Source of the DNA: Deltaproteobacteria bacterium
GTDB lineage: Bacteria > Myxococcota_A > Polyangia > Fen-1088
Assembly: GCA_033763315.1 (NCBI GenBank)
Contig: JANRKS010000032.1
Coordinates: 288,001 to 352,000, forward strand
Direction of reading: 5' to 3'
Length of the DNA stretch: 64,000 nucleotides
Both the position numbers and the translations under genes were made by a program. Shown here piece by piece: positions 1 through 64,000 of this stretch (its first letter is position 1; each line of letters begins with the position of its first letter). A model generated the notes under the pieces. That model saw only the letters and a list, made by a program, of their open reading frames with translations, did no database searches and was not told the origin of the DNA.

Positions 1-111
1 GGCTGGCGGGGGCGCCGCGGGCGTGAGGGGGGCAGGGGCGGGCGTTTGTGCGAACACCACCCCCGGCCCTAAAAGCGCAAGCAAACAGACGGCCGTGTTG
101 CGGTAACCCAC
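1..111 (-). CDS. 5' part of a secreted Pro/Ala-rich protein, running off the window edge
   Basis: GTG start 13 nt after the leuB stop. Translates MGYRNTAVCLLALLGPGVVFAQTPAPAPLTPAAPPPA: a signal peptide plus a Pro-rich linker. Confidence 0.6.
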   Translation of the reverse strand, partial: MGYRNTAVCLLALLGPGVVFAQTPAPAPLTPAAPPPA

Positions 112-123
112 TGTGCTGGCAGT

Positions 124-1182
124 TTACCCCAAGCGGTCAATAACAGCTTGGCCGGCCACCGTTGTGCCCACGCCCGTGCCTTTGGGCGCGATGTCGGCGG
201 TCAAGACGCCCGCTGTGACGGCCTCGTTCACGGCCTTTTCAATCGCGCGTGCTTCTGTCTCAAGATCAAGCGAATAACGTAGCAACAACGCAGCACTCAA
301 AATCGTGGCGTAGGGGTTCGCCACGCCTTTGCCGGCAATGTCAGGCGCGCTGCCGTGGATCGGTTCGTAAAGACCGCACTTGCCTTCGCCCAGCGATGCT
401 GAGGGCAGAAGGCCCATCGATCCTGCGAGCATTGAAGCTTCGTCGGTCAAAATATCGCCGAACATGTTTTCGGTGACGATGACGTCGAAGTCGGCGGGGC
501 GGCGAATCAAGAACATCGCGCACGCATCCACCAGGATGTGCTCAAGTTGAATCTCGGGGAACTCTTCCTTCACAACGCGTTCGGTGACCTGACGCCACAA
601 CCGCGATGTTTCAAGCACGTTGGCCTTATCCACTGAAGTCAGCTTCTTGCGGCGGCCCATCGCAAACTTGGCGGCGGCGCGCACGATGCGCTCCACCTCT
701 GGCACTGTGTATTCGCACACGTCAAACGCGCGATCGCCTTCGCGGCCCTTTTGCCCAAAGTAGATGCCGCCCGTCAACTCGCGCACCACCACCATATCCA
801 CGCCTTCGAGCAACTCAGCCTTCAAGGGTGACGCTGCGGAAAGCTTCGGATGAATGCTTACGGGGCGCAGGTTGGCGTAGAGGCCCAGCGCTTTGCGAAT
901 GCCAAGCAGGCCTTGCTCAGGCCGCACCTTCGCCTTGGGATCGTCCCACTTGGGGCCGCCCACGGCGCCCAGCAAAACCGCGTCGGCCGCTTTGCACACA
1001 GCCACCGTTTCATCGGGGATCGCCGTGCCCGTGCGATCGATCGCAACGCCGCCCAGCAGTGCTTCATTAAAAGCGAACTCGTGGCCAAACCGTTTGCCTA
1101 CGGCCGTGAGCACCTTAAGCGTTTCGCTCACCACTTCGGGGCCAATGCCGTCACCTGGAAGAACTGCAATCGTCGCTTTCAT
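124..1182 (-). CDS. leuB: 3-isopropylmalate dehydrogenase
   Basis: Motifs [70 protein letters not shown]. Start reassigned to the ATG of MKATIAV. Confidence 0.97.
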
Positions 1183-1249
1183 GAGGGGCGAATGTGCCAA
1201 AGCCGCCCCCCAGGCGCAACCCAAGAGGACGGCAAGTGGGACTTTGGGC

Positions 1250-1284
1250 AAAAAAAAGGCCCGCAGGCAGGTGCCGCGGGCCTT
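1250..1284 (-). terminator. Intrinsic terminator of the DUF1592/DUF1552 operon
   Basis: Stem AAGGCCCGC...GCGGGCCTT followed by a T8 run on the minus strand, ~30 nt past the DUF1552 stop. Confidence 0.8.
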
Positions 1285-1313
1285 GGTGTTGTGACAAATC
1301 TATGCTGGGACCA

Positions 1314-2732
1314 TCACAGCTCTGCGAGAGCCTTTGGGTTTACTCTGGGGTCACCAAAGGTAGTGAACTCAGCACCCATCGCCTTTGCGATGCTCATGAA
1401 CAGATTCGTGTGAGGCTGCCCATCGTACCGAATCAGTTGCCCCGTCTTCCCCTCCCAAGCGCCGCCCGCCTGACCTGCGACCATCCAGTTCAAGCCATTG
1501 GTGGAGTGTGTAGAGCCTTGAGCAAGCTCACCACACCAAAGGACCACGCTGTGGTACAGCATGTTCTTTCCATCGGCTGTTGGGACTGCTTTAAGCTTGC
1601 CAAGAACGTCAGCAAACTTGTTGCCCATATCTGTATGGAAAGGAACGGTCAAGTCCTTGCGGTTGTCATGATGCCAACCATGCACCGATGGGTGGCCGCT
1701 GTCCTCGATCTGAAGAGTGACGAAGCGGGTTCGGCCGCAGGCGAGGCCGAGCTGCATCAGCTTGGGCATATTATCGGACAGTATGTCGTACCAACCTGAC
1801 TGGGTTTGCGGTTTGGGTGGAACGGATTCGCTGGTGGGTACGATACACGCTGAATTTAGGGTTTGCGGCTTTCCGCTGCCCGTGGAACCGAGGGAAGGCA
1901 GAGCGTTTTCAGCTTCAGACAAGAAGTCGGCATGCGCCTGGAACCGATCAGCGGTATTGGCTCCGTAAAGATTGCTCACCTTGTCTTTCACGGAACTAAA
2001 CTGAACTCGTGCGTGTTTCAGCATCAACCTGCGTTGAGCGAAGCGCAGCTGCCCCTCACTTGGGGCCCCTGGCGTGCCGCTTCCACCGCCGGTGTCAAAT
2101 GTATCGAAGAGCTTCTTCCAAGCTTCGTTAGGACTCTGATAGACGTAATTGTGTGGAGCGTGGGCGCCGGCCTTGGCTGGAGGCCGATAGCTGATTCTTC
2201 CCAACATTTGTGAAGCGGGTGCGAACGCGCTGTCCATCACCGCTAGGTGTAAGGAAGGAATTTCAGTTAGTGCCTGGCCGCCATTCTGCCGAATCAAGTC
2301 GAAGAGAATCGCTTGATCGATCGAAGGGCCCCCCGCCGGATTGGCTCCGCCGTCCGTTATCTTGAAGGCACCGGGCGGACCGTGCGAAGTCGTTGAGTGA
2401 ATCTGACCCTGAGGGTGCCCGCTGGAATTGTCGCCGGGCGGGTTCAGCTCCGCCGAGCGCATGTTCAGCCCGGGTGTGAGGATAAGATCGTTTTTGAAGG
2501 GTGCCAGCGCGGCGGTCGCTTGTCCTAACGAGAAGCTTCGACCAGACCCTGATGCCCAAAGGTCAGGCCACTGACCTTGGTATGTATAGACCACAATAAA
2601 GTTCTTCGGGATGGCCTCTGCGGCATAGGCCGCATTCCGAAGTTCCGGCAGCAACTGAGCTGCTAAGGGGCCAAGTGCAGATGCCTTCAACAACGATCGC
2701 CGTGAAAAGCGGAGCTTATTTGTTGCGTGCAT
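1314..2732 (-). CDS. DUF1552-family Tat-exported protein
   Basis: Tat motif SRRSLLK; LAPFKNDL..GL; GPSIDQ; C-terminal MLYHSVVLW.GE...H and HTNLFMSIAKAMG...FGD. GGAG RBS; adjacent to the DUF1592 partner. Confidence 0.85.
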   Translation of the reverse strand: MHATNKLRFSRRSLLKASALGPLAAQLLPELRNAAYAAEAIPKNFIVVYTYQGQWPDLWASGSGRSFSLGQATAALAPFKNDLILTPGLNMRSAELNPPGDNSSGHPQGQIHSTTSHGPPGAFKITDGGANPAGGPSIDQAILFDLIRQNGGQALTEIPSLHLAVMDSAFAPASQMLGRISYRPPAKAGAHAPHNYVYQSPNEAWKKLFDTFDTGGGSGTPGAPSEGQLRFAQRRLMLKHARVQFSSVKDKVSNLYGANTADRFQAHADFLSEAENALPSLGSTGSGKPQTLNSACIVPTSESVPPKPQTQSGWYDILSDNMPKLMQLGLACGRTRFVTLQIEDSGHPSVHGWHHDNRKDLTVPFHTDMGNKFADVLGKLKAVPTADGKNMLYHSVVLWCGELAQGSTHSTNGLNWMVAGQAGGAWEGKTGQLIRYDGQPHTNLFMSIAKAMGAEFTTFGDPRVNPKALAEL

Positions 2733-2749
2733 TTTGATTACTCCAATGA

Positions 2750-4510
2750 CTACTCGGCCGCGACCCGGCGTACCCGAAACGATGGGTTCTTTACCAGGTC
2801 TACAACTAATTTTTGCATATCAAACTTGTTCTCGATGAATGAAGTGGTCAGCGGTACGACTGCGCAGCCGTCTTCGTCCACCTCGCGACGGGCGTTGGCC
2901 CAGGACCACAAATGCTCGACCACGCACTGTGCAACCTGCTTGCTTTTCCCCATCTTTTCTACGAAGGGAATGGCGTTATCGAACTCGCCGTTGACGTCGA
3001 GAGTATCCATGATTGTGCTCTTGGCGTTCGTTGGCAGCTTGTAAACCATGCCCTTAAACTTGGCTTGTTCCTCGGTCTGAAACGCGCCGATCGAGTTGTA
3101 GTTCTCAAACAGGAACCCGAACGAGTCGAGAGGCTTGTGACAGTTCGCGCATTTGCCCTGCTCTGCCGTTTTCTCGACTCGCTGCCTGTAGGTCATAGCT
3201 TCGTTCTCGTCGAAAGGAATCTGCGTGATGATTCCCGGGGGTGGAGGCGGCGAGGGCGCACAAAGCAACCTCTCCATGATGAAGCCACCGCGCAAGATCG
3301 GGGCCTGCTCGGTTGTGTGTGACATACCTGCCATGATGGCGGGATTGGTTAGGATGCCCTTGCGCTGGGCTGGGTTCAGTTCCACTTCCTTCAGCTCAGC
3401 ACTGCCCGGTTTATCGACGCCGTAGATGTAGGCAACGTCGTCGTTGACCCATCCCTTCGTTGACGAGAACAGCTGCGTCATCGAGTGGTCGCCGCCGAAA
3501 AAGGCTTCCTCAATAAATTTATCCCGACCCTCAATGAGCGCCTTTGCCTGCTTCTCGTCGTACGTGGGATAAAATTCTCTATCTTTGGCAGGTGCCGCAA
3601 CGAAAGCCGAGTAGCGTTTATTGTCGAGCCACTCGTCGAAGAACTCTTTCATCGCTCCGCGAGCGCGATCGTCGCCCAACATGCGTCGCGCCTGGGCCTC
3701 GATCTTCTCGCTTTGCATGAGCTCCCCCGCCTCCGCTGCGCGAAAGAGGTCATCGTCTGGCATGGAATCCCATATCAAGTACGAGAGACGAGAAGCCATT
3801 TCCCAGTTGGATAGTGGTTGCGACTTTTTGTCAGAGATGGTGCCCTGTCCTTCCTCCAATCGAAAGAGGAACTGCGGAGATTGCAGCATCGTTCCAACGA
3901 CCGTCTCCACTGCCATGGCGTGAGAGAACTTGAGCGGTTCCGCGCGTGCTTCTTCGTAAACTTTCTTGAGGTCCGAAATCTCCCCAGACGTTAAAGGGCG
4001 ACGGAAAACACGTTTTCCGAATCCGCTTATAAGGTCGCCGATGCAGCTTCCGTCCTCTTTGGCGCAGCCAAGTTTCGACAGATCCTTGACCGCCTCGCGG
4101 GCTGCACCAATCGCCAACTGCTCGATCGCATCGGCGTAGCCGCGATCTGGCTGCTGCTGGAGCGCGTTGTTGCTAAAGCCTGCCACCCGGGACTCAGGGG
4201 GTAAATCAGTGCTTCGCACTAATTTCGCCGAGTCAGCAATTCCCGATAAAAGGTCCCGGACCGTGTTGGCTAGCTCCACGTTGGTCAGGCGTTGCAGCGG
4301 GTAAGCCGCCTCGTTCATTGTGAGGGGTTGCTCGCATGCCATCGTTTTCGCTGGGTTCCTAGTCCAGGCGTCAGAATCGGCAGGAGGAAGCTCGCTGTCA
4401 GTGTCGAGGTCTGGCTTTTGATCAGTCGGTTTACTACCGCTGCCGGTACAGGCCGTAGCCACCATAGCCGCACCCAATGCCATCGGTCTAAAACGTCCTA
4501 AGAACTTCAT
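2750..4510 (-). CDS. DUF1587/1595/1592/1588/1585 multidomain lipoprotein with one CxxCH
   Basis: Lipobox ATAC; RLTNVELANTVRDLL; FRRPLT; LQSPQFLF; MASRLSYLIWDSMPDDDL; PILRG; CANCH...GFLFENY. GAGGAGG RBS. Confidence 0.88.
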   Translation of the reverse strand: MKFLGRFRPMALGAAMVATACTGSGSKPTDQKPDLDTDSELPPADSDAWTRNPAKTMACEQPLTMNEAAYPLQRLTNVELANTVRDLLSGIADSAKLVRSTDLPPESRVAGFSNNALQQQPDRGYADAIEQLAIGAAREAVKDLSKLGCAKEDGSCIGDLISGFGKRVFRRPLTSGEISDLKKVYEEARAEPLKFSHAMAVETVVGTMLQSPQFLFRLEEGQGTISDKKSQPLSNWEMASRLSYLIWDSMPDDDLFRAAEAGELMQSEKIEAQARRMLGDDRARGAMKEFFDEWLDNKRYSAFVAAPAKDREFYPTYDEKQAKALIEGRDKFIEEAFFGGDHSMTQLFSSTKGWVNDDVAYIYGVDKPGSAELKEVELNPAQRKGILTNPAIMAGMSHTTEQAPILRGGFIMERLLCAPSPPPPPGIITQIPFDENEAMTYRQRVEKTAEQGKCANCHKPLDSFGFLFENYNSIGAFQTEEQAKFKGMVYKLPTNAKSTIMDTLDVNGEFDNAIPFVEKMGKSKQVAQCVVEHLWSWANARREVDEDGCAVVPLTTSFIENKFDMQKLVVDLVKNPSFRVRRVAAE

Positions 4511-4791
4511 TCGGATGCCTCCTCGGTGGAACTGTCGGCGCTACTGCGCGCCCGACCATCCACAAATCCTAAATCGAAGAATTAATCGCCGTTAATGGAC
4601 AAGAGGATAGCTCGAAGCGCTCGGGGATCAATCGGCAATTCTCTTCTTTACTCCGCCGTGGACGAGCATCCGGGTGCAACACTCTCACAAGAAGCGCAGT
4701 CCGAGAATGGCGCATTAAGACTGCCGAATGCGTTGGCTGGGGACGCTGCGGTATGCTAATAAATTGACCTCTTTTTGCTTGCCGCCTATCT

Positions 4792-5316
4792 GTGGGATTC
4801 GGTAGGGTATGCCCTTCCGCGCGACGGGTGGCGCTGTTTGCGGGCGATCCCACGGCGGCCTCTTTCACTGAAGCGGGCGGCCGTCTATTTGATGCCGCTG
4901 TTACGTGGGCCACGCGCACGCGCGAGATGCTGTTTGTGGTCGGCAACGCCGCGCTCAGCCCCGTCGATCAAGCCCTGCTCCTGCGCGCCACCAAGCTTGG
5001 TTTCGGCGTGCACGTTCGAGACGGAGCCAACGCGCAGGTGAGCGACACATCCAATAAGGCGCTGGTGCTTATCTCTGAATCAACTCTATCGGCCACGGTC
5101 GACGCACGTTTGCGCAACATAGCCGTGCCCGCGCTTTGTCTTGAGCCGGCCCTCTTCGACGAGTTCGGCATGACAGGTGATGTGTGGCTCACCAACTACG
5201 GACTTGGCCCTGGGCGCCTCGTGTGCACGCCAACAGCAACCCCCAAGTCCGGCCCCGCTGAAACGTTGTTCGACGATTTGTTGATCTCCGAAGGACAATG
5301 TCCTGTCTCGGGTTAG
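4792..5316 (+). pseudogene. Probable internal fragment of a myxobacterial secreted repeat-domain protein
   Basis: Middle part (LFDAAVTWA..LFVVGNAALSPVDQALL..LGF.V..LVLISES..VPALCLEPALFDEFGMT) reads as a real domain, but there is no credible start, RBS or signal peptide and the ends look unrelated. Confidence 0.45.
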
Positions 5317-5331
5317 CGTTCGGCCCCTCTC

Positions 5332-6240
5332 CTAAAGAAACACGTCAGCAATTTTGCCGGCCGTCGGCGCCTGACGAAGCCAGGCCGCCAGCGTGTCGAC
5401 ATCCCCGCAGCCTCGAATTCTATCGACCTCGGCAGCGGTTGGCGCGAGGCCTCTCGCCTCTAGCACCAGCAACAGGGCACTCGCTAACCCGTCGGCCTTC
5501 CCCTTGGCTTCGCCCTCGGCTTTGCCCTTGGCTTCGCCCTCGGCCTTGCCACCGTGCCAGGCCTTGCGCAGACCCTCGTCTTGAAACTCGTAGTTCTGTG
5601 GAATCATCGCCAAAGCTTCCTTTGCCGCCTCGCTCAAGGCCGCCTTCACATAATCCAAGTATACCGCCGCCTCGTCTTCACCCAGCTGCAAAATGGCTTC
5701 CATGGCGGCCAGGCCGATGCGTGCCGCCTGCTGCGCGTCGTCATCCTGTCCATGCGCCACGGCAGACAGCACCGCCAAAGCCGGCGCCGCCACAGCTTCG
5801 GCGGCGTCCTCGATCCGAGGCAACTCATCCGGCCCCAACACGGCCGCCCTCACATAACCCGTTCCCGGGCCCATCTCCAATGCGTGCCCTGCCCATTTAG
5901 CCACATGGCGATCGGGCGTGACCACCACAAGGATTGTGGGACGTTCGTGGCGCGCCCGAGCCGCCGCGACATACAACGGCCACGTGTACACCTTGCGTGG
6001 ATCAATCCGCAATTGCACTTCCAACACCACCACCATTTCGGTGCGGCCCTCCTGCTCCACACGCAGGACCGCGTCCGCTGCCAATTCCGAAGGCTGCGCG
6101 CTGCCCAGATCGGCGCTGTCGCTCACGAGCTTTTCGTGAGGTGGTAGCAACGACAGGCCTGCGCCGCGCAGCAAGCGCGCGAGCAGCTCAGGCCGATCAC
6201 GAAGCAGCCCCACGAGCGCTTCGTGCAAAAATGTTGGCAT
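5332..6240 (-). CDS. Rpn / PD-(D/E)XK 'transposase-like' family protein
   Basis: MPTFLHEALVGLLRDRPEL; ELAADAV..VVLEVQ (PD-(D/E)XK-like); WPLY; C-terminal GEAKGKAE repeats; DVDTLAAWL tail. Confidence 0.8.
   Translation of the reverse strand: MPTFLHEALVGLLRDRPELLARLLRGAGLSLLPPHEKLVSDSADLGSAQPSELAADAVLRVEQEGRTEMVVVLEVQLRIDPRKVYTWPLYVAAARARHERPTILVVVTPDRHVAKWAGHALEMGPGTGYVRAAVLGPDELPRIEDAAEAVAAPALAVLSAVAHGQDDDAQQAARIGLAAMEAILQLGEDEAAVYLDYVKAALSEAAKEALAMIPQNYEFQDEGLRKAWHGGKAEGEAKGKAEGEAKGKADGLASALLLVLEARGLAPTAAEVDRIRGCGDVDTLAAWLRQAPTAGKIADVFL
5501..5548. repeat. 24-bp tandem repeat x2 encoding the GEAKGKAE helix of the Rpn protein
   Basis: cccttggcttcgccctcggctttg / cccttggcttcgccctcggccttg. Confidence 0.85.
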
Positions 6241-6444
6241 GTACCTTCTTCGGTGCCCCTGCGCCAAAGTTGCGAAATTTGCGTGCAGACAATGCCTGCG
6301 GGCGGGCGCTTTCGATCGCGTCGCTGCACAGGCTTTAGCGTGGGCCCGTGTCTCGTGGGCTGCTCAGACACCCGTTCGGCGTTGAGGCGGCTTTCAAAGG
6401 CTGGTTTGCATCGACCTATGCCATTGCGGGCCGCGGCCGTTCGC

Positions 6445-8289
6445 TTAGAACGGCAGCTTGGCCAGGTAAATAACGTTGTCTTTGGAAGCCCCCTGCGCTT
6501 GCAAAAGCAGCAGATCGTTCGTCGGTAAGGTCATCGAGTAGATGCGGCTGGCCTGCTTTTGCAGCAAAACGGTTCCGCTCGCCCCGGGCCAGGTTTTGCC
6601 GTCGGCGATTGGGGCGTAGCGGATGGAAACGGTGTCGGTGTCTGTGTCGTCGCTCCAGATGAGACCGCGGTCGCCCACCGTGAACCAGAAGTCCAAATCT
6701 TTCGCGTACTTCACCTTCGAGGTGCAATTTTCAGGGTTCGCCACCATGCCTTTGCCGACGAGTAAATTAGGGTCGACGTCTTCGGCCCAAAAAACAAGTC
6801 CTGCGTGTTCCAAAAACGGGCGTCCGTAAAGATCAGTTGTGGCCCCTGACTGCAAGGTGCAGCGAGAGGCGGGTGATGTTTTTGTGGCGGTGGCATTTTG
6901 CGCCACGTACGCGTCACCGAGTCCGGTTCGTTCGTTTGTGTTCTGACTAAAGTACGTGTAGCGAAGATCGCCCGAAAGGCTCGCAGTGGAAACGCCATTC
7001 GCGATGGTTACGTAGTCGTCGGGGGCGGAACGATCACGCAGCAAGCGGAAGCTGCCTCGGTTCTCAACCACGTCCGTAAATAGTCCAACGCCTCGATCCG
7101 TGTTGCTACCATCGGACAGGATAAGAAAAGCGCCGATGTTGTAGCCGATGGTCGTGACGTTCTGGCCGCTGGGGTAATCCGCCAACTTCAAAACGCCACT
7201 CGGACGGCCTTGATCGCTATAGTTGTAGCCGCTCAGATAGTAAAGCTTCTGCGTATCGCGCGAGAAGGCCCACCTCGCAGCGTCTGTGATCAAGGGCGCT
7301 GAGGCTCTTGTGCCGGTAGCCACAGCGTTGGCGGGCAATGACGACGTTAGAAAGCACCATAGGTTCTCACTGTCCGTTGGCGTGCGGCCCGTGGAATAAC
7401 AAAACTGCGAGCCGTCACGCGAGAAAGCACCCCGCCACCTTGAAACGTCGTTTGACCGGGTTGGACGGATGCGATCCAGGCGCGGCAGACCTTGCGCTTG
7501 GGCGTCGTCAAGCCGGCCCGCAAGCAAATCAAATTCAAGCGGCTTCGTTTCGTCGGGCTCGATGTTATCGAGGCACATCGCAACTTGCCCGGCGAAATGT
7601 CCCGCGCACGTGATGCCCTTCTTCGTCGAGATCTGGCGCGGCTCACTCCACGAGGGGCGCCACGCATAGATTGGCCCTTGGTACAGTTCCGTCGAGGCCG
7701 ACGTTGCATCCGCATGAAAGATCAACGTATCGCCATCAAAGCTGTGGGCGTTCGGATGTGCGGGCCCCGTTGAAGGCGTGCCAGTCCACAGGTTGGTGGT
7801 CAAACGTTTGCAGTTGCTGTCTCCAGGCACGCATCGCATGGGAACGCCCTTTGCGAAGGCCGAAACGTTGATGACCCACAACTCTGCGCGGCCGAGTTCC
7901 ACCTCGCGAGAAAAGGCGCACCACCTGTCGCCAGGCGCGGGGATCTCGTTGGTGCAACCGTTGGTGCCTTTGCCCACCAAGACCGCTTTCCCGCTGATCG
8001 GCAGCGCCATGAGACCCATCGACACATTTGGATCAACAGGCCCCGCATCCGTTGGGACGCCGGCGCCTCCGAGGGGCGCGTTGGCCGCCGCATCGCCTAT
8101 CGACGCGTCTGGTTGACCGTTCCCCCCTTCCGCGTTCGGTTCGACGGTCGTACCACCGCCCCTCCCGGCACCACCGGCGCTGATGGCGCCGGCGCCTCCG
8201 TTGCTGTTACCGGTTGCATCAATCGGATCTCCGCACCCGACGCCCGCGAACAGGAAGATCACAACCACCGCACCGCCAAAGTTTTTCAT
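6445..8289 (-). CDS. Hypothetical lipoprotein, probably a beta-propeller-like body
   Basis: Lipobox GVGC; Gly/Asp-rich linker; ~530-aa beta-rich domain with several Cys. Confidence 0.75.
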   Translation of the reverse strand: MKNFGGAVVVIFLFAGVGCGDPIDATGNSNGGAGAISAGGAGRGGGTTVEPNAEGGNGQPDASIGDAAANAPLGGAGVPTDAGPVDPNVSMGLMALPISGKAVLVGKGTNGCTNEIPAPGDRWCAFSREVELGRAELWVINVSAFAKGVPMRCVPGDSNCKRLTTNLWTGTPSTGPAHPNAHSFDGDTLIFHADATSASTELYQGPIYAWRPSWSEPRQISTKKGITCAGHFAGQVAMCLDNIEPDETKPLEFDLLAGRLDDAQAQGLPRLDRIRPTRSNDVSRWRGAFSRDGSQFCYSTGRTPTDSENLWCFLTSSLPANAVATGTRASAPLITDAARWAFSRDTQKLYYLSGYNYSDQGRPSGVLKLADYPSGQNVTTIGYNIGAFLILSDGSNTDRGVGLFTDVVENRGSFRLLRDRSAPDDYVTIANGVSTASLSGDLRYTYFSQNTNERTGLGDAYVAQNATATKTSPASRCTLQSGATTDLYGRPFLEHAGLVFWAEDVDPNLLVGKGMVANPENCTSKVKYAKDLDFWFTVGDRGLIWSDDTDTDTVSIRYAPIADGKTWPGASGTVLLQKQASRIYSMTLPTNDLLLLQAQGASKDNVIYLAKLPF

Positions 8290-8369
8290 GAATAATGTCG
8301 CCGAGCAGCATCATTGCTATGAATTGGATGGGCCGCAAGCTTTAGATCGCCGAACGTGCCATTGCAACC

Positions 8370-10043
8370 TCAGCCCGGATCCCGGAACCCATGGGCGATC
8401 GGAAACCGCCGCCCCGTGCCGAACGCCTTGGCCGATACCTTCAACCCCGGTGCGGCCTGGCGGCGCTTGTGCTCGGCGAGACGCACCAATTTAAGGATGT
8501 CCCGCACCGTGTCCCTTGGGAAGCCTGCCGCGACCAAGGCGTCGGCGTCCATGTCGCGCTCAAGATGAGCCTCAAGCAACGGATCCAGAACGCTGTACGG
8601 GGGCAACGAGTCTTCGTCTTTTTGGTCGGGGCGTAACTCGGCCGAGGGGGGCTTGTCGATCGTGTTTATTGGGATGATCTCGCGGTCGCGGTTGATGTGA
8701 CGGGCCAGTTCATAGACACGCAGCTTGAACACATCCGCAATCACGCCCAAGCCGCCGCACATATCGCCGTAAAGGGTAGAGTAGCCGGTGGCGATTTCGC
8801 TTTTGTTGCCGGTGGTGAGCAGCAGAGCGCCGAACTTGTTTGAAAGAGCCATCAACGTGGTGCCACGCAGGCGCGCTTGCAGGTTCTCTTCGGTGACGTC
8901 GGCTGGCCGGCCCGCGAACGCGGGTGCCAACGTTTGCAAAAAGGCGGCAAACGGCGCCTCGATCGGGATCTCAGAAAAGCGAATGCCGAGGTTTTCGGCC
9001 AGCGCTTGAGCGTCGCCGCGTGAATGATCAGACGAATAGCGCGACGGCAGCGCCACGCCATGAACGTTCTCGGGGCCCAGCGCTTCGGCGGCAATGCAGG
9101 CCACCACCGCCGAATCGATGCCACCTGAGAGACCGAGCAGCGCCTGCTTAAAGCCACACCGGCGGGCGTAGTCGCGTGTGCCCAAGACCAACGCTTGCAG
9201 CAAGGACTCGGTTTCGCCCAGGGCCGGCCGCGCGACGCCGGCGCTTGCCGCTTGTGTATCAACGACCACTAGGTCGCTTTGATGTTGATGGGCCTGGGCC
9301 AGCCGGGCGCCGGTGGCGTCCAGCGCGAACGAGCCGCCGTCAAACAACAGATCGTCGTGGCCGCCCACTTGGTTCACGAACACCAGTGGCCGCTGCCACC
9401 GCCTCACCGTGTGCGAGAGCATCGCCAGCCGTTGGCCATGCTTTGCGATGCCGAACGGCGAAGCGCTGAGGTTGACCAGAATGTCGGCGCCGGCGTTAAC
9501 CACTTCCTGCACCGGATCCAGCGTGTACCGTCGGTGTGGCCAGAACAGTTCGTCGTTCCAAGCGTCTTCGCAGATGGTGATGCCCAACCTGTGGCCGCGA
9601 AAGCTGACGACGCCAGTTTGGGTGCCGGGCTCGAAATAACGATCTTCGTCGAACACATCGTAGGTGGGCAGCAAGCGCTTACGAATAACGGCTTGAACGC
9701 GGCCCTCGAACAGAAAAGCCGCGCTGTTGGCCAAGGGGCGTCCGGCGTGTGGCTGCTCGTGCGCTTGCGTGTGCGAGAGCCGCTCGGCGAAACCAACAAG
9801 GACGGCGGTTGTGCTGCCCACGAGCGCCGCCAGTTTTTGCAGCGTTTGTTCCATCGCGTGTAAGAAAGCATCACGGGTCAGGAGGTCACGTGGGGGATAT
9901 CCACACAGGGCGAGCTCTGGCAGCACCAACACGTCGGCGTTTGCTGCTTCCGCTTGTGCGAGCGCCGAAGCGATAAGCGCGGTGTTTCCCGCGAAATCGC
10001 CCAACGTGGGGTTGATTTGGCCAAGCGCGAACTTCACATTCAC
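8370..10043 (-). CDS. nadE: Glutamine-dependent NAD+ synthetase
   Basis: Nitrilase domain (PELALCGYPP, KRLLPTYDVFDE, ICEDAW) plus synthetase domain (LGLSGGIDSA, ENLQARLR, TGNKSE, PSAELRPDQKD). Confidence 0.96.
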   Translation of the reverse strand: MNVKFALGQINPTLGDFAGNTALIASALAQAEAANADVLVLPELALCGYPPRDLLTRDAFLHAMEQTLQKLAALVGSTTAVLVGFAERLSHTQAHEQPHAGRPLANSAAFLFEGRVQAVIRKRLLPTYDVFDEDRYFEPGTQTGVVSFRGHRLGITICEDAWNDELFWPHRRYTLDPVQEVVNAGADILVNLSASPFGIAKHGQRLAMLSHTVRRWQRPLVFVNQVGGHDDLLFDGGSFALDATGARLAQAHQHQSDLVVVDTQAASAGVARPALGETESLLQALVLGTRDYARRCGFKQALLGLSGGIDSAVVACIAAEALGPENVHGVALPSRYSSDHSRGDAQALAENLGIRFSEIPIEAPFAAFLQTLAPAFAGRPADVTEENLQARLRGTTLMALSNKFGALLLTTGNKSEIATGYSTLYGDMCGGLGVIADVFKLRVYELARHINRDREIIPINTIDKPPSAELRPDQKDEDSLPPYSVLDPLLEAHLERDMDADALVAAGFPRDTVRDILKLVRLAEHKRRQAAPGLKVSAKAFGTGRRFPIAHGFRDPG

Positions 10044-10123
10044 GCATCTAGCACAGCAGACGATGTGTATGTAACTGCGCGCGTTTGCGCCAGCTGCTGT
10101 ACGCTACAGAAATTCACCACCAC

Positions 10124-11626
10124 ATGCGCCTCCTGCCGATCGGGTTCATTTCACTGTTGTTTGGTATTGGGGCCTGTCGCCACGGCGACGACAACTTGGC
10201 TCGGCCGTCCACCCCGCTGACCGAGAAGATGCAGGAGCCGCCGCGCCCGGTCGTCGCGGCGCCGTTGCCGGATCCCGTGGCAGACGAACGTGCGGCCTTC
10301 GTGGCTTGGCTCAAGGCGCGGTTACCCGAACAGGCACAAGTCATTGACGAGCCCGGGCAACCCGTGCAGGTGCAATTCACCACCGTGAAGAACAACACAT
10401 ATGCGCAAGTGGCGCGCAGCTTGTTGAACGTCACGAGCGCTTATGAGGTGCCTGATCTGGCCAGCGCGATCCAGCGGCAACTGCACGACAGCCGCAAGGA
10501 CATTGGCGCCACGATGAAGGCGGGTCTTACCTTCGCTGTTCCGCTCCTGTTGTCGAAGCCCTACGCCGAAGGCGACGCCGCCCGTTTGGGTTGGCCCGCG
10601 GACAAATCGCTGCGCGGTTTGTATGTGCGCGGCCCGAACGCGCGCGGGCCACGTTACCTGCGCACGCTTCGCAACATGGTGGCCCACGACTACAACGCCA
10701 TCGTGCTTGATCTGCGTGATTACGATGGCCTCATCACCTACGATACCAAGGTGCCGCTGGCCATTGAGACGAAGGCTTCACGGGGGGCACCGATTCACGA
10801 CCTGGCCCGCGCCATCCGCTTTGCTCACAACTTTGGCGTGCGCGTGATCGCGCGCATCTCCTGCTTCCACGATGAAACGGTGTCTAAGGTGAGACCGGAT
10901 CTGGTGGTGCGCAACAAGCAAGGGCGGCCGCACAGCATTGGCTGGTTGGATCCACGCAATCCCACGGCGCAAGACTATGTGATCGCGCTGGCCACCGAAG
11001 CCATGGACGCGGGTGCCGACGAAGTGCAGCTTGATTATGTTCGTTACCCCGTCAAAGGCATCAAGAACGCCGATTTTGGTTTGGAAGGCACAAAGATCAC
11101 GAAGATTGACGTCATTCGCGACTTCGTTCATCGCGTGCATGCGGTGACGCAGCCGCGGGGCGTGCCGTTGTCTCTCGATATTTTCGGCATGGCGGCGCAA
11201 GGGCATCGGTCTGACGTGGAGGCGTTGGGGCAAGATCCGGCGGTGCTCGCGCGTGAATGCGAGGTGCTATCGCCGATGGTCTACCCATCCCACTACGACA
11301 AGGGCTTTGCGGGGTTCTCGGTCCCAGGCGATCACCCAGAGCTCGTAGGTTTGGGCACCCGCCGCGCGCTTGATCTCTTGGACAAAGGCTCAACGACGAT
11401 CGTTCGTTCTTGGGTGCAAGCCGTAAGCTGGAACTCGCCAAGCTACAGCCCCGAATACCTGCGCCAAGAAATGGAATCAGCGGAAGCCAACGGCGGCATC
11501 GGCTGGCTGTTGTGGCAACCGGCCCAGGATTACTCTTACGCGTGGGTGGCGCGGCCGCTCAAAACGGCTCCGAAATTGGCGGCGAAAGCCGTCAAAGGCA
11601 GCACGGCGATGCAAGCTGAACGTTGA
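10124..11626 (+). CDS. Putative glycoside hydrolase lipoprotein (DUF4015-like TIM barrel)
   Basis: Lipobox IGAC; NAIVLDLRD; IARISCFHD; WLDP; DEVQLDYVRYP; SLDIFG; LSPMVYPSHY. Confidence 0.75.
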   Translation: MRLLPIGFISLLFGIGACRHGDDNLARPSTPLTEKMQEPPRPVVAAPLPDPVADERAAFVAWLKARLPEQAQVIDEPGQPVQVQFTTVKNNTYAQVARSLLNVTSAYEVPDLASAIQRQLHDSRKDIGATMKAGLTFAVPLLLSKPYAEGDAARLGWPADKSLRGLYVRGPNARGPRYLRTLRNMVAHDYNAIVLDLRDYDGLITYDTKVPLAIETKASRGAPIHDLARAIRFAHNFGVRVIARISCFHDETVSKVRPDLVVRNKQGRPHSIGWLDPRNPTAQDYVIALATEAMDAGADEVQLDYVRYPVKGIKNADFGLEGTKITKIDVIRDFVHRVHAVTQPRGVPLSLDIFGMAAQGHRSDVEALGQDPAVLARECEVLSPMVYPSHYDKGFAGFSVPGDHPELVGLGTRRALDLLDKGSTTIVRSWVQAVSWNSPSYSPEYLRQEMESAEANGGIGWLLWQPAQDYSYAWVARPLKTAPKLAAKAVKGSTAMQAER

Positions 11627-11628
11627 TC

Positions 11629-12177
11629 CTAAAAGCCCAGCACAAAACCCAGTCCCCAGCGCTGCAAGCTGCAGCCTGTGGACAGCGTTGTGCAATCGCC
11701 ACGTGGAAAGAGGCGCAGGTACTCGTACGACACCTGCAGCGCCACGCGACCGCTTAACCCGACGATGACGCCCACCGTGCCGCCGGCTCCCCACAAATCA
11801 GGGTTGTTCTCGATGAACAGGCGGCCCGCGCGCGGCACCAGCAAGGGCCACACGCTGCCAGACCGCCAGGGCAAAAGGCGCAACGCCGCCATCGTACGTG
11901 CGACGGTCAACACTTGCGAGCCTCCCGAAACGGACACTTCCGCCGTTGGGGCCACGCCGTCCATTATGAAATGACCGTACTCAGCCCCCGCCGCCCAGAC
12001 CAATCCATTGCCACTGCCGAGACCCAACGAAACGCCCACGTGGTTCGTGCCTGCGTCGCCGTAGCGTTGCGGTGCCTCGAACTCGCTTTGCGCGCGGGCT
12101 GAGCCCACACCTAGTGAAGCTGAAGCCACCGCTGCCAACACCACCGCAAAAGCACGCATGGTGAGGGTTTGGCGCAA
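11629..12177 (-). CDS. Putative small outer-membrane beta-barrel protein
   Basis: Signal peptide ending ARA; alternating beta strands; C-terminal WGLGFVLGF. Confidence 0.65.
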   Translation of the reverse strand: MRQTLTMRAFAVVLAAVASASLGVGSARAQSEFEAPQRYGDAGTNHVGVSLGLGSGNGLVWAAGAEYGHFIMDGVAPTAEVSVSGGSQVLTVARTMAALRLLPWRSGSVWPLLVPRAGRLFIENNPDLWGAGGTVGVIVGLSGRVALQVSYEYLRLFPRGDCTTLSTGCSLQRWGLGFVLGF

Positions 12178-12214
12178 GATTGTGGCGTTGTCAAAACCGC
12201 TCAGGCGGCAGCGA

Positions 12215-13411
12215 TCAATTGCCGCAGCGGTTGTCGACGCCGTTGCGCAACATCCCCGATCGTGCCGTTATGGCTTGCGGGCACACCACCTCTTTGTATT
12301 TCACCGCGGGGTTATCGGCAGCCTGGTACCAGTCGACGAACCAACGGCACGCCGCCGCAAGATCAGTGAGGCCGCGTGACGCAAAAACCGAAGTGCACTT
12401 TTGCAGCACGCACGCTTTGACCGCGTCGTGGTTGTTGTTGCTTTGGCGGCACACCGATAAGAAGCCGCCGTATTGTTGGCCAAGCTCATTGTTTGATACA
12501 CCCCACTGCGAGGAACACGCGTTGAACGCTCCCACGCCGCCGCCCGGGATGGCGATGTCGAATTGGCCGCCGCCCACGTCGAAGCCAATGTTGATGGCCT
12601 GCACGATCATCGTTTTGCCTTGCAGCGCCTTGCTTCCCTGATCGTCGCCGCCGTTGTGTGAGCTGCCCGTGAACTGCAGTTGATAGCAGCGGCCACACAC
12701 GTCACCGCTTGAGGTGGCGGCAAAGCCATAAGCCAAGCCGCTGTTCACCGACCAAGGGGTGAGGCCCGAGCACATAAACGCGCCGCCGCCGTTGCACGAG
12801 CTTTGCGTGTTGGCCGCAACCGATTGATTGGCGGCGCTGCAACTGTTCAAGGGCTTTACACCGCCCGAGACGTTGCCGGGCCACGAGCAGTGTGGTTTGC
12901 AACAGTCCCAAAACCGCGTGGCGTAGCCGCTGCACCCGTTCTGGATCGGCGTGGGATTCATGGCCGTGTTGGTGGTGCCGCCGGTGCCCATATTGGTGGT
13001 GCCGCCCGTATTGCTGGGGCGTCCGCCCGTGGCGCTCACGCCGCCTGTGCCGGTGGTGCCGCCGGTGCGTGCCCCGCCTGTGCCGGTGGTGCCGCCGGTG
13101 CGAGCTCCGCCCGAGCCTGAATTGCCGCCGCGGCTGCCGCCTGCGTTCATCGAGGTGCCACCTGCGTTCATCGAGGTGCCACCTGCCCCATCGCCGCCGG
13201 TGGTGCCGCCGCCTTGCGTGCCGCCTTCTTCCGCGGTGCCGTTGTCGCCGGCCTCGCCCCCCATTTGGTCGCTTGGCTCAATGGGATCTTTGGCGCACGC
13301 CCAAAGCAACGCGCCCGTAAGCAGCGCTGCGGGTCCGCGCCATCGGTTGCTGGCACCGCGCCCGCGCGCGGCACTCGTTGGACGGTCGTGAATGAACTTC
13401 TTCACACACAC
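12215..13411 (-). CDS. GH45 endoglucanase, lipoprotein with Gly/Thr linker
   Basis: ATRFWDCCKPHCSW and QFDIAIPGGGVG carry both catalytic Asp; CGRCYQLQFT; MIVQAIN; lipobox LWAC. Confidence 0.9.
   Translation of the reverse strand: MCVKKFIHDRPTSAARGRGASNRWRGPAALLTGALLWACAKDPIEPSDQMGGEAGDNGTAEEGGTQGGGTTGGDGAGGTSMNAGGTSMNAGGSRGGNSGSGGARTGGTTGTGGARTGGTTGTGGVSATGGRPSNTGGTTNMGTGGTTNTAMNPTPIQNGCSGYATRFWDCCKPHCSWPGNVSGGVKPLNSCSAANQSVAANTQSSCNGGGAFMCSGLTPWSVNSGLAYGFAATSSGDVCGRCYQLQFTGSSHNGGDDQGSKALQGKTMIVQAINIGFDVGGGQFDIAIPGGGVGAFNACSSQWGVSNNELGQQYGGFLSVCRQSNNNHDAVKACVLQKCTSVFASRGLTDLAAACRWFVDWYQAADNPAVKYKEVVCPQAITARSGMLRNGVDNRCGN
13041..13181. repeat. Tandem duplications in the GH45 linker (33 bp x2 and 21 bp x2)
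   Basis: 13041-13106 encodes GGARTGGTTGT twice; 13140-13181 is cctgcgttcatcgaggtgcca twice (GGTSMNA). Confidence 0.85.
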
Positions 13412-13491
13412 TTAACGCTGACCCACGCAAATGTGGGTCGTCGGCCGGCGTCGTTCCTGCCAATTTTACGCCGGCCGCAGGCCTAAGTTGC

Positions 13492-14373
13492 CTATTTTGC
13501 AGGCTTTACGAAGCGGAGCGTGAACCGATCACTTTCGCCAATCTTGGCGTACTTGTCGCGATCTTGATCGCCCGCGGCGAAGGTGGGTGGCAAGGTCCAC
13601 ACGCCCTTGGGGTAATCCTTGGTGTCGGCGGGGTTGGCGTTGATCTCGCTCTTTTCAGCCAACGTGAATCCGGCGGCTTTGGCCAAATCGATGGCCGTTT
13701 GCTCAGGCACGTAGCCACCGCCGGGCTTGGTGCCGGGGTTGCCTCGGTGGCCTTCGATGCCGAAGGTGCCGCCGGGCTTGAGCACGTTGAAGATCGCAGT
13801 CAGGAACTTTTCCGCGTTGCCGCCCTCCACCCAACCATGCAGGCTGCGGAACACCACCACCATATCAACCGAATTGTCAGCGCCAAGCTTTGGCTCTTTG
13901 ACATCGATGATCACCTTGCCGACTTTGTCGAACACCTCAGGGTGCGCGCCCAGCAAGGCATCCATCTCCTTGGCGCGTTTGACTTGATAGTCTTCGGGGT
14001 TGCCGTTGGTGTCGGCCGACGTGATCAACAACTTGCCGTTGTCACGCAAGGTGGGCGCCAAGATTTCGGTGTACCAACCGCCGCCAGGAAACATCTCGAG
14101 CACGGTGAAGTTGTCTTGCAGTCCGAAGAACGCCAGCGTTTGCGACGGGTGACGGTATTTGTCGCGCGCTTTGTTTTCAGGTGAACGGTGGGGCGCCGCG
14201 AGCGCCGCCAGCACCTTCTCGTTGGCGCTTTGGGTGGGGGAGGGCTGTTCTAAAAGTTTTGCTTCTTCTTTACTTGGGCCCGTCGTGGCACATGCAGAAA
14301 GCGCAAGAAACCCGGCCAAAAGGCGCGAGGACAAGGGCAAACACAGGCTGTGAAGTGATCGTGGCTTCGTCAT
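13492..14373 (-). CDS. Predicted class I SAM-dependent methyltransferase lipoprotein
   Basis: RDKYRHPSQTLAFFG; VLEMFPGGGWYTEIL; LKPGG; GVWTLPP; IGESDRFTLRF; lipobox LSAC. Start reassigned to MTKPRS. Confidence 0.85.
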   Translation of the reverse strand: MTKPRSLHSLCLPLSSRLLAGFLALSACATTGPSKEEAKLLEQPSPTQSANEKVLAALAAPHRSPENKARDKYRHPSQTLAFFGLQDNFTVLEMFPGGGWYTEILAPTLRDNGKLLITSADTNGNPEDYQVKRAKEMDALLGAHPEVFDKVGKVIIDVKEPKLGADNSVDMVVVFRSLHGWVEGGNAEKFLTAIFNVLKPGGTFGIEGHRGNPGTKPGGGYVPEQTAIDLAKAAGFTLAEKSEINANPADTKDYPKGVWTLPPTFAAGDQDRDKYAKIGESDRFTLRFVKPAK

Positions 14374-14426
14374 GCGCGCGACTATAACCGCGCGGCCCAC
14401 ACAAAGGAAACCGCCGTTGAACGTAC

Positions 14427-15239
14427 TTATTCGGGCTCTATGCGCGCGAGCACAACCGTGGTGTTGTCGAGGCCACCATTGCCGTTGGCGGCTGTGACCA
14501 GATCGTTGCACAACCGATCCAAATCAGGTTGGCCTGCCACGATCTCGGCCAGGTCGGTGTCAGCCACCATGCCTGATAAGCCATCCGAGCACAGCAAGTA
14601 CACATCGCCCAAGCGGGGTTGTTCCACCAACACGTCCACTTGCACGGTGCTCTTCATGCCCAACGCGCGCACGATCACGTTCTTGTGCGGGAAGGCGGCG
14701 ATCTCTTCCGCCGTCAGGTGCTTCATCTTGATGTAGTCGTTGAGCAGCGAGTGATCTTCGGTGAGCTGATCAAACAAGCCCTCGCGCAAGCGATACACGC
14801 GGCTGTCACCCACGTGCCCAATCACGAGCGCGTCGTCGACAAAGCAACACGACACCACCGTGGTGCCCATGCCGCGGCACTTGGGGTTGTTGGATGACTC
14901 TTCGTGGATCTTGAGGTTCGCCAGTTTGATCGCCGTGGTCATGCGGTTCACGCTGTTGCGGTTGCCGCGATCCACTTTGTAAGGCCACGTGAGATCCTGT
15001 TCGATCTCGGTCTCGCGAAAGTAGGTGGAGATGGTGTCCACCGCCAAGCGGCTCGCGATCTCGCCCGACGCGTGCCCACCCATGCCATCGGCGACGATGC
15101 ACAGTCGTTCGCTGCGCGGCAGATAAAAGCTATCTTCGTTGTGCTCGCGCTTTAGACCTACATTGGTCTCGCCGGCAAACCGAACCCGCATCCCATCGAG
15201 AGGGAAGGACGTGCTCATGAGCATTTGACTCCCATGCAA
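14427..15239 (-). CDS. PP2C/PPM-family Ser/Thr protein phosphatase (Stp1/Pph1-like)
   Basis: REHNEDS; VADGMGGH; MGTT; HVGDSR; LTEDHS; LCSDGL; GGLDN. Confidence 0.93.
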   Translation of the reverse strand: MHGSQMLMSTSFPLDGMRVRFAGETNVGLKREHNEDSFYLPRSERLCIVADGMGGHASGEIASRLAVDTISTYFRETEIEQDLTWPYKVDRGNRNSVNRMTTAIKLANLKIHEESSNNPKCRGMGTTVVSCCFVDDALVIGHVGDSRVYRLREGLFDQLTEDHSLLNDYIKMKHLTAEEIAAFPHKNVIVRALGMKSTVQVDVLVEQPRLGDVYLLCSDGLSGMVADTDLAEIVAGQPDLDRLCNDLVTAANGNGGLDNTTVVLARIEPE

Positions 15240-15306
15240 TTTTCCATGCTAGCCCCGTCGGCCGTGTGGGAGCAAATGTGATTCGCGAATTCGTGTGAGG
15301 GCTGTT

Positions 15307-16248
15307 TCACTGGGGCCGTGCCAGACGCAACAGAGGGCCGATTCGCAGATCAAGCGGCGCCGACGTGCGATACATGTCGCCGTCGATGGTGTAGGGCATG
15401 TCGGGTTGGGTTGGGTGCAGCCGCACGTGGCTTGCCAGCAGGCTGTCGGCGCGCGCCGGAGAAATGCCTTGCCCGAGGCGCACGGGCAGCAGATCCACCA
15501 ACAGCTCTAGGGGCTGGCCCTTGACCACCACCAAATTGAAGCGATCGGGATCTTCATCGGCCCGGTTGTGCAGCTTGAACCCCAAACCCACTTCGCGAAC
15601 GGTGGCGGCACACACGGCGGTGAAGCTGCGGCCGGGGTGCGGGAGCCCATCCACCTCGATGAGGCCCTCGAACGGCGGCAGGGTGTGTTTGCCATAAGCG
15701 CTGCCTGTGACCTTCGACGACATCGCACGCACGCCGATCCATAAGGCGCGGCTGGCGCCATAGCTGCCGGTGGAATAATACTCATCAAGAAAGCCGGCCA
15801 CGCTGCCGTTGCCGAACACGAACCCATAGTGGGCGCCAACCTGGAGGCACCGCCGTGCCACGATGTCGGGCGCGCGGCCTGCCCGTTGGCAAGCGGCTAG
15901 GTGCTCCATGAAGGCCACGGGTGGGGCCGCCAGACCCAAAGATCGCGGCACCACGTTCATGGTTCCCCCCGTCAGCAGCGCCAACGGGGGCAACGGGCGA
16001 TCGCCCGCGGCTGCGAAGGCGGGGATGAGGCGGGTGATGACGCTGTGGACGGTGCCGTCACCGCCATGGATGGCGATGATGTCGGGCGGCGCTTGCGCCA
16101 GGCTCACCGCCAAATCGGCGACCGCGTCCAGGCTTGGCGGGCTGAATACCTGACCCGTCTCCCCCATGGCGCGCGCCAAGGCATGAATGCCGTCCGGGTT
16201 CTTGCGGTTGGCGCGGGAGCGCGGGTTTATGAACAGGGCGATGCCCAC
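15307..16248 (-). CDS. Diacylglycerol/sphingosine kinase family protein
   Basis: INPRS; GGDGT; GGTMNV; IDGD. Start reassigned to the GTG of VGIALFINP; the upstream extension overlaps the next gene. Confidence 0.85.
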   Translation of the reverse strand: MGIALFINPRSRANRKNPDGIHALARAMGETGQVFSPPSLDAVADLAVSLAQAPPDIIAIHGGDGTVHSVITRLIPAFAAAGDRPLPPLALLTGGTMNVVPRSLGLAAPPVAFMEHLAACQRAGRAPDIVARRCLQVGAHYGFVFGNGSVAGFLDEYYSTGSYGASRALWIGVRAMSSKVTGSAYGKHTLPPFEGLIEVDGLPHPGRSFTAVCAATVREVGLGFKLHNRADEDPDRFNLVVVKGQPLELLVDLLPVRLGQGISPARADSLLASHVRLHPTQPDMPYTIDGDMYRTSAPLDLRIGPLLRLARPQ

Positions 16249-16347
16249 GCGGCAATGTAAACCCTGTAGACGCCGTGGCCGCAAGGTCTCGCCCCAACAT
16301 TTGGTCCAAATGCCACGACGCGCCTCAATAACAAGGCTGTTCTTCCG

Positions 16348-18177
16348 ATGATCATGGGTGAACGCGGACGCCTTTGCGGCGTGCTGTCGTTGTGTTCCAT
16401 GGGAAGCCCGAGCCTCGTGACCGAACCGCAAGACCCAACACCGGCGGCTGAAGGCAGCCTTGCAGACCGACCGATTCCACGTTTGATCCAGCAGCTTTAC
16501 CGCAAGCGGGTGACAGGAAGGTTGTGCCTGCAGGACGATTCCGGCGACGAAAGTGTGGTGTATCTGCGCGAGGGCTCTGCTGTGCACATCGAGCGGCCGA
16601 ACGATCTCGACCGGCTCGATCGCGTGTTGGCAGAGACGGGTTTGGTTTCTGAGCGGGTGTTGCAACGGGCCGAAGAGCTGTCACGCCAGCAACACAAGCG
16701 GCTTGGCCTGGTGCTTGTGGAAATCGGCGCGCTGGCGCCGGACGTGCTTTCTGATGCCATTCGCGCGCAGCTGCGACGCAAGCTCATCCGGTTGTTCTTC
16801 GTGCGCAAAGGGCGTTACGAGATCTATCTGCACGAACACGATTTCGGCAAAGACGATGAACTGGCCCGCATCCGCCTGGATCCACGCAGCTTGATCTACC
16901 CAGGCATTCGCACCGCTTATGATGACGTGCGTCTGATGGAAGAGTTGCGGCCCCTTGTGGGCTTCGGCTTTCGATTGGTGACGCTGCCGCCGGGTTTCCT
17001 GGAAGCCATGGGCATGTCGGCCACGGATCCCGCCGTGAAATTGTTGTACGAGCGGCTGCTGCAGTTGGACGAGCTTGGCACCATCGGAAGCAAACCTTCC
17101 GACAGCCGCGCCGCCGTTTTGGCTTTGCTGTACTCGGATCTGCTTGAGACTGAACGCCTGCCTGACATGACGCCTGCCCGTGTGCAGCCCCTTGATGGAG
17201 GCGCGCAATCGCGTGTGGCGCGATCCTTATCCCCGGTGCCATCGCCGCGAACCCCGTCCAAACCGCCACGGATCACGCCTTTGCCCACGGGTGCGGGGCG
17301 CAACGGGGGTTTGGCGCCTCCGCCTCCGCGCATTCGCGTGGGTAGCGGTGACGCTGTTCCTCAGCCCATCCCCGCCACGAATTCAGCCGCCGTGGCTGCG
17401 GGCGCCGAGATTCGCAAGAAGGTGGAGGCGCTGATGCCCAAGATCGACGACATGACGTTGTTCGAGTTGTTGGGTCTCTCTGAAGCCGCGACGCCCGAAC
17501 AAGTGAGCGCCGCTTATATGTCCGGCGTGCGGCAGTTTCATCCTGATCGGTTGATGGGCCTCGGCCTTGGAGAGCTCACCAAGGAAGCCGAACGCATCAT
17601 GGCTCGCTACGGCGAAGCCTCGGCTGTGCTTTCAGACCCAAAGCGACGCTCGGATTACGTTCGCAAGCTGCGCGGACAACCCACCGAAGCAGAGACGGCT
17701 CGCAACATTTTGGAAGCGGAGCAATCTTTTAAGAATGGTGAAGTGGCGCTTAAACGCGGCGATTTTGCCAGGGCTTTAGAACGCTTCACCGACGCCGTGA
17801 AACGCAACCCAGCCGAAGGCGAATACCGGGCCTACTTGGCTTGGTGCCGTTACAGCGATTCAGCTTCAAGCAAGAACATGCTGGCCGCTGACACGATCCG
17901 CATCATTCGCGATGCCTTGCACGAACGAAAACACTTCGCGCGCGGGCATTATTGGATCGGCGAGATCTTAAAGCTCACAGGCGATATGGAAGGCGCCGAA
18001 AAAGCGTTCAAAGACTGCCTTGAGATCGACAAAGACTTTATCGAAGCGCAGCGCGAACTGCGTTTGATCGAGATGCGGCGAAACAAACCCAAAACGCGCG
18101 AAGTCAGCACCACAGAGCCCACCGCCAGCAAAACGGGTGGCGCGCAGGCTCTGTTGAACAAGTGGCTGCGACGCTGA
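16348..18177 (+). CDS. DUF4388-like + J-domain + TPR protein
   Basis: N-terminal GSLADRPIPRLI..TGRL; Pro-rich linker; J domain with FHPD; C-terminal TPRs. Exact start uncertain. Confidence 0.85.
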   Translation: MIMGERGRLCGVLSLCSMGSPSLVTEPQDPTPAAEGSLADRPIPRLIQQLYRKRVTGRLCLQDDSGDESVVYLREGSAVHIERPNDLDRLDRVLAETGLVSERVLQRAEELSRQQHKRLGLVLVEIGALAPDVLSDAIRAQLRRKLIRLFFVRKGRYEIYLHEHDFGKDDELARIRLDPRSLIYPGIRTAYDDVRLMEELRPLVGFGFRLVTLPPGFLEAMGMSATDPAVKLLYERLLQLDELGTIGSKPSDSRAAVLALLYSDLLETERLPDMTPARVQPLDGGAQSRVARSLSPVPSPRTPSKPPRITPLPTGAGRNGGLAPPPPRIRVGSGDAVPQPIPATNSAAVAAGAEIRKKVEALMPKIDDMTLFELLGLSEAATPEQVSAAYMSGVRQFHPDRLMGLGLGELTKEAERIMARYGEASAVLSDPKRRSDYVRKLRGQPTEAETARNILEAEQSFKNGEVALKRGDFARALERFTDAVKRNPAEGEYRAYLAWCRYSDSASSKNMLAADTIRIIRDALHERKHFARGHYWIGEILKLTGDMEGAEKAFKDCLEIDKDFIEAQRELRLIEMRRNKPKTREVSTTEPTASKTGGAQALLNKWLRR

Positions 18178-18198
18178 GGCCAGCGGCGCGGCGTTTGC

Positions 18199-18531
18199 CT
18201 ATTCGTCGCCGGCGTCAGCTTCGGGCTCGCCCTCGCCCGATTCGGTCATCAACGGGAACCACTGCTCAAACACGCCGGTGATTTGCTTGGCTTGCTTGAC
18301 GGAGGAGACGTTGAAGTTCGATTGTTTGCGGTAAGAGCCTTTGAACTTCTTGAACCGCACGATCGATATCTTGGGCGCGCGGAACTTGCCCGTGTTCTTA
18401 TCCAGCTCTTGGTAAAGGAACATAATGGTGGCCCAGGTGCCCTTGGTGAGCACTTCCTTGGCCAGTTGTTTGCGGACCAATACACCTTGGTCCTCGTAAT
18501 CGTATGTCAGCTCTTCAAGCGTTTCAGCCAT
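18199..18531 (-). CDS. Conserved hypothetical protein
   Basis: 110 aa; AAGGA RBS; globular, typical codon usage; co-oriented with the PilZ gene. Confidence 0.8.
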   Translation of the reverse strand: MAETLEELTYDYEDQGVLVRKQLAKEVLTKGTWATIMFLYQELDKNTGKFRAPKISIVRFKKFKGSYRKQSNFNVSSVKQAKQITGVFEQWFPLMTESGEGEPEADAGDE

Positions 18532-18572
18532 CGTGATTCCTTGGTGGTTCCTTTGGGGGGCCCCTGTTTACG

Positions 18573-18932
18573 TCACGAGCTGGTCGCCGACAAGGTCATC
18601 AAGCTAAGAAGCAACGATTTACGGTCAGAGTCAGCCAAACGGACGAATTCGATGCCCATGCCACCTTGCCCCTGGCTTTGGTTGGTGCGCACCACGCGCG
18701 CCGTGGCTTTGATGGTGCGGCCGCCGGGCAGGGCAATGTCCACGTTCACGATTTCGCCCTCCTCAAGCAACAGATCCGAGCGCAAAAACGCGCCGCCTTC
18801 GGATAAGTCTCCTGAGGGGAACTGCAACTGGCCCACCACTTTGGGGCCATCCACCGTGGAAACGTTGATGGTCAATTCAGCGCGACGCCGGGCGTGCTTG
18901 CGCTGATCTTTGCGGCCTTGTGTGGCTTTCAC
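18573..18932 (-). CDS. PilZ-domain protein (c-di-GMP receptor-like)
   Basis: QRKHARR (RxxxR); DLSEGGAF (DxSxxG); GMGIEF. GTGA overlap with the upstream stop. Confidence 0.88.
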   Translation of the reverse strand: MKATQGRKDQRKHARRRAELTINVSTVDGPKVVGQLQFPSGDLSEGGAFLRSDLLLEEGEIVNVDIALPGGRTIKATARVVRTNQSQGQGGMGIEFVRLADSDRKSLLLSLMTLSATSS

Positions 18933-19840
18933 TGCGTAATTTCTACCAAAGCCGAAGCGCGGGTTTCCAGCGACAAACGGGCGGGTTCGCCGCCGATCTG
19001 CACGATCTGACGGTTTCTCCACACCACGTCCAAGGAGACAGGTGCGTGAGCCGCGGTGCCTATCAAGCGGTTCAGCAGTTCGGCGGGCACAGTCACGCGG
19101 CCTTCGCCACCCACGGGGCAGGCCGCCCACGTTGTGGCGCCAAACGGGCGCAGTTCCACGTACGAGCCCTTGGTGCCGGTGACGGTCAGCCGCAAGTCGG
19201 CACGGCTTGAGAACTTTTGCCCTGCAACGATGGCCATGCCATCGGCGCCCGTAACTTGGGGCAGGGTTGGCACTTGCAGCACCACGTCGCCGCCCGCTTC
19301 GGATTTGAGCGTGAGGCTGGGTGGCAGCTCGGCTAGATCTTCGGGGCCCGCTTCAGCAACCACGCCCGTGACCACGGAGGCGAGGTCGGGATAAACGCGA
19401 GGCACCGGCCGGAGGCTCGCGGTGGGGCCCAGCACCACCCAGAAGCGCGAGAGGCCTTCAAGTTCAACCGCGCCGCGCCCATCGCGCAACAAACGAATCG
19501 TTTCATCCACCTGGCGAAGGGCGCATTTGCCGTCGGGGCCGGCCACCATGAGGGGATCAACAGCACCCGCGACTTGTTCCGATTCGATGCCCACCACCTT
19601 GGCCTTGAACGCCACAAGGGACGCTGAGGGCAACCCGCCCGCAGGTGCATCCAAACGAACCACAAGTTCAGCCGTCTTTTGCCCACCCGCCGCGCTGCCT
19701 TCAGGATCGGCGTCGGGCAGCGAACGCGCGCTGCCGTCACAGGCGGCCACCCCAGCTGCCAAAAGCAGGGTGCAAAGCGCTTGGCGGCACACGCCAAGGC
19801 CTGTTTGTGACAAACGCGAGGCCGAAAATGCACGGTTCAT
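18929..19840 (-). CDS. Hypothetical lipoprotein
   Basis: Lipobox VAAC after MNRAFSAS; its stop overlaps the PilZ start. Confidence 0.7.
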   Translation of the reverse strand: MNRAFSASRLSQTGLGVCRQALCTLLLAAGVAACDGSARSLPDADPEGSAAGGQKTAELVVRLDAPAGGLPSASLVAFKAKVVGIESEQVAGAVDPLMVAGPDGKCALRQVDETIRLLRDGRGAVELEGLSRFWVVLGPTASLRPVPRVYPDLASVVTGVVAEAGPEDLAELPPSLTLKSEAGGDVVLQVPTLPQVTGADGMAIVAGQKFSSRADLRLTVTGTKGSYVELRPFGATTWAACPVGGEGRVTVPAELLNRLIGTAAHAPVSLDVVWRNRQIVQIGGEPARLSLETRASALVEITQ

Positions 19841-20048
19841 GGTGGGGACAAATCGGGAGGGGACGGATCGCAGTGTAGGACAAAAACGCGAACGAGGCGA
19901 ATTCGCCGCAGGGACATCCATTATAACGCCTGGCGCCGGCTCCGCTACGGTCGAATCTTGCGATAAACCAGGTCCCGCAAGGGCGCCAAGACTGGTAAAA
20001 CGCCGCAACACAAAACGGTGGCGAGGGCCACCGCGCATCCGAGGCACA

Positions 20049-20369
20049 ATGTCGCGAATCGATCCGAAGGAAGTTAGGCAGATTGCCGTCTTGGCGCGGC
20101 TGGGGCTCAGCGAAGCCGAGGTCACGAAGTTGACCCATGAGCTCGACGGCATCTTGGGCTACATCGCCGCCGTCCAAGGGGTGAACACCACGGGTGTTGA
20201 GCCGTTAACCCACGCGGTTGGGTTTGCGTGCCCGCTGCGTCCCGATGAGGTGCAGCCTTCGTTTGACAACGACGACGCTTTGGCGAACGCGCCTCGGCGC
20301 CACGAACGCTTCTTTGAAGTGCCACGCATCGTACCCGTGTCGGGCTCAAGCGACGGCGGGGGCTCGTGA
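20049..20369 (+). CDS. gatC: Asp/Glu-tRNA amidotransferase subunit C
   Basis: MSRIDPKEVRQIAVLARL..ILGYI..LRPD..ALANAP..FFEVPRI; GAGG RBS; precedes gatA. Confidence 0.93.
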   Translation: MSRIDPKEVRQIAVLARLGLSEAEVTKLTHELDGILGYIAAVQGVNTTGVEPLTHAVGFACPLRPDEVQPSFDNDDALANAPRRHERFFEVPRIVPVSGSSDGGGS

Positions 20370-21847
20370 TGTCGACGGCCGCCATCGAAACGCTGTTGCT
20401 GGAACAGTCTGTGGTTGCCCAAGCGGAAGCCGTGCGGGGCGGCACCGTCAAGGCGCGCGACTTGGCTGAAGGCTACCTGGATCGCGTGGGCCGTTTCGAC
20501 AAAACCCTCGGATCCTTCCTGCTTGTGGACGGCGCCGGCGCTCGCGCCGCGGCAGATAAGGTGGATGCCGCCATCGCTGCGGGTCAACCCGGCGGACCGC
20601 TGGCTGGCGTGCCCTTGGGGATCAAAGACATTTTCGTGACCAAAGGCGTGGAGACCACAGCGGGCTCGCGCGTGTTGAAAGGCTTCATTCCGCCTTACGA
20701 GAGCACCGTGACCGCGCGCTTGGCCGCAGCGGGGGCGGTGTCTTTGGGCAAGCTGAACATGGACGAGTTCGCGATGGGCTCGTCAAATGAGAACAGTGCC
20801 TTTGGTCCCGTGCGCAACCCTTGGGACACCACGCGCGTTCCCGGCGGCTCGTCGGGCGGGTCAGCGGCCGCGGTGGCAGGCGGTTTGTGCGCAGCGAGCT
20901 TGGGCACTGACACAGGCGGCTCGATTCGCCAACCGGCTGCGTTCTGTGGCATCACCGGCTTAAAGCCCACCTACGGGCGCGTGTCACGTTATGGCGTGAT
21001 CGCCTTTGCCTCATCCTTGGATCACCCAGGGCCCTTTGGCCGCTCGGCCGAGGATGTGGCCGCGTTGATGGAGGTTATGGCGGGAGGCGATCCGATGGAC
21101 GCCACGTCCATCAGCGCTCCGGTGGGGCGTTACCAAGCGGCTTGCAAGGCGGGCCTCGCAGGTTTGCGTGTGGGCATGCCATCCGAATACTTTGCGGCCG
21201 GCATGGATCCGGCCGTCGAGGCGGCGGTGCGTGCGGGCATCGAACAGTTGGCGGCGTTGGGCGCGCAGGTGGTGCCCGTGACTTTGCCGCACACGCCTTA
21301 CGCCGTGCCCACTTACTATTTGGTGTGCACGGCCGAAGCGTCATCGAACTTGGCCCGCTACGACGGTGTGAAATATGGCCACCGCACCGAAACGGCGGCC
21401 TCGCTGGAGGAGCTGTATGCGCGCACGCGCGACGAAGGTTTCGGCCCCGAGCCGAAGCGTCGAATCGTGCTTGGCAACTACGTTCTGCGTTCGGGTTACT
21501 ACGACGCGTATTACGGCAAGGCACAACGCGTGCGCCGCTTGATCGCCAACGATTTCGCAAAGGCCTTCACTGAGTGTGATGTGTTGGCCACCCCCACCAC
21601 GCCGATGACGGCTTTCAAGTTGGGTGAAAAAACGGAGGATCCGTTGCAGATGTACTTGGCCGACATTTATACGGTGGCGCCCGCTTTGGCCGGCGTGCCA
21701 GCGATGGCGTTGCCATGTGGCTTCGCGGCTGGCTTGCCGATCGGCATGCAACTGATTGGCCCTCCGTTGGGTGAAGAAACTCTGTTCCGCGTTGCGGGCG
21801 CTTACCAGCGCGCCACCGATTGGCATACGCGCAGGCCATCGCTGTGA
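20366..21847 (+). CDS. gatA: Asp/Glu-tRNA amidotransferase subunit A
   Basis: GKLNMDEFAMGSS; PGGSSGGSA; GTDTGGSIRQPA; SSNLARYDG. Confidence 0.97.
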   Translation: MMSTAAIETLLLEQSVVAQAEAVRGGTVKARDLAEGYLDRVGRFDKTLGSFLLVDGAGARAAADKVDAAIAAGQPGGPLAGVPLGIKDIFVTKGVETTAGSRVLKGFIPPYESTVTARLAAAGAVSLGKLNMDEFAMGSSNENSAFGPVRNPWDTTRVPGGSSGGSAAAVAGGLCAASLGTDTGGSIRQPAAFCGITGLKPTYGRVSRYGVIAFASSLDHPGPFGRSAEDVAALMEVMAGGDPMDATSISAPVGRYQAACKAGLAGLRVGMPSEYFAAGMDPAVEAAVRAGIEQLAALGAQVVPVTLPHTPYAVPTYYLVCTAEASSNLARYDGVKYGHRTETAASLEELYARTRDEGFGPEPKRRIVLGNYVLRSGYYDAYYGKAQRVRRLIANDFAKAFTECDVLATPTTPMTAFKLGEKTEDPLQMYLADIYTVAPALAGVPAMALPCGFAAGLPIGMQLIGPPLGEETLFRVAGAYQRATDWHTRRPSL

Positions 21848-21872
21848 TGAACTTCATTCAAGAGAAAATTCC

Positions 21873-23324
21873 ATGTCTGTAACTCTTCTTGAAAAATACG
21901 AGCCGGTGATTGGCCTTGAGGTGCACGTGCAGCTGGCCACGCTCACCAAGATTTTCTCTGGCTCTTCTGCAAGCTTCGGCCTGGCGCCCAACGCGGCCAC
22001 CGATCCTGTGGTTCTTGGTTTGCCCGGAAGCCTGCCCGTGCTCAACAAAGCCGCGGTGCAGATGGCTGTGCGCTTGGGATTGGCGGTGGGCTCGCACATC
22101 CGGCCGGTGTGCCGGTTTTCCCGCAAACACTATTTTTATCCCGATTTGCCGAAGGGCTATCAAATCTCGCAATTCGACGAACCTTTGTGCGAAGGCGGCG
22201 CTGTGCGCTTTCGTTTCAACGGCGCGGATCACAGCGTGCCGCTCACACGCATCCACATGGAAGAAGACGCCGGCAAGAACATCCATGCCGAAGGCGGCGT
22301 GTCTTACGTGGACTACAACCGCGCGGGCGTGCCGTTGTGCGAGGTTGTGAGTGAGCCTGCCCTGCGCTCTGCGGATGAGGCCGCCGAATATCTGCGCGCC
22401 TTGCGGACGTTGATCCGATACTTGGGCATCAGCGATGGCAACATGGAGGAAGGCTCCATGCGCTGTGACGCCAACGTGTCGCTGCGTTTGCGCGGCGCCA
22501 CAAAATTGGGCACGCGGGCTGAACTCAAAAACATCAACAGCTTCAAGAACGTCAAAGAAGCCATCGAGCACGAGATTCGTCGTCAAGCTGGCATTTTGGA
22601 TCGCGGCGAAGCCGTGGTGCAGGAAACGAGATTGTGGGACGCCGTGCGTGGGCGTTCGCAATCCATGCGTTCAAAAGAAGAAGCGCACGACTACCGTTAT
22701 TTTCCGGAGCCCGATCTGCCGCCTTTGCAAGTGGACGAAGCGTGGCGGCAGGCGGCTTTGGCCGGCTTGCCCGAACTGCCCGAGCAGCGCTTCGTGCGCT
22801 ACACAACGGTGCTGGGGCTCTCCGCGCAAGATGCGGGCGTGCTCGTCAATGAGCGCGAGATCAGTGATTACTTCGACGCTGTGGTGGGCAAGAGTCCGGC
22901 TGAAGGCGTGGGCAAAAAAGCCGCCAACTGGGTGGTGAACGAAGTGTTGGCACGCGTGGAAGATCCACGCGCGTTGGGCCAGGACGTCCCCGTGCCACCC
23001 GACGCGTTGGCCGAATTGGTGGACCTCATCGAAAAGGGCACGCTTTCGGGCAAGCTGGCCAAAGACGTGTTTGGGCGCATGTGGACGGAAAAACGCCGCG
23101 CCAGCGACATCGTTGCCAAAGAAAGTGTGGCGCAAGTCTCTGACGAGGGCGTGATCGAAGCGGCCTGCAAACAAGTGATTGAAGCGAATCCGAAAGAGGC
23201 AGAACGCTACCGCGCAGGCGATAAGAAACTGGTGGGCTTCTTCGTAGGCCAGATCATGAAGCTCACGGAAGGCAAAGCCAACCCGAAGGCCGTGAACCAA
23301 ATCCTGGCCAAGTTGCTGTCGTAG
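21873..23324 (+). CDS. gatB: Asp/Glu-tRNA amidotransferase subunit B
   Basis: IGLEVHVQL; YFYPDLPKGYQISQ; HMEEDAGK; ELKNINS; DYRYFPEPDLPP. Confidence 0.97.
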   Translation: MSVTLLEKYEPVIGLEVHVQLATLTKIFSGSSASFGLAPNAATDPVVLGLPGSLPVLNKAAVQMAVRLGLAVGSHIRPVCRFSRKHYFYPDLPKGYQISQFDEPLCEGGAVRFRFNGADHSVPLTRIHMEEDAGKNIHAEGGVSYVDYNRAGVPLCEVVSEPALRSADEAAEYLRALRTLIRYLGISDGNMEEGSMRCDANVSLRLRGATKLGTRAELKNINSFKNVKEAIEHEIRRQAGILDRGEAVVQETRLWDAVRGRSQSMRSKEEAHDYRYFPEPDLPPLQVDEAWRQAALAGLPELPEQRFVRYTTVLGLSAQDAGVLVNEREISDYFDAVVGKSPAEGVGKKAANWVVNEVLARVEDPRALGQDVPVPPDALAELVDLIEKGTLSGKLAKDVFGRMWTEKRRASDIVAKESVAQVSDEGVIEAACKQVIEANPKEAERYRAGDKKLVGFFVGQIMKLTEGKANPKAVNQILAKLLS

Positions 23325-23336
23325 GGAGCTTGGCCT

Positions 23337-24077
23337 ATGCCTCGCACGCGCAAATTGGCATCTTTGTCCGAGGCCTTTCCCAGCGTGCAGGCGCTGACCG
23401 CCACGTTGAAAGGCGAGGGCACGCTTGTGCGTGCGGAGCGCGAGAAGGCCTATCTCAAAAGCGATCTCAAGTTCTTGGGCGTCAGCGTGCCGCAGGTGCG
23501 CGCGCATGCCAAAGCGCTGCATAAGCAAACGCCCCATGCGGACCGCGAGACGGTTTTGTCGTTCGCCGAAGCGATGTGGGCCACGCGCATTCACGAGCTG
23601 AGATCGCTGGCCATCAATGTTCTGGCTTTGAAGGTGCAGGTGCTGCGCCCGGAGGATTTGAAGATCATCGAAACGATGTTGCGCTCGGCACGCACGTGGG
23701 CCCACGTGGATGAATTGGCCACGCAGGTGGTGGCCCCCCTGTGTGACGCGCGACCGGCGGGGCTGCGCATTGTGGCCCGTTGGCAACGTGATGAAGATTT
23801 CTGGATGAGGCGCACGGCATTGTTGGCGTTGCTGCCGGCTCTGCGCAAAGGCGGCGGTGATTTTGCCTTGTTCGAGAAGTGGGCCGCGCCTTTGCTCGAA
23901 GAAAAAGAATTCTTCATTCGCAAAGCCATCGGCTGGGTTCTGCGCGAAGTTTCAAAGAAGCGGCCGAAGCTGGTGTTTGTGTTTCTGCAAAAGCACCGCG
24001 AGCGCGTGTCGGGGCTCACGATGCGCGAAGGAAAGAAATATTTGCCGGCGGAATGGCAAGCCAAGCTGGTGGCTTAA
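23337..24077 (+). CDS. DNA alkylation repair protein (AlkD-like HEAT repeat)
   Basis: FLGVSVP; TWAHVD; DFWMRR; EFFIRKAIGWVLRE. Confidence 0.88.
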   Translation: MPRTRKLASLSEAFPSVQALTATLKGEGTLVRAEREKAYLKSDLKFLGVSVPQVRAHAKALHKQTPHADRETVLSFAEAMWATRIHELRSLAINVLALKVQVLRPEDLKIIETMLRSARTWAHVDELATQVVAPLCDARPAGLRIVARWQRDEDFWMRRTALLALLPALRKGGGDFALFEKWAAPLLEEKEFFIRKAIGWVLREVSKKRPKLVFVFLQKHRERVSGLTMREGKKYLPAEWQAKLVA

Positions 24078-24281
24078 CGGGGTTTTCACCTGGCATAACG
24101 CCCCAGCATGGGGCCGTGGGGGCTTGTTCGCGGCGGGCTCGCCCAAGGGCGTATGAACCTTGTGGCCTCCCGTATCACACATCGGTTACGGCCCGGTAGC
24201 GTCATGCCGCGTTGACAGCGCCAACCCGAACGCGCTCCAATTTCTTAGGACCGCACCTTTGGTGACGCGCCCGGCCCGCCG

Positions 24282-27200
24282 ATGACTTATGGCCGGATGT
24301 CTGGGTCCAAGAAAGTCTCCTTTGCCTCCGTTTCCCTGGGGGGCTTTGCCGAGGTTTTGCTTTTGGCCGTGCTCTACTTTGGGACCGCCAGGCTTTCGCT
24401 TCTGTTTGCGTTTTCCGACACGAATGCCTCGCCGGTGTGGCCGCCCTCTGGTCTGGCACTGGCGGCGCTGCTGGTGCGAGGCTCTCGACTGTGGCCGGGC
24501 GTGCTGCTCGGCGCGTGTGCCGCGAACCTCACCACCTTCTTGGCCAACGGCACGTCCCTTGGGCATGCGGCGCTGGCGTCGCTTCTGATCTCCTGTGGGA
24601 ACTCATCGGAAGCACTTCTGGCGAACTACCTGATACGCCGTTCGCCGGACCCGCTGCTGCGGCCGCTTTCCGTGCTCAAATTCAGCGTGGCGTGTGCTGT
24701 CTCAGCCCTTGTGGCGGCATGCTTGGGCGCGGCCACCCTTGTTGTGTGTAAAGCCGTCGCCCCGCAGCTGTGGCGCACGGTGCTTGGCGTGTGGTGGGTG
24801 GGCGATGTTTCGGGGATGTTGGGGCTGACGCCTTGCCTGTTGTTGCTGTTCAAGCGGGAGCGCGCGCAAGGGCGCGCTTTTGATTCAGAGGCCTTGTTCT
24901 GCACGGGGCTCGTGGCGGCGGCTTCCGTTGTTGCGTTCTGCATGCCTTTGCCGCCGGGGCTGCGACCGTCAGCGCCGCTTTTGGTGGTGGCCGTACTCGT
25001 GTGGCCTTTGCTGCGACTTGATCACGCTGTGCTTGGGGTTTCGATTGTCATCGCGATGTTTTGTGCGGTGTGGGGGACCGTGCGCGGCACGGGGCCTTTT
25101 GGATCGCACGACGCAACGATGGCCTTGATCCAGCTTGATGCGTTTTTAGTCATCACGGCCTTGGGCATTCACATGGTGGCGGCGGCGCTGCGCGGGCGCG
25201 AAATTCCGGGCAGAGCTGCGGCACCACCGGCCGAGCCATCGTCCTTGCTGATCTGGTGGCCTGCGGTGGTGGCGGGCATCATGGGTACGCTCATCAGTTG
25301 TGCCTTGTGGTTGTGGCTGTTGCGCGATGAACGGATGGCCATTCGCAAGCAAACGCTTGCGCGCGCTGAGGGGCTTGCGACCGTGATCGAATCATCGATT
25401 CAGCGATCCGCGCAGTCTCTCAAACGCATGGCCGTACGGTGGAGCGAAGCCAATGGCACGCCTGAACATGTTTGGCGACGTGACGCCGAGAATTTCGCCG
25501 CCGACACGCCTGAGCTGCAAGCAATTGAGTGGCTCGACGATCAGCACGTTGTGCGTTGGGTGGAACCGCAGCAGGGCAACGAAGGGGTTGTTGGCTTCAA
25601 CTTGAGTGGCAGCCCCGAGCGCCTGGCAGCGCTGCAACGTTCAAAACAAACAAGGTCTATCACCTTCACCCCCGTGCTTGATCTGCAGCAAGGTGGCAAG
25701 GGTTTCCTCAGCATTCACAGCTTGCAGGCAAGCGGGGGCGCGCCCTCGGGTTTCTTGCTTGGCGTGTTCCGCGTGGACCGCTTGCTGGGTGATGTGCTGT
25801 CGAAGTTCGGCGACAATTATGTTTTGCAAATGAGCCACGACGCAAAGGTGATTTTTTCGCGTGGCGATTGGTCGCAAGGGATGGCGCCTTACGAGCAGGA
25901 ATACAGCCAAAGCGTTGGCGCTTTGAGGTGGACGTTGCGGTTGCGGCCGGCCCGTTCTACGGCGGCGGCCAGCCGATCACCTCTGCCCACGGCTGTGTTG
26001 TCACTTGGTTGTTTGATGTCGGCCTTGGTGGCTTTGGCGATGCATCTGGCGTATGTGGCCTCGAACCGTGCCAAGGATCTGCGCGCTGTGCTTGTTGACC
26101 TGCAAAACGAAACGTCGCGCGCCAATCACGCCGCACAGGTCAAGGCGTCATTCCTGGCCACCATGAGCCACGAGATTCGAACACCCATGAATGGCGTTCT
26201 CGGTATGGCTGGTTTGTTGGCAGACACACAATTGCAGCCCTCTCAGGCGGAGATGCTTCAAACAATTCGATCCTCTGGTGAAGCGCTTTTGCAAATCTTG
26301 GACGACATTCTCGATTTCACGAAGCTTGAAGCGGGCCACGTGGAAATTGAAAACAAGTCGTTCCCGCTGCGCACCTTGGTTGAGGACGCCTTGGATCTCA
26401 TTGCTGTGAAGGCGCACACCAAGGGCATCGAGCTGTTGGCTGACATCGATGCTCAATGTCCCGAGGTGGTGTCAGGCGATGCGGGCCGCATTCGTCAAAT
26501 CTTGCTGAACCTTCTGGGCAACGCCGTGAAGTTTACGGCCAAAGGCTCTGTGGTGTTGTTGGTGAAGTCTGCCGCCAAGCAACACATCGTTTTCGAGGTC
26601 GAGGACACCGGCATGGGCATTGAGCCTTACGTGCTTGGTCAGCTGTTCGCGCCGTTTAAACAGGGCGACGCCACGATGGCGCGCCGCTTTGGCGGCACCG
26701 GCTTAGGGTTATCTATCTCAAAGCGCTTGGCCGAAGCGATGGGCGGCACGGTGGCCGTGCGAAGCCAGCTTGGCCGTGGCTCCACCTTCGCTTTGGATCT
26801 CGTGCTGCCCGAAGTTGTGGGGCAAAGCGATCCCGCCCTACCGCGTTCCGAAATCCTTGGCATCGTGGCGGCGCATCCGGTGGCCCGCCGTGCCCTGGAA
26901 GACCAGTTGCTGTCAGCAGGTTGGCTCAATGTTTTGTCGGCGCCTTCGGAGCCTGAGCTTTTGCGCCTGCCTGGTGCGCAAGCCGCTGCGTTGATCGTCG
27001 TGGACGATGGCCTTTCAGATCGCCCGCGTTCGGGCGGTCGTGTGCCTCACATTCACCTCATCGATCGACGCCGCGCCGGCAGCGCCAATGAAAGAAACTT
27101 GCTCAAGCCCGTACGCCTGCACCGATTGGCTGAAGCCGTGAAGAAGGCACTCTCGGTTGAAAAGCCCGTGCTCTTGCCAAGCCAGGTCGATGATTCGGCC

Positions 27201-27593
27201 TTTGCCGAGGCGTTTTCCGGCCGCTGTGTGCTGGTGGTTGAAGACGCGGCGATCAACCAGCAGGTCATGCGCCTCATGCTGACGCGGCTCGGATGCAAGG
27301 TGACGATCGCCAACGACGGTGTCGAAGCGGTGGCCGCGGCCGAACGGCAGGCGTTCGACATCGTGTTTATGGATTGCCAAATGCCGCACATGGATGGCTA
27401 CCAAGCCACGCGCCAAATTCGCTCCCGCGAGTTTGATCACCACACCCCGATCGTCGCGCTCACCGCCAACGCGTTTGCTGCCGATCGTGCGGCGTGCCTG
27501 GCGGCGGGCATGGACGCCGTTTTGGTTAAACCGGCGGGCAAGCCTGAGATCTTGGCAATGATGTCGAGGTTTGTTGCCAGTCCTGCCGCTTAG
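24282..27593 (+). CDS. Hybrid sensor histidine kinase (MASE1-CHASE-HisKA-HATPase-REC)
   Basis: SPVWPPSG (MASE1); periplasmic CHASE-like region; FLATMSHEIRTPMNGV; NLLGNAVKFT; GGTGLGLSI; FMDCQMP. Confidence 0.93.
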   Translation: MTYGRMSGSKKVSFASVSLGGFAEVLLLAVLYFGTARLSLLFAFSDTNASPVWPPSGLALAALLVRGSRLWPGVLLGACAANLTTFLANGTSLGHAALASLLISCGNSSEALLANYLIRRSPDPLLRPLSVLKFSVACAVSALVAACLGAATLVVCKAVAPQLWRTVLGVWWVGDVSGMLGLTPCLLLLFKRERAQGRAFDSEALFCTGLVAAASVVAFCMPLPPGLRPSAPLLVVAVLVWPLLRLDHAVLGVSIVIAMFCAVWGTVRGTGPFGSHDATMALIQLDAFLVITALGIHMVAAALRGREIPGRAAAPPAEPSSLLIWWPAVVAGIMGTLISCALWLWLLRDERMAIRKQTLARAEGLATVIESSIQRSAQSLKRMAVRWSEANGTPEHVWRRDAENFAADTPELQAIEWLDDQHVVRWVEPQQGNEGVVGFNLSGSPERLAALQRSKQTRSITFTPVLDLQQGGKGFLSIHSLQASGGAPSGFLLGVFRVDRLLGDVLSKFGDNYVLQMSHDAKVIFSRGDWSQGMAPYEQEYSQSVGALRWTLRLRPARSTAAASRSPLPTAVLSLGCLMSALVALAMHLAYVASNRAKDLRAVLVDLQNETSRANHAAQVKASFLATMSHEIRTPMNGVLGMAGLLADTQLQPSQAEMLQTIRSSGEALLQILDDILDFTKLEAGHVEIENKSFPLRTLVEDALDLIAVKAHTKGIELLADIDAQCPEVVSGDAGRIRQILLNLLGNAVKFTAKGSVVLLVKSAAKQHIVFEVEDTGMGIEPYVLGQLFAPFKQGDATMARRFGGTGLGLSISKRLAEAMGGTVAVRSQLGRGSTFALDLVLPEVVGQSDPALPRSEILGIVAAHPVARRALEDQLLSAGWLNVLSAPSEPELLRLPGAQAAALIVVDDGLSDRPRSGGRVPHIHLIDRRRAGSANERNLLKPVRLHRLAEAVKKALSVEKPVLLPSQVDDSAFAEAFSGRCVLVVEDAAINQQVMRLMLTRLGCKVTIANDGVEAVAAAERQAFDIVFMDCQMPHMDGYQATRQIRSREFDHHTPIVALTANAFAADRAACLAAGMDAVLVKPAGKPEILAMMSRFVASPAA

Positions 27594-27646
27594 GCGGCAA
27601 CCACAACGGCTTTGCTGGCATTGGTTTGCTACGTTGGTGACTTCCT

Positions 27647-28477
27647 GTGCGTCTTGACCTTCATTGCCACTCGCTGCATTCCGACGGCACCTTGCCGGTG
27701 TCCCAGATCGTTTCGCAGGCCAAAGCCCGCGCGCTTGAGCTGTTCTGTCTCACCGACCACGACACCTTGGCGGGCTTCGATGAGGTGAAGGCCGGTTTGC
27801 CCGGTGTGACAGTGTTGCGTGGCCTTGAGCTCTCAACGCATGGCCACGGGCGCACGATTCATCTTTTGCTCTATGGCGTAACCGAGGGTGCGGCCTCGTG
27901 CGCGTTGGAGGGCCGCTTGGCCACGCTTCGTGAGCAACGACGTCAGCGAATCTTCGAGATCTGCTCGCGTTTGACCCGCTGGAACATCACGTTGGATGCA
28001 GAAGTCATCGTCGCCAAATCTGGGCACGGCACGGCTGGCCGCCCGCATGTGGCCGCAGCTTTGGTGGCGGCCGGCGTGTGCAAGAGCGTGCGCGAAGCGT
28101 TCGATCGTTTCCTCGGTGACAAGGGGCCCGCCATGGTGCCCTCACCACGCCTGTCTGTTGAAGAGGGCCTCGCCTTGGCGTCGTCTTGTGCGGCCAAGGT
28201 TTCGTTGGCCCACCCGCATCTCGTGGGGCCACCCGAGCTCGTTAAGGCGCTTTGCAAAGAGTGGAAGCCCCTTGGCCTCGGCGGCATTGAGGCCGAATAC
28301 GGAATGTACGCGCAAAGGCAGCGCGCGCTTTGGAGCGCCGTGGGCGACGACGTGGGTTTGATCGTCACCGCAGGATCGGATTTCCACGGCACCGACGTTG
28401 TTCCCGATGTACCGCACGTGGGCGTGGAGCTTCACGCGGCCCGCGCCCTCCCGCTACGCGATTGGTTGTTGTCTTAG
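27647..28477 (+). CDS. PHP-domain metal-dependent phosphoesterase (TrpH/YciV-like)
   Basis: DLHCHSLHSDG; LTDHD; GRPHVA; LAHP; GSDFHG. Confidence 0.92.
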   Translation: MRLDLHCHSLHSDGTLPVSQIVSQAKARALELFCLTDHDTLAGFDEVKAGLPGVTVLRGLELSTHGHGRTIHLLLYGVTEGAASCALEGRLATLREQRRQRIFEICSRLTRWNITLDAEVIVAKSGHGTAGRPHVAAALVAAGVCKSVREAFDRFLGDKGPAMVPSPRLSVEEGLALASSCAAKVSLAHPHLVGPPELVKALCKEWKPLGLGGIEAEYGMYAQRQRALWSAVGDDVGLIVTAGSDFHGTDVVPDVPHVGVELHAARALPLRDWLLS

Positions 28478-28481
28478 TCGC

Positions 28482-31115
28482 TCAATGGTGCTCGTAGGCC
28501 CCGATGTCGGGCTTATCGTCGCGCTTTTGACCATCACGATCCCACAGAGGGGCGCCGGTGCTGGTGCCCTTATCGATCGCGGATGAACCGTCTTCCAGAT
28601 GTACGTCGTTGGGCCAACCCACGAACTTTGGATCGCCTGAGATGTTGTTGCGGCGTACCGACGAAGCTGTGTTCTTGTTTAGATCACTGACCGACAGCAA
28701 ATCTTTGCCGTCTGCCAAGAACGCGGGCAAATCCATGGCGCGATCGAAGAGGTTGAACTCAAGCACGCGCGCGTGGGCTTTGGCGTCTCGCTCTTCGACC
28801 AAAGTGCCGCGGCACACGTGGTGGCTGAAGATGTTGTTGCGGATGGTGCCCGCCACGCCGCCCGTTGTGTCTGCGCGAGACGCGATCGTCATCGTGGCGC
28901 CGGTGCACGAGCCCGTGCCCTCGGCCGTGTCGATCGTATTTGAATGCAGATCCACGGCCCTGCGCGCGTCGCCGATCAGCAAGCTGACCCCCGTGGGTTG
29001 CACCACCGATGACGTGGAGCACGTGGCACCAAAGATGACGTTGTTGTCGATGCGGCTGCCGCTGTCGGCGGCCACGATGCCCGTGCTGGCCACGCTGCCG
29101 CAGCCCCCTGAAATCAGATTGCCTGCCACACGGGCCGAACCGCCTTCAAGCCACAAGCCGTATGTACGTTTCGCGCGGCCACCGTCGATCAGCGCGTTGT
29201 CTTGCACCACGGCGCATGCGTTGGCTTCGCACCGGATGGCGGCCGCGGTTTCGGCGGCTTCGGACGTGCCGCTGCGAATCTGCAGATTGCGCGCGATGTG
29301 GCACGCACTGGCTTTGCCAGCTTCCACGCCGCACGACACCCCTACGCTACCTTTGCCTTGGCTGCCTGTGGTGTTGATCAATAGGTTGTCCTCAATGCGC
29401 GGGTGGCAATCCCCCGTGCTCAGAACGGCCGCAAGGTTGCTGCCGCCCGTGGCCAACGCCGTAAGGCTCGTGTTGTTGACGATCCACGGACGCGCGCCCC
29501 CGCAGCTTGTCAGCCACACGGCCGCTGCGTTTGTCTCGACGCCGGCCGCGCGCACAACGTTGCCCGCCATCGCGATGCTGCCGGAGGCGCCCTCCACTTT
29601 GACGCCAGCGCTGTTGGTGCCCCCCGTGGTGCACAAAGCGTTGTTCCTCAGCAGGGCAAGGGTGGCGCCGTCTAAAACAACGGCGCGGACGTCGCCTTTG
29701 CTTTCCCCCGTACCGGCGCGCAACGCCGGCAACTCAGAGGCGCATGTGGCTTTGCAGCGGCCGGAGGCGTCGAAGGCATCGCAATTGTCTACGATCGCCA
29801 CAGCGGAGCCTTTCACGTTCACGGCCGCCGCGCGCACGGCGCCGGCACCCACGTTGATGTCGCAATGGCTCACAATCGCTTCGGCTTTGCCGTTGATGTC
29901 AATGCCGACGTTGACGTCAGCGTCTTGCACGGGCAGCACCTTGACGTTTGCCACCACCGCATTGCGGGCGCCGCGAATTGTGATGGCCGCGCTGTTTTTA
30001 ACCTGAATCGGACGTTCGATCACGAACCCAGCCAAAACGGTGGGCGTGGTCACCGCTTCCGAGAACAGCACGCCATCGGCGTCCCGCGTGATGAGCACAG
30101 GTGCGTTGCGTGACAACACGCTGCCCGCGGCTCTGGGGCACAAACTCCACGTCGTGGACTCGTAACCACCCACGACGGAAATGCCATTCTTCATCGTGAA
30201 CGTTTTTCCTTCAGGCTCGATGAAGCGACCTTGGTTCACCGCCAGATCGGAGCAGGTGAGGCTGGCCGCCACGCAGACAAGCTTGGGCCGTCCAGGATTC
30301 GCCGCGGCCCAATCGACGGCCGCTTGCAACGTGCGGAATGGCAACAGCGTTGAGCCATCGGCCTTCGCATCGATGCCCGTCGTGGTGACGTGCACGCACG
30401 TTTGGCAGTCTTCATCGATGAGACCGTCGCAGTCTTCATCGCCGCCACCACAGGCGTCCACGCCGCTGGCGGCCTCCTTCGGCATACACAGACCGGCAGC
30501 CGAACACGCGTCCACCGTTGTGGCGCACACGCCCAGCCCGCAAGAGACAGGCGGCAGATCGTCCACCTTGCTGTTGCAGTCGTCATCTTGTTCATTGCAG
30601 CTTTCGACCAACGGCAGCTGCTGACCTTGGCATTCCGTCCACACGCCAGCCGTGCAGCTTTTCACGCCGCTTCTACAGATGCCTTTGCCGGCGGTGCCCG
30701 CCGCGCCTTCGTAACAACTGCGCGCCGCCACATCGCCCGCCACATTTGGCTCGTTGTCATCGCAGTCGGGACCGGCGCAACCGGCGCCCACGCCGAAGCC
30801 GTCCCGATCTTTGTCCTGGCACATGGGGCACAGCACCTGGCACGCCGTGCCCGCGCACGACCACTTGCCACACGGGGCCGGCCCGAAGTTCACTTCACAC
30901 GAGGCCGGTGTGCACATGCCGCCATCCACGGTGCGCGCGTCAGGAACCGACGCATCGGCCTCGGCGTCCAAACCAGGCGCGGCACCATCGTCAATGATGG
31001 CCGCGTCGATGTCGGGCTCTGCCACAGGCCCCAGGTAATACGGGTTGGGCTCTTGGCAAGCCGTGAGGATCAGCAGCGCCACGGTGGCACCTAGCGCACG
31101 CGATATGCTCGTCAT
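28482..31115 (-). CDS. Cys-rich lipoprotein with DCDD/DDDC motifs and a right-handed beta-helix domain
   Basis: Lipobox LTAC; DKDRDGFG..DCDD; ESCNEQDDDCN; DEDCDGLIDEDC; PFRTLQAAV; C-terminal AIDKG..DIGAYE. Confidence 0.8.
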   Translation of the reverse strand: MTSISRALGATVALLILTACQEPNPYYLGPVAEPDIDAAIIDDGAAPGLDAEADASVPDARTVDGGMCTPASCEVNFGPAPCGKWSCAGTACQVLCPMCQDKDRDGFGVGAGCAGPDCDDNEPNVAGDVAARSCYEGAAGTAGKGICRSGVKSCTAGVWTECQGQQLPLVESCNEQDDDCNSKVDDLPPVSCGLGVCATTVDACSAAGLCMPKEAASGVDACGGGDEDCDGLIDEDCQTCVHVTTTGIDAKADGSTLLPFRTLQAAVDWAAANPGRPKLVCVAASLTCSDLAVNQGRFIEPEGKTFTMKNGISVVGGYESTTWSLCPRAAGSVLSRNAPVLITRDADGVLFSEAVTTPTVLAGFVIERPIQVKNSAAITIRGARNAVVANVKVLPVQDADVNVGIDINGKAEAIVSHCDINVGAGAVRAAAVNVKGSAVAIVDNCDAFDASGRCKATCASELPALRAGTGESKGDVRAVVLDGATLALLRNNALCTTGGTNSAGVKVEGASGSIAMAGNVVRAAGVETNAAAVWLTSCGGARPWIVNNTSLTALATGGSNLAAVLSTGDCHPRIEDNLLINTTGSQGKGSVGVSCGVEAGKASACHIARNLQIRSGTSEAAETAAAIRCEANACAVVQDNALIDGGRAKRTYGLWLEGGSARVAGNLISGGCGSVASTGIVAADSGSRIDNNVIFGATCSTSSVVQPTGVSLLIGDARRAVDLHSNTIDTAEGTGSCTGATMTIASRADTTGGVAGTIRNNIFSHHVCRGTLVEERDAKAHARVLEFNLFDRAMDLPAFLADGKDLLSVSDLNKNTASSVRRNNISGDPKFVGWPNDVHLEDGSSAIDKGTSTGAPLWDRDGQKRDDKPDIGAYEHH

Positions 31116-31240
31116 TCGTTGCCTCCCAAAAAGCTAAGACGCCCTATGCGGCCGTGCCACAAGTCTACCAGCCGCCGCGGCCGCTTCACCAGCACCACTT
31201 GGGGTGGCAACTATCGATCTAGGTGGCCAACCGGTGTAGC

Positions 31241-32287
31241 ATGCTGGCAATGGCATTTCGTGTGCGGCTGCTTGTGTCTGTGTGTGCTGCCGTGGGTTCG
31301 TTCATCCTACCTTGCGCACGGCTGGCTCTCGCACAGTCACCAAAGACAGTCCAGCGTGTGGCCGTGGTTCGTATGCACTATCAAGGCGACGTGCCCCCCG
31401 GCCACCGCGAGGCCTTCAGCGCCCGCTTGGTTGAAGGCTTGGCTATGGCGTCGTTCGAGGTGTTTTCGGGCTCGCCGGTTGAACGCAAACTGTCCGACCG
31501 CCAACTGCAAAAGTGCGACAACGTCGATTGTTACCCCAAGGTCGCCGACACGCTTGAGGTTGGGTACCTTGTGGTGGGCAGCATTGAAGAATCAAACAAG
31601 AACTACGAGATCTCACTTGAGATTATCAACGGCCGCACGGGCGCCAGCATCGGCAACAGCCGCGAGCGCTGTGAAACCTGCGGCATGGCAGAAGCGGCAG
31701 AGAAGGTGGGGTTGGCCGCATCGGCGTTGCGCACACGTTTAGAAGCGCTTTCAAGCACGCCATCGCGCGTGGTGTTGCGCAGCCGTCCCGCGGGCGCCTT
31801 GGCCACCGTGGATGGCAAAACCGTCGGCGAAACCCCCACAGATCTCGAGCTGCCCGGTGGCATTCACACGCTCACGCTGCACAAGGATGGCTACAATAGA
31901 GTCGAACGCACGTTTACCGTTGTCAGCGGCGTGGATGAGACACTTAACCTTGAGATGCTCAAGCCTCCCAGCCAATTTTCTTATCGAGGTTGGGGGTGGA
32001 CGGCTGTGGCCGCCGGCGTGGCGATGATGGCGGCTGGTGTTTATGCGGGTGCAGTCGATGGCAAGCTCATCGCGTGCCAGCCCGCAGAACGAGACATCAA
32101 CGGTTTGTGCCCGAACGTGCGCGACACTGATGCATTGGCGCTGGCGTTCATGGGCGTGGGAGCGGCTTCGGCCACGATGGGGGGCGTGTGGCTTTGGATT
32201 GCCAGCCAACAGGCCCCGGCCGAAGCCACCGCACCCTCACCGCAAACAAGCCGCTTGTGGGGGATGGGTTGGCGCGGCCAGTTCTAA
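31241..32287 (+). CDS. PEGA-domain protein with predicted outer-membrane C-terminus
   Basis: Signal peptide; SRPAGALATVDGKTVGETP..G.HTLTLHKDGY (PEGA); hydrophobic hairpin; terminal GMGWRGQF. Confidence 0.85.
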   Translation: MLAMAFRVRLLVSVCAAVGSFILPCARLALAQSPKTVQRVAVVRMHYQGDVPPGHREAFSARLVEGLAMASFEVFSGSPVERKLSDRQLQKCDNVDCYPKVADTLEVGYLVVGSIEESNKNYEISLEIINGRTGASIGNSRERCETCGMAEAAEKVGLAASALRTRLEALSSTPSRVVLRSRPAGALATVDGKTVGETPTDLELPGGIHTLTLHKDGYNRVERTFTVVSGVDETLNLEMLKPPSQFSYRGWGWTAVAAGVAMMAAGVYAGAVDGKLIACQPAERDINGLCPNVRDTDALALAFMGVGAASATMGGVWLWIASQQAPAEATAPSPQTSRLWGMGWRGQF

Positions 32288-32303
32288 GCCGTTTGCCTCA
32301 TGG

Positions 32304-34517
32304 TTACTGCGCCAGTTTGGCGTTTACGCGCGCAAGCCGTGCCGTGATCTGTGCGTTCTTGCCGCCTGCCAATTGGGCCGCGGTTTCATACGCCGTTTTC
32401 GCTTCGGCAAAACGCAGCAGTTTGAAATACGCGTCGCCCAGGACCATGTGAGGTTTCGGGGCTCTCGGTGACAGGCGCGTGGCCCGGCGCGCGTAGTCCA
32501 ATGCTGCGGTGTAATCCGAGCGCTCAAAGGCCACTTCAGCCAGTCCACCCACCGCGTCCCCACTTAATGGGTCAGCGCGAAGGGCTTTATTGAAGTTTGT
32601 TTGCGCCGCCGCGTAATCACCGTCGTTCATCGCGGCCAAAGCCACTTTGATCGCGGCCGCTGCAGCGTTCACATCACGCGCAACGGCTTCGTCGGCGTTT
32701 GCTGTGTCGCCCTTGGTCTTGCGGCCGTCTTTGCCTTTGCTGGCCTTGCCGGTTTTGTTGTCTTGCGGCTCGGGCGGCTTCTCTGCCACGGGCGGCGCCA
32801 CTGCGGCGGGCGGTGGCTCTTGCAGCCTAGATCGCGTTTGTGCTTCCAGGTCTTGGGGATCCACCATCAGCACAAGTTGGTAAAGCGATCGGCCCTGGCG
32901 GTGATCACCACGGTCCCAGGCTGCGCCTGCTTGTTGGCGAAGCGCGTCCGCCAACCTCGCCGTGACTTGCCCCTCTTTGTCGAGATCGGTGGCCTTTGTC
33001 AACGACAAGCGTGCTTCGGAGAAGCGGCCCGCTTTTGCCGATAGAAAGCCCGATGTGGCCGCTTCACGCAGTTCATCGCGCGGCGGTGGTGCCGGCGGTG
33101 GCGCTCCCTTGCTGGGGCGCTTCGAAAGGGCCTGGCGTTCAGCCGCAGTTAGTTCCGCCTTGCGCGCCAACTCTGCGTCGTCGGGTCGAAACTGCAGTGC
33201 CTCTTTGTATTTCACGATCGCCAAGTCACGCAGTCCTGCGTTGAGCAGATCATCGCCTGTGGCATTGAGTGCGGAGGCATAGGCTTTGCGCAAGCTTTGT
33301 GCGCCCAGCGACGTAACCTTCAACTCGGCCGCCACGGCTTCGGCTTGTGCGATGTAGTAAAGCGCTGAATCTGTGGCGGGCGCAACGAAGTGTTGGGCGC
33401 GCCCGGCCTTGTCGGCTTTTTCAAGCAGTTGGCCCACGCGTTCAGGCTCATCGGTGTTCGTCACTGGCACGCGCACAACCACTTCGCGGGGCGCGCGAAT
33501 GAAGCCAAAATAGACGGCCACGAAGATCGCCAGCAGCGCCACCCCCACCGCGGCCAGCAGCAAGCCTTTGCGCTGCACTCCCCGGCCGGGCATGCGCGAA
33601 GCCAAACGCGCCCGCCATTCGTCGTCCACCGAGGGCAGCGCCAAAACATCGTCCCACGCTGTGGCGAAACCACCTTCGATTTGCGCCTCACACAGCAACG
33701 CTTCCACCACGTCCATGCGTTGCGGACGCAAGTCGGGATCCTTCGACAACATCTGCAGCACCACTTGCTCAAGGCGTGGCGGCAAATCGGGCACAATCTC
33801 TGTGGGCGGCCGGGGCCGATCGCTGACCTGCTTGCGCAGCACCAGCACCGGGTCGTCCCCCGCAAATGGCACCTGCCCTGTCAACATCTCGTATGCCATC
33901 ACGCCCAGGCTGTAGATGTCGCTGCGGTGATCGTAGCCAGCTCCCGTGGCGCGCTCAGGCGGGATGTATTCCGGCGTGCCAGCGATTTTTTCTTCGCGCC
34001 CGCCTTGGTCCAAGAGGCCCGCGATGCCGAAGTCCACAACCTTGACCGCGTCTTGACGCTGCTGATCCGCCAGCAGCATGACGTTGTCGGGTTTTACATC
34101 CAGGTGGATGATCCCTTTGTCGTGCGCGGCGCCAAGCGCTTTGCATACCTGCCGCAGAATCGGCAAGGCACGGGCGGGCGACATGACCCGCTCCGCATCC
34201 AGCACCTGTGCCAACGACTGGCCGTGCAGGAACTCCATGACGAAGAACACTTGGCCATCGGGCAAGGCGCCAAAATCCGTGACGTCGCAGATGTAGGGGC
34301 TGCCGATTTTGGAAGCGGCCCGCGCTTCTTGACGGAAACGTTCAACCGCCTCGGGCACCTGTGCGATTTCGGGGAGAAGCGTCTTGAGCGCCACGCGCTT
34401 TTCAAGATCGATGTGCTCCGCGGCGTAGATCGCGCCCATGGCGCCTTCACCCACCCGCGACAGCACGCGGTAACGGGTTCCCGGAATCACATCGCCAGGG
34501 GATAGGTGGGCCGTCAT
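32304..34517 (-). CDS. Membrane Ser/Thr protein kinase with extracytoplasmic TPRs
   Basis: GEGAMG; ALK; HLDVKPDN; DFG; GTPEYIPPE; one TM helix (LLLAAVGVALLAIFVAVYFGF); C-terminal TPRs. Confidence 0.92.
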   Translation of the reverse strand: MTAHLSPGDVIPGTRYRVLSRVGEGAMGAIYAAEHIDLEKRVALKTLLPEIAQVPEAVERFRQEARAASKIGSPYICDVTDFGALPDGQVFFVMEFLHGQSLAQVLDAERVMSPARALPILRQVCKALGAAHDKGIIHLDVKPDNVMLLADQQRQDAVKVVDFGIAGLLDQGGREEKIAGTPEYIPPERATGAGYDHRSDIYSLGVMAYEMLTGQVPFAGDDPVLVLRKQVSDRPRPPTEIVPDLPPRLEQVVLQMLSKDPDLRPQRMDVVEALLCEAQIEGGFATAWDDVLALPSVDDEWRARLASRMPGRGVQRKGLLLAAVGVALLAIFVAVYFGFIRAPREVVVRVPVTNTDEPERVGQLLEKADKAGRAQHFVAPATDSALYYIAQAEAVAAELKVTSLGAQSLRKAYASALNATGDDLLNAGLRDLAIVKYKEALQFRPDDAELARKAELTAAERQALSKRPSKGAPPPAPPPRDELREAATSGFLSAKAGRFSEARLSLTKATDLDKEGQVTARLADALRQQAGAAWDRGDHRQGRSLYQLVLMVDPQDLEAQTRSRLQEPPPAAVAPPVAEKPPEPQDNKTGKASKGKDGRKTKGDTANADEAVARDVNAAAAAIKVALAAMNDGDYAAAQTNFNKALRADPLSGDAVGGLAEVAFERSDYTAALDYARRATRLSPRAPKPHMVLGDAYFKLLRFAEAKTAYETAAQLAGGKNAQITARLARVNAKLAQ

Positions 34518-34587
34518 CTAAACGCAATTGCCTCCAGGCCACTGTACCATTGCACGTTGCCGCCGCCCTACCGCCCGTCGAGCGGAC

Positions 34588-34624
34588 AAAAAAAAGCCCA
34601 ACTCTCGTGAAAGAGCTGGGCTTT
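34588..34624 (-). terminator. Intrinsic terminator after the small lipoprotein gene
   Basis: Hairpin AAAGCCCA..CTCT..AGAG..TGGGCTTT with an A8 tract (U-tail on the minus strand). Confidence 0.75.
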
Positions 34625-34676
34625 CCTTTCCCTTTTGCTGACCGACTTAGAGACTAAGCCGGAAACGGGACGGGTA

Positions 34677-34931
34677 TTAGCCGTTGGTCGAAGCGTCGCC
34701 AGCGTCAGCTGTTTGCGCGTCGGTAGCGGCATCTGTGCCCGAGTCGAGCTTAGGTGCAGCGTCCAGTTTGGGGCCTGGGGTTGTGTCGCCCACAGAGGTG
34801 TCAACGGAACCGTCGCCGGCCGCTGCATCCGTCGGCGATTCTCCACCGTCGTCGTCGCAGCCCACGAGGGCCAACGGCAACGCGAGGACGGCTGTTAGGC
34901 CAAGGATCTTGAATAGTGTATTAAGGCGCAT
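34677..34931 (-). CDS. Small acidic, disordered lipoprotein (84 aa)
   Basis: GAAGGAG RBS; MRLNTLFKILGLTAVLALPLALVGC lipobox; Asp/Ala/Thr/Gly tail; own terminator. Confidence 0.8.
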   Translation of the reverse strand: MRLNTLFKILGLTAVLALPLALVGCDDDGGESPTDAAAGDGSVDTSVGDTTPGPKLDAAPKLDSGTDAATDAQTADAGDASTNG

Positions 34932-35063
34932 TTTCTTTAGGTCTCCTTCCAACAAATCAGCAAAAGTCTCGTGAAAAGTCGCGAGGAAATTACACAGCCG
35001 GGGGCACATTGTCCACATTTTTTCGGCATGCGCCATCGTTTAACCCGATATGTGTTTCCAAGG

Positions 35064-35852
35064 TTAACGCCCGTCTAACCCGTTGTTTCTTAAGGCCGTC
35101 TCCGTGTTTCTAAGGGCGAGAACGACACTCACGACCCAGTTAGACATGACATAAAAGTAGGAAGTCATGGCAAAATCGGGTCTCCATCCGTCGGGGACGA
35201 GGCGTGTCTGAACTTGGTAAAATTCGCTCATTCGCACGCCGATTGGCACGTCAACCTGGGCTTCTTGGAACCCGAAAAAGCGCTGTGCCAGGGGGTGCCC
35301 GGCCTTGTACACCGCCTCCTTTATGGAGAACGCGCGCCGGGCGTAGGTCATTCGCTCCCCGTCGGTGGTGCCGGTCACGGCGGCGAGTTCCTCGGCACGG
35401 AGCACCCGCCGGCTGATGTCTATCTGTCCGGGGCCGTCGTGTTCAAGGTCGATGCCCAAGGCACCTTCGCCGGTCGCCACCTGCGCCACGGCGATCGCTA
35501 ACGTGGATTTGTGGCTGATCGACCCCCACGCCCCGGTCGGCAACCGCGGCGCGCCTGATTCGTTTGTCAGGATCGCCGCGGCGGCATCCACACCCGCGGC
35601 TCGCAGTGCCGCGCGCAAGGCGAGGCGGCCGCCCACATATGTGCGCGCCCGGTGCTCCGACATGTCGGCCGCCGCGGCCGCTTCGTCGGGGTGAAGGCGC
35701 GCCAGGGTCTGCTCGTCGGCGCGGCCGTGCTCGGGCAAGCGCACGGCCACACAAGGGCCAAGCGGAGAGCTCAGCCGGAAGGCTTCCTCGAACGGCGCTG
35801 CGTTCGCGTCGCCCGGATGGTTTGTGCCGTCTGATTTCACCGCCGCCCCCAT
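35064..35852 (-). CDS. 4'-phosphopantetheinyl transferase (EntD/Sfp-like)
   Basis: LHPDE; GGRLALR; GSISHK; LGIDLE; FSIKEAVYKA. Confidence 0.9.
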   Translation of the reverse strand: MGAAVKSDGTNHPGDANAAPFEEAFRLSSPLGPCVAVRLPEHGRADEQTLARLHPDEAAAAADMSEHRARTYVGGRLALRAALRAAGVDAAAAILTNESGAPRLPTGAWGSISHKSTLAIAVAQVATGEGALGIDLEHDGPGQIDISRRVLRAEELAAVTGTTDGERMTYARRAFSIKEAVYKAGHPLAQRFFGFQEAQVDVPIGVRMSEFYQVQTRLVPDGWRPDFAMTSYFYVMSNWVVSVVLALRNTETALRNNGLDGR

Positions 35853-35914
35853 CTACCACGCGCTTTCGGGCCGTGGTGACCGCAGCCTTGCGCCACGCCG
35901 GGGCCTGGGCCATA

Positions 35915-35941
35915 TTCATCCGTTAATCTGGATGAACGGAT
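35915..35941. promoter_or_regulatory. Palindromic operator upstream of metH
   Basis: TTCATCC-N8-GGATGAA (35915-35936) overlapping ATCCGTT-N10-AACGGAT (35918-35941), in the divergent intergenic region. Confidence 0.55.
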
Positions 35942-36013
35942 ATATGCCGAGGCGGGCCCGCCCACCCCGGTTGTGCCAAATCGACCTTTTCGCCGTATGA
36001 CCAAGGCCTCCCG

Positions 36014-39000
36014 ATGATTCACCCGCTCAAGAAGATCCTCGCCAACCGCATCGCCATCATCGATGGCGCCATGGGCACCACCATCCGCACCTACGGCAAA
36101 ACCGAAGCCGACATCCGCGGCACGCGTTTCGCCGCTTCGAAGAAAGATTTGCTCAACAACGGCGATCTGTTTTCGCTGACGCAGCCCGAAATGATCTGCG
36201 ACATCCACCGCCGCTTCTTGGAGGCGGGGGCGGACATCGTTGAAACGAACACCTTCGGCGCCACCAGCATTTCGCAAAGCGAGTTCTTCGTGGACGATCC
36301 GCGCGAGCATGGCGGCCGTAAAGATCCTGCGTTTTATCAAGCCATCATTGACGACAAGTTCCTCAACGACCTGGCGTGGGAGATCAACGAGACCTCGGCA
36401 CGGCAGTGCCGCGAGTGGGCCGATCGGGTGGCCAACAAAGACGGGCGCCAGCGGTTCGTGGCCGGCGCCATTGGTCCGTTGACGGTTTCGCTTTCGAATT
36501 CTCCCGACGCCGACGACGCGGGCTTTCGTGTGATGACGTTTGATCAGGTCAAAGCCGCGTACATTCACCAAGTGCGCGCGTTGATCGCGGGCGGCAGCGA
36601 TGTGTTGCTGGTTGAGACAATCTTCGATTCGCTGAACGCCAAAGCCGCCTTGGTGGCCATTCGCGAAGTGTTCGATGCCGACGGCAAAGAATTGCCGGTG
36701 ATGGTTTCCGCAGCTGTCGGCCGCGGGGGCGAAACGATGATCTCCGCGCAGACGGTCGAGGCGCTGTGGAACTCGATCAAACACGTCAAGCCGTTGTCGG
36801 TGGGCCTTAACTGCTCGCTGGGGCCGGACTTGATGTATCCGTTCTTGGAAGAGCTGGCGCACAAGTCAGACGCAGCGATCTCCTGTTATCCGAACGCGGG
36901 TTTGCCAAACCCGTTGTCACCCACAGGGTTTGATCTTGAACCGCCTGACATGGCGCGCTTCTTGTCACAGTTCGCGCAATCGGGGCTCATCAACATCGCC
37001 GGTGGCTGTTGTGGCAACACGCCCGAACACATCGCCGCAATCGCCAAAGCATTGGATGGCCGCCATCCGCGTGAATTCGCGGAGGCCGCAAGCACCAAGG
37101 TGATTTCGGTGCCCGCTGATGTGCGGCCGCTGCGCCTCTCCGGCTCGCAGCCGTTTACCCAGCAGCCCGGCGTTTACATGATGATCGGCGAGCGCACGAA
37201 TGTGGCCGGCTCGCCCAAGTTCGCAAAGCTCATCAAGGAAGGCAATTACGCCGAAGCCGTCAGCATCGCTGTGCAACAGGTGGAAAACGGCGCCAACGTG
37301 ATCGACGTGTGCATGGACGAAGGCATGATCGACGGCGTGGCCGCGATGACGCGCTTCTTGCTGCTGCTTGGCAGCGAGCCCGACGTGGCCAAGTCGCCCA
37401 TCATGGTGGATTCGTCTAAATGGGAAGTGATCGAGGCGGGGCTCAAATGCTTGCAAGGCAAAGGCATCGTCAATTCGATCTCGCTTAAAGAAGGCGAAGA
37501 GAGATTCAAACAGAACGCCCGCACGGTGCTCAAGTACGGTGCCGCCGTGGTGGTGATGGCCTTCGATGAACAGGGCCAAGCCGCCACGCTGCAAGACAAG
37601 ATCCGCATCTGCGAACGGGCTTACCGCATCCTGGTGGATGAGGTGGGCTTTCCACCTGAAGACATTATTTTCGATCCCAACATCCTCACCGTGGCCACGG
37701 GCATGGAGGAGCACAACAATTACGCGGTGGATTTCATCGAGGCCACGCGCTGGATCAAGGCGAATCTGCCGCACGCGAAGGTCAGCGGTGGCGTTTCAAA
37801 TATCTCATTCAGCTTCCGCGGCAACAACCGCGTGCGTGAAGCCATGCACTCTGCCTTCCTTTACCACGCGATCGCGGCCGGCATGGATATGGGCATTGTG
37901 AACGCCGGCATGCTGGAGGTTTACGAAGAGATCGATCCCGAGCTCAAGGAGCTGGTGGAAGACGTGCTGCTCAACCGCCGCCCTGACGCCACCGAACGCT
38001 TGGTGGATTTTGGCGAGAAGCTCAAAGCTCAAGGCCAAGGTGGCGCCGCCGGCACAGGTGAGAAGAAGGAAGAGGAATGGCGCAAGGGCACTGTGGAAGA
38101 GCGCCTGTCGCACGCGCTTGTCAAGGGCATTGATGCGTTCATCGATGCCGATACCGAAGAAGCACGCGCCAAACTTGGCCGCCCGCTGGCGGTGATCGAA
38201 GGCCCGCTGATGGACGGCATGGGCGTGGTGGGCGATTTGTTCGGCGCCGGCAAAATGTTTTTGCCTCAGGTGGTCAAATCGGCGCGCGTGATGAAAAAGG
38301 CCGTGGCGTATCTGACGCCATTTATGGAAGCCGAAAAGGCCGCCATGGAAGCCGCAGGTCAAACGGTGAAAACCCAAGGCAAGATTGTGTTGGCCACCGT
38401 GAAGGGCGACGTTCACGACATTGGCAAAAACATCGTAGGCGTGGTCTTGGCGTGCAACAACTATGAAGTCTTCGACATGGGCGTCATGGTTTCGAGCGAG
38501 AAGATCTTGGCGAAGGCCAAAGAGGTCAAGGCTGATCTCATTGGTCTGTCTGGCCTCATCACGCCTTCACTGGACGAGATGGTGCACGTGGCGCGCGAGA
38601 TGGAACGCCAAGGCTTCACTTTGCCATTGCTGATCGGTGGCGCCACCACAAGCCGCGCCCACACGGCGGTGAAAATCGCGCAACACTACAGCCAACCCGT
38701 GGTGCACGTGCTTGATGCCAGCCGCGCGGTGCCGGTGACCACCAGCTTGCTCAGCGATGAACACAAGCCGGCGTTCGTGGCAGAACACAACGCCGAATAC
38801 GAACGCTTGCGGCAACTGCATTCGGGCCCCAAGCACAAACTGGCCAGCCTGCAAGAAGCGCGCGCCCGTCGCTCGCCCATCGAATGGCGCGCCGAAGACG
38901 TGCCGCAGCCTTCGTTCACGGGCGTTCGCGTGCTGAACGATTTCCCCTTGGCCACATTGCGCGAGTACATCGATTGGACGCCGTTTTTCCACACGTGGGA

Positions 39001-39820
39001 ACTCAAGGGCGTGTACCCGCGCATCCTTGAGCACGAAAAGTATGGTGAGCAAGCGCGGCAGATCTTTGCCGACGCGAACGCGTTGTTGGATCAGATCATC
39101 GCGAACAAGCTGATTCGTGCCAGCGGCGTGTATGGCATCTTTGCTGCAAACGCTGTGGGCGACAGCGTGGAGCTTTACACCGACGAGACCCGCACGAAAG
39201 TGCACGACCATTTGCACTTCTTGCGGCAACAGAACGACAAGCCAGGCGAGCCTTGCCGCAGCCTTGCCGATTTCGTGGCACCTAGGAGCACAGGTCTGCG
39301 AGATCACGTGGGCGGCTTTGCGGTCACGAGCGGCTTGGGCCTCAAAGAGTTGGTGGAAGGCTACAAGGCCCGTCACGACGACTACAACGCGATCATGGCC
39401 GAAGCGGTGGCCGATCGTTTGGCAGAGGCGTTCGCCGAATGTTTGCACAAGCGCGTGCGGGATGAATGGGGCTATGGCGCAAACGAAGGCTTGGCGCCCG
39501 AGGATCTCATCGCCGAGAAATACCGAGGCATTCGCCCGGCGGCCGGTTATCCCGCGTGCCCTGATCACACGGAAAAGGGCACCTTGTGGCGCCTGCTAAA
39601 TGTGGAAGCAAACACGGGCATCACGCTGACGGAATCGTACGCCATGTGGCCGGGTTCAAGCGTCAGCGGGCTTTACTTCGCCCACCCGGCGTCTCGTTAC
39701 TTCAGCTTGGGTAAGATCGATCGCGATCAGGTGGAGGATTACCACCAACGCAAAGGCCTCACGGTGGCCGAAGTGGAGCGATGGCTGGGCCCGAACTTGA
39801 ATTACGATCCGGGCCGTTAA
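36014..39820 (+). CDS. metH: Cobalamin-dependent methionine synthase
   Basis: IDGAMGT; GGCCG; [10 protein letters not shown]; DVHDIGKN (B12-binding); [12 protein letters not shown]. Confidence 0.98.
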
Positions 39821-39877
39821 CATCATATTGGGCCTGTTTGAGCGTCTCGGTGCCGTAACACGGACCCGTTGGGCGAC

Positions 39878-39911
39878 GCGGGATGTCGGGCAAATTCCCG
39901 CCGCATCCCGC
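39878..39911 (+). terminator. GC-rich hairpin after metH (possible terminator or stabiliser)
   Basis: GCGGGATG...CATCCCGC with inner CGGG/CCCG; no U-tract. Confidence 0.45.
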
Positions 39912-39957
39912 TGGGTTAACTTGGGTGCTTTAGCGGTGGGCAGGAAATGCCGAATGC

Positions 39958-42477
39958 TTGCCCGCCGTGTCTTTCCTGAACCCTAAACTCACGCACCTAG
40001 GCGAACGTTACGAACTCAAAAGCCAAGCGGGCACGGGTGGCATGGGGACGGTGTTTTCCGCCTACGACCGCCTCACCCGCCAGATGGTGGCCGTCAAAGT
40101 GCTGCACGGCAAAGGCGACACCGACGCCGCACGCTTCGAACGGGAAGCCGAACTGCTGGCCGAGCTGCGCCACCCCGCGATCGTGCGTTTCATTGATCAC
40201 GGCACCACGTCGCACGGAGAACCCTATTATGTAATGGAGTGGCTGGAGGGTGAAACGTTGGATGAACGTTTGGCCCGCGGCACATTGATGCCCAGTTTGG
40301 TGGCGCGTTTGGGCGCGCGGGTGATGGAGGCGTTGACGGTGGCTCACGAAAAGGGCGTCATTCACCGCGACATCAAGCCGACGAATATCTTTCTTTCCGG
40401 TTACCGCGTGGCCGACGCTAAGGTGATCGATTTTGGTGTGGCTCGCAAAACGGATGATGCCTTTCGTTTAACAAAACGGGGCAACACCGTGGGAACGCCG
40501 ATGTACAACGCGCCCGAGCAGGCGCGCGGCAAAGGCGATCTGGATGGACGCGTGGATGTGTTCGCGCTGGGCTGCGTGATGTACGAGGCCCTCACGGGCG
40601 AGCCTGCGTTCGCGGGTGATTCGCCGGGGCAAGTGATGTCGCGCATCGCGGGCGGGCAAGGCCCCGACCTGAGCAAGCGCCTGGTGACGCTTGATTCCGA
40701 GTTAAAGATGGCCTTGGCCTCGATGCTTTCTCACAACCGTGAGGATCGCCCCTCCGATCCCGCGGCCTTGTCGAAAACATTGGCGGCGATCGCCGATCGT
40801 CTGGCGCCACTGGAAGTGCCGATCGTGCCGTCACACACAGCGAACGTGCCTCCCAAGCGCACGGGCAAAGACGCGCTTTCGCACAATGAGCAGCGTGTGA
40901 TGACCGTGCTTGTGCTGGCGCGCTTGAGCAACCTGCAAGAGCGGGACATCAACGCCAACGCAGCGATGCGCGCGAGTTTGCTTTCGGACGATGTGGTGGC
41001 GGTGCTGGCGACGCTGCTTGAACCTTATGGCGGCCGCGTGGATCGCTTGCTGGATCGATCGGTGATCGTCACGGCGCCGGCGCTGCCTTCGGTGACCGAA
41101 CAAGCGGAGCAGATCGGCCGCATGGGCCTGCAGGTTGTGTCACGCTATCCAGACCTTTCGGTGGCGATGGCCACGGGCCGCGCGGTGTTGTTGGCGCGTT
41201 TGCCTGCAGGAGAAGTGATTGAACAAGCGGCGATGCTGCTCGAAGGTGGGGCGCCGGGTGTGGTGGTGATGGACGACACCTCGGCGCGCTTGCTCGCGGG
41301 CCGCTTCAGTGTGCTGCACGAACGTTCACAGCACATTTTGATGAGCGAACGCGACGGCGGCCTATCGCCGCGCCGTATCTTGGGCGAAGTGACGCCGTTT
41401 TGTGGCCGCGAGCGCGAGCTCGCTTCGTTGACGGGGCTTTTGGCCGAGTGTGTGGCCGACGATGTGTCACGCGCGGCGGTGATCGTGGCGGGGGCGGGCG
41501 TGGGCAAAAGCCGCCTGTTGGCCGAATGGGTGCGCCGCATGCGCGCCACGGCCGAGGATGTGGTGGTGATGCGCAGCCGCGCGATCCCCTTGAACGTGCC
41601 GCAACCGTTTGCGGCGTTGGGCGGCTTCTTCGCACAAGCCAATGTGTCGCCCGATCTGGATCCGGCGATGGCAAGCGAAGTGTTGAGCGATTGGCTCAAG
41701 GCTGCGTGCAAACAGCAACCGGTGATCGCGATCTTAGAAGACGCCCACGTGGCCGACACCAGTAGTTTGCAGTTGCTGGACAGCTTGCTGGCCCGGCTTG
41801 AGACGTTGCCGTTCTTGGTGGTGCTGACCGCGCGCCCTGAACTGGATGAACGCCTTCCGGATCTGTTCGAATCGCGGGCCCCGATGCGCATGCGTTTGCC
41901 TCCGTTGGCGAAACGTCATGCCGAAGTGGCGCTGCGAGGCCTGTTGCCCACGAGCCGTCCGGATTTAGATGAATGGATCTTGTCGCGGGCGCGAGGCAAC
42001 GCGTTTTGCTTGGAAGAGCTCGCGCGCCATTCGTTGCTGCCGGGCCGCGCGACCCTGCCCGAAACGGTGCTCGGCTTGGTGCACGCGGAGCTTGATGTGT
42101 TGGGCGGCGAGGGCAAACGCTTGCTGCGGGCCGCGAGTGTGTTCGGCATGTCGTTCACCACGGCGGGTGTGGCCGCTTTGCTTGGCGAAGCCACAGCGCC
42201 GCTGCTGGAAGAGCTCCTGGCCGGCCTGGCCGAGCGCGGGTATCTTGAACACACCCCGTTGAGCCCTGATGGCGAGTGGCGTTTCGTGGAGCCCGTTGTC
42301 CGCGAAGTGGCCTACGACACGCTGCCCGGCAGCGATCGCATTTTGGGCCGCCGCTTGGCGCGCGCCTTCCTCAGCAACGAGGGCCACGCCATCCCCACGG
42401 CCTTGGCCCCCGGCGAATCAAAGACCGAGATGACGCCCAGCCAGCTGCCAGCTCTATCGTTCTTGGCGCGGCGTTAA
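39958..42477 (+). CDS. Ser/Thr kinase + degenerate cyclase-like + STAND NTPase, lacking the C-terminal TPR region
   Basis: GTGGMG; HRDIKPTN; DFG; GTPMYNAPE; GRERELA; Walker A AGAGVGKSR; Walker B ILEDAH; GNAFCLEEL. Confidence 0.88.
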   Translation: MPAVSFLNPKLTHLGERYELKSQAGTGGMGTVFSAYDRLTRQMVAVKVLHGKGDTDAARFEREAELLAELRHPAIVRFIDHGTTSHGEPYYVMEWLEGETLDERLARGTLMPSLVARLGARVMEALTVAHEKGVIHRDIKPTNIFLSGYRVADAKVIDFGVARKTDDAFRLTKRGNTVGTPMYNAPEQARGKGDLDGRVDVFALGCVMYEALTGEPAFAGDSPGQVMSRIAGGQGPDLSKRLVTLDSELKMALASMLSHNREDRPSDPAALSKTLAAIADRLAPLEVPIVPSHTANVPPKRTGKDALSHNEQRVMTVLVLARLSNLQERDINANAAMRASLLSDDVVAVLATLLEPYGGRVDRLLDRSVIVTAPALPSVTEQAEQIGRMGLQVVSRYPDLSVAMATGRAVLLARLPAGEVIEQAAMLLEGGAPGVVVMDDTSARLLAGRFSVLHERSQHILMSERDGGLSPRRILGEVTPFCGRERELASLTGLLAECVADDVSRAAVIVAGAGVGKSRLLAEWVRRMRATAEDVVVMRSRAIPLNVPQPFAALGGFFAQANVSPDLDPAMASEVLSDWLKAACKQQPVIAILEDAHVADTSSLQLLDSLLARLETLPFLVVLTARPELDERLPDLFESRAPMRMRLPPLAKRHAEVALRGLLPTSRPDLDEWILSRARGNAFCLEELARHSLLPGRATLPETVLGLVHAELDVLGGEGKRLLRAASVFGMSFTTAGVAALLGEATAPLLEELLAGLAERGYLEHTPLSPDGEWRFVEPVVREVAYDTLPGSDRILGRRLARAFLSNEGHAIPTALAPGESKTEMTPSQLPALSFLARR

Positions 42478-42540
42478 GGCGGGGCTACCGCTTCGCATCC
42501 TCTTGAAGGATAACGCGACAGCAAAGGCGCTCTGCGTCTA

Positions 42541-42579
42541 GCCTTGCATTTTTAGTTATCGACACTAAAAATACAAGGC
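42541..42579. promoter_or_regulatory. 16-bp inverted repeat abutting the ATPase start codon
   Basis: GCCTTGCATTTTTAGT-N7-ACTAAAAATACAAGGC with 1 mismatch; ATG at 42580. Confidence 0.7.
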
Positions 42580-43737
42580 ATGTGGTCCCGCCTCGCTGCT
42601 ACCCGTCTCGCCTCTTTGGCCCATACCTTCCCCGCCGTTCTGGTTTTGGGGCCGCGCCAAGTGGGGAAGACTACGCTGGTGAGACAGACATTCCCTGACC
42701 ACCCCTACGTGGATCTTGAACGTCCGGTGCTCACGGATCTATTCGCCCAGGATCCCGAGTTTCATATCAAGGCCCGGGCCACTCCGAATCTCATATTGGA
42801 CGAGGCACAAGCGGTGCCGTCGGTGTTCGCGGCGTTGCGGGGCATTATCGACGAACAGCGAAAGCTAAACGGACGCTTTATCCTGCTGGGGTCGGCGCAG
42901 CCAATGCTTGTGCGAGGCGTTTCGGAATCGCTTGCTGGCCGTGTAGGCATTTTGGACTTGGCGCCTCTGACCGTTGCGGAAGTCTCAACCTTCGGGAACA
43001 TCGCCCCTGCGGATGTGTGGTTACGCGGCGGGTTCCCTGACGCCTTGGCCGCGGCGGATTTTCGAGTTTGGTGGGAATCGTATCTTCGCAGCTACCTCGA
43101 GCGCGATTTGCCCCAACTTGGATTGAACGTCGATCCCGTTTTTTTGCGACGTATGTTGACCATGCTGGCCCATAGCCAAGGGGGCGTGCTTAAGGTTTCA
43201 TCCCTGTGCAATTCGTTGGGCGTAAGCCGGGGCGTTGTGGAGCGATGCTTGGATGTCTTCGAGGGAACCTACATCCTGCGTCGTTTGCCGCCGTTTTTTC
43301 GTAACGTGGGAAAGCGGCTCGTAAAGGCGCCGAAGGTTTATCTTCGCGACTCGGGATTGCTGCATCACCTGCTGAACATCAGCAGCCAAAGTGAACTTGA
43401 TGCGCATCCCATCCGTGGCGCTTCATGGGAGACCTTTGTTCTCGAAGATCTGCTGCGCAGGGAACAACTGGCACATCCTTCGTCGCAAGCCTTCTTCTGG
43501 CGAACGGCCGCGGGCGCCGAAATCGATCTCGTTCTCGACCGAGGCAGCACCGTGGCGGTTGTGGAGATCAAGTCGGCCCAAGTCGGCAGTGCCCGCGACG
43601 TTCGGTTTTTGAGTGACGCCATGATCGATGTTGGCGCGAAGCAAGGATACTTTGTGGATCAAGGCCCTGATCGCTTTGCACTTGCACCACACATCGAGAG
43701 GCTGGGTTTTGAAGTGGCCAGCGCTTGGCTGCCGTGA
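42580..43737 (+). CDS. AAA_14 ATPase with DUF4143 and C-terminal PD-(D/E)XK-like motif
   Basis: GPRQVGKTT; ILDEAQ; ESLAGR; GGFP; KRLVKAPKVYLRDSG; WETFV; FWRTAAGAEIDLV..VEIK. Confidence 0.92.
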   Translation: MWSRLAATRLASLAHTFPAVLVLGPRQVGKTTLVRQTFPDHPYVDLERPVLTDLFAQDPEFHIKARATPNLILDEAQAVPSVFAALRGIIDEQRKLNGRFILLGSAQPMLVRGVSESLAGRVGILDLAPLTVAEVSTFGNIAPADVWLRGGFPDALAAADFRVWWESYLRSYLERDLPQLGLNVDPVFLRRMLTMLAHSQGGVLKVSSLCNSLGVSRGVVERCLDVFEGTYILRRLPPFFRNVGKRLVKAPKVYLRDSGLLHHLLNISSQSELDAHPIRGASWETFVLEDLLRREQLAHPSSQAFFWRTAAGAEIDLVLDRGSTVAVVEIKSAQVGSARDVRFLSDAMIDVGAKQGYFVDQGPDRFALAPHIERLGFEVASAWLP

Positions 43738-43764
43738 TGAGTGTTAATCCAGCCTTTTGACGGC

Positions 43765-44160
43765 CTATGTTGCTCTGGCCGCGCTGTTCTTGCGAACCCA
43801 ATCGGCCAAAGCCTCCTCGCTCAGCTCGCCTGCAGCCAGGGAGAGGATTGTTGCCGTCGCCATCGCCTGTGTGGCCGTCAGTCGATAGCCGTTGAGGTAA
43901 AGCAACAAGCCCAATGCCAAGAACGCCGCGCGTTTGTTCCCGTCCACAAAAGCATGATTTTGCGAAAGGCCACTGGCGTAAGCCGCGGCCAATTGAGCCG
44001 CATCGGGTGTGCCGTAAGACGCGAGGTTCAGAGGTCGGACAAGGGCGGAATCTAACAAACCTTCGTCGCGCAACCCACTCGCGCCTCCATGCTCAGCCAG
44101 GCTCTCATCGTGAAGGATGAGCAAGGCCTGCTTATCGATCCAGCGCCAGGAAGCCTTCAC
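43765..44160 (-). CDS. doc: Death-on-curing (Doc/Fic) toxin
   Basis: HGGASGLRDEGLLDSAL; HAFVDGNKRAA Doc motif; start overlaps the antitoxin stop. Confidence 0.92.
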   Translation of the reverse strand: MKASWRWIDKQALLILHDESLAEHGGASGLRDEGLLDSALVRPLNLASYGTPDAAQLAAAYASGLSQNHAFVDGNKRAAFLALGLLLYLNGYRLTATQAMATATILSLAAGELSEEALADWVRKNSAARAT

Positions 44161-44381
44161 TTTGCGAGCACGCGGAAGGTGTCCCGAAACTCTTTCATGA
44201 ACTTTCGCCCTTCCTCCACCTGTTCTTCGAAATCAGGTTGGTAGGGAGACAACGCAATTCCCGCGGGAGTATCGGTCAGGTACAGGGTGTCACCCTTCTC
44301 AATCTTGAGCCGCGCCAACACCTCTTTGGGAAGGATCACACCTACCGAATTGCCGATCTGCGTAAGTTTGAGAGTCGTCAT
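44157..44381 (-). CDS. AbrB/MazE-type antitoxin paired with Doc
   Basis: MTTLKLTQIGNSVGVILPKEVLARLKIEKGDTLYL; true start is internal to the listed 307-aa ORF. Confidence 0.92.
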   Translation of the reverse strand: MTTLKLTQIGNSVGVILPKEVLARLKIEKGDTLYLTDTPAGIALSPYQPDFEEQVEEGRKFMKEFRDTFRVLAK

Positions 44382-44399
44382 AACGATGTCCGCTCTTAA

Positions 44400-44408
44400 A
44401 TTATAACA
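44400..44408 (-). promoter_or_regulatory. Extended -10 promoter element of the TA operon
   Basis: TGTTATAAT on the minus strand, 19 nt upstream of the antitoxin ATG. Confidence 0.6.
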
Positions 44409-44525
44409 CGCGTATGAACAGAGGGAGCGAAGGCGACTGCCGCCTGGCCGTTGCCAAACTGTAAGCAGATTGCCTTCATGGGGGGTTAAGTCGGGTGACG
44501 GAGCTGCCGATGGTGGGGGGCGAGG

Positions 44526-47500
44526 GTGCAGCCAGCACACACAAAGCCACGGCGTTTCGGTGGCCGCTTTGAGACCGAATATGAGGTTGGTCACGGCGGC
44601 ATGGGGGCGGTGTACCGTGCGCGCGACTTGCAGACGGGCCAGCCGGCGGCGGTAAAGGTGTTGTTCGAGCGCGAAGGGCCAAACGCGGAGCGCTTCGTGC
44701 AAGAGGCGGTGATGTTGGCGGAGCTTTCGCATCCGGCGATCGTGCGCTACCTGGGCCACGGCGTGGCGCCCTCGGGCGAGCATTACCTGGCGATGGAATG
44801 GCTTGAAGGCCGCACGCTCGAGGATTACCTGACGGGCGGCGCTGTGCCGGTGTTGCAAGCGGTGCAATTGACGGCGCGTGTGGTGGATGCGTTGGCGGTG
44901 GCACACCGGCGCGGCGTGGTTCACCGTGACATCAAGCCGGCAAACCTGCTGCTGCCGGAATCGCGCATCTCGCACGCGAAGCTGCTGGATTTCGGCATCG
45001 CACGGCGTTTGTTCGACACGCGCCGGATCACACGTACGGGCGCCACGCTGGGCACGCCGATGTACATGTCGCCCGAGCAAGCGCGCGGCTTGACCGACGT
45101 GGACGCGCGTTCGGACGTGTTCTCGATGGGCTGCGTGTTGTTCGAGTGTTTGGCGGGGCAGCCGCCTTTCACGGGTGAAACACCGTTGGCCGTGTTGGCG
45201 AAGATCTGCTTGGAAGTGGCGCCGGACGTGCGTCGTTTCCGCCCTGAAGTGTCACCGGCGTTGGCGGCGCTTGTACGGGGCATGCTGGAAAAAGACCCGG
45301 AAAAACGCCCGGGCGACACGGCCGAACTGGCACGCATGTTGGCGGTGATGGCCGATGAATTGCGTACGGGTGTGCCCGCCAACGATGGCCACGCGGCGGA
45401 TTACAAACCACTGCCGATCGTCACACCGGGCGAACAGCGTTTGTTCTCGGTTGTGTTGGTGCAGCTGCCACGCAAGGGACCAAAGCAAAGCCCTGCCAGC
45501 CGCAGCTCTTCAAGCTTGCTGGTGGCCACCACAAACATTACAGGCGTTGTGAATCCGCCCACGCCTGTGTCGCTCAAAGCGATTCGCGGCTTGTGGCGCA
45601 AGGGCGTAAACACACCGCTGCCGCCGACGCCCGGCGCCGCCACGCCGGGCGATATGCCGGCGGTGGAGAGCGAGCAACTGCCGCCGGATCTCTACGACGA
45701 TCAAGTGATGGCGCGCGTGCGCAAATCGGCTTTGCCGTTCGGCGTGCAAGTGGATCGCTTTTACAACGGCTCATTGGCGCTCACGAATGCGAACGGCGGC
45801 AGCAGCGCGGAGCAAACCTTCGAGATGGCCCGCTGCGCGCTTGAAATGCGGCGTTTGCTTCCTATGGCGGCGTTTGCTGTGGCCACGGGCCGCGCGGATG
45901 GCGACGCGCCGATGCCAGTGGGCAAGGTGCTGGAGCGCGCGGGCCGCTTGCTGGCGGGCGCACCACCCAGCGTGATTCGCCTCGACGATCTTTCACATGA
46001 ACTGCTGGCGAGCCGCTTTGAAACATCGGCGGTGCCGGGCGCGGATCAAGCGGCACGGTTGCTGTTTGAAAAAGGTTTGCGCGAGCCGCCGCGCACGTTG
46101 TTCGGCAAACCCACGCCCTGCATCGGCCGCGATCGTGAGCTTTCGAGCCTGCAAAGCCTGTTTGCCGAAGTGCTTGACGACAGTGTCGCACGCGCCGTAA
46201 TCGTCACAGCACCGGCAGGTGGCGGTAAATCGCGCGTTCGTCACGAATTGATGGAACGCCTTTACTCACGCGGCACCAACTTCTCGCTGCTGGCGGGCCG
46301 TGGTGAATCGATGCGTGCGGGCAGCGCGTGGTCGTTGCTGGGTGGCGCGCTTCGTGCGGCGGCCGACGTCAGTGGCTATGAAACGCTAGACGTGCAGCGC
46401 CTGCGTTTTGGTGCGTACTTCGGGCGTCGCTTCACAAAGCCAGAAGATCGCCAACGCGTGGTTTCGTTCTTGGGCGAGATCGCGAACATCCGTTTTCCAG
46501 ACGACGACTTTCCGATGTTGCGTTCCACGCGCCAAGATCCGCGCGCGATGGCAGATCAAACGCGCGCGGCGTGGCTCGATTGGGTGGAAGCGGAGCTGGA
46601 TCACGCACCGGTGGTGCTGGTGTTTGAGGATCTGCACTGGGGTGACGCGGCCACGTTTGGTTTGGTGGACGCGGCCTTGCGCCTTTACGCAGAGAAGCGC
46701 TTGCTTGTGATGGGCTTTGCGCGCCCCACACTCGACGAGAAATACCCGGGCCTGTGGAATGGGCGCAACGTGGAGCGTTTGGGTTTGCCACCGCTTTCCG
46801 CGAAAAACGCGCGGCGTTTGGTGCAAGCGGCGCTGCCCACGGCGAGCGATGAACAAGCCGATGCGCTGTGCGCGCGTGCCGATGGTAACCCCTTCTTTCT
46901 TGAAGAACTCTTGCGCGCTTCGGTTGAGCGCGGCAACGACGTGGCGCAAGCGTCGCCTGCCTCGATCCTCAGCATCATTCAAGGCCGCTTCGATAGCTTA
47001 GGCGATGGCGTAAAGCGTGTGCTGCGCGCGGCCAGCGTGTTCGGCATGTCCTTCCGCCGCAGCGGCGTGGGCACGCTGATCGGCGAGTCGAACCTCAAAG
47101 ACGTTGAAGAGTATCTGGATGTGCTAGTGGCGCGCGAAATTGTGTACCGCCGCGCCTCGGGTTCGGGGCGTGAGTACATGTTCCGGCACGCGTTGGTGCG
47201 CGAGGCCGCGTACGACACGCTGACGGATCGCGATCGCAAGGTGGGGCACTTACTTGCGGGTGAATTCTTAGAGCGCCTCGGCGCTGAGAACCCAGGCGAG
47301 TTGGCAGAGCACTTCGAATGCGCCGAGGAGATGAAGCGCGCGGGCCACTGGCATTACGTGGCGGGGCAACGTGCGCTGGCGTCGGTGGAGTTAGAGAATG
47401 CGATCAAGCACTGCGAACGCGCGGTGAAGTGCGGCGTGGAGGGGGAAGAGCTGGGGTTGGTGAAGTTGTTGGAGGCGCGGGTGCAGATCTGGAGGGCCAA

Positions 47501-48572
47501 CTACGAAGATGCTCGCTTAGCCGGAGTGGAGGCGACGAAGGTGCTCGATGGCGTTGCCAACATGGAGGCTTGGGGAGAGGTAGTGGTAGCCCTCGGCCAT
47601 CTTCGATGGGACATGTTTCAGAACGAAAATGAAGAGGCATACCTCGAAGCGCTCCAGCGTCTTCAGCAACATGTATCAAAGGATTTAGGATGGGCAATTT
47701 GGGCGCGCAGTGTACTTCGCGCTTGTTCGTTTTGGGCCGCTGCGCAACAAGCTAGCGACGCACTCAACTCTTCCGGGTTGTTGGCAGAGGCATTAGCCTC
47801 CGCCGAGCCAGCTGTCTCAGCATCAGCTTCTTGCTTTCAATACTACGTCATGTGTCGCCTCCGTAGATGGGAGGAGGCGGAGCATCATTGCCATAGGGCT
47901 GTCGCTTGTTTTGAAGCCGCTGGCAACTTTCAGGAAGCGGCCTCGAATCAGCTCAATTTGGTAAGTTACTTGGCCGATCTCGCACGTTATGACAAGGCGC
48001 TTTTGTGTGCAGAAGAGTGCCTCCGAAAAGTACGCAAAAATGGAATTCCATTCCACGAGAGTCTGGCCCTCGCGAACTTAGCTGACATCTATTGGGAACT
48101 AGGTCGAGTAGATGACTCAGCGAGGGCTGCCCTGGAAGCTTGCGACCTGGCACAGCGGCACGGCATTCTCCGGGTTGCCGTTTTTGGATGGGTTGCGGCC
48201 GCGCGAGCACTTTCGGAGCAAGGGCGTCACGATGAAGCGCGGTGCCTTCTGTTAAAGGCAAAGGACGGGTCGAACGGAAGTCCGGAACTGCATGCATTTC
48301 TGAGCGCGGTTCAAGGCATGGAATATTTGGCGCAAAGTCAGTTGTTGCTCGCCGTGGCCTGTGCACATGACGCCGCTGTTGCCCTTTGTGCGGATTCTGT
48401 CCAGCAGCTATTCGTCAGGGTTGCAATCGCAACAATACAAAAGACCTGCGGCAGCCCAGCGGCCTTTGAGTCCGCAGTTGCTGAGGCGCAGAACTTTCAA
48501 TCGTTATTGTCCCCGCCGAACGACGACACGTGTCGGTGCGAGTCGTTCAAGCGGCTTAGACGGCTATTGTAG
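44526..48572 (+). CDS. Cytoplasmic Ser/Thr kinase + degenerate cyclase-like + STAND NTPase + TPR-like repeats
   Basis: GHGGMG; HRDIKPAN; DFG; GTPMYMSPE; GRDRELS; APAGGGKSR; FEDLHW; GNPFFLEEL; FRHALVREAAYD; helical repeat tail; no clear TM segment. Confidence 0.92.
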   Translation: MQPAHTKPRRFGGRFETEYEVGHGGMGAVYRARDLQTGQPAAVKVLFEREGPNAERFVQEAVMLAELSHPAIVRYLGHGVAPSGEHYLAMEWLEGRTLEDYLTGGAVPVLQAVQLTARVVDALAVAHRRGVVHRDIKPANLLLPESRISHAKLLDFGIARRLFDTRRITRTGATLGTPMYMSPEQARGLTDVDARSDVFSMGCVLFECLAGQPPFTGETPLAVLAKICLEVAPDVRRFRPEVSPALAALVRGMLEKDPEKRPGDTAELARMLAVMADELRTGVPANDGHAADYKPLPIVTPGEQRLFSVVLVQLPRKGPKQSPASRSSSSLLVATTNITGVVNPPTPVSLKAIRGLWRKGVNTPLPPTPGAATPGDMPAVESEQLPPDLYDDQVMARVRKSALPFGVQVDRFYNGSLALTNANGGSSAEQTFEMARCALEMRRLLPMAAFAVATGRADGDAPMPVGKVLERAGRLLAGAPPSVIRLDDLSHELLASRFETSAVPGADQAARLLFEKGLREPPRTLFGKPTPCIGRDRELSSLQSLFAEVLDDSVARAVIVTAPAGGGKSRVRHELMERLYSRGTNFSLLAGRGESMRAGSAWSLLGGALRAAADVSGYETLDVQRLRFGAYFGRRFTKPEDRQRVVSFLGEIANIRFPDDDFPMLRSTRQDPRAMADQTRAAWLDWVEAELDHAPVVLVFEDLHWGDAATFGLVDAALRLYAEKRLLVMGFARPTLDEKYPGLWNGRNVERLGLPPLSAKNARRLVQAALPTASDEQADALCARADGNPFFLEELLRASVERGNDVAQASPASILSIIQGRFDSLGDGVKRVLRAASVFGMSFRRSGVGTLIGESNLKDVEEYLDVLVAREIVYRRASGSGREYMFRHALVREAAYDTLTDRDRKVGHLLAGEFLERLGAENPGELAEHFECAEEMKRAGHWHYVAGQRALASVELENAIKHCERAVKCGVEGEELGLVKLLEARVQIWRANYEDARLAGVEATKVLDGVANMEAWGEVVVALGHLRWDMFQNENEEAYLEALQRLQQHVSKDLGWAIWARSVLRACSFWAAAQQASDALNSSGLLAEALASAEPAVSASASCFQYYVMCRLRRWEEAEHHCHRAVACFEAAGNFQEAASNQLNLVSYLADLARYDKALLCAEECLRKVRKNGIPFHESLALANLADIYWELGRVDDSARAALEACDLAQRHGILRVAVFGWVAAARALSEQGRHDEARCLLLKAKDGSNGSPELHAFLSAVQGMEYLAQSQLLLAVACAHDAAVALCADSVQQLFVRVAIATIQKTCGSPAAFESAVAEAQNFQSLLSPPNDDTCRCESFKRLRRLL

Positions 48573-48637
48573 GCTCGGTTAAGTACGAGCGCGCTGCCAC
48601 AATCCCTGGCCAGGCGGCGAGGACAAGCCCATCGCGT

Positions 48638-48756
48638 GGGCCAAAGGGCCCCGCAAAACCTACGCCCGTGCCATACGTCACTTGTTTGACCATCGTCAAT
48701 TTTTTGACTTGCCAAAGTAGGCCAACGGATGGTCTGATAACGGCACTCGGGTTCTA
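48638..48756 (+). promoter_or_regulatory. Candidate sigma54-type promoter of the peptide gene, with IHF-like site and upstream palindrome
   Basis: CGGCAC-N5-TTCTA at 48741-48756 (-24 good; -12 is CT instead of GC). GTCAATTTTTTG IHF-like site at 48695-48706. GGGCC-N4-GGCCC at 48638-48651. Confidence 0.5.
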
Positions 48757-48792
48757 ACCAAACCTGAACCAATCACCCAACCAGGAGTGGCC

Positions 48793-48867
48793 ATGAAAAT
48801 TAAGAGTAAGTCCGGCGTACGAGCTGGCGGATTAACGTCAAGCAATCACAACCGTACCCTTTTGTAG
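48793..48867 (+). CDS. 24-aa peptide MKIKSKSGVRAGGLTSSNHNRTLL (not in the ORF track)
   Basis: AGGAG RBS 5 nt before the ATG; unstructured A/C-rich leader; TAG stop; strong terminator ~20 nt downstream. Confidence 0.85.
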   Translation: MKIKSKSGVRAGGLTSSNHNRTLL

Positions 48868-48886
48868 TTCCTAGGCAGCTGGTGGG

Positions 48887-48908
48887 AGGCCCCTACGGGG
48901 GCCTTTTT
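48887..48908 (+). terminator. Intrinsic terminator of the peptide gene
   Basis: AGGCCCC-TACG-GGGGCCT followed by TTTTCTTGTTT. Confidence 0.9.
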
Positions 48909-49025
48909 CTTGTTTCCTTAGCTGTAGGCAAATGGGTGCACAGGTGCGTCACGCAGTGTGAACACCTGCCCGCCGCTTTATGGTTCCCCGCTGCCGTCTG
49001 CAGATCTCAGCGGCCCTAGAAGATT

Positions 49026-49623
49026 TCACTTTTTTGCGCTTCTGGCACCTAACCACGAGTCGGTGTCGCCTCCAATGTCGAAAGCGCGCGCGAAAATGCC
49101 ATCGATGTCCATCACCGCGCCAGCCTGCAGGGTGAGTCGCTCACCGGCCCCCGCTGAGCGGTACGTCCAAGTGCCTCCGTCATCCCGCCCGAAGTGCTCG
49201 ATTCTGGCCTCGGTTTGCGACACCAGGACGTAGTCGCGAAGAGACGCAAGGCGCTGGTAGCCGTCCGACTTGAGGCCACGATCGTACGATTCCGTGGATG
49301 CCGACAGCACTTCCACGATTACCTGAGGGTTCACAAGCACGTCGTTGGTGCCGGTCTCTAATTCGGGCGGGCCGCAAACGACGCTAAGGTCGGGATAGAC
49401 GTACCGTTCACCCGCCAGCGCCACCTTCTGGTTGGAAGAAGACGAAACAGCCCTTGTCGTCCAGCGCCGCACTTAGCGCCGCGCTCACTCGGGCGGTAAG
49501 CAAATTGTGGCGAGGGGTTCCGCCGGCCATCGCGAACACTCCGCCGCGGAAATACTCGTGACGCCCGGACCGGGACCGCTCCCAATCTAGGTATTGAGCA
49601 GGCGCGAATTCTGACTTTTCCAC
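49026..49623 (-). pseudogene. Uma2-family endonuclease, frameshifted
   Basis: N-half (YLDWER..RHEYFRG.VFAMAGGTPRHNL) and C-half (YVYPDLSVVC..IVEVLSASTESYDRGLK..DYVLVSQ) are in different frames, breaking at TCTTCTTC near 49435-49442. Confidence 0.85.
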
Positions 49624-49771
49624 GAGGCGCGTCCCGAACGAAAGGTACCACAAGGGTCTTCTGCCGATTCGGGACGTTGGTGCCGGATCCTCAGCTAGGT
49701 TCAAAACATCGCCCGCGCGTCAATTCATGCTTGAGCGGTGCCTTGAACCGACCTAACTAGATACCTCGCCC

Positions 49772-51190
49772 ATGAGCATGCCTGACGCCACTGATGCCGC
49801 ATTGTCTGCCTCCACGGAAGTGGGCGGGGGCGCGGCTACGAGCGCCGCCACCGCGGTGCTGGTACCGGCTGGCAATGCGGCCTTGGGGGGGCGAACGCGC
49901 TCTGAACTAGGGGCGGCGCCGCCGTTCAGCGTGGGTAGCCAAGGGGTGCTTTTCGGGCGGAAACCGCATGGGCACGCGCCGCATGTGTTTGCGCTTTCGC
50001 ATCCGCAGGCTTCGGGCCAGCACGCATGGATTCGTTCTGTGGAAGGTTTCTGGCTGGCTGACAACAACAGCACCAACGGTACGTTTCTCAACGGCCGGAG
50101 GTTGTCGGCTCCCGCGCCTTTGCGCGACGGCGATTGGATCTATGCGGGCGGCGAGGCGTTTGTGTTTCGCTGGGCCAACCCGCAGGAGCTTGAGGCCATT
50201 GATGGCGAGCTGTTGCAGCCGTTTGGTCCGGTGCCCACGCGGCAACCGCGGTTCGCACGTCTGTTGCGTCGTTTGCGCTTTTTGGCGGAGACCACAAGCG
50301 AGCTGCTGTTGGTGGGCGAAACGGGGGTGGGCAAGGAAGTGTATGCGCGCGCGGTTCACGAATACAGCCAACGCAAAGGCGCATTCGTTGCCATCAATTG
50401 CGCGGCCATTCCTGCTGAATTGGTGGAAAGCGAACTGTTCGGCTTCATGCGCGGCGCGCACTCGCAGGCGAAAGAGGGCAAGGCCGGTGTGATCGCCGAA
50501 GCCCATGGCGGCACGTTGCTGTTGGATGAAATTGGCGACATGCCCGCCACCGCGCAAGCCAAGCTGCTGCGGTTCGTGCAAACCAAAGAGGTTTGGCCTT
50601 TGGGCGCCACCAGTGCACGCAAAGTGGACGTGCGCATCATTGGCGCCACCAGCCACTTGCTTGCCCAAACAGGTGCCCCCGGTGTGCGAGAAGAATTGAT
50701 GGCACGCCTTGGCGCCAACCCGCCTGTGTTGCCACCCTTGTGTGATCGTCGCGAAGACATCGGCGAATTGATCGCCCACTTCATGGGAAAGGCAGTCAAG
50801 CCCATCGACGCCGCTGCCTTTCTGGCCTTGATGACATACCCCTGGCCCCGCAACGTGCGCGAGCTTGAGGCCGTGATCAAAGAGGCATTGGTGTTCAGCA
50901 AAGGCGAAGCCACTGTGACGCGTGAACATCTGCCACCCTTTGTCACGCAAGCGACACCACCCACAGCTCCACAAACTGTGGCACCTCCGCCGCAGATGCG
51001 CCCCGTGGCGCCCACCGAAGAAGTACGCCGCGTGCCTCGCGCAATGCCTTCAAGAGAAGAGCTAGAGGCTTTGCTGGAGCAATACCGCGGCAACGTGAAT
51101 CACGTGGCCCGCAAGCTAGAGCGCGAGTGGAAGGTTGTGAAACGCGCGGTAGATCGATACGGAATCGATCTCACTCGGTTTCGCACGTGA
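49772..51190 (+). CDS. FHA-domain sigma54-type enhancer-binding protein with atypical loop 1 (GAHSQA)
   Basis: FHA motifs FGR, SGQH, STNGT. AAA+ motifs GETGVGKE, INCAAIP, ESELFG, LLLDEIG, WPRNVREL. C-terminal Fis-like HTH (GNVNHVARKL). Confidence 0.93.
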   Translation: MSMPDATDAALSASTEVGGGAATSAATAVLVPAGNAALGGRTRSELGAAPPFSVGSQGVLFGRKPHGHAPHVFALSHPQASGQHAWIRSVEGFWLADNNSTNGTFLNGRRLSAPAPLRDGDWIYAGGEAFVFRWANPQELEAIDGELLQPFGPVPTRQPRFARLLRRLRFLAETTSELLLVGETGVGKEVYARAVHEYSQRKGAFVAINCAAIPAELVESELFGFMRGAHSQAKEGKAGVIAEAHGGTLLLDEIGDMPATAQAKLLRFVQTKEVWPLGATSARKVDVRIIGATSHLLAQTGAPGVREELMARLGANPPVLPPLCDRREDIGELIAHFMGKAVKPIDAAAFLALMTYPWPRNVRELEAVIKEALVFSKGEATVTREHLPPFVTQATPPTAPQTVAPPPQMRPVAPTEEVRRVPRAMPSREELEALLEQYRGNVNHVARKLEREWKVVKRAVDRYGIDLTRFRT

Positions 51191-51194
51191 CGTT

Positions 51195-54100
51195 TTACAA
51201 GAGCAAGACGCGCAGGTCCGGCGTATTCAAGTCGATGCCCAGCTCGCGCGCTTGCCGAACAACGTCTCGGTTTTCGGGGATGTTGTGCAAGTAGGTGAGT
51301 TGGTACTTGGGCGCGGTGATCCTGGTCGTGAGGTGGGCAAGGCGTTGGGCATTGCCTCGTGCAGTGGCGACGGCGTCTTCGTGGCGGCCGACGGCTAGAA
51401 GGCAATCGACGTAGGTGGAGCGGGCGAGCATTTCGCCGTCCATGAGTGGCTTCTTTGCGAATACCGCCTCCATAGCGACGCGGGACATGGCTATGGCGGA
51501 CGTGATTTGCCTCGAAGCCAAGAGAACTTTTGCGCGTACGGAAGCCGCGAGAGGAACAAACGCAGTATGATTTTTGGAGGCCTCGACACTCTCGGCCGAA
51601 GCAAGCTGGGCGCTCGGAACATCACCGAGGTTAAGATAGGCCTGCGCCATGACGGCCATGCAGTACCAGATGTTGTCGCCGTTGCATTCGCGCAACTTGC
51701 TTAGAACACTGTGGCCCTCTCTCAAGGTGCGTCCAGGATCACCGGTTCGAAGATAGATTGCGAGTAGATTTGCGTCCACACCCAGTTGAAGCGAGAGCAA
51801 GTTGAGTGACAGGGTCTTTTGCCGGATCTGGTTCAGACCATCCTGGGCTCCTCGATAGTCTCCAAGATCAGCAAGGGCGACGGACGCGTAGAAATCAGCG
51901 TTGAGTTCATATTTCAAATCTCCCGCCGATCGAAAAGCTGCGACGGCCTGGGTGAACGCGGTGATTGCTTTGAGTGGATCACCACCAGATAAGATTCTCG
52001 TACCGTCTGACACGAGCCAGTGACCGAGAGTGCATTCGTCGAGCGTCTCCGTCCGAAATTGCAACAAAAAGGCCATTGCTGGCTCATCGCCCAAGAAAAT
52101 GCACGCAGTTACTGCCGCCGCAAGAGCTTTCTGCGTATCCAATGCCGCCAGGCTGTCTAGCTCAGCTGACAGCCGTGTTGCGAAGGTCACGGCATCTCGA
52201 TGTTTGCTGAGGTTGATGAGGCACACCATAAAATGCAAGTACCCGGTTCTAGCGGCGTTTGGCGGCAACCGGTTGAAAGCTTCATGAAAGTAGTTTTCGG
52301 CTTGCTCGAAGTCTCCTCTCCAAGTGAGGGCTTCGGCTTGCAGCATTCTCAGCGAGCCGTGTAGTTCTCCTTGAGCACCGTTTGCCAACCCGCGCTGTCC
52401 GAATGCGATGGCCTGATTGACATCCGCCCCAGCCATTGCGTCCTTCGCGGCTGCGCAGCACCACAGTGCTGCCTTGTCGCCGCTGCCGCCTTGTTCAAAA
52501 TGCTCGACGAGTTCAGAAGGAACAGGAGGGAACGAATCAGCCTCTAACCATAGCCCTGCGGCCAAGTGTGCGGCTTTCCGATCTGCTTGAGTGATCATGT
52601 CGTAGGCTGCATCGCGCAATAGCGCGTGGCGAAATGCAAATTCATTCTGGTCGTTATGCTCCCGCATATAGATAATTTCCTTGTCCGATAGGAGATCAAG
52701 GGATCGCTCTATTGACGTCGAGGCGTCAGGCTTAAGAAGAGCGTTCAAACCCGCAAAGGCGAACCGTTCACCAAACACGCTGGCTGCGCGAAGTACTCGC
52801 TTGGCCTCCTCGCCCAGTGCATCAAACCGCGCTTGGATGACGCCCAACACACTGCTCGGCGCGGCGTCTTCACGCTCCAATGCTGAGCGCACATCCTGCG
52901 CGCGGAGCAACTCTTCCAAGAAAAATGGGTTACCATCGCAGTGCCGCGTAAGCCGCGCCACAAGCTCTGGCGCCGCCTCCGGCAGAACCTCACTTACGAG
53001 CTGTGTGAGCGCGCTGGCTGGGAGCGGGCGCAAGTTCACGTGCTCAAGCGACCGGGCTCTCCACAACCTTGGAAAGCGCATCTCGATCTCTGGCCGAGCA
53101 AACGCTGCCACGAATATTGGCCGATCGCGATAGACGCGCATCGCATCGTCGATTGCCTGAACGCTCGGAGAATCACCCCAATGAAGATCTTCTAGCACGA
53201 GCACCAAGGGCTCGTCTGCAGACACATGCTTCACGAACTCAAGCCACGCGAGCTTCGTTTGATCGCCCATGACGTGGGGATCTTTTCGGGCCGTCTGAAG
53301 CGATAAGAGGCCATCGTCTGAGAATGGCACACCCATCAATTCGCCCAAAAACGCAATCGTGCGGCGCTTGTGTTGCGGATCTGACTCTGATTCGTGGATG
53401 TGCCTGCCAATGTGCTTCAGAACCAGTGCCTGCTGTGTTGTTCGATCTTCGCTTCCGTGGATCTGTGCCTTCGAACGCAGCAGCGCCGCGACCACGCCGA
53501 GCGGCGCGTTGCTGCGCAACGGATCACCGCGCGCGATCAAGAAGTGAAGGCTGGGACGCTGGGCCTGCAGCGCTTGCATGAGCTCGAACCGGACGCGTGA
53601 CTTGCCACCGCCTGCGGGTGCCGTGACCAATATCGCGCGTGCCCCTGGTTCAATTACACATTCAGCAAAGATGGCTTGCAGATTGGCGAGTTCGCGCTGC
53701 CGGCCGACGCATGGCAAGACTTTGCCCAGCACCGTTCGTGGCGGTTCGAGTGAGTGCCGCTCTGCCTGCAACGTGAATACTTCGCCTTCTTCCGTGAGCT
53801 TCGATGCCACCTCGAACCGAGCTTGCAGCAGCGCCGCCACCGTTTCATCCACGCGGATCTCACCCTCTTGCGTTGAGCTTAGAAGTGCGGTGGTCACGTC
53901 AGCCAGATCTTGGTTACCGACGTCACTGAATTTGCGGCCCAGCCCTAGAGCGAACCGGCGATCTCCTGAAACTGTTCTAAGTGCCAACGCGCAACGGCCC
54001 GCATTCACCGCTTGATCCATCGGCGAATCTCCCGGCACCGTAACGAGCACCGTGCCGCCCAACAAGGTTTGCGCGCTTTTGGTCCAGGGCGCCACGCGCG

Positions 54101-55151
54101 ACAGAGTTTCTGAGACTTGCGTGGTCACAGGATGTTGATCGACTTCGCTACTCGCAGGTGAGATCAGTAGCAGTGCGTGCACGCGCCGTTCACCCGAGCC
54201 AATGCTTGACGGTTGCTGACGCGGCGGGGCCTCAGGGCGTGCAAGCAAGGTTGGTAGTACCCGTTCGAGGTTTTGCACCACAAGTTTTGCGTTGGGTGTA
54301 CGGCGTTCGCGATCTTTGAGCAGCAAGCCCGCGAGCACGTCCTGCAGGCCTGGATCAACGTCAGGGCACAGTTGAGCCAATGGCACATGATCGCTAAAAC
54401 AAATCTTTGCCAGCGTTGCCAACGCAGAATCGCCCACGAACAAAGGCTTTGCGAGCAAACACTCAAGCAGCACGCAGCCCAACGAAAACAGGTCGGCACG
54501 CCCATCGAGATCAGCTTCACCGCGCGCCTGTTCGGGCGCCATATACATCGGCGTGCCCACCCAGTGGCCCGTACCTGTGACACGCAGAAAATCAACGTGA
54601 CGGGCGATCCCGAAATCAAGCACCGTGACTTGATTGAGATCGTCATCCACCACCATGAGGTTTTCCGGCTTGATGTCGCGGTGAATGATGCCGTTGGCGT
54701 GCGCCATGGCCAAAGCCGAAGCCACGCGCATACCCACGCGCGCCGCATCCGCTTGTGACAGGGGCCCCTGCCGCAAGCGTTGCTTCAAGGTTTGCCCGCG
54801 CAGCAGAGCTGTGGCCACATAGCGCTCACCCGCTGCACTGACGCCATGATCGATGTAGGCCACGATCGCAGGGTGCGAGAGCGTGGCCAAAAGCGCGCCC
54901 TCGCGCGAGAACCGCTCCGCCAGGCCGGTGCCAGCGAAGATCTTCAGCGCCACATCGTGGCCCGTGGCGGTGTCCTCGGCCACCACAACGTGCCCCGACG
55001 AACCGCTGCCTAAGGCACCGCGCACACGAAAGCGGTCGGCGAATAGAGTGCCCGCCGCCAGCAGCCGCCCCAACGGCGCATGCCGCACGTCGGCCGGCTC
55101 TGTGCCTGCTGTGCCAGTCGTTCCGCGCTCGGGTATGACGAGCCGTGCCAC
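51195..55151 (-). CDS. Cytoplasmic Ser/Thr kinase + degenerate cyclase-like + STAND NTPase + TPR-like repeats
   Basis: GSGSSG; HRDIKPEN; DFG; GTPMYMAPE; GRQRELA; APAGGGKSR; LEDLHW; GNPFFLEEL; [12 protein letters not shown]; helical tail ending YLHNIPENR. Confidence 0.92.
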
Positions 55152-55344
55152 GACCGAGCCAATATCACTATTTGGCGGCTGGTGCCAGGTGAGTTACCGG
55201 CGCGTTCCGCTCGGCCTATTCACGTTCCGGGACGATAAGAACGGCACTAAGGATCGGTCGGGTCAGTGGCCTGTGATATGTCCGTTAATCTCGTGAGTTT
55301 GCGGGCGCCACGATGTGTTACGCCCCTGATGTGGCGCGGTTTGC

Positions 55345-55599
55345 TTGCCACTTTCCCCTGTCACGGGGCATACCTTTGAGGCGATGAAGACGGCAGAGCA
55401 GACGGCCCGGGCAGAGGCAGAGCGCCTCGCCAATGAACAAGCCGCTGCGGATGGCAACGCGCTGCCGTTCCCAAATCCCTGGGATGCCATCGATCCTACC
55501 AAAGTCTCTCAAGATGCCTCGCCCGAAGAGCTACAGGAGTCTTACCTGCGGTGGAGTCAACTGTGTCGCAAACGACCCCGCAAAGTGCACCTACTCTAG
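55345..55599 (+). CDS. Small hypothetical protein
   Basis: 84-aa ORF with helical N-half and PFPNPWD motif; could start at MKTAEQ (GAGG just upstream). Confidence 0.55.
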   Translation: MPLSPVTGHTFEAMKTAEQTARAEAERLANEQAAADGNALPFPNPWDAIDPTKVSQDASPEELQESYLRWSQLCRKRPRKVHLL

Positions 55600-55742
55600 C
55601 GTCTTACCTGGGTTTGTTGCGCCGCCTGGATGCTTGATGGGATTGTGGCCGACGCAGCGGCGTTGGGGCTATCGATCGAGAAATGGCCTCAACCTCGAAG
55701 CGTGCCTGTTGCGGTTTTTCGTTGGGCCTGCGTGCAGCCGCA

Positions 55743-56168
55743 CTAACCGTCGGAGATCAGGGCTGCCATGGCGCCCGAACGAAATAGCGAAACGAGCGCC
55801 TCTACAAAATCGGAATCGAAACGTTCGGAGCCTGAAATCAGGGCCTCGGAGAAGGCTGGGTTCGCTTGTATCAACGCTTCGGGCGTCACGAAGCCCATTC
55901 GCCAATCCATGAAGCTTCTTGTGGAGGTTGGCTGCCGTGAAAGGACGTTCACATCATGGTGCCGAGGATCCTGCTGCACTTTCGCGAAGATCGCATCGAC
56001 GTCAGCTTCCTTGCCTTCGAGCATCTGAAAGAACAGGCCGTCGCGGTAGAGCAATATGCCGCCCACGCCGCGTTTGAAGTTGTTCTTGCGCGATTTGGTC
56101 AGCAACGCCAAGAGTTCGTCGTCCGTCATTGGCGCGGCGGCTTTGCTTACGTATGCCAGTTGAATCAT
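55743..56168 (-). CDS. Stand-alone BLUF blue-light sensor
   Basis: LAYVS (Tyr); RKNN; GILLY; FFQMLEG (Gln); DPRH; FMDWRMGF (Trp/Met). Confidence 0.93.
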   Translation of the reverse strand: MIQLAYVSKAAAPMTDDELLALLTKSRKNNFKRGVGGILLYRDGLFFQMLEGKEADVDAIFAKVQQDPRHHDVNVLSRQPTSTRSFMDWRMGFVTPEALIQANPAFSEALISGSERFDSDFVEALVSLFRSGAMAALISDG

Positions 56169-56293
56169 TTGAGTGCGCTTCTATCCGTGGGGGCTGAGCT
56201 TGTGGCTCCTCCTCATAAACGGCATCGCGCGCTCGTGACTTTAGTTTGGCCGCCGCCTGGGGCGCCACGGTAACGTGCGTCTAGGCGCTTCTC

Positions 56294-57082
56294 TTATTGG
56301 CAAGCGGGAGCGACGTCAGACGCCACCCCTTGGGTGTCCATAAAGAACACCTTTCGGAAATAGTTTGTCTCGTCGTCGGGCTTGTCGGCTGGTGCTGCAT
56401 TTGGAATGTACGTCCACAGCCATTCGGCCCCGCTATCTGGGAATACTTGACTCCAAGGCGGTATCCCCGAGGCACCGAGCGACGTCGCGGCAGCCCATTG
56501 TTTGTCATCGAAGTTGAGATCAATCCAATTTGCAGGCGCCGTTGCACTGGCGCGCCAGGTGGAATCTGTTTTGACGTACTTTGTTTGGTTGGCCGCCGTG
56601 TACACCAACTCGGCGATGGCACCGCGATCCAGACCCCCTTGCTCATAAGCGTTCTTGCACTCGAAAGCGATCACGTTGCGCTTCTGCGGGTATAAGTACA
56701 CCTTTACATCGTATTCCTTCAGCGTGGACCACAGGCTTGTGGGTGCGTCCACCAGCACACCGTTGAAATAGATTTTGACGAAGTCGTCGCAGGTCACGCG
56801 AAGCCGGGCCGTGGCTTCCGCGGTGGGCGCCACGTTGCACGGGGGCGCATCCACACCCGCATCGGCCGGCGTTGCATCCACCCCGGCATCAAGCGCAAGG
56901 CTTCCATCGCCACTGGTGTCCCCGGGTCTTTGATCCATGGCTGCCACATCCATGAGCGCGTCGCTGCCGCCGTTGATTGTGCCGCCGTCCAAGCTTGGCG
57001 TACGACTCTCGTCATCCGAACACGCCACCAGACCCGCAGCGCTGGCGGCCACGAACAGACCCAATCGAATGCACCGTTTCAT
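56294..57082 (-). CDS. Lipoprotein with jelly-roll/lectin-like domain
   Basis: Lipobox LVAC; acidic linker; TCDDFVKIYFNG; KTDSTW; FDDKQW; AEWLW; YFRK. Confidence 0.75.
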   Translation of the reverse strand: MKRCIRLGLFVAASAAGLVACSDDESRTPSLDGGTINGGSDALMDVAAMDQRPGDTSGDGSLALDAGVDATPADAGVDAPPCNVAPTAEATARLRVTCDDFVKIYFNGVLVDAPTSLWSTLKEYDVKVYLYPQKRNVIAFECKNAYEQGGLDRGAIAELVYTAANQTKYVKTDSTWRASATAPANWIDLNFDDKQWAAATSLGASGIPPWSQVFPDSGAEWLWTYIPNAAPADKPDDETNYFRKVFFMDTQGVASDVAPACQ

Positions 57083-57164
57083 TGCCGGATCATGCCTGTT
57101 AATGCGAGCTTGTCGATGTGGTCACAAGTGGCAGGGAAGCCTGCCCGCCATGCCCTGCGTTGGC

Positions 57165-57270
57165 ACGCGCCTTGTACATTTCGCTGGCCACCCAGGTCTC
57201 GAAAACGGCGCCTCGTAAAGGGTGTGTTTGCAGCTGCTCTGGTGAACGAATGCCCAGCAGGAAGCACTTA
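57165..57270 (-). pseudogene. Internal remnant of a second AAA_14/DUF4143 ATPase
   Basis: CFLLGIRSPEQLQTHPLRGAVFETWVASEMYK parallels HHLLNISSQSELDAHPIRGASWETFVLEDL in the 42580 gene; no flanking domains. Confidence 0.75.
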
Positions 57271-57296
57271 ACTTTCGATCCATGCAACCTGATGCG

Positions 57297-58151
57297 TTAT
57301 AGGTCGGAGGCACCTGTGCGCGCGAGCTCAAGTACGAGCGCGTACGCTTGCCGCCTTGGCACGCCCGTGTCGAACGCCAGCTTCTGGGCGGCATCTTTGG
57401 CTGAGAGGCCGGCGGCCAGCAGCGCGCGCGCTTGATCTTCCAGTGTCACTTCCGAATCGCTAGTGGCCCCCGCCTCATGCGCGCCGGCGACCACCAAGGT
57501 GATCTCGCCGAGCGGCCGCTCGTGTTCGTATTGCGCAAACAACTGCGACAGCGGCGCGCGCACGAACTCTTCGTAGGTCTTTGTTAATTCACGTGCAACT
57601 GTGGCGGGGCGATCGCCCAGCACGGCCAGCATGTCGGCCAACGTTTCGGCGGTGCGCATCGGCGATTCGAAGAAGATAAGGGTGGCCGCAAGCTGTTTGA
57701 CTTCACCGATGGCCTGGCGACGCGCGCCTTGTTTGCGCGGCAAGAACCCGCCGAAATAGAACTTATCGGTGGCCAAGCCTGACGCCACCAACGCACACAG
57801 CACCGCCGATGGTCCAGGCACGGGCACCACACGCACGCCCGCTGCGATCGCCGCTTGCACCATGCGGTAGCCCGGGTCCGATACCGCGGGCGTGCCGGCT
57901 TCGCTAAACAGCGCCACCGTTTTGCCGGCGGCAAAGTGCGCGGCCACTTCCTCGGCGCGTTGAGCTTCGTTGCCGTCGAAGCACGATTGCACCGATCGCG
58001 GGATGCCCAGTTCATTCAACAAGCGTGCGGCCGTGCGCGTGTCTTCGGCGTAAAGCACGTCAGCGGTGCGCAGAACGTCGGTGCCTCGGGGCGATAAGTC
58101 CTGAAGGTTGCCCAAGGGCGTGGATACCAAATAAAGCGCGGCGCCCGACAT
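57297..58151 (-). CDS. rsmI: 16S rRNA (cytidine1402-2'-O)-methyltransferase
   Basis: LYLVSTPLGNLQDLSPR; AEDTR; SEAGTPAVSDPG; PVPGPSA; FFESPMR; ARELTKTYEE; GEITLVV. Confidence 0.95.
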   Translation of the reverse strand: MSGAALYLVSTPLGNLQDLSPRGTDVLRTADVLYAEDTRTAARLLNELGIPRSVQSCFDGNEAQRAEEVAAHFAAGKTVALFSEAGTPAVSDPGYRMVQAAIAAGVRVVPVPGPSAVLCALVASGLATDKFYFGGFLPRKQGARRQAIGEVKQLAATLIFFESPMRTAETLADMLAVLGDRPATVARELTKTYEEFVRAPLSQLFAQYEHERPLGEITLVVAGAHEAGATSDSEVTLEDQARALLAAGLSAKDAAQKLAFDTGVPRRQAYALVLELARTGASDL

Positions 58152-58190
58152 GGCGGGACCATAGCCCAAAATTGCTGCGCGATCGGGCCC

Positions 58191-59186
58191 CTATCGCACG
58201 CGCGGCTGCACGCTGTACGCAGGACCGCTGGGCGGTGGCCGGCGCGGCGCGGGCGGTGGCGTGGCAGGCGGCGCAGGCGCGGGGGGCGCCGTGGCAGGCG
58301 GACGGTGCTGGCCATAACCACCCAAGGGCGCTCCGAAGGTTTGATAGCCGTAGGCAGGGCGAGCGTAGGGATAGCCGTAGCCAAGCGGGATGGGCGGCGT
58401 CGCGAAGGACACCGGGTTGTCGGATTGCAAAGACGAAGGCGGAGGCGGCGCGGGCGCGGCCGGTGCGGCCACAGGCGCCGGGGCGTCGTCGCGTTCGGGC
58501 GGCGGGCCCCAGCTCAACATCTCGGCAGGCATGGGCACCGTTTTGATCGAAGGCGCACGCGCGCGGTTTTGCAGGTATCGGCCTTCGGAATAATAGAGCG
58601 GGTAAAGGTCGCGGAAGAAGTGAACGTAGTAGGGATAGTAAACGCGGAACTGCGCATCGAATCCGCCGCCCCAGTAGTAACGTTCAGCGATGCGTTGCAT
58701 GTAAGGCGAGCGCATACGGAACGCGTGGCTGTGATCGTTGTCTTGGTAGCACCAGCCGCCGCCCTTTTCTTGCGGGATCGGATGCATGCCGTGAAAGGAA
58801 AACAGGCCTGAATACGCGCCGAAATCGCTGGGATCGCCGGTGAATTGATAACACGCGCCATCGAACGTGAAGAGGCGCAGATCAACCGGCGCGTAGCTGT
58901 GTTTGTGGTGCCCCGTAGATTCGTGCCACATCTGCGGTTCGGATTCATCGTGATCCGCCAGCGTGGTGGGGTGGCCGCCCGAAAAGCAAAAGCCTCCCCC
59001 GGTGGCGCGGACGGGCCCTGACTCAACGAGCGGCGGAATCGAAGCCTGCCAGCCGGTGGCGGACTCAGCCACGCCGGGCATATAGCGATCGTCGCTGGCA
59101 CCCAACGTGCGGACGATCGTTTGTGCGTGTGCGGCGCTCGTGAGGCCGCAAAGGTAAACCGCCAGTCCCAGGTACCGCTTCACCAT
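58191..59186 (-). CDS. Secreted His/aromatic-rich hypothetical protein with Pro-rich tail
   Basis: Signal peptide ending AHA; repeated GGG(F/W)C..H.H units; PPA-rich C-terminus. Confidence 0.75.
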   Translation of the reverse strand: MVKRYLGLAVYLCGLTSAAHAQTIVRTLGASDDRYMPGVAESATGWQASIPPLVESGPVRATGGGFCFSGGHPTTLADHDESEPQMWHESTGHHKHSYAPVDLRLFTFDGACYQFTGDPSDFGAYSGLFSFHGMHPIPQEKGGGWCYQDNDHSHAFRMRSPYMQRIAERYYWGGGFDAQFRVYYPYYVHFFRDLYPLYYSEGRYLQNRARAPSIKTVPMPAEMLSWGPPPERDDAPAPVAAPAAPAPPPPSSLQSDNPVSFATPPIPLGYGYPYARPAYGYQTFGAPLGGYGQHRPPATAPPAPAPPATPPPAPRRPPPSGPAYSVQPRVR

Positions 59187-59344
59187 GCTTTAAGCGTAAA
59201 GCCAATCCGAGGTGGTTGCCGCAGGCGAAAATGCCCTGGCTGGTTGAAGCGGAGCGTCGCGATCGACGGAGATCAGCACAAAAAGCGGCCTGCAGGTGGG
59301 GCAAGGTGGGGAATCTACCAGTATCCTCAACCCCGGTGGGTCCG

Positions 59345-60205
59345 TTGCAGTTCGGTGACAGTCGATGCCTGTTGGCGGTGATGGCGTACGCGCTTACGAG
59401 CGCGGCTTGTTTGGTGGACAACCCCGCGTACGACTTGGACGGTGGCGACGGTGGCCAGCCACGCCTCGACGCGCTTCCGTTCGACGGCGCTGTTCGTGAT
59501 GACTTGGCGGACGCTCCTGTCACGGCGGACGTGGCGTTCACCGAAGCAGGAGCGCCAGACGCCGGCGGCCCCCGCGTGGTTGGCCCCGGTTGCGACCCCA
59601 ACAACAGTGATCTGCAGTTCTGTTTGGCGTTCGAGGGATCGCTGCGCGATTTGTCTTCGAACGCGGTTGTGGTGACGGGCGAGCCGGCGTTCATGCCGGG
59701 GGCGGACGGTGCGGCTTATTGGGTGAAAAATGCGGTGGGGCTACAAACACCCGCCACATCTTTGTTTGCGTTGTCGCGTTTGAGTTTGGATATGTGGGTC
59801 AAGTTGCAGGCCTGGCCAGAAACGCAAACGCAAGTGTTGGTGGCCGTGCCCGACGTGATGTCGCTTTTCATCACCGGCAAAGGCGAGTTGGTTTGCGATG
59901 TGGGCAACATCCGTGCGACGGGGCCGTTGCGAGATGTACAGCTTGGCCAGTGGCAAGGCGTCGCCTGCGTCTACGATGGCCAAGGCATCACAATGTTCAT
60001 CAATGGTATCAGCGTCGGGTCGCGGACGGACCCTGGTTTTGAGCCCACCGTAACCAAAGCACCTTTGTTCGTGGGCACCGCGCTTGATTACGATCCATTT
60101 ACCGGCGGGCTCGACAACGTTCGCTTGTGGAGCCGGCGCTTGACGCCTGCAGAGCTCTGTAAGTCCGCACCCGATCAAGCCGAGTGTTCCCAGATCATTC
60201 GGTGA
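59345..60205 (+). CDS. LamG/concanavalin-like domain lipoprotein
   Basis: SAAC-LVDNPAY lipobox; SLDMWVK; WQGVACVYDG; FTGGLDNVRLWSRRLT. Start uncertain. Confidence 0.8.
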   Translation: MQFGDSRCLLAVMAYALTSAACLVDNPAYDLDGGDGGQPRLDALPFDGAVRDDLADAPVTADVAFTEAGAPDAGGPRVVGPGCDPNNSDLQFCLAFEGSLRDLSSNAVVVTGEPAFMPGADGAAYWVKNAVGLQTPATSLFALSRLSLDMWVKLQAWPETQTQVLVAVPDVMSLFITGKGELVCDVGNIRATGPLRDVQLGQWQGVACVYDGQGITMFINGISVGSRTDPGFEPTVTKAPLFVGTALDYDPFTGGLDNVRLWSRRLTPAELCKSAPDQAECSQIIR

Positions 60206-62561
60206 TCGTCAGCGTTGTGCTTTGCAACTCTTCCGAGCTGCCGCCGACCATGACATCGAAAGCGCCGGGCTCCACCACGCGCGTTCCGTCGATGCCGTAA
60301 AAAGCAAACGCCACGGGAGGCAGGGTGAATGACACACGCTTGGATTCGCCTGCCGCCAACGTAAGTCGCGCGAATTCACGCAACGATTTCACGGGCCGCG
60401 TGACGGCGGCCACTTGATCGTGAAGGTAGAGTTGGGCCACGGCATCGCCGGCAACTTTGCCTGTGTTTGTGACGTCTACGGTGACTGTGACGCTTTGGCC
60501 GGCTTTAATGGTTGCGGCGGAAAGTTGCGGCGGGCCGTACGCGAACGTTGTGTACGAAAGCCCATGGCCAAAAGGATAAAGTGGCTTGTCTATGTTGCCT
60601 ACGTAGGCGCGAAAGCGCGAAGGCTTGTGATCATAATTAAACGGCGCTTGCCCTGACGTTTGTGGAAACGTGATGGGCAGTTTTCCGCCTGGGTTGATGC
60701 GACCGAACAAAGCGTCGGCCACCGCTTCGCCCGTGTGTTGGCCCAGGTAAAAACCGCATAAGATCGCGTGCGCGTGTGACGCCACGCTGGCGAGTTCAAG
60801 CGGGCGGCCGCCAATGAACACCACCACCATTGGCTTTTTCAAAGCCGACAGCGCTTCAACAAGTTTGTTCTGATCGCCAAGCAGTGTCAGATCCGTGCGA
60901 TCGCCTAGATGATTTTCACCCCAAGCTTCGCGGTTGACGCTTTCGTTGTCACCCAAGGCCAGCACGATCACGTCAGCCGTTCGCGCCACCTTCACAGCGT
61001 CCGCGATGCGTTTTGCATTCTTTTGCGGATCGGCGGCGATGATGTCGCCATCTTTCCAGAACGTGGCCTCTGATTCGATGATGCGAACGCCCTCGGCGTA
61101 ACGCACGTCAAACTTGCCTGCGGCTGCTTGTTCAAGGCCCGCCTTGATGCTGGTGCCTTCGAAGGGTTCAACCGAGTAGCCGCCCAAATGAACGCTGCCA
61201 GCGTTGGGGCCGATGATGGCCAGATGTTTGATGCGTTTTTCATCAAGCGGCAGCAACTGATCATTTTTCAGCAGCACCAAAGCCTTCTCAGCGGCCTTAC
61301 GTGCCAAGGCGGCGTGCGCGGGCGCGCCCACGGTGTTAATGGCGGCGTTTGGATCCACAAATGGTTCATCAAACAAGCCTAAGCGAAACTTCACGCTCAA
61401 CACGCGCGCCACGGCTTGGTCCAAGGTTTGGGCGGCCACGCGGCCGTTGTTGATCTGTGAAACCAGCGTCGGATACGTGTGGTTGCGGTTGGCCAATTCC
61501 AGATCCACACCCGACCACAGGGCCACGCGCGCGGCGTCCTCGGGTGTGGCCACCACGTGATGAACGGCCAGCAAGCGTTCGACGCCGCGAAGATCGGCGA
61601 CCACATAGCCGGAAAACCCCCAGGCGTTACGCAATTGTTCGGTCAACAACCACCGGTTTGCGTGCGAGGGCACACCATCCACTTCGTTGTAAGACGCCAT
61701 CACGCTGGCGATGGGCGTGGCTTTCGTGATGCGTTCGAAGGGCCACAAATGCACTTCTTGGAAGTACCGCATGCCAATGTTGGCAGGCGCCGTGTTGCGT
61801 CCGCCTTCAGGCTGGCCGTGGCCCGCAAAGTGTTTGAGCGTGGCGGCCACGTGTGGCTTACCGAGCAGGGCGCCCTCGCCTTGAAAGCCTTGCACCGCCG
61901 CCAGGCCCAACTCACCGACGAGGTAAGGATCTTCGCCGTACATCTCTTCGGTGCGGCCAAACCGCGGCTCGCGGGCCACGTCCACAACGGGTGCCAACAC
62001 TTGGTTTGCACCCACGGCGCGCGCTTCGGCCGCCGCCACAGTGAAGACGGAGCGCAACAGATCGCGATCCCACGTGGCACCCAGCGCAATGGCTTGCGGA
62101 AACACAGTGGCGCCTTTGGCCTGCGTGCCGTGCAGCGCCTCCGCGATGATGAGAGCCGGGATGCCGAGGCGTGTGTTTTGCGTGGCAAAACGCTGCACAT
62201 CATTTGCAAGCTGTGCGTGTTGTTGGGCAGGTACCTTATCGATGGGCAAGGCCACCAGGCCGATGCCGTGCGGCCACATCTTTTGCGCCTGCGCCACGGG
62301 CAATGTGGCTGCGTGTTCAAACAGCTCGGGCGTCCAAACTGTTGTTGTTTGCGCGACCTTTTCTTCGAGCGTCATCTGGGCGAGCAACGACTGCACGCGC
62401 GTTTCGATGCTGGCCTTTGCGTCTTTGTACAGCGACGGATCGGGCGGCTGGGGCGGGTTCACATCCACGGCGGCCTTGATGGGTGGCGCGGGCGGCAAAG
62501 GTGTGGCAGCCGCGCAGGCTGTCAAGCTCAAGCAAGTGACGAGCGGGAGACAACGGAACAT
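60195..62561 (-). CDS. GH3 beta-glucosidase/xylosidase lipoprotein
   Basis: TRLGIP; EALHG; FPQAIALGATWD; RFGRTEEMYGEDP; KHFAGH; VMASYN; VVAD; PFGHGLSYT; Fn3-like C-terminus; lipobox LTAC. Confidence 0.93.
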   Translation of the reverse strand: MFRCLPLVTCLSLTACAAATPLPPAPPIKAAVDVNPPQPPDPSLYKDAKASIETRVQSLLAQMTLEEKVAQTTTVWTPELFEHAATLPVAQAQKMWPHGIGLVALPIDKVPAQQHAQLANDVQRFATQNTRLGIPALIIAEALHGTQAKGATVFPQAIALGATWDRDLLRSVFTVAAAEARAVGANQVLAPVVDVAREPRFGRTEEMYGEDPYLVGELGLAAVQGFQGEGALLGKPHVAATLKHFAGHGQPEGGRNTAPANIGMRYFQEVHLWPFERITKATPIASVMASYNEVDGVPSHANRWLLTEQLRNAWGFSGYVVADLRGVERLLAVHHVVATPEDAARVALWSGVDLELANRNHTYPTLVSQINNGRVAAQTLDQAVARVLSVKFRLGLFDEPFVDPNAAINTVGAPAHAALARKAAEKALVLLKNDQLLPLDEKRIKHLAIIGPNAGSVHLGGYSVEPFEGTSIKAGLEQAAAGKFDVRYAEGVRIIESEATFWKDGDIIAADPQKNAKRIADAVKVARTADVIVLALGDNESVNREAWGENHLGDRTDLTLLGDQNKLVEALSALKKPMVVVFIGGRPLELASVASHAHAILCGFYLGQHTGEAVADALFGRINPGGKLPITFPQTSGQAPFNYDHKPSRFRAYVGNIDKPLYPFGHGLSYTTFAYGPPQLSAATIKAGQSVTVTVDVTNTGKVAGDAVAQLYLHDQVAAVTRPVKSLREFARLTLAAGESKRVSFTLPPVAFAFYGIDGTRVVEPGAFDVMVGGSSEELQSTTLTITE

Positions 62562-62779
62562 CGCCCGCAGTGTAAGGGGCGCGGCGCTAGATGGGCAACT
62601 CGTGGCTGCTGGTGAGATCGATTTTGCGCCAGGCGCCCGCACGGTCGCACCCAGTACAGGATTGAAGGGAATCAGTTGTCAAGGTACACCAAGGCGCCGA
62701 CGGATACATCCTCGGCCTCGTTGTCGCGAACAACTTGTGGGACATCGCCCGCGCGACGCGTCCATTGTATAGTTGCGCG

Positions 62780-63181
62780 GTGACGTCCCCAGCCACGCAG
62801 CTGTTAGCGGATTACTTTGCGAACAAGGCAGACGAAGTGTCGGCTGTATACCTTTTCGGCAGCCACGCCACGGGCAAGTTCCGAGCCGACAGCGATGTTG
62901 ACGTGGCGGTGTTATTAAGGACCGCCCCACCAAAGACTTTCGCAGGGCTGCATCTTGGCCTTGCGGGCGAACTGGAACGGCTGCTATCGCTGCCGGTCGA
63001 TCTTGTGGTGCTAAACGATGCGCCGGTGGATCTTGTTCGGCGCGTATTGCAAGGCGGCACTTTGGTGGCGGATATTGATCGCCAAGCGCGCATCGCATTC
63101 GAGGTCAAGGCACGGAACGAGTACTTTGATTTGTTGCCATACCTCGAAGAGTATCGGCATCCGAAAAAAGTGTCCGCATGA
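62780..63181 (+). CDS. Minimal nucleotidyltransferase (MNT/MntA-type antitoxin)
   Basis: YLFGSHATGKFRADSDVDVAV (GS-x10-DxD); VDLVVLN; ATGA overlap with the HEPN gene. Confidence 0.9.
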   Translation: MTSPATQLLADYFANKADEVSAVYLFGSHATGKFRADSDVDVAVLLRTAPPKTFAGLHLGLAGELERLLSLPVDLVVLNDAPVDLVRRVLQGGTLVADIDRQARIAFEVKARNEYFDLLPYLEEYRHPKKVSA

Positions 63182-63594
63182 CTGACGAACCTCTATTGGC
63201 CAAGAAGCTTGCCTTTATTGAAACCTGCTTGCGCGAGCTGCGTGAACAAGCGCGGCCTTCCCTGTTGCATGAAATACGGGAACTGCGGTTCGTTGAGCAC
63301 ACCCTCCAGATTGCGATTCAATCGGCGCTGGACATTGCATCACACATCATCTCAGACGAGCGCCTGGGTGAGCCAAAAACCAACCGTTCGCTGTTCGACC
63401 TTCTGGCCAACCACGCGTGGGTAACAACAAATCAAGCCGAAGGCTTGTCGCGCATGGCAGGCTTCCGCAATATTTTGGTACACGGATACACTGAAGTGGA
63501 TCCGGCTATCGTAAGGGATGTGCTTGAGAATCACCTGGGTGATCTGGATGCATTCGTCGCGGCAATTCGCGCCAAGTTGGGGCCAAGAACCTAG
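63178..63594 (+). CDS. HEPN (DUF86/HepT-like) RNase toxin
   Basis: AIQSALDIASHII; MAGFRNILVHGY (R-x4-H-x-Y). Confidence 0.92.
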   Translation: MTDEPLLAKKLAFIETCLRELREQARPSLLHEIRELRFVEHTLQIAIQSALDIASHIISDERLGEPKTNRSLFDLLANHAWVTTNQAEGLSRMAGFRNILVHGYTEVDPAIVRDVLENHLGDLDAFVAAIRAKLGPRT

Positions 63595-63624
63595 CTGCAA
63601 CCGTTGGTTGGCTAAGCCCAGTAA

Positions 63625-63780
63625 CACGCGCGCCTCGCGATAAAAGGCTGCCACCGTGTCTGTGAACAGACGGTGTACAGCGCCCAGTAGGCGAGCGTCG
63701 AACGCCAAGGGAAAGCGCAACACGAAGGGAAGCGCTAACACCCATTGCCGAAGCGCCACGCCATTGGGCAACACGGGAAT
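63625..63780 (-). mobile_element. Remnant of an IS91-family (HUH/Y2) transposase
   Basis: LPNGVALRQWVLALPFVLRFPLAFDARLLGAVHRLFTDTVAAFYR resembles the RQWVL.LP..LR..LA segment of IS91-like transposases; only ~50 codons remain. Confidence 0.65.
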
Positions 63781-63886
63781 CTCTCTCCTAGGGCTCGTGG
63801 GAGCGAAACGATGACGCCCACCATGGCGGTTGCCCTAGAGCGCGTTTGTAATTGCAAGATGCGACACAAACGGCTTAATTAGTGCT

Positions 63887-64000
63887 GTGCATACGACGCG
63901 TCTTAATTTGCTGGCACTACTTTGCCTTGCTTCTTGTGCCACAGTCGCACCGAAAAACGCCCCACATCCGCTCGCCGGCAATGGGCTGCTGGAAGATCCG
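63887..64000 (+). CDS. 5' part of a lipoprotein, running off the window edge
   Basis: GTG start; MHTTRLNLLALLCLASCATVAPKNAPHP with lipobox LASC; open to the window end. Confidence 0.55.
   Translation, partial: MHTTRLNLLALLCLASCATVAPKNAPHPLAGNGLLEDP

Follow-up and report, generated by a model that had tools for sequence, protein, structure and literature searches.

The window, that is, the whole 64-kb stretch of DNA analysed here, carries on its plus strand an open reading frame (ORF) of 24 codons plus stop at 48793–48867, with an ATG at 48793 and a TAG ending at 48867, and its product, MKIKSKSGVRAGGLTSSNHNRTLL, has a net charge of +5 across 24 residues. An AGGAG ribosome binding site (RBS; 48783–48787, +) lies 5 nt 5' of the ATG and is preceded by an A/C-rich leader, aaccaaacctgaaccaatcacccaacc (48756–48782, +; A+C 0.74 against a window background of 0.49 ± 0.10), while a hairpin (48884–48907; 10 pairs, 6 of them G-C, loop of 4) and a T-run follow the stop codon and together resemble an intrinsic terminator (48884–48917, +). 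The gene upstream (44526–48572, +) encodes a protein of 1348 aa composed of a Ser/Thr kinase, an AAA_16 (STAND-type NTPase) domain and TPRs, in which no membrane segment was found, and ends 220 nt 5' of the peptide gene. On the other side, a split Uma2 gene stands between the peptide gene and the gene for an activator of 472 aa with an FHA domain and a sigma54-interaction AAA+ domain (49772–51190, +), which is followed by a second kinase-AAA_16-TPR protein of the same paralog group (1318 aa; 51195–55151, −).

An earlier note, made from the sequence alone, had read this stretch as a hidden 24-aa peptide gene with complete expression signals, forming a dedicated transcription unit. The AGGAG, the A/C-rich leader and the hairpin with its T-run are all present where the note had placed them, but no promoter was identified (a scan for sigma70-type promoters at the gene gave 0 sites, and the best sigma54-like site reaches 2.9 bits), so that neither the completeness of the signals nor a dedicated unit is supported, and the gene may be read through from the kinase gene. 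A search for sequencing runs covering 48000–49500 listed none, RNA runs included. Taken singly, the ORF, RBS, leader and hairpin are none of them above chance. There are 98 ORFs of ≥ 20 aa in 46000–52000; the folding energy of the hairpin is −27 kcal/mol, that of shuffles −20.4 ± 3.0 (z = −2.2), and 4 of 200 shuffles equal it; and the terminator scan found 1 site, shuffles averaging 1.4. Runs resembling CCAACCAA also occur 5' of the orthologous and paralogous genes of the genus and of one gene of a further genome (G012). The ORF stands above chance because of homology, namely repeat units in paralogs, syntenic orthologs and differences that are mostly synonymous, and on these grounds the hidden gene is genuine.

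Syntenic orthologs of the peptide gene are found in two congeneric genomes (G001 and G002), 3' of the orthologous kinase gene, which is the upstream neighbour in all three species. Between the window and G001, 6 codons are identical, 12 differ synonymously and 6 change the amino acid, and 16 of the 24 nucleotide differences fall on third codon positions; the synonymous bias that the earlier note had proposed to look for is thus there (12 synonymous versus 6 changing codons), and the window ORF is under coding constraint. Among the orthologs, nucleotide identity is 65–73% in the ORF, 57–64% in most flanks and 63–77% over the 30 nt of RBS and leader. All three single-unit orthologs have an RBS (AGGA or AGGAG in the two other species) and a hairpin with T-run, the stem sequences being unrelated. 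They further share an invariant GACTTGC about 80–90 nt 5' of the ATG, part of a TTGACTTGCC box (48704–48713, +) that is a candidate promoter or operator element; with ≤ 1 mismatch this 10-mer occurs 5 times in the window against 5.3 expected, which is not above chance.

At E ≤ 10 the peptide matches 0 families, and no match to Pfam, NCBIfam or Rfam exceeds a curated threshold. It corresponds to exactly one unit of a tandem-repeat family, a point that the earlier note overlooked, with a repeat unit of approximately VK[ST]x[VI]KAGG[LF]-x2-4-NH[NS]R-x-L. The A, G, N and H columns are invariant in the unit alignment and all present in the window peptide, which also carries the family motif [KR]-A-G-G-[LF]-x2-4-N-H-[NS]-[RQE] after a basic, strand-like stretch with alternating residues. 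A further mark of the family would be at least two tandem units; the window gene has one, as do both orthologs. The bipartite organisation described in the earlier note is real in so far as its two halves, basic KxxxxVRAGG and NHN, are what the family conserves as motifs, but the RAGG does not fit the canonical double-glycine rule. The same genome encodes two other small proteins, each of six tandem units, and residues 3–23 of the window peptide match the six units of such a paralog at 67% identity (E 1.4e-4 each); a unit profile run over the genome gave 13 matches at 3 loci, and its sole targets are the three peptide genes.

A word-index search with the six-unit paralog returned 5 matches among 8000 low-complexity candidates, and an exhaustive profile search was used instead. 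With a two-unit profile (A2) built without the window peptide, this search retrieved 1811 cluster representatives at E ≤ 1e-3, of which 426 reach E ≤ 1e-10. The labelled records are mostly from Acidobacteriota, and also from Polyangia and Verrucomicrobiota, which bears out the look-alikes in myxobacteria and Acidobacteria that the earlier note mentions. All 10 clusters whose names were looked up are blank or 'hypothetical protein', neither Pfam nor NCBIfam holds a model of the family, the six-unit paralogs gave just sub-threshold, chance-level matches to family models, and no paper describing KAGG...NHN peptides was found in the open full-text literature searched. Taken together, 48793–48867 is very probably a real gene of the KAGG...NHN repeat family. 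The earlier note had named a lack of homologous ORFs, or conservation at the RNA level only, as grounds for giving the peptide up; orthologs, paralogs and the 1811 representatives were found, and conservation is at the amino-acid level, not that of RNA alone. That the region is a small RNA with an incidental ORF is therefore almost certainly wrong: the short unit closed by a terminator would suit such an RNA, as would two weak Rfam matches over the terminator, yet the amino acids are conserved through wobble changes, the unit is homologous to protein repeats, and the Rfam scores lie far under gathering. The two matches, from a scan of 48300–49300, were to Atu_C8 (21.3 bits, gathering 50) and sbrA (18.8 bits, gathering 45), and were judged to be chance.

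Members of the family have from 1 to > 13 units, each 18 to about 29 residues long, strongly basic and without acidic residues, and the number of units differs between orthologs (6 vs 4). The second G of the 'GG' is not invariant, with KAGQ, KAGA and KAAG in one subfamily. Between KAGG and NH lies a hypervariable spacer, of which 131 proteins hold 236 distinct versions, and identical spacers are found in 45 of 248 within-protein unit pairs versus 27 of 20000 pairs between proteins; judged from these sequences, the variation looks like that of a specificity determinant. Multi-copy precursors, such as yeast alpha-factor and cyanobactin PatE, yield several peptide copies from tandem near-identical units, and the tandem KAGG units, numbering 6 in one ortholog and 4 in another, could likewise give several copies of one peptide; unlike in those precursors, no protease site of a recognised type flanks them, and processing would be hypothetical. 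As a separate observation, the conserved Ser/Thr of each unit, which might be thought of as a kinase substrate or FHA ligand, is mostly Ser in the units of the window genus, and phosphothreonine is what FHA domains prefer.

The regular units also allow a structural reading, the main rival to a signalling role, although we hold it to be rather unlikely. Here, each unit would be a rung of a three-sided beta-solenoid with corners at GG, NHN and [ST]-[GN] and alternating V/L/A/F inside; the multi-unit proteins would be beta-helices, and the 24-mer, acting by stacking only, on itself or on paralogs, would build fibrils or act as a cap, like rungs of the bactofilin or HET-s type, perhaps after type-I export. 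The invariant G and N/H stand at fixed spacing, as turns would need. AlphaFold2, run without an alignment on the own-genome protein of 6 x 18 aa, predicted three short strands per unit (mean pLDDT 82.8, pTM 0.71), and the best PDB likeness of this model is the bactofilin BacA (2n3d; TM 0.56/0.61, rmsd 4.2 Å), with tapirin, eIF2B, enzymes of the left-handed beta-helix type and an ice-binding protein next in rank. For the 6 x 21-aa paralog, the ESM Atlas model (pLDDT 0.66) similarly resembles beta-helical clusters (SufBD core, ice nucleation). However, no Foldseek match was obtained at E ≤ 0.001, a natural three-unit subfamily modelled from a 15-row alignment came out at pLDDT 41.8 and without secondary structure, and solenoid models of near-perfect repeats tend to be over-confident, so the predicted fold is not robust. 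Further, the units range from 18 to about 29 residues, a single one cannot fold alone, and a structural role leaves unexplained why each locus has its private kinase and transcription factor. The family shares with beta-solenoids and amyloid signalling systems (bactofilin, HET-s, BASS) units of 18–21 residues with fixed Gly/Asn, a triangular beta-helix predicted for six-unit members and, at the window locus, a STAND-type NTPase-TPR protein adjoining the peptide gene. In the BASS/HET-s systems, as described in excerpts of 10.1101/2020.01.06.895854, the NLR-like protein carries at its N-terminus the motif that its effector has at the C-terminus. Membership in BASS was considered and rejected because no neighbouring protein carries the motif, the unit profile finding only the three peptide genes in the genome.

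Sigma54 promoters are present at the multi-unit paralogs. Sites resembling TGGCAC-N5-TTGCA lie 55–164 nt 5' of 10 of 17 peptide genes, both own-genome six-unit paralogs included, and represent 9 distinct sites, with 0.012 expected by chance per upstream region. A weight matrix built from these 9 sites gives them scores of 14.7–20.0 bits. For the window gene, no such promoter (TGGCAC-N5-TTGCW; −24 GG/−12 GC) was found, the best site being TGGTCTGATAACGGCA at 48730 with 2.9 bits, a score reached or exceeded at 226 sites in 128 kb; the two single-unit orthologs likewise have no convincing sigma54 promoter. A reading of the window gene by eye, as GGCAC-N5-TT and TGG-N10-GC, was dropped because the matrix gives these only 2.9 and 0.3 bits. 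One might take the window gene for a relic, left over from a multi-unit gene while its copy of the module decays and no longer having a role of its own, and its one unit against six in the paralogs, the absence of a recognisable sigma54 promoter, the split Uma2 gene between it and the activator, and the state of the activator at the orthologous loci, where it is cut down to 76 aa (G002) or could not be located within 10 kb (G001), all point that way. We nevertheless regard this as quite improbable, as three species retain the frame, the start, the RBS, the family-invariant residues and a terminator that has diverged in sequence, together with an excess of synonymous changes.

The earlier note had also seen no C39 peptidase/ABC exporter or modifying enzyme nearby and had suggested processing in trans as one way out. 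By tblastn, the 64-kb window indeed holds no C39/ABC exporter, HlyD, stand-alone TPR gene or JmjC-type enzyme, and the combination of TPR protein, HlyD and C39-ABC is present at another locus of the same genome (C21). Processing in trans is plausible in that the genome has a single HlyD and C39-ABC pair, located on another contig about 5.5 kb from a six-unit gene. The ABC transporters scanned at family loci have a C39 peptidase domain, and that of the own-genome transporter (Peptidase_C39, 68.9 bits) has DCGPACL, HFVV and DP in register with PCAT1; the Cys and His of the first two motifs we take to be the catalytic residues of PCAT1, and the catalytic motif is, judged from this alignment, intact. 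In 41 relatives, peptide and exporter ortholog occur together in 11, the peptide only in 2, the exporter only in 5 and neither in 23, meaning that the exporter ortholog is missing in 2 of 13 peptide-bearing relatives and present in 5 of 28 peptide-free genomes, counts that are not independent because the genomes are kin.

In several respects these loci resemble those of double-glycine pheromones, class II bacteriocins and microcins (ComC/ComAB, BlpC, colicin V/CvaAB; PCAT1, LahT): small ribosomal peptides with a Gly-Gly some 12–20 residues in, a neighbouring C39-ABC gene, an HlyD adaptor in Gram-negatives, dedicated signal-transduction genes in the locus, and, in the own genome, an exporter peptidase that aligns to PCAT1 and ComA with the Cys/His motifs kept. 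The window peptide does have a Gly-Gly (G12-G13, where Gly-Gly, Gly-Ala or Gly-Ser would end a short leader) closing an N-terminal part of 13 residues, and a transporter with a Cys/His peptidase domain is available to it in trans only. Canonical C39 recognition, as given in excerpts of PMC6363468, relies on hydrophobic residues at −4, −7 and −12, and in the same excerpts a basic residue at −4 or −7 keeps a substrate from being cut by LahT. The window peptide has R, S and K at these positions and the family consensus is K, S/T and G/K, with none of the hydrophobic residues, so by its residues the KAGG/RAGG site breaks the canonical double-glycine leader rule. Also unlike those systems, KAGG peptides have no separate amphipathic leader, a Gly-Gly recurs in every unit, K/R, S/T and K take the place of hydrophobic residues at −4, −7 and −12, the sensors of the loci are Ser/Thr kinases with ECF or sigma54 output instead of histidine kinase and response regulator, and the window locus is without an exporter. 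The loci further share the gene row of the NHLP/Nif11 cassette (TIGR03794 HlyD, TIGR03796 ABC1 with peptidase, TIGR03797 ABC2), consisting of HlyD, a peptidase-ABC of about 910–970 aa and a second ABC of about 700 aa. NHLP models are their best or near-best NCBIfam matches, at scores far under the curated cut-offs (168.7 vs 853.3 and 44–56 vs 156.2), and, unlike in that cassette, the KAGG cargo has no NHLP or Nif11 domain.

Such machinery could also serve warfare. The peptides would then be cationic, unmodified, microcin- or bacteriocin-like weapons exported by C39-ABC/HlyD, with the kinase and sigma modules merely timing production and the window gene an extra toxin allele using the exporter in trans. 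We find this improbable. The peptides are cargo of the exported type adjoining C39-ABC and HlyD genes, the transporter's best NCBIfam likeness is the NHLP bacteriocin export ABC subunit (168.7 vs a cut-off of 853 bits), and the basic, acid-free units with their hypervariable spacer would suit a toxin, but no candidate immunity gene recurs across loci, the peptides lack any hydrophobic or amphipathic stretch that might act on membranes, and the constant partners, a TPR protein and a TPR kinase, suggest recognition, not killing. A further proposal makes the units cores of modified peptides (RiPPs), for example with N-H-N-R hydroxylated by a JmjC-type oxygenase and the window precursor modified in trans. 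JmjC-type enzymes hydroxylate Asn, His and Arg in proteins, and a JmjC_2/Cupin_8 gene directly adjoins the peptide gene at three independent loci (L078 = L115, L113 and L116). Still, it is very unlikely: a JmjC gene is near the peptide gene in just 3 of 51 loci counted, a JmjC protein query gave 0 matches in the own genome (90.85% complete), and no other modifying enzyme recurs, none being encoded in the window.

The partners that do recur, namely TPR kinase, kinase-dependent transcription factor and, at canonical loci, peptidase-ABC exporter, had been overlooked in the earlier note. All three peptide loci of the genome combine a kinase-AAA16-TPR gene, a peptide gene and an FHA-sigma54 activator, activators of the like type adjoining both six-unit paralogs; the window peptide gene is accordingly one that lies beside a TPR-bearing Ser/Thr kinase. 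In 35 loci taken from named records, the neighbours within 8 kb, counted by crude ORF calls and BLAST clusters, include a kinase/TPR-cluster protein in 24 cases, an ECF sigma factor in 13, HlyD in 10 and an ABC/PCAT-cluster gene in 10. Recurrent clusters are kinase/TPR, ECF, HlyD, ABC, activator, JmjC and histidine kinase (minority of loci). In ten loci the peptide gene(s) are followed, usually after a TPR gene, by HlyD; the row runs on into C39-ABC and ABC in 8 of them, and in the other 2 HlyD is the last ORF of the stretch covered. The ECF sigma genes of canonical loci (PF07638; TIGR02999-like, below cut-off) adjoin a membrane Ser/Thr kinase with C-terminal TPRs. For ECF43, a kinase-to-sigma link is established (EcfP/PknT, EcfK/PknS; PMC8999054, PMC7826278, in excerpts); the canonical KAGG loci, which pair an ECF sigma gene with such a kinase, resemble it in this pairing and differ in their peptide and exporter, partners of which those excerpts make no mention, and, at the window locus, in having an FHA-sigma54 activator in place of the ECF factor. 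RRNPP pairs (Rap-Phr, PlcR-PapR, AimR-AimP) offer another parallel, with a short peptide gene directly 3' of a TPR-protein gene, several paralogous pairs per genome and a variable peptide part resembling a specificity determinant; unlike in those pairs, the TPR protein here is a Ser/Thr kinase, membrane-anchored or STAND-type, the hosts are Gram-negative, the peptides have no Sec signal peptide, and TPR binding is only predicted. At the loci of Acidobacteria and at several of Polyangia, a single membrane segment near residue 350–450 precedes the TPRs of the kinase, whose TPR part should therefore be extracytoplasmic. The kinases of the window genus have no membrane segment outside the kinase domain, and therefore could not sense an exported peptide directly. 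A predicted complex between a stand-alone TPR protein (G390; 12-row alignment) and the first 62 residues of the adjacent six-unit peptide scored too low (0.01; mark 0.32) to speak for or against binding.

Being the one-unit form of a family found beside sensor kinases and exporters, the window peptide may therefore belong to an undescribed peptide signalling system. Our preferred reading, to which we assign a probability of roughly 45%, is that a real gene of the family encodes an exported, kinase-linked signal or regulator peptide that is handled in trans; export, the site of cleavage, TPR binding and signalling are inferences, and the signal role by itself is held just as tentatively as the whole. 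The 24-mer would be translated from a short transcript of its own or from one that extends beyond the kinase gene, and the C39-ABC/HlyD exporter encoded at the six-unit paralog locus on the other contig would take it up and possibly cut it. The peptide or its product would then act on the TPR domain in the adjoining kinase as its cognate ligand or regulator, the whole forming a module of peptide signal, kinase and transcription factor.

Extended to the family, this suggests a broader idea that is possible, if doubtful: that Acidobacteriota, Polyangia and some Verrucomicrobiota run an undescribed form of peptide cell-cell signalling, with export by C39-ABC/HlyD/ABC, reading by TPR kinases and ECF/sigma54 output. 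Tandem-repeat peptides would be exported, and perhaps cut into many copies, by this dedicated machine; the TPR ectodomain of eukaryote-like Ser/Thr kinases would read them, and the kinases would turn on an ECF sigma factor or sigma54 activator that in turn drives expression of the peptide genes. The 'dialect' would lie in the hypervariable spacer, and the window gene would supply the smallest ligand, of one unit, with a cytoplasmic STAND-type kinase as its partner.

The analysis shows that an ORF of 24 codons, too short for the cutoff of any gene caller, can nonetheless be a conserved gene, and opens at least 1811 sequence clusters as a family without a name, a Pfam/NCBIfam model or a description in the literature searched. 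A system of peptide quorum sensing, or of regulated peptide warfare, would be made of such parts as its partners provide: TPR sensor kinases, sigma factors or activators that depend on kinases, and a peptidase-ABC exporter. Here they occur in soil phyla that are abundant but little understood, and the sensors are Ser/Thr kinases. To our knowledge, the inputs of such bacterial Ser/Thr kinases and of their ECF sigma factors are mostly unknown, and if the peptide is a kinase ligand, it would provide a testable signal for these kinases and for the ECF sigma factors that they activate.

The 24-codon gene runs on the forward strand from the ATG at 48793 to the TAG at 48865-48867 and encodes MKIKSKSGVRAGGLTSSNHNRTLL. 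The sequence elements described in the earlier note were all found, including an AGGAG (48783-48787, forward strand) five bases 5' of the ATG, a 27-nt leader composed almost entirely of A and C (48756-48782, forward strand) 5' of the AGGAG and, 3' of the ORF, a G+C-rich hairpin (48884-48907, forward strand) followed by a T-run. In folding, the hairpin region gave -27 kcal/mol, compared with -20.4 +/- 3.0 for shuffled sequences (z -2.2). Taken alone, these expression-signal features are weak, since the surrounding 6 kb holds 98 ORFs of at least 20 codons, the terminator pattern was observed once against 1.4 times expected from shuffled sequence and is not rarer than in the shuffles, a scan around the gene found no sigma70-type promoter, and Pfam, NCBIfam and Rfam gave no over-threshold match for the peptide or its region.

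When the window's own genome was searched in six frames, the peptide matched two further loci, each encoding a small protein (134 and 115 residues) built from six head-to-tail copies of the same 18-21-residue unit. Additionally, two other species of the genus carry one-unit genes of 24 and 25 codons (one each), both located a few hundred bases 3' of the orthologous kinase gene. Between the window gene and its ortholog in one of these species (G001), 6 codons are identical, 12 differ synonymously and 6 change the amino acid, and third positions hold 16 of the 24 base differences; the remaining two ortholog pairs show a similar pattern. Nucleotide identity is 65-73% in the ORF and 57-64% in most flanks, with 63-77% in the 30 nt of ribosome-binding site and leader directly upstream. 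The synonymous excess, the third-position bias and the ORF identities relative to the flanks point to the protein, rather than an RNA, as the conserved entity, and on these comparisons we regard the gene as real and constrained. The same pattern of synonymous change contradicts both the view that the gene is a relic and the view that the region encodes an sRNA. All three one-unit genes retain the AGGA(G) site and a hairpin with T-run, the stem sequences being unrelated, and they share an invariant GACTTGC box located about 80-90 nt upstream. Unit number differs between orthologs of one longer paralog, with six units in the window's genome (L080 9754-10158) and four in the G001 counterpart (L067 9883-10152).

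Across 35 aligned units from this genome and its relatives, A, G, N and H are invariant and the consensus is xVKSxxKAGGLxSxNHNRxL. A two-unit profile, built solely from multi-unit proteins and run against 1.84 billion cluster representatives, matched 1811 proteins at E <= 1e-3; of these, 426 reach E <= 1e-10 and 4 reach E <= 1e-30. The 150 matches listed range from 44 to 240 residues, begin with MK and comprise 2 to about 7 units; in the fetched loci the unit number reaches 13-14. Ten clusters were looked up and none carries any name but 'hypothetical protein', and no description of KAGG/NHN peptides was found in the literature searched. The look-alikes that the earlier note mentioned in myxobacteria and Acidobacteria do exist, as neighbours in the ESM Atlas are unnamed clusters from Myxococcota and Acidobacteriota, and 29 of 37 loci confirmed from a pattern scan of species-representative genomes are in Acidobacteriota-labelled records (Blastocatellia, Pyrinomonadaceae, Bryobacterales and others), the other labels being Verrucomicrobiota and Heliomicrobium (2 each) and Polyangia, Myxococcales, 'Proteobacteria' and Acidimicrobiia (1 each). 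By these labels and the Atlas taxa, the window's genome falls within class Polyangia of the Myxococcota. Units were also present in 12 of the 24 other genomes of the window's taxonomic family and in 5 of the 401 genomes of an even phylum sample, the window's own genome included. The spacer from KAGG to NH is hypervariable: 131 proteins contain 236 distinct versions of it, and spacers are identical in 45 of 248 unit pairs within proteins versus 27 of 20000 between proteins. Such a spacer would suit a specificity determinant supplied in several copies; concerted evolution of the repeats would give the same picture.

The units could also form a beta-solenoid with G, N and H at its corners, a structural role that is compatible with export and that we consider unlikely. 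AlphaFold2, run without an alignment on the paralog of six 18-residue units, predicted a regular all-beta repeat in which each unit forms three short strands (pLDDT 82.8, pTM 0.71), for which the closest solved structure is a bactofilin (TM 0.56/0.61), followed by tapirin, eIF2B, left-handed beta-helix enzymes and an ice-binding protein, and the Atlas model of the paralog of six 21-residue units is similar to beta-helical clusters. However, no structural match for the first model was significant, perfect repeats are prone to over-confident solenoid models, and a natural three-unit subfamily modelled with a 15-row alignment gave a disordered fold (pLDDT 41.8).

In window order, the peptide gene follows the gene for a 1348-aa kinase-AAA_16-TPR protein and precedes a split Uma2 nuclease gene (PF05685; 49026-49704, reverse strand, overlapping ORFs of 148 and 98 aa), probably a frameshifted insertion, then the gene for a 472-aa FHA-sigma54 activator and a second kinase gene of the same kind. 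The stretch 36014-55151 includes at least three kinase-AAA_16(-TPR) genes (39958-42477, 44526-48572 and 51195-55151) within about 15 kb, accompanied by a DUF4143/AAA_14 ATPase gene, and a 1268-aa ORF (36014-39820) lies directly upstream of this cluster. Both six-unit paralogs are flanked by such a kinase and FHA-sigma54 activator. At the orthologous one-unit loci the kinase and peptide genes are kept, whereas all that is left of the activator in G002 is an AAA+ piece of 76 residues (L068 9543-9770, reverse strand), and in G001 (L066) no activator was found within 10 kb; the kinase-peptide pair is thus the conserved core here.

Neighbourhoods were compared across 16 further stretches of up to 10 kb on each side (14 from relatives, 2 from the own-genome paralog loci) and 37 named loci, with ORFs called crudely and clustered by BLAST, and recurrent clusters named via Pfam and NCBIfam. 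Within 8 kb of the peptide gene in 35 named loci (two that duplicated relatives' loci were dropped), a kinase/TPR-cluster protein was present in 24, an ECF sigma factor (PF07638) in 13, a HlyD adaptor in 10, an ABC/PCAT-cluster transporter in 10 (with a C39 peptidase domain in the members scanned), a JmjC_2 protein in 2 and an FHA-sigma54 activator in 1. The canonical row in Acidobacteria features an ECF sigma factor, a kinase, the peptide gene(s), a TPR_12/TPR_10 protein (about 370-400 aa), HlyD, a peptidase-C39 ABC transporter (about 910-970 aa) and a second ABC protein. In the kinase of this row, the only hydrophobic segment, near residue 380-430, separates the kinase domain from the TPRs behind it, an arrangement in which the TPR part should face outward. 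Some Polyangia loci feature an ECF-like sigma factor and a membrane kinase with an N-terminal anti-sigma zinc finger; the membrane Ser/Thr kinase at L078 10223-13021 (forward strand) starts with zf-HC2, fusing anti-sigma and kinase functions. A third regulator type adjoining peptide genes is a Reg_prop/Y_Y_Y histidine kinase (L097, L099, L112, L088 and L108), which replaces the usual regulators in a few Acidobacteria loci; a protein of about 220 aa from a recurrent cluster adjoins it in L097, L099 and L112. Judging from these differing regulators (ECF, zinc-finger membrane kinase, Reg_prop histidine kinase), one kind of peptide gene has come to be wired to several different signal-transduction modules.

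With regard to promoters, a TGGCAC-N5-TTGCA-like sequence lies 55-164 nt before the start of 10 of 17 peptide genes from Polyangia and relatives (9 distinct sites), including both own-genome paralogs. The sites match the textbook sigma54 consensus; the search expression was formulated after they had been seen, and it gives 7 matches on both strands of the 64-kb window, equal to 0.012 per upstream region. The nine sites, used to train a matrix, score 14.7-20.0 bits, and no sigma54 promoter was found at the window gene and its two orthologs, where the best scores are 2.9, -4.1 and 4.1 bits and thus at chance level. With no sigma70-type site either, a promoter is missing from what the earlier note had called complete expression signals, and its interpretation is partly supported, for the real peptide gene and not for the completeness of the signals.

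Three tandem copies of the 10-nt word GGGACTCGTT are located at about 9535-9565 of L080 and at the same place in L067; they precede the sigma54 promoters of the six-unit gene and its G001 ortholog by about 100 nt and represent candidate activator binding sites. Three Polyangia loci with an ECF-like sigma factor (L069, L071 and L078) have GTCCGAAT-N3-GCGGATGG in common about 85-105 nt before the peptide start. Common to Acidobacteria peptide genes (L082, L084, L086, L091, L093, L103, L107, L108 and L114) are an A-tract/TTTC...CGTGAT box and a leader GC hairpin (GGCGAT..ATCGCC). In L082 and L084 the box also occurs 5' of the TPR gene, which hints that peptide and exporter operon may be co-regulated.

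A full C39 domain is present in one transporter of the window's genome; the transporter and HlyD genes lie about 5.5 kb from a six-unit gene on a contig other than the window's, with a 405-aa TPR protein and the activator as neighbours. The first 160 residues of the transporter align with the peptidase domains of PCAT1, LahT and ComA, with DCGPACL, HFVV and DP in register, which we take to be the catalytic residues. No match to the transporter, HlyD, TPR protein or JmjC protein was found within the 64-kb window. The same genome has one more Peptidase_C39 match, a weaker one of 42.1 bits, on contig C32 at a distance of about 200 kb from the window (L120); the open frame that holds it is only 200 aa long and shows no evident ABC part. 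Exactly one peptidase-domain ortholog (54-80% identity) was present in each of the five other peptide-bearing genomes queried, and in two relatives, G012 and G390, no more than about 6 kb separates it from peptide genes. Of 41 relatives, 11 have both the units and the exporter ortholog, 2 have units but no ortholog, 5 have the ortholog but no units, and 23 lack both; because these genomes are kin and some of them supplied the unit profile, the counts describe a pattern and are no statistical test. The gene row of peptide, TPR protein, HlyD and C39-ABC, together with this co-occurrence, makes the family members likely cargo of the C39-ABC/HlyD exporter.

Several facts speak against a simple 'double-glycine leader'. 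Passages of one study describe known C39 domains as holding the leader via hydrophobic residues at -4, -7 and -12, and LahT as failing with a charged (basic) substrate residue at -4 or -7 (PMC6363468). In this family position -4 is always K or R, the window peptide having R, S and K at -4, -7 and -12, and the second Gly is replaceable by Q or A in one subfamily. The peptides might otherwise be read as cationic bacteriocins, but no immunity gene recurs in the loci. They could also be RiPPs modified by a JmjC enzyme with the invariant N-H-N-R as target, given that a JmjC_2/Cupin_8 oxygenase gene adjoins the peptide gene in L078 (7677-8954; the same locus as L115), L113 and L116; these are, however, only three independent loci, and the window's genome gave no match to the enzyme.

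The stand-alone TPR protein and the TPR domain of the kinase share one BLAST cluster, and the constant presence of such partners at the loci suggests that a TPR domain recognises the unit. Judged by gene neighbourhood alone, a signal or feedback loop would fit better than a bulk structural protein, given the private kinase and transcription-factor sets of each locus and the dedicated promoters at peptide genes. Since no membrane segment was found outside the kinase domain in the kinases of the window's genus, the peptide of the window module would need to work within the cell or re-enter it. In its working, such a system would be most alike to the double-glycine pheromone and bacteriocin loci of Gram-positive bacteria and to NHLP/Nif11 export cassettes, with a lesser likeness to RRNPP peptide/TPR pairs and kinase-activated ECF sigma factors; it departs from each of the compared systems on a defining point, be it the leader rule, the curated score cut-offs or the type of receptor. 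Passages of two ECF papers link kinases to sigma factors and name no peptide or exporter partner (PMC7826278, PMC8999054). The family is real, widespread and unnamed, with the window gene as its minimal one-unit member and least typical copy, and the family context is suggestive and testable.
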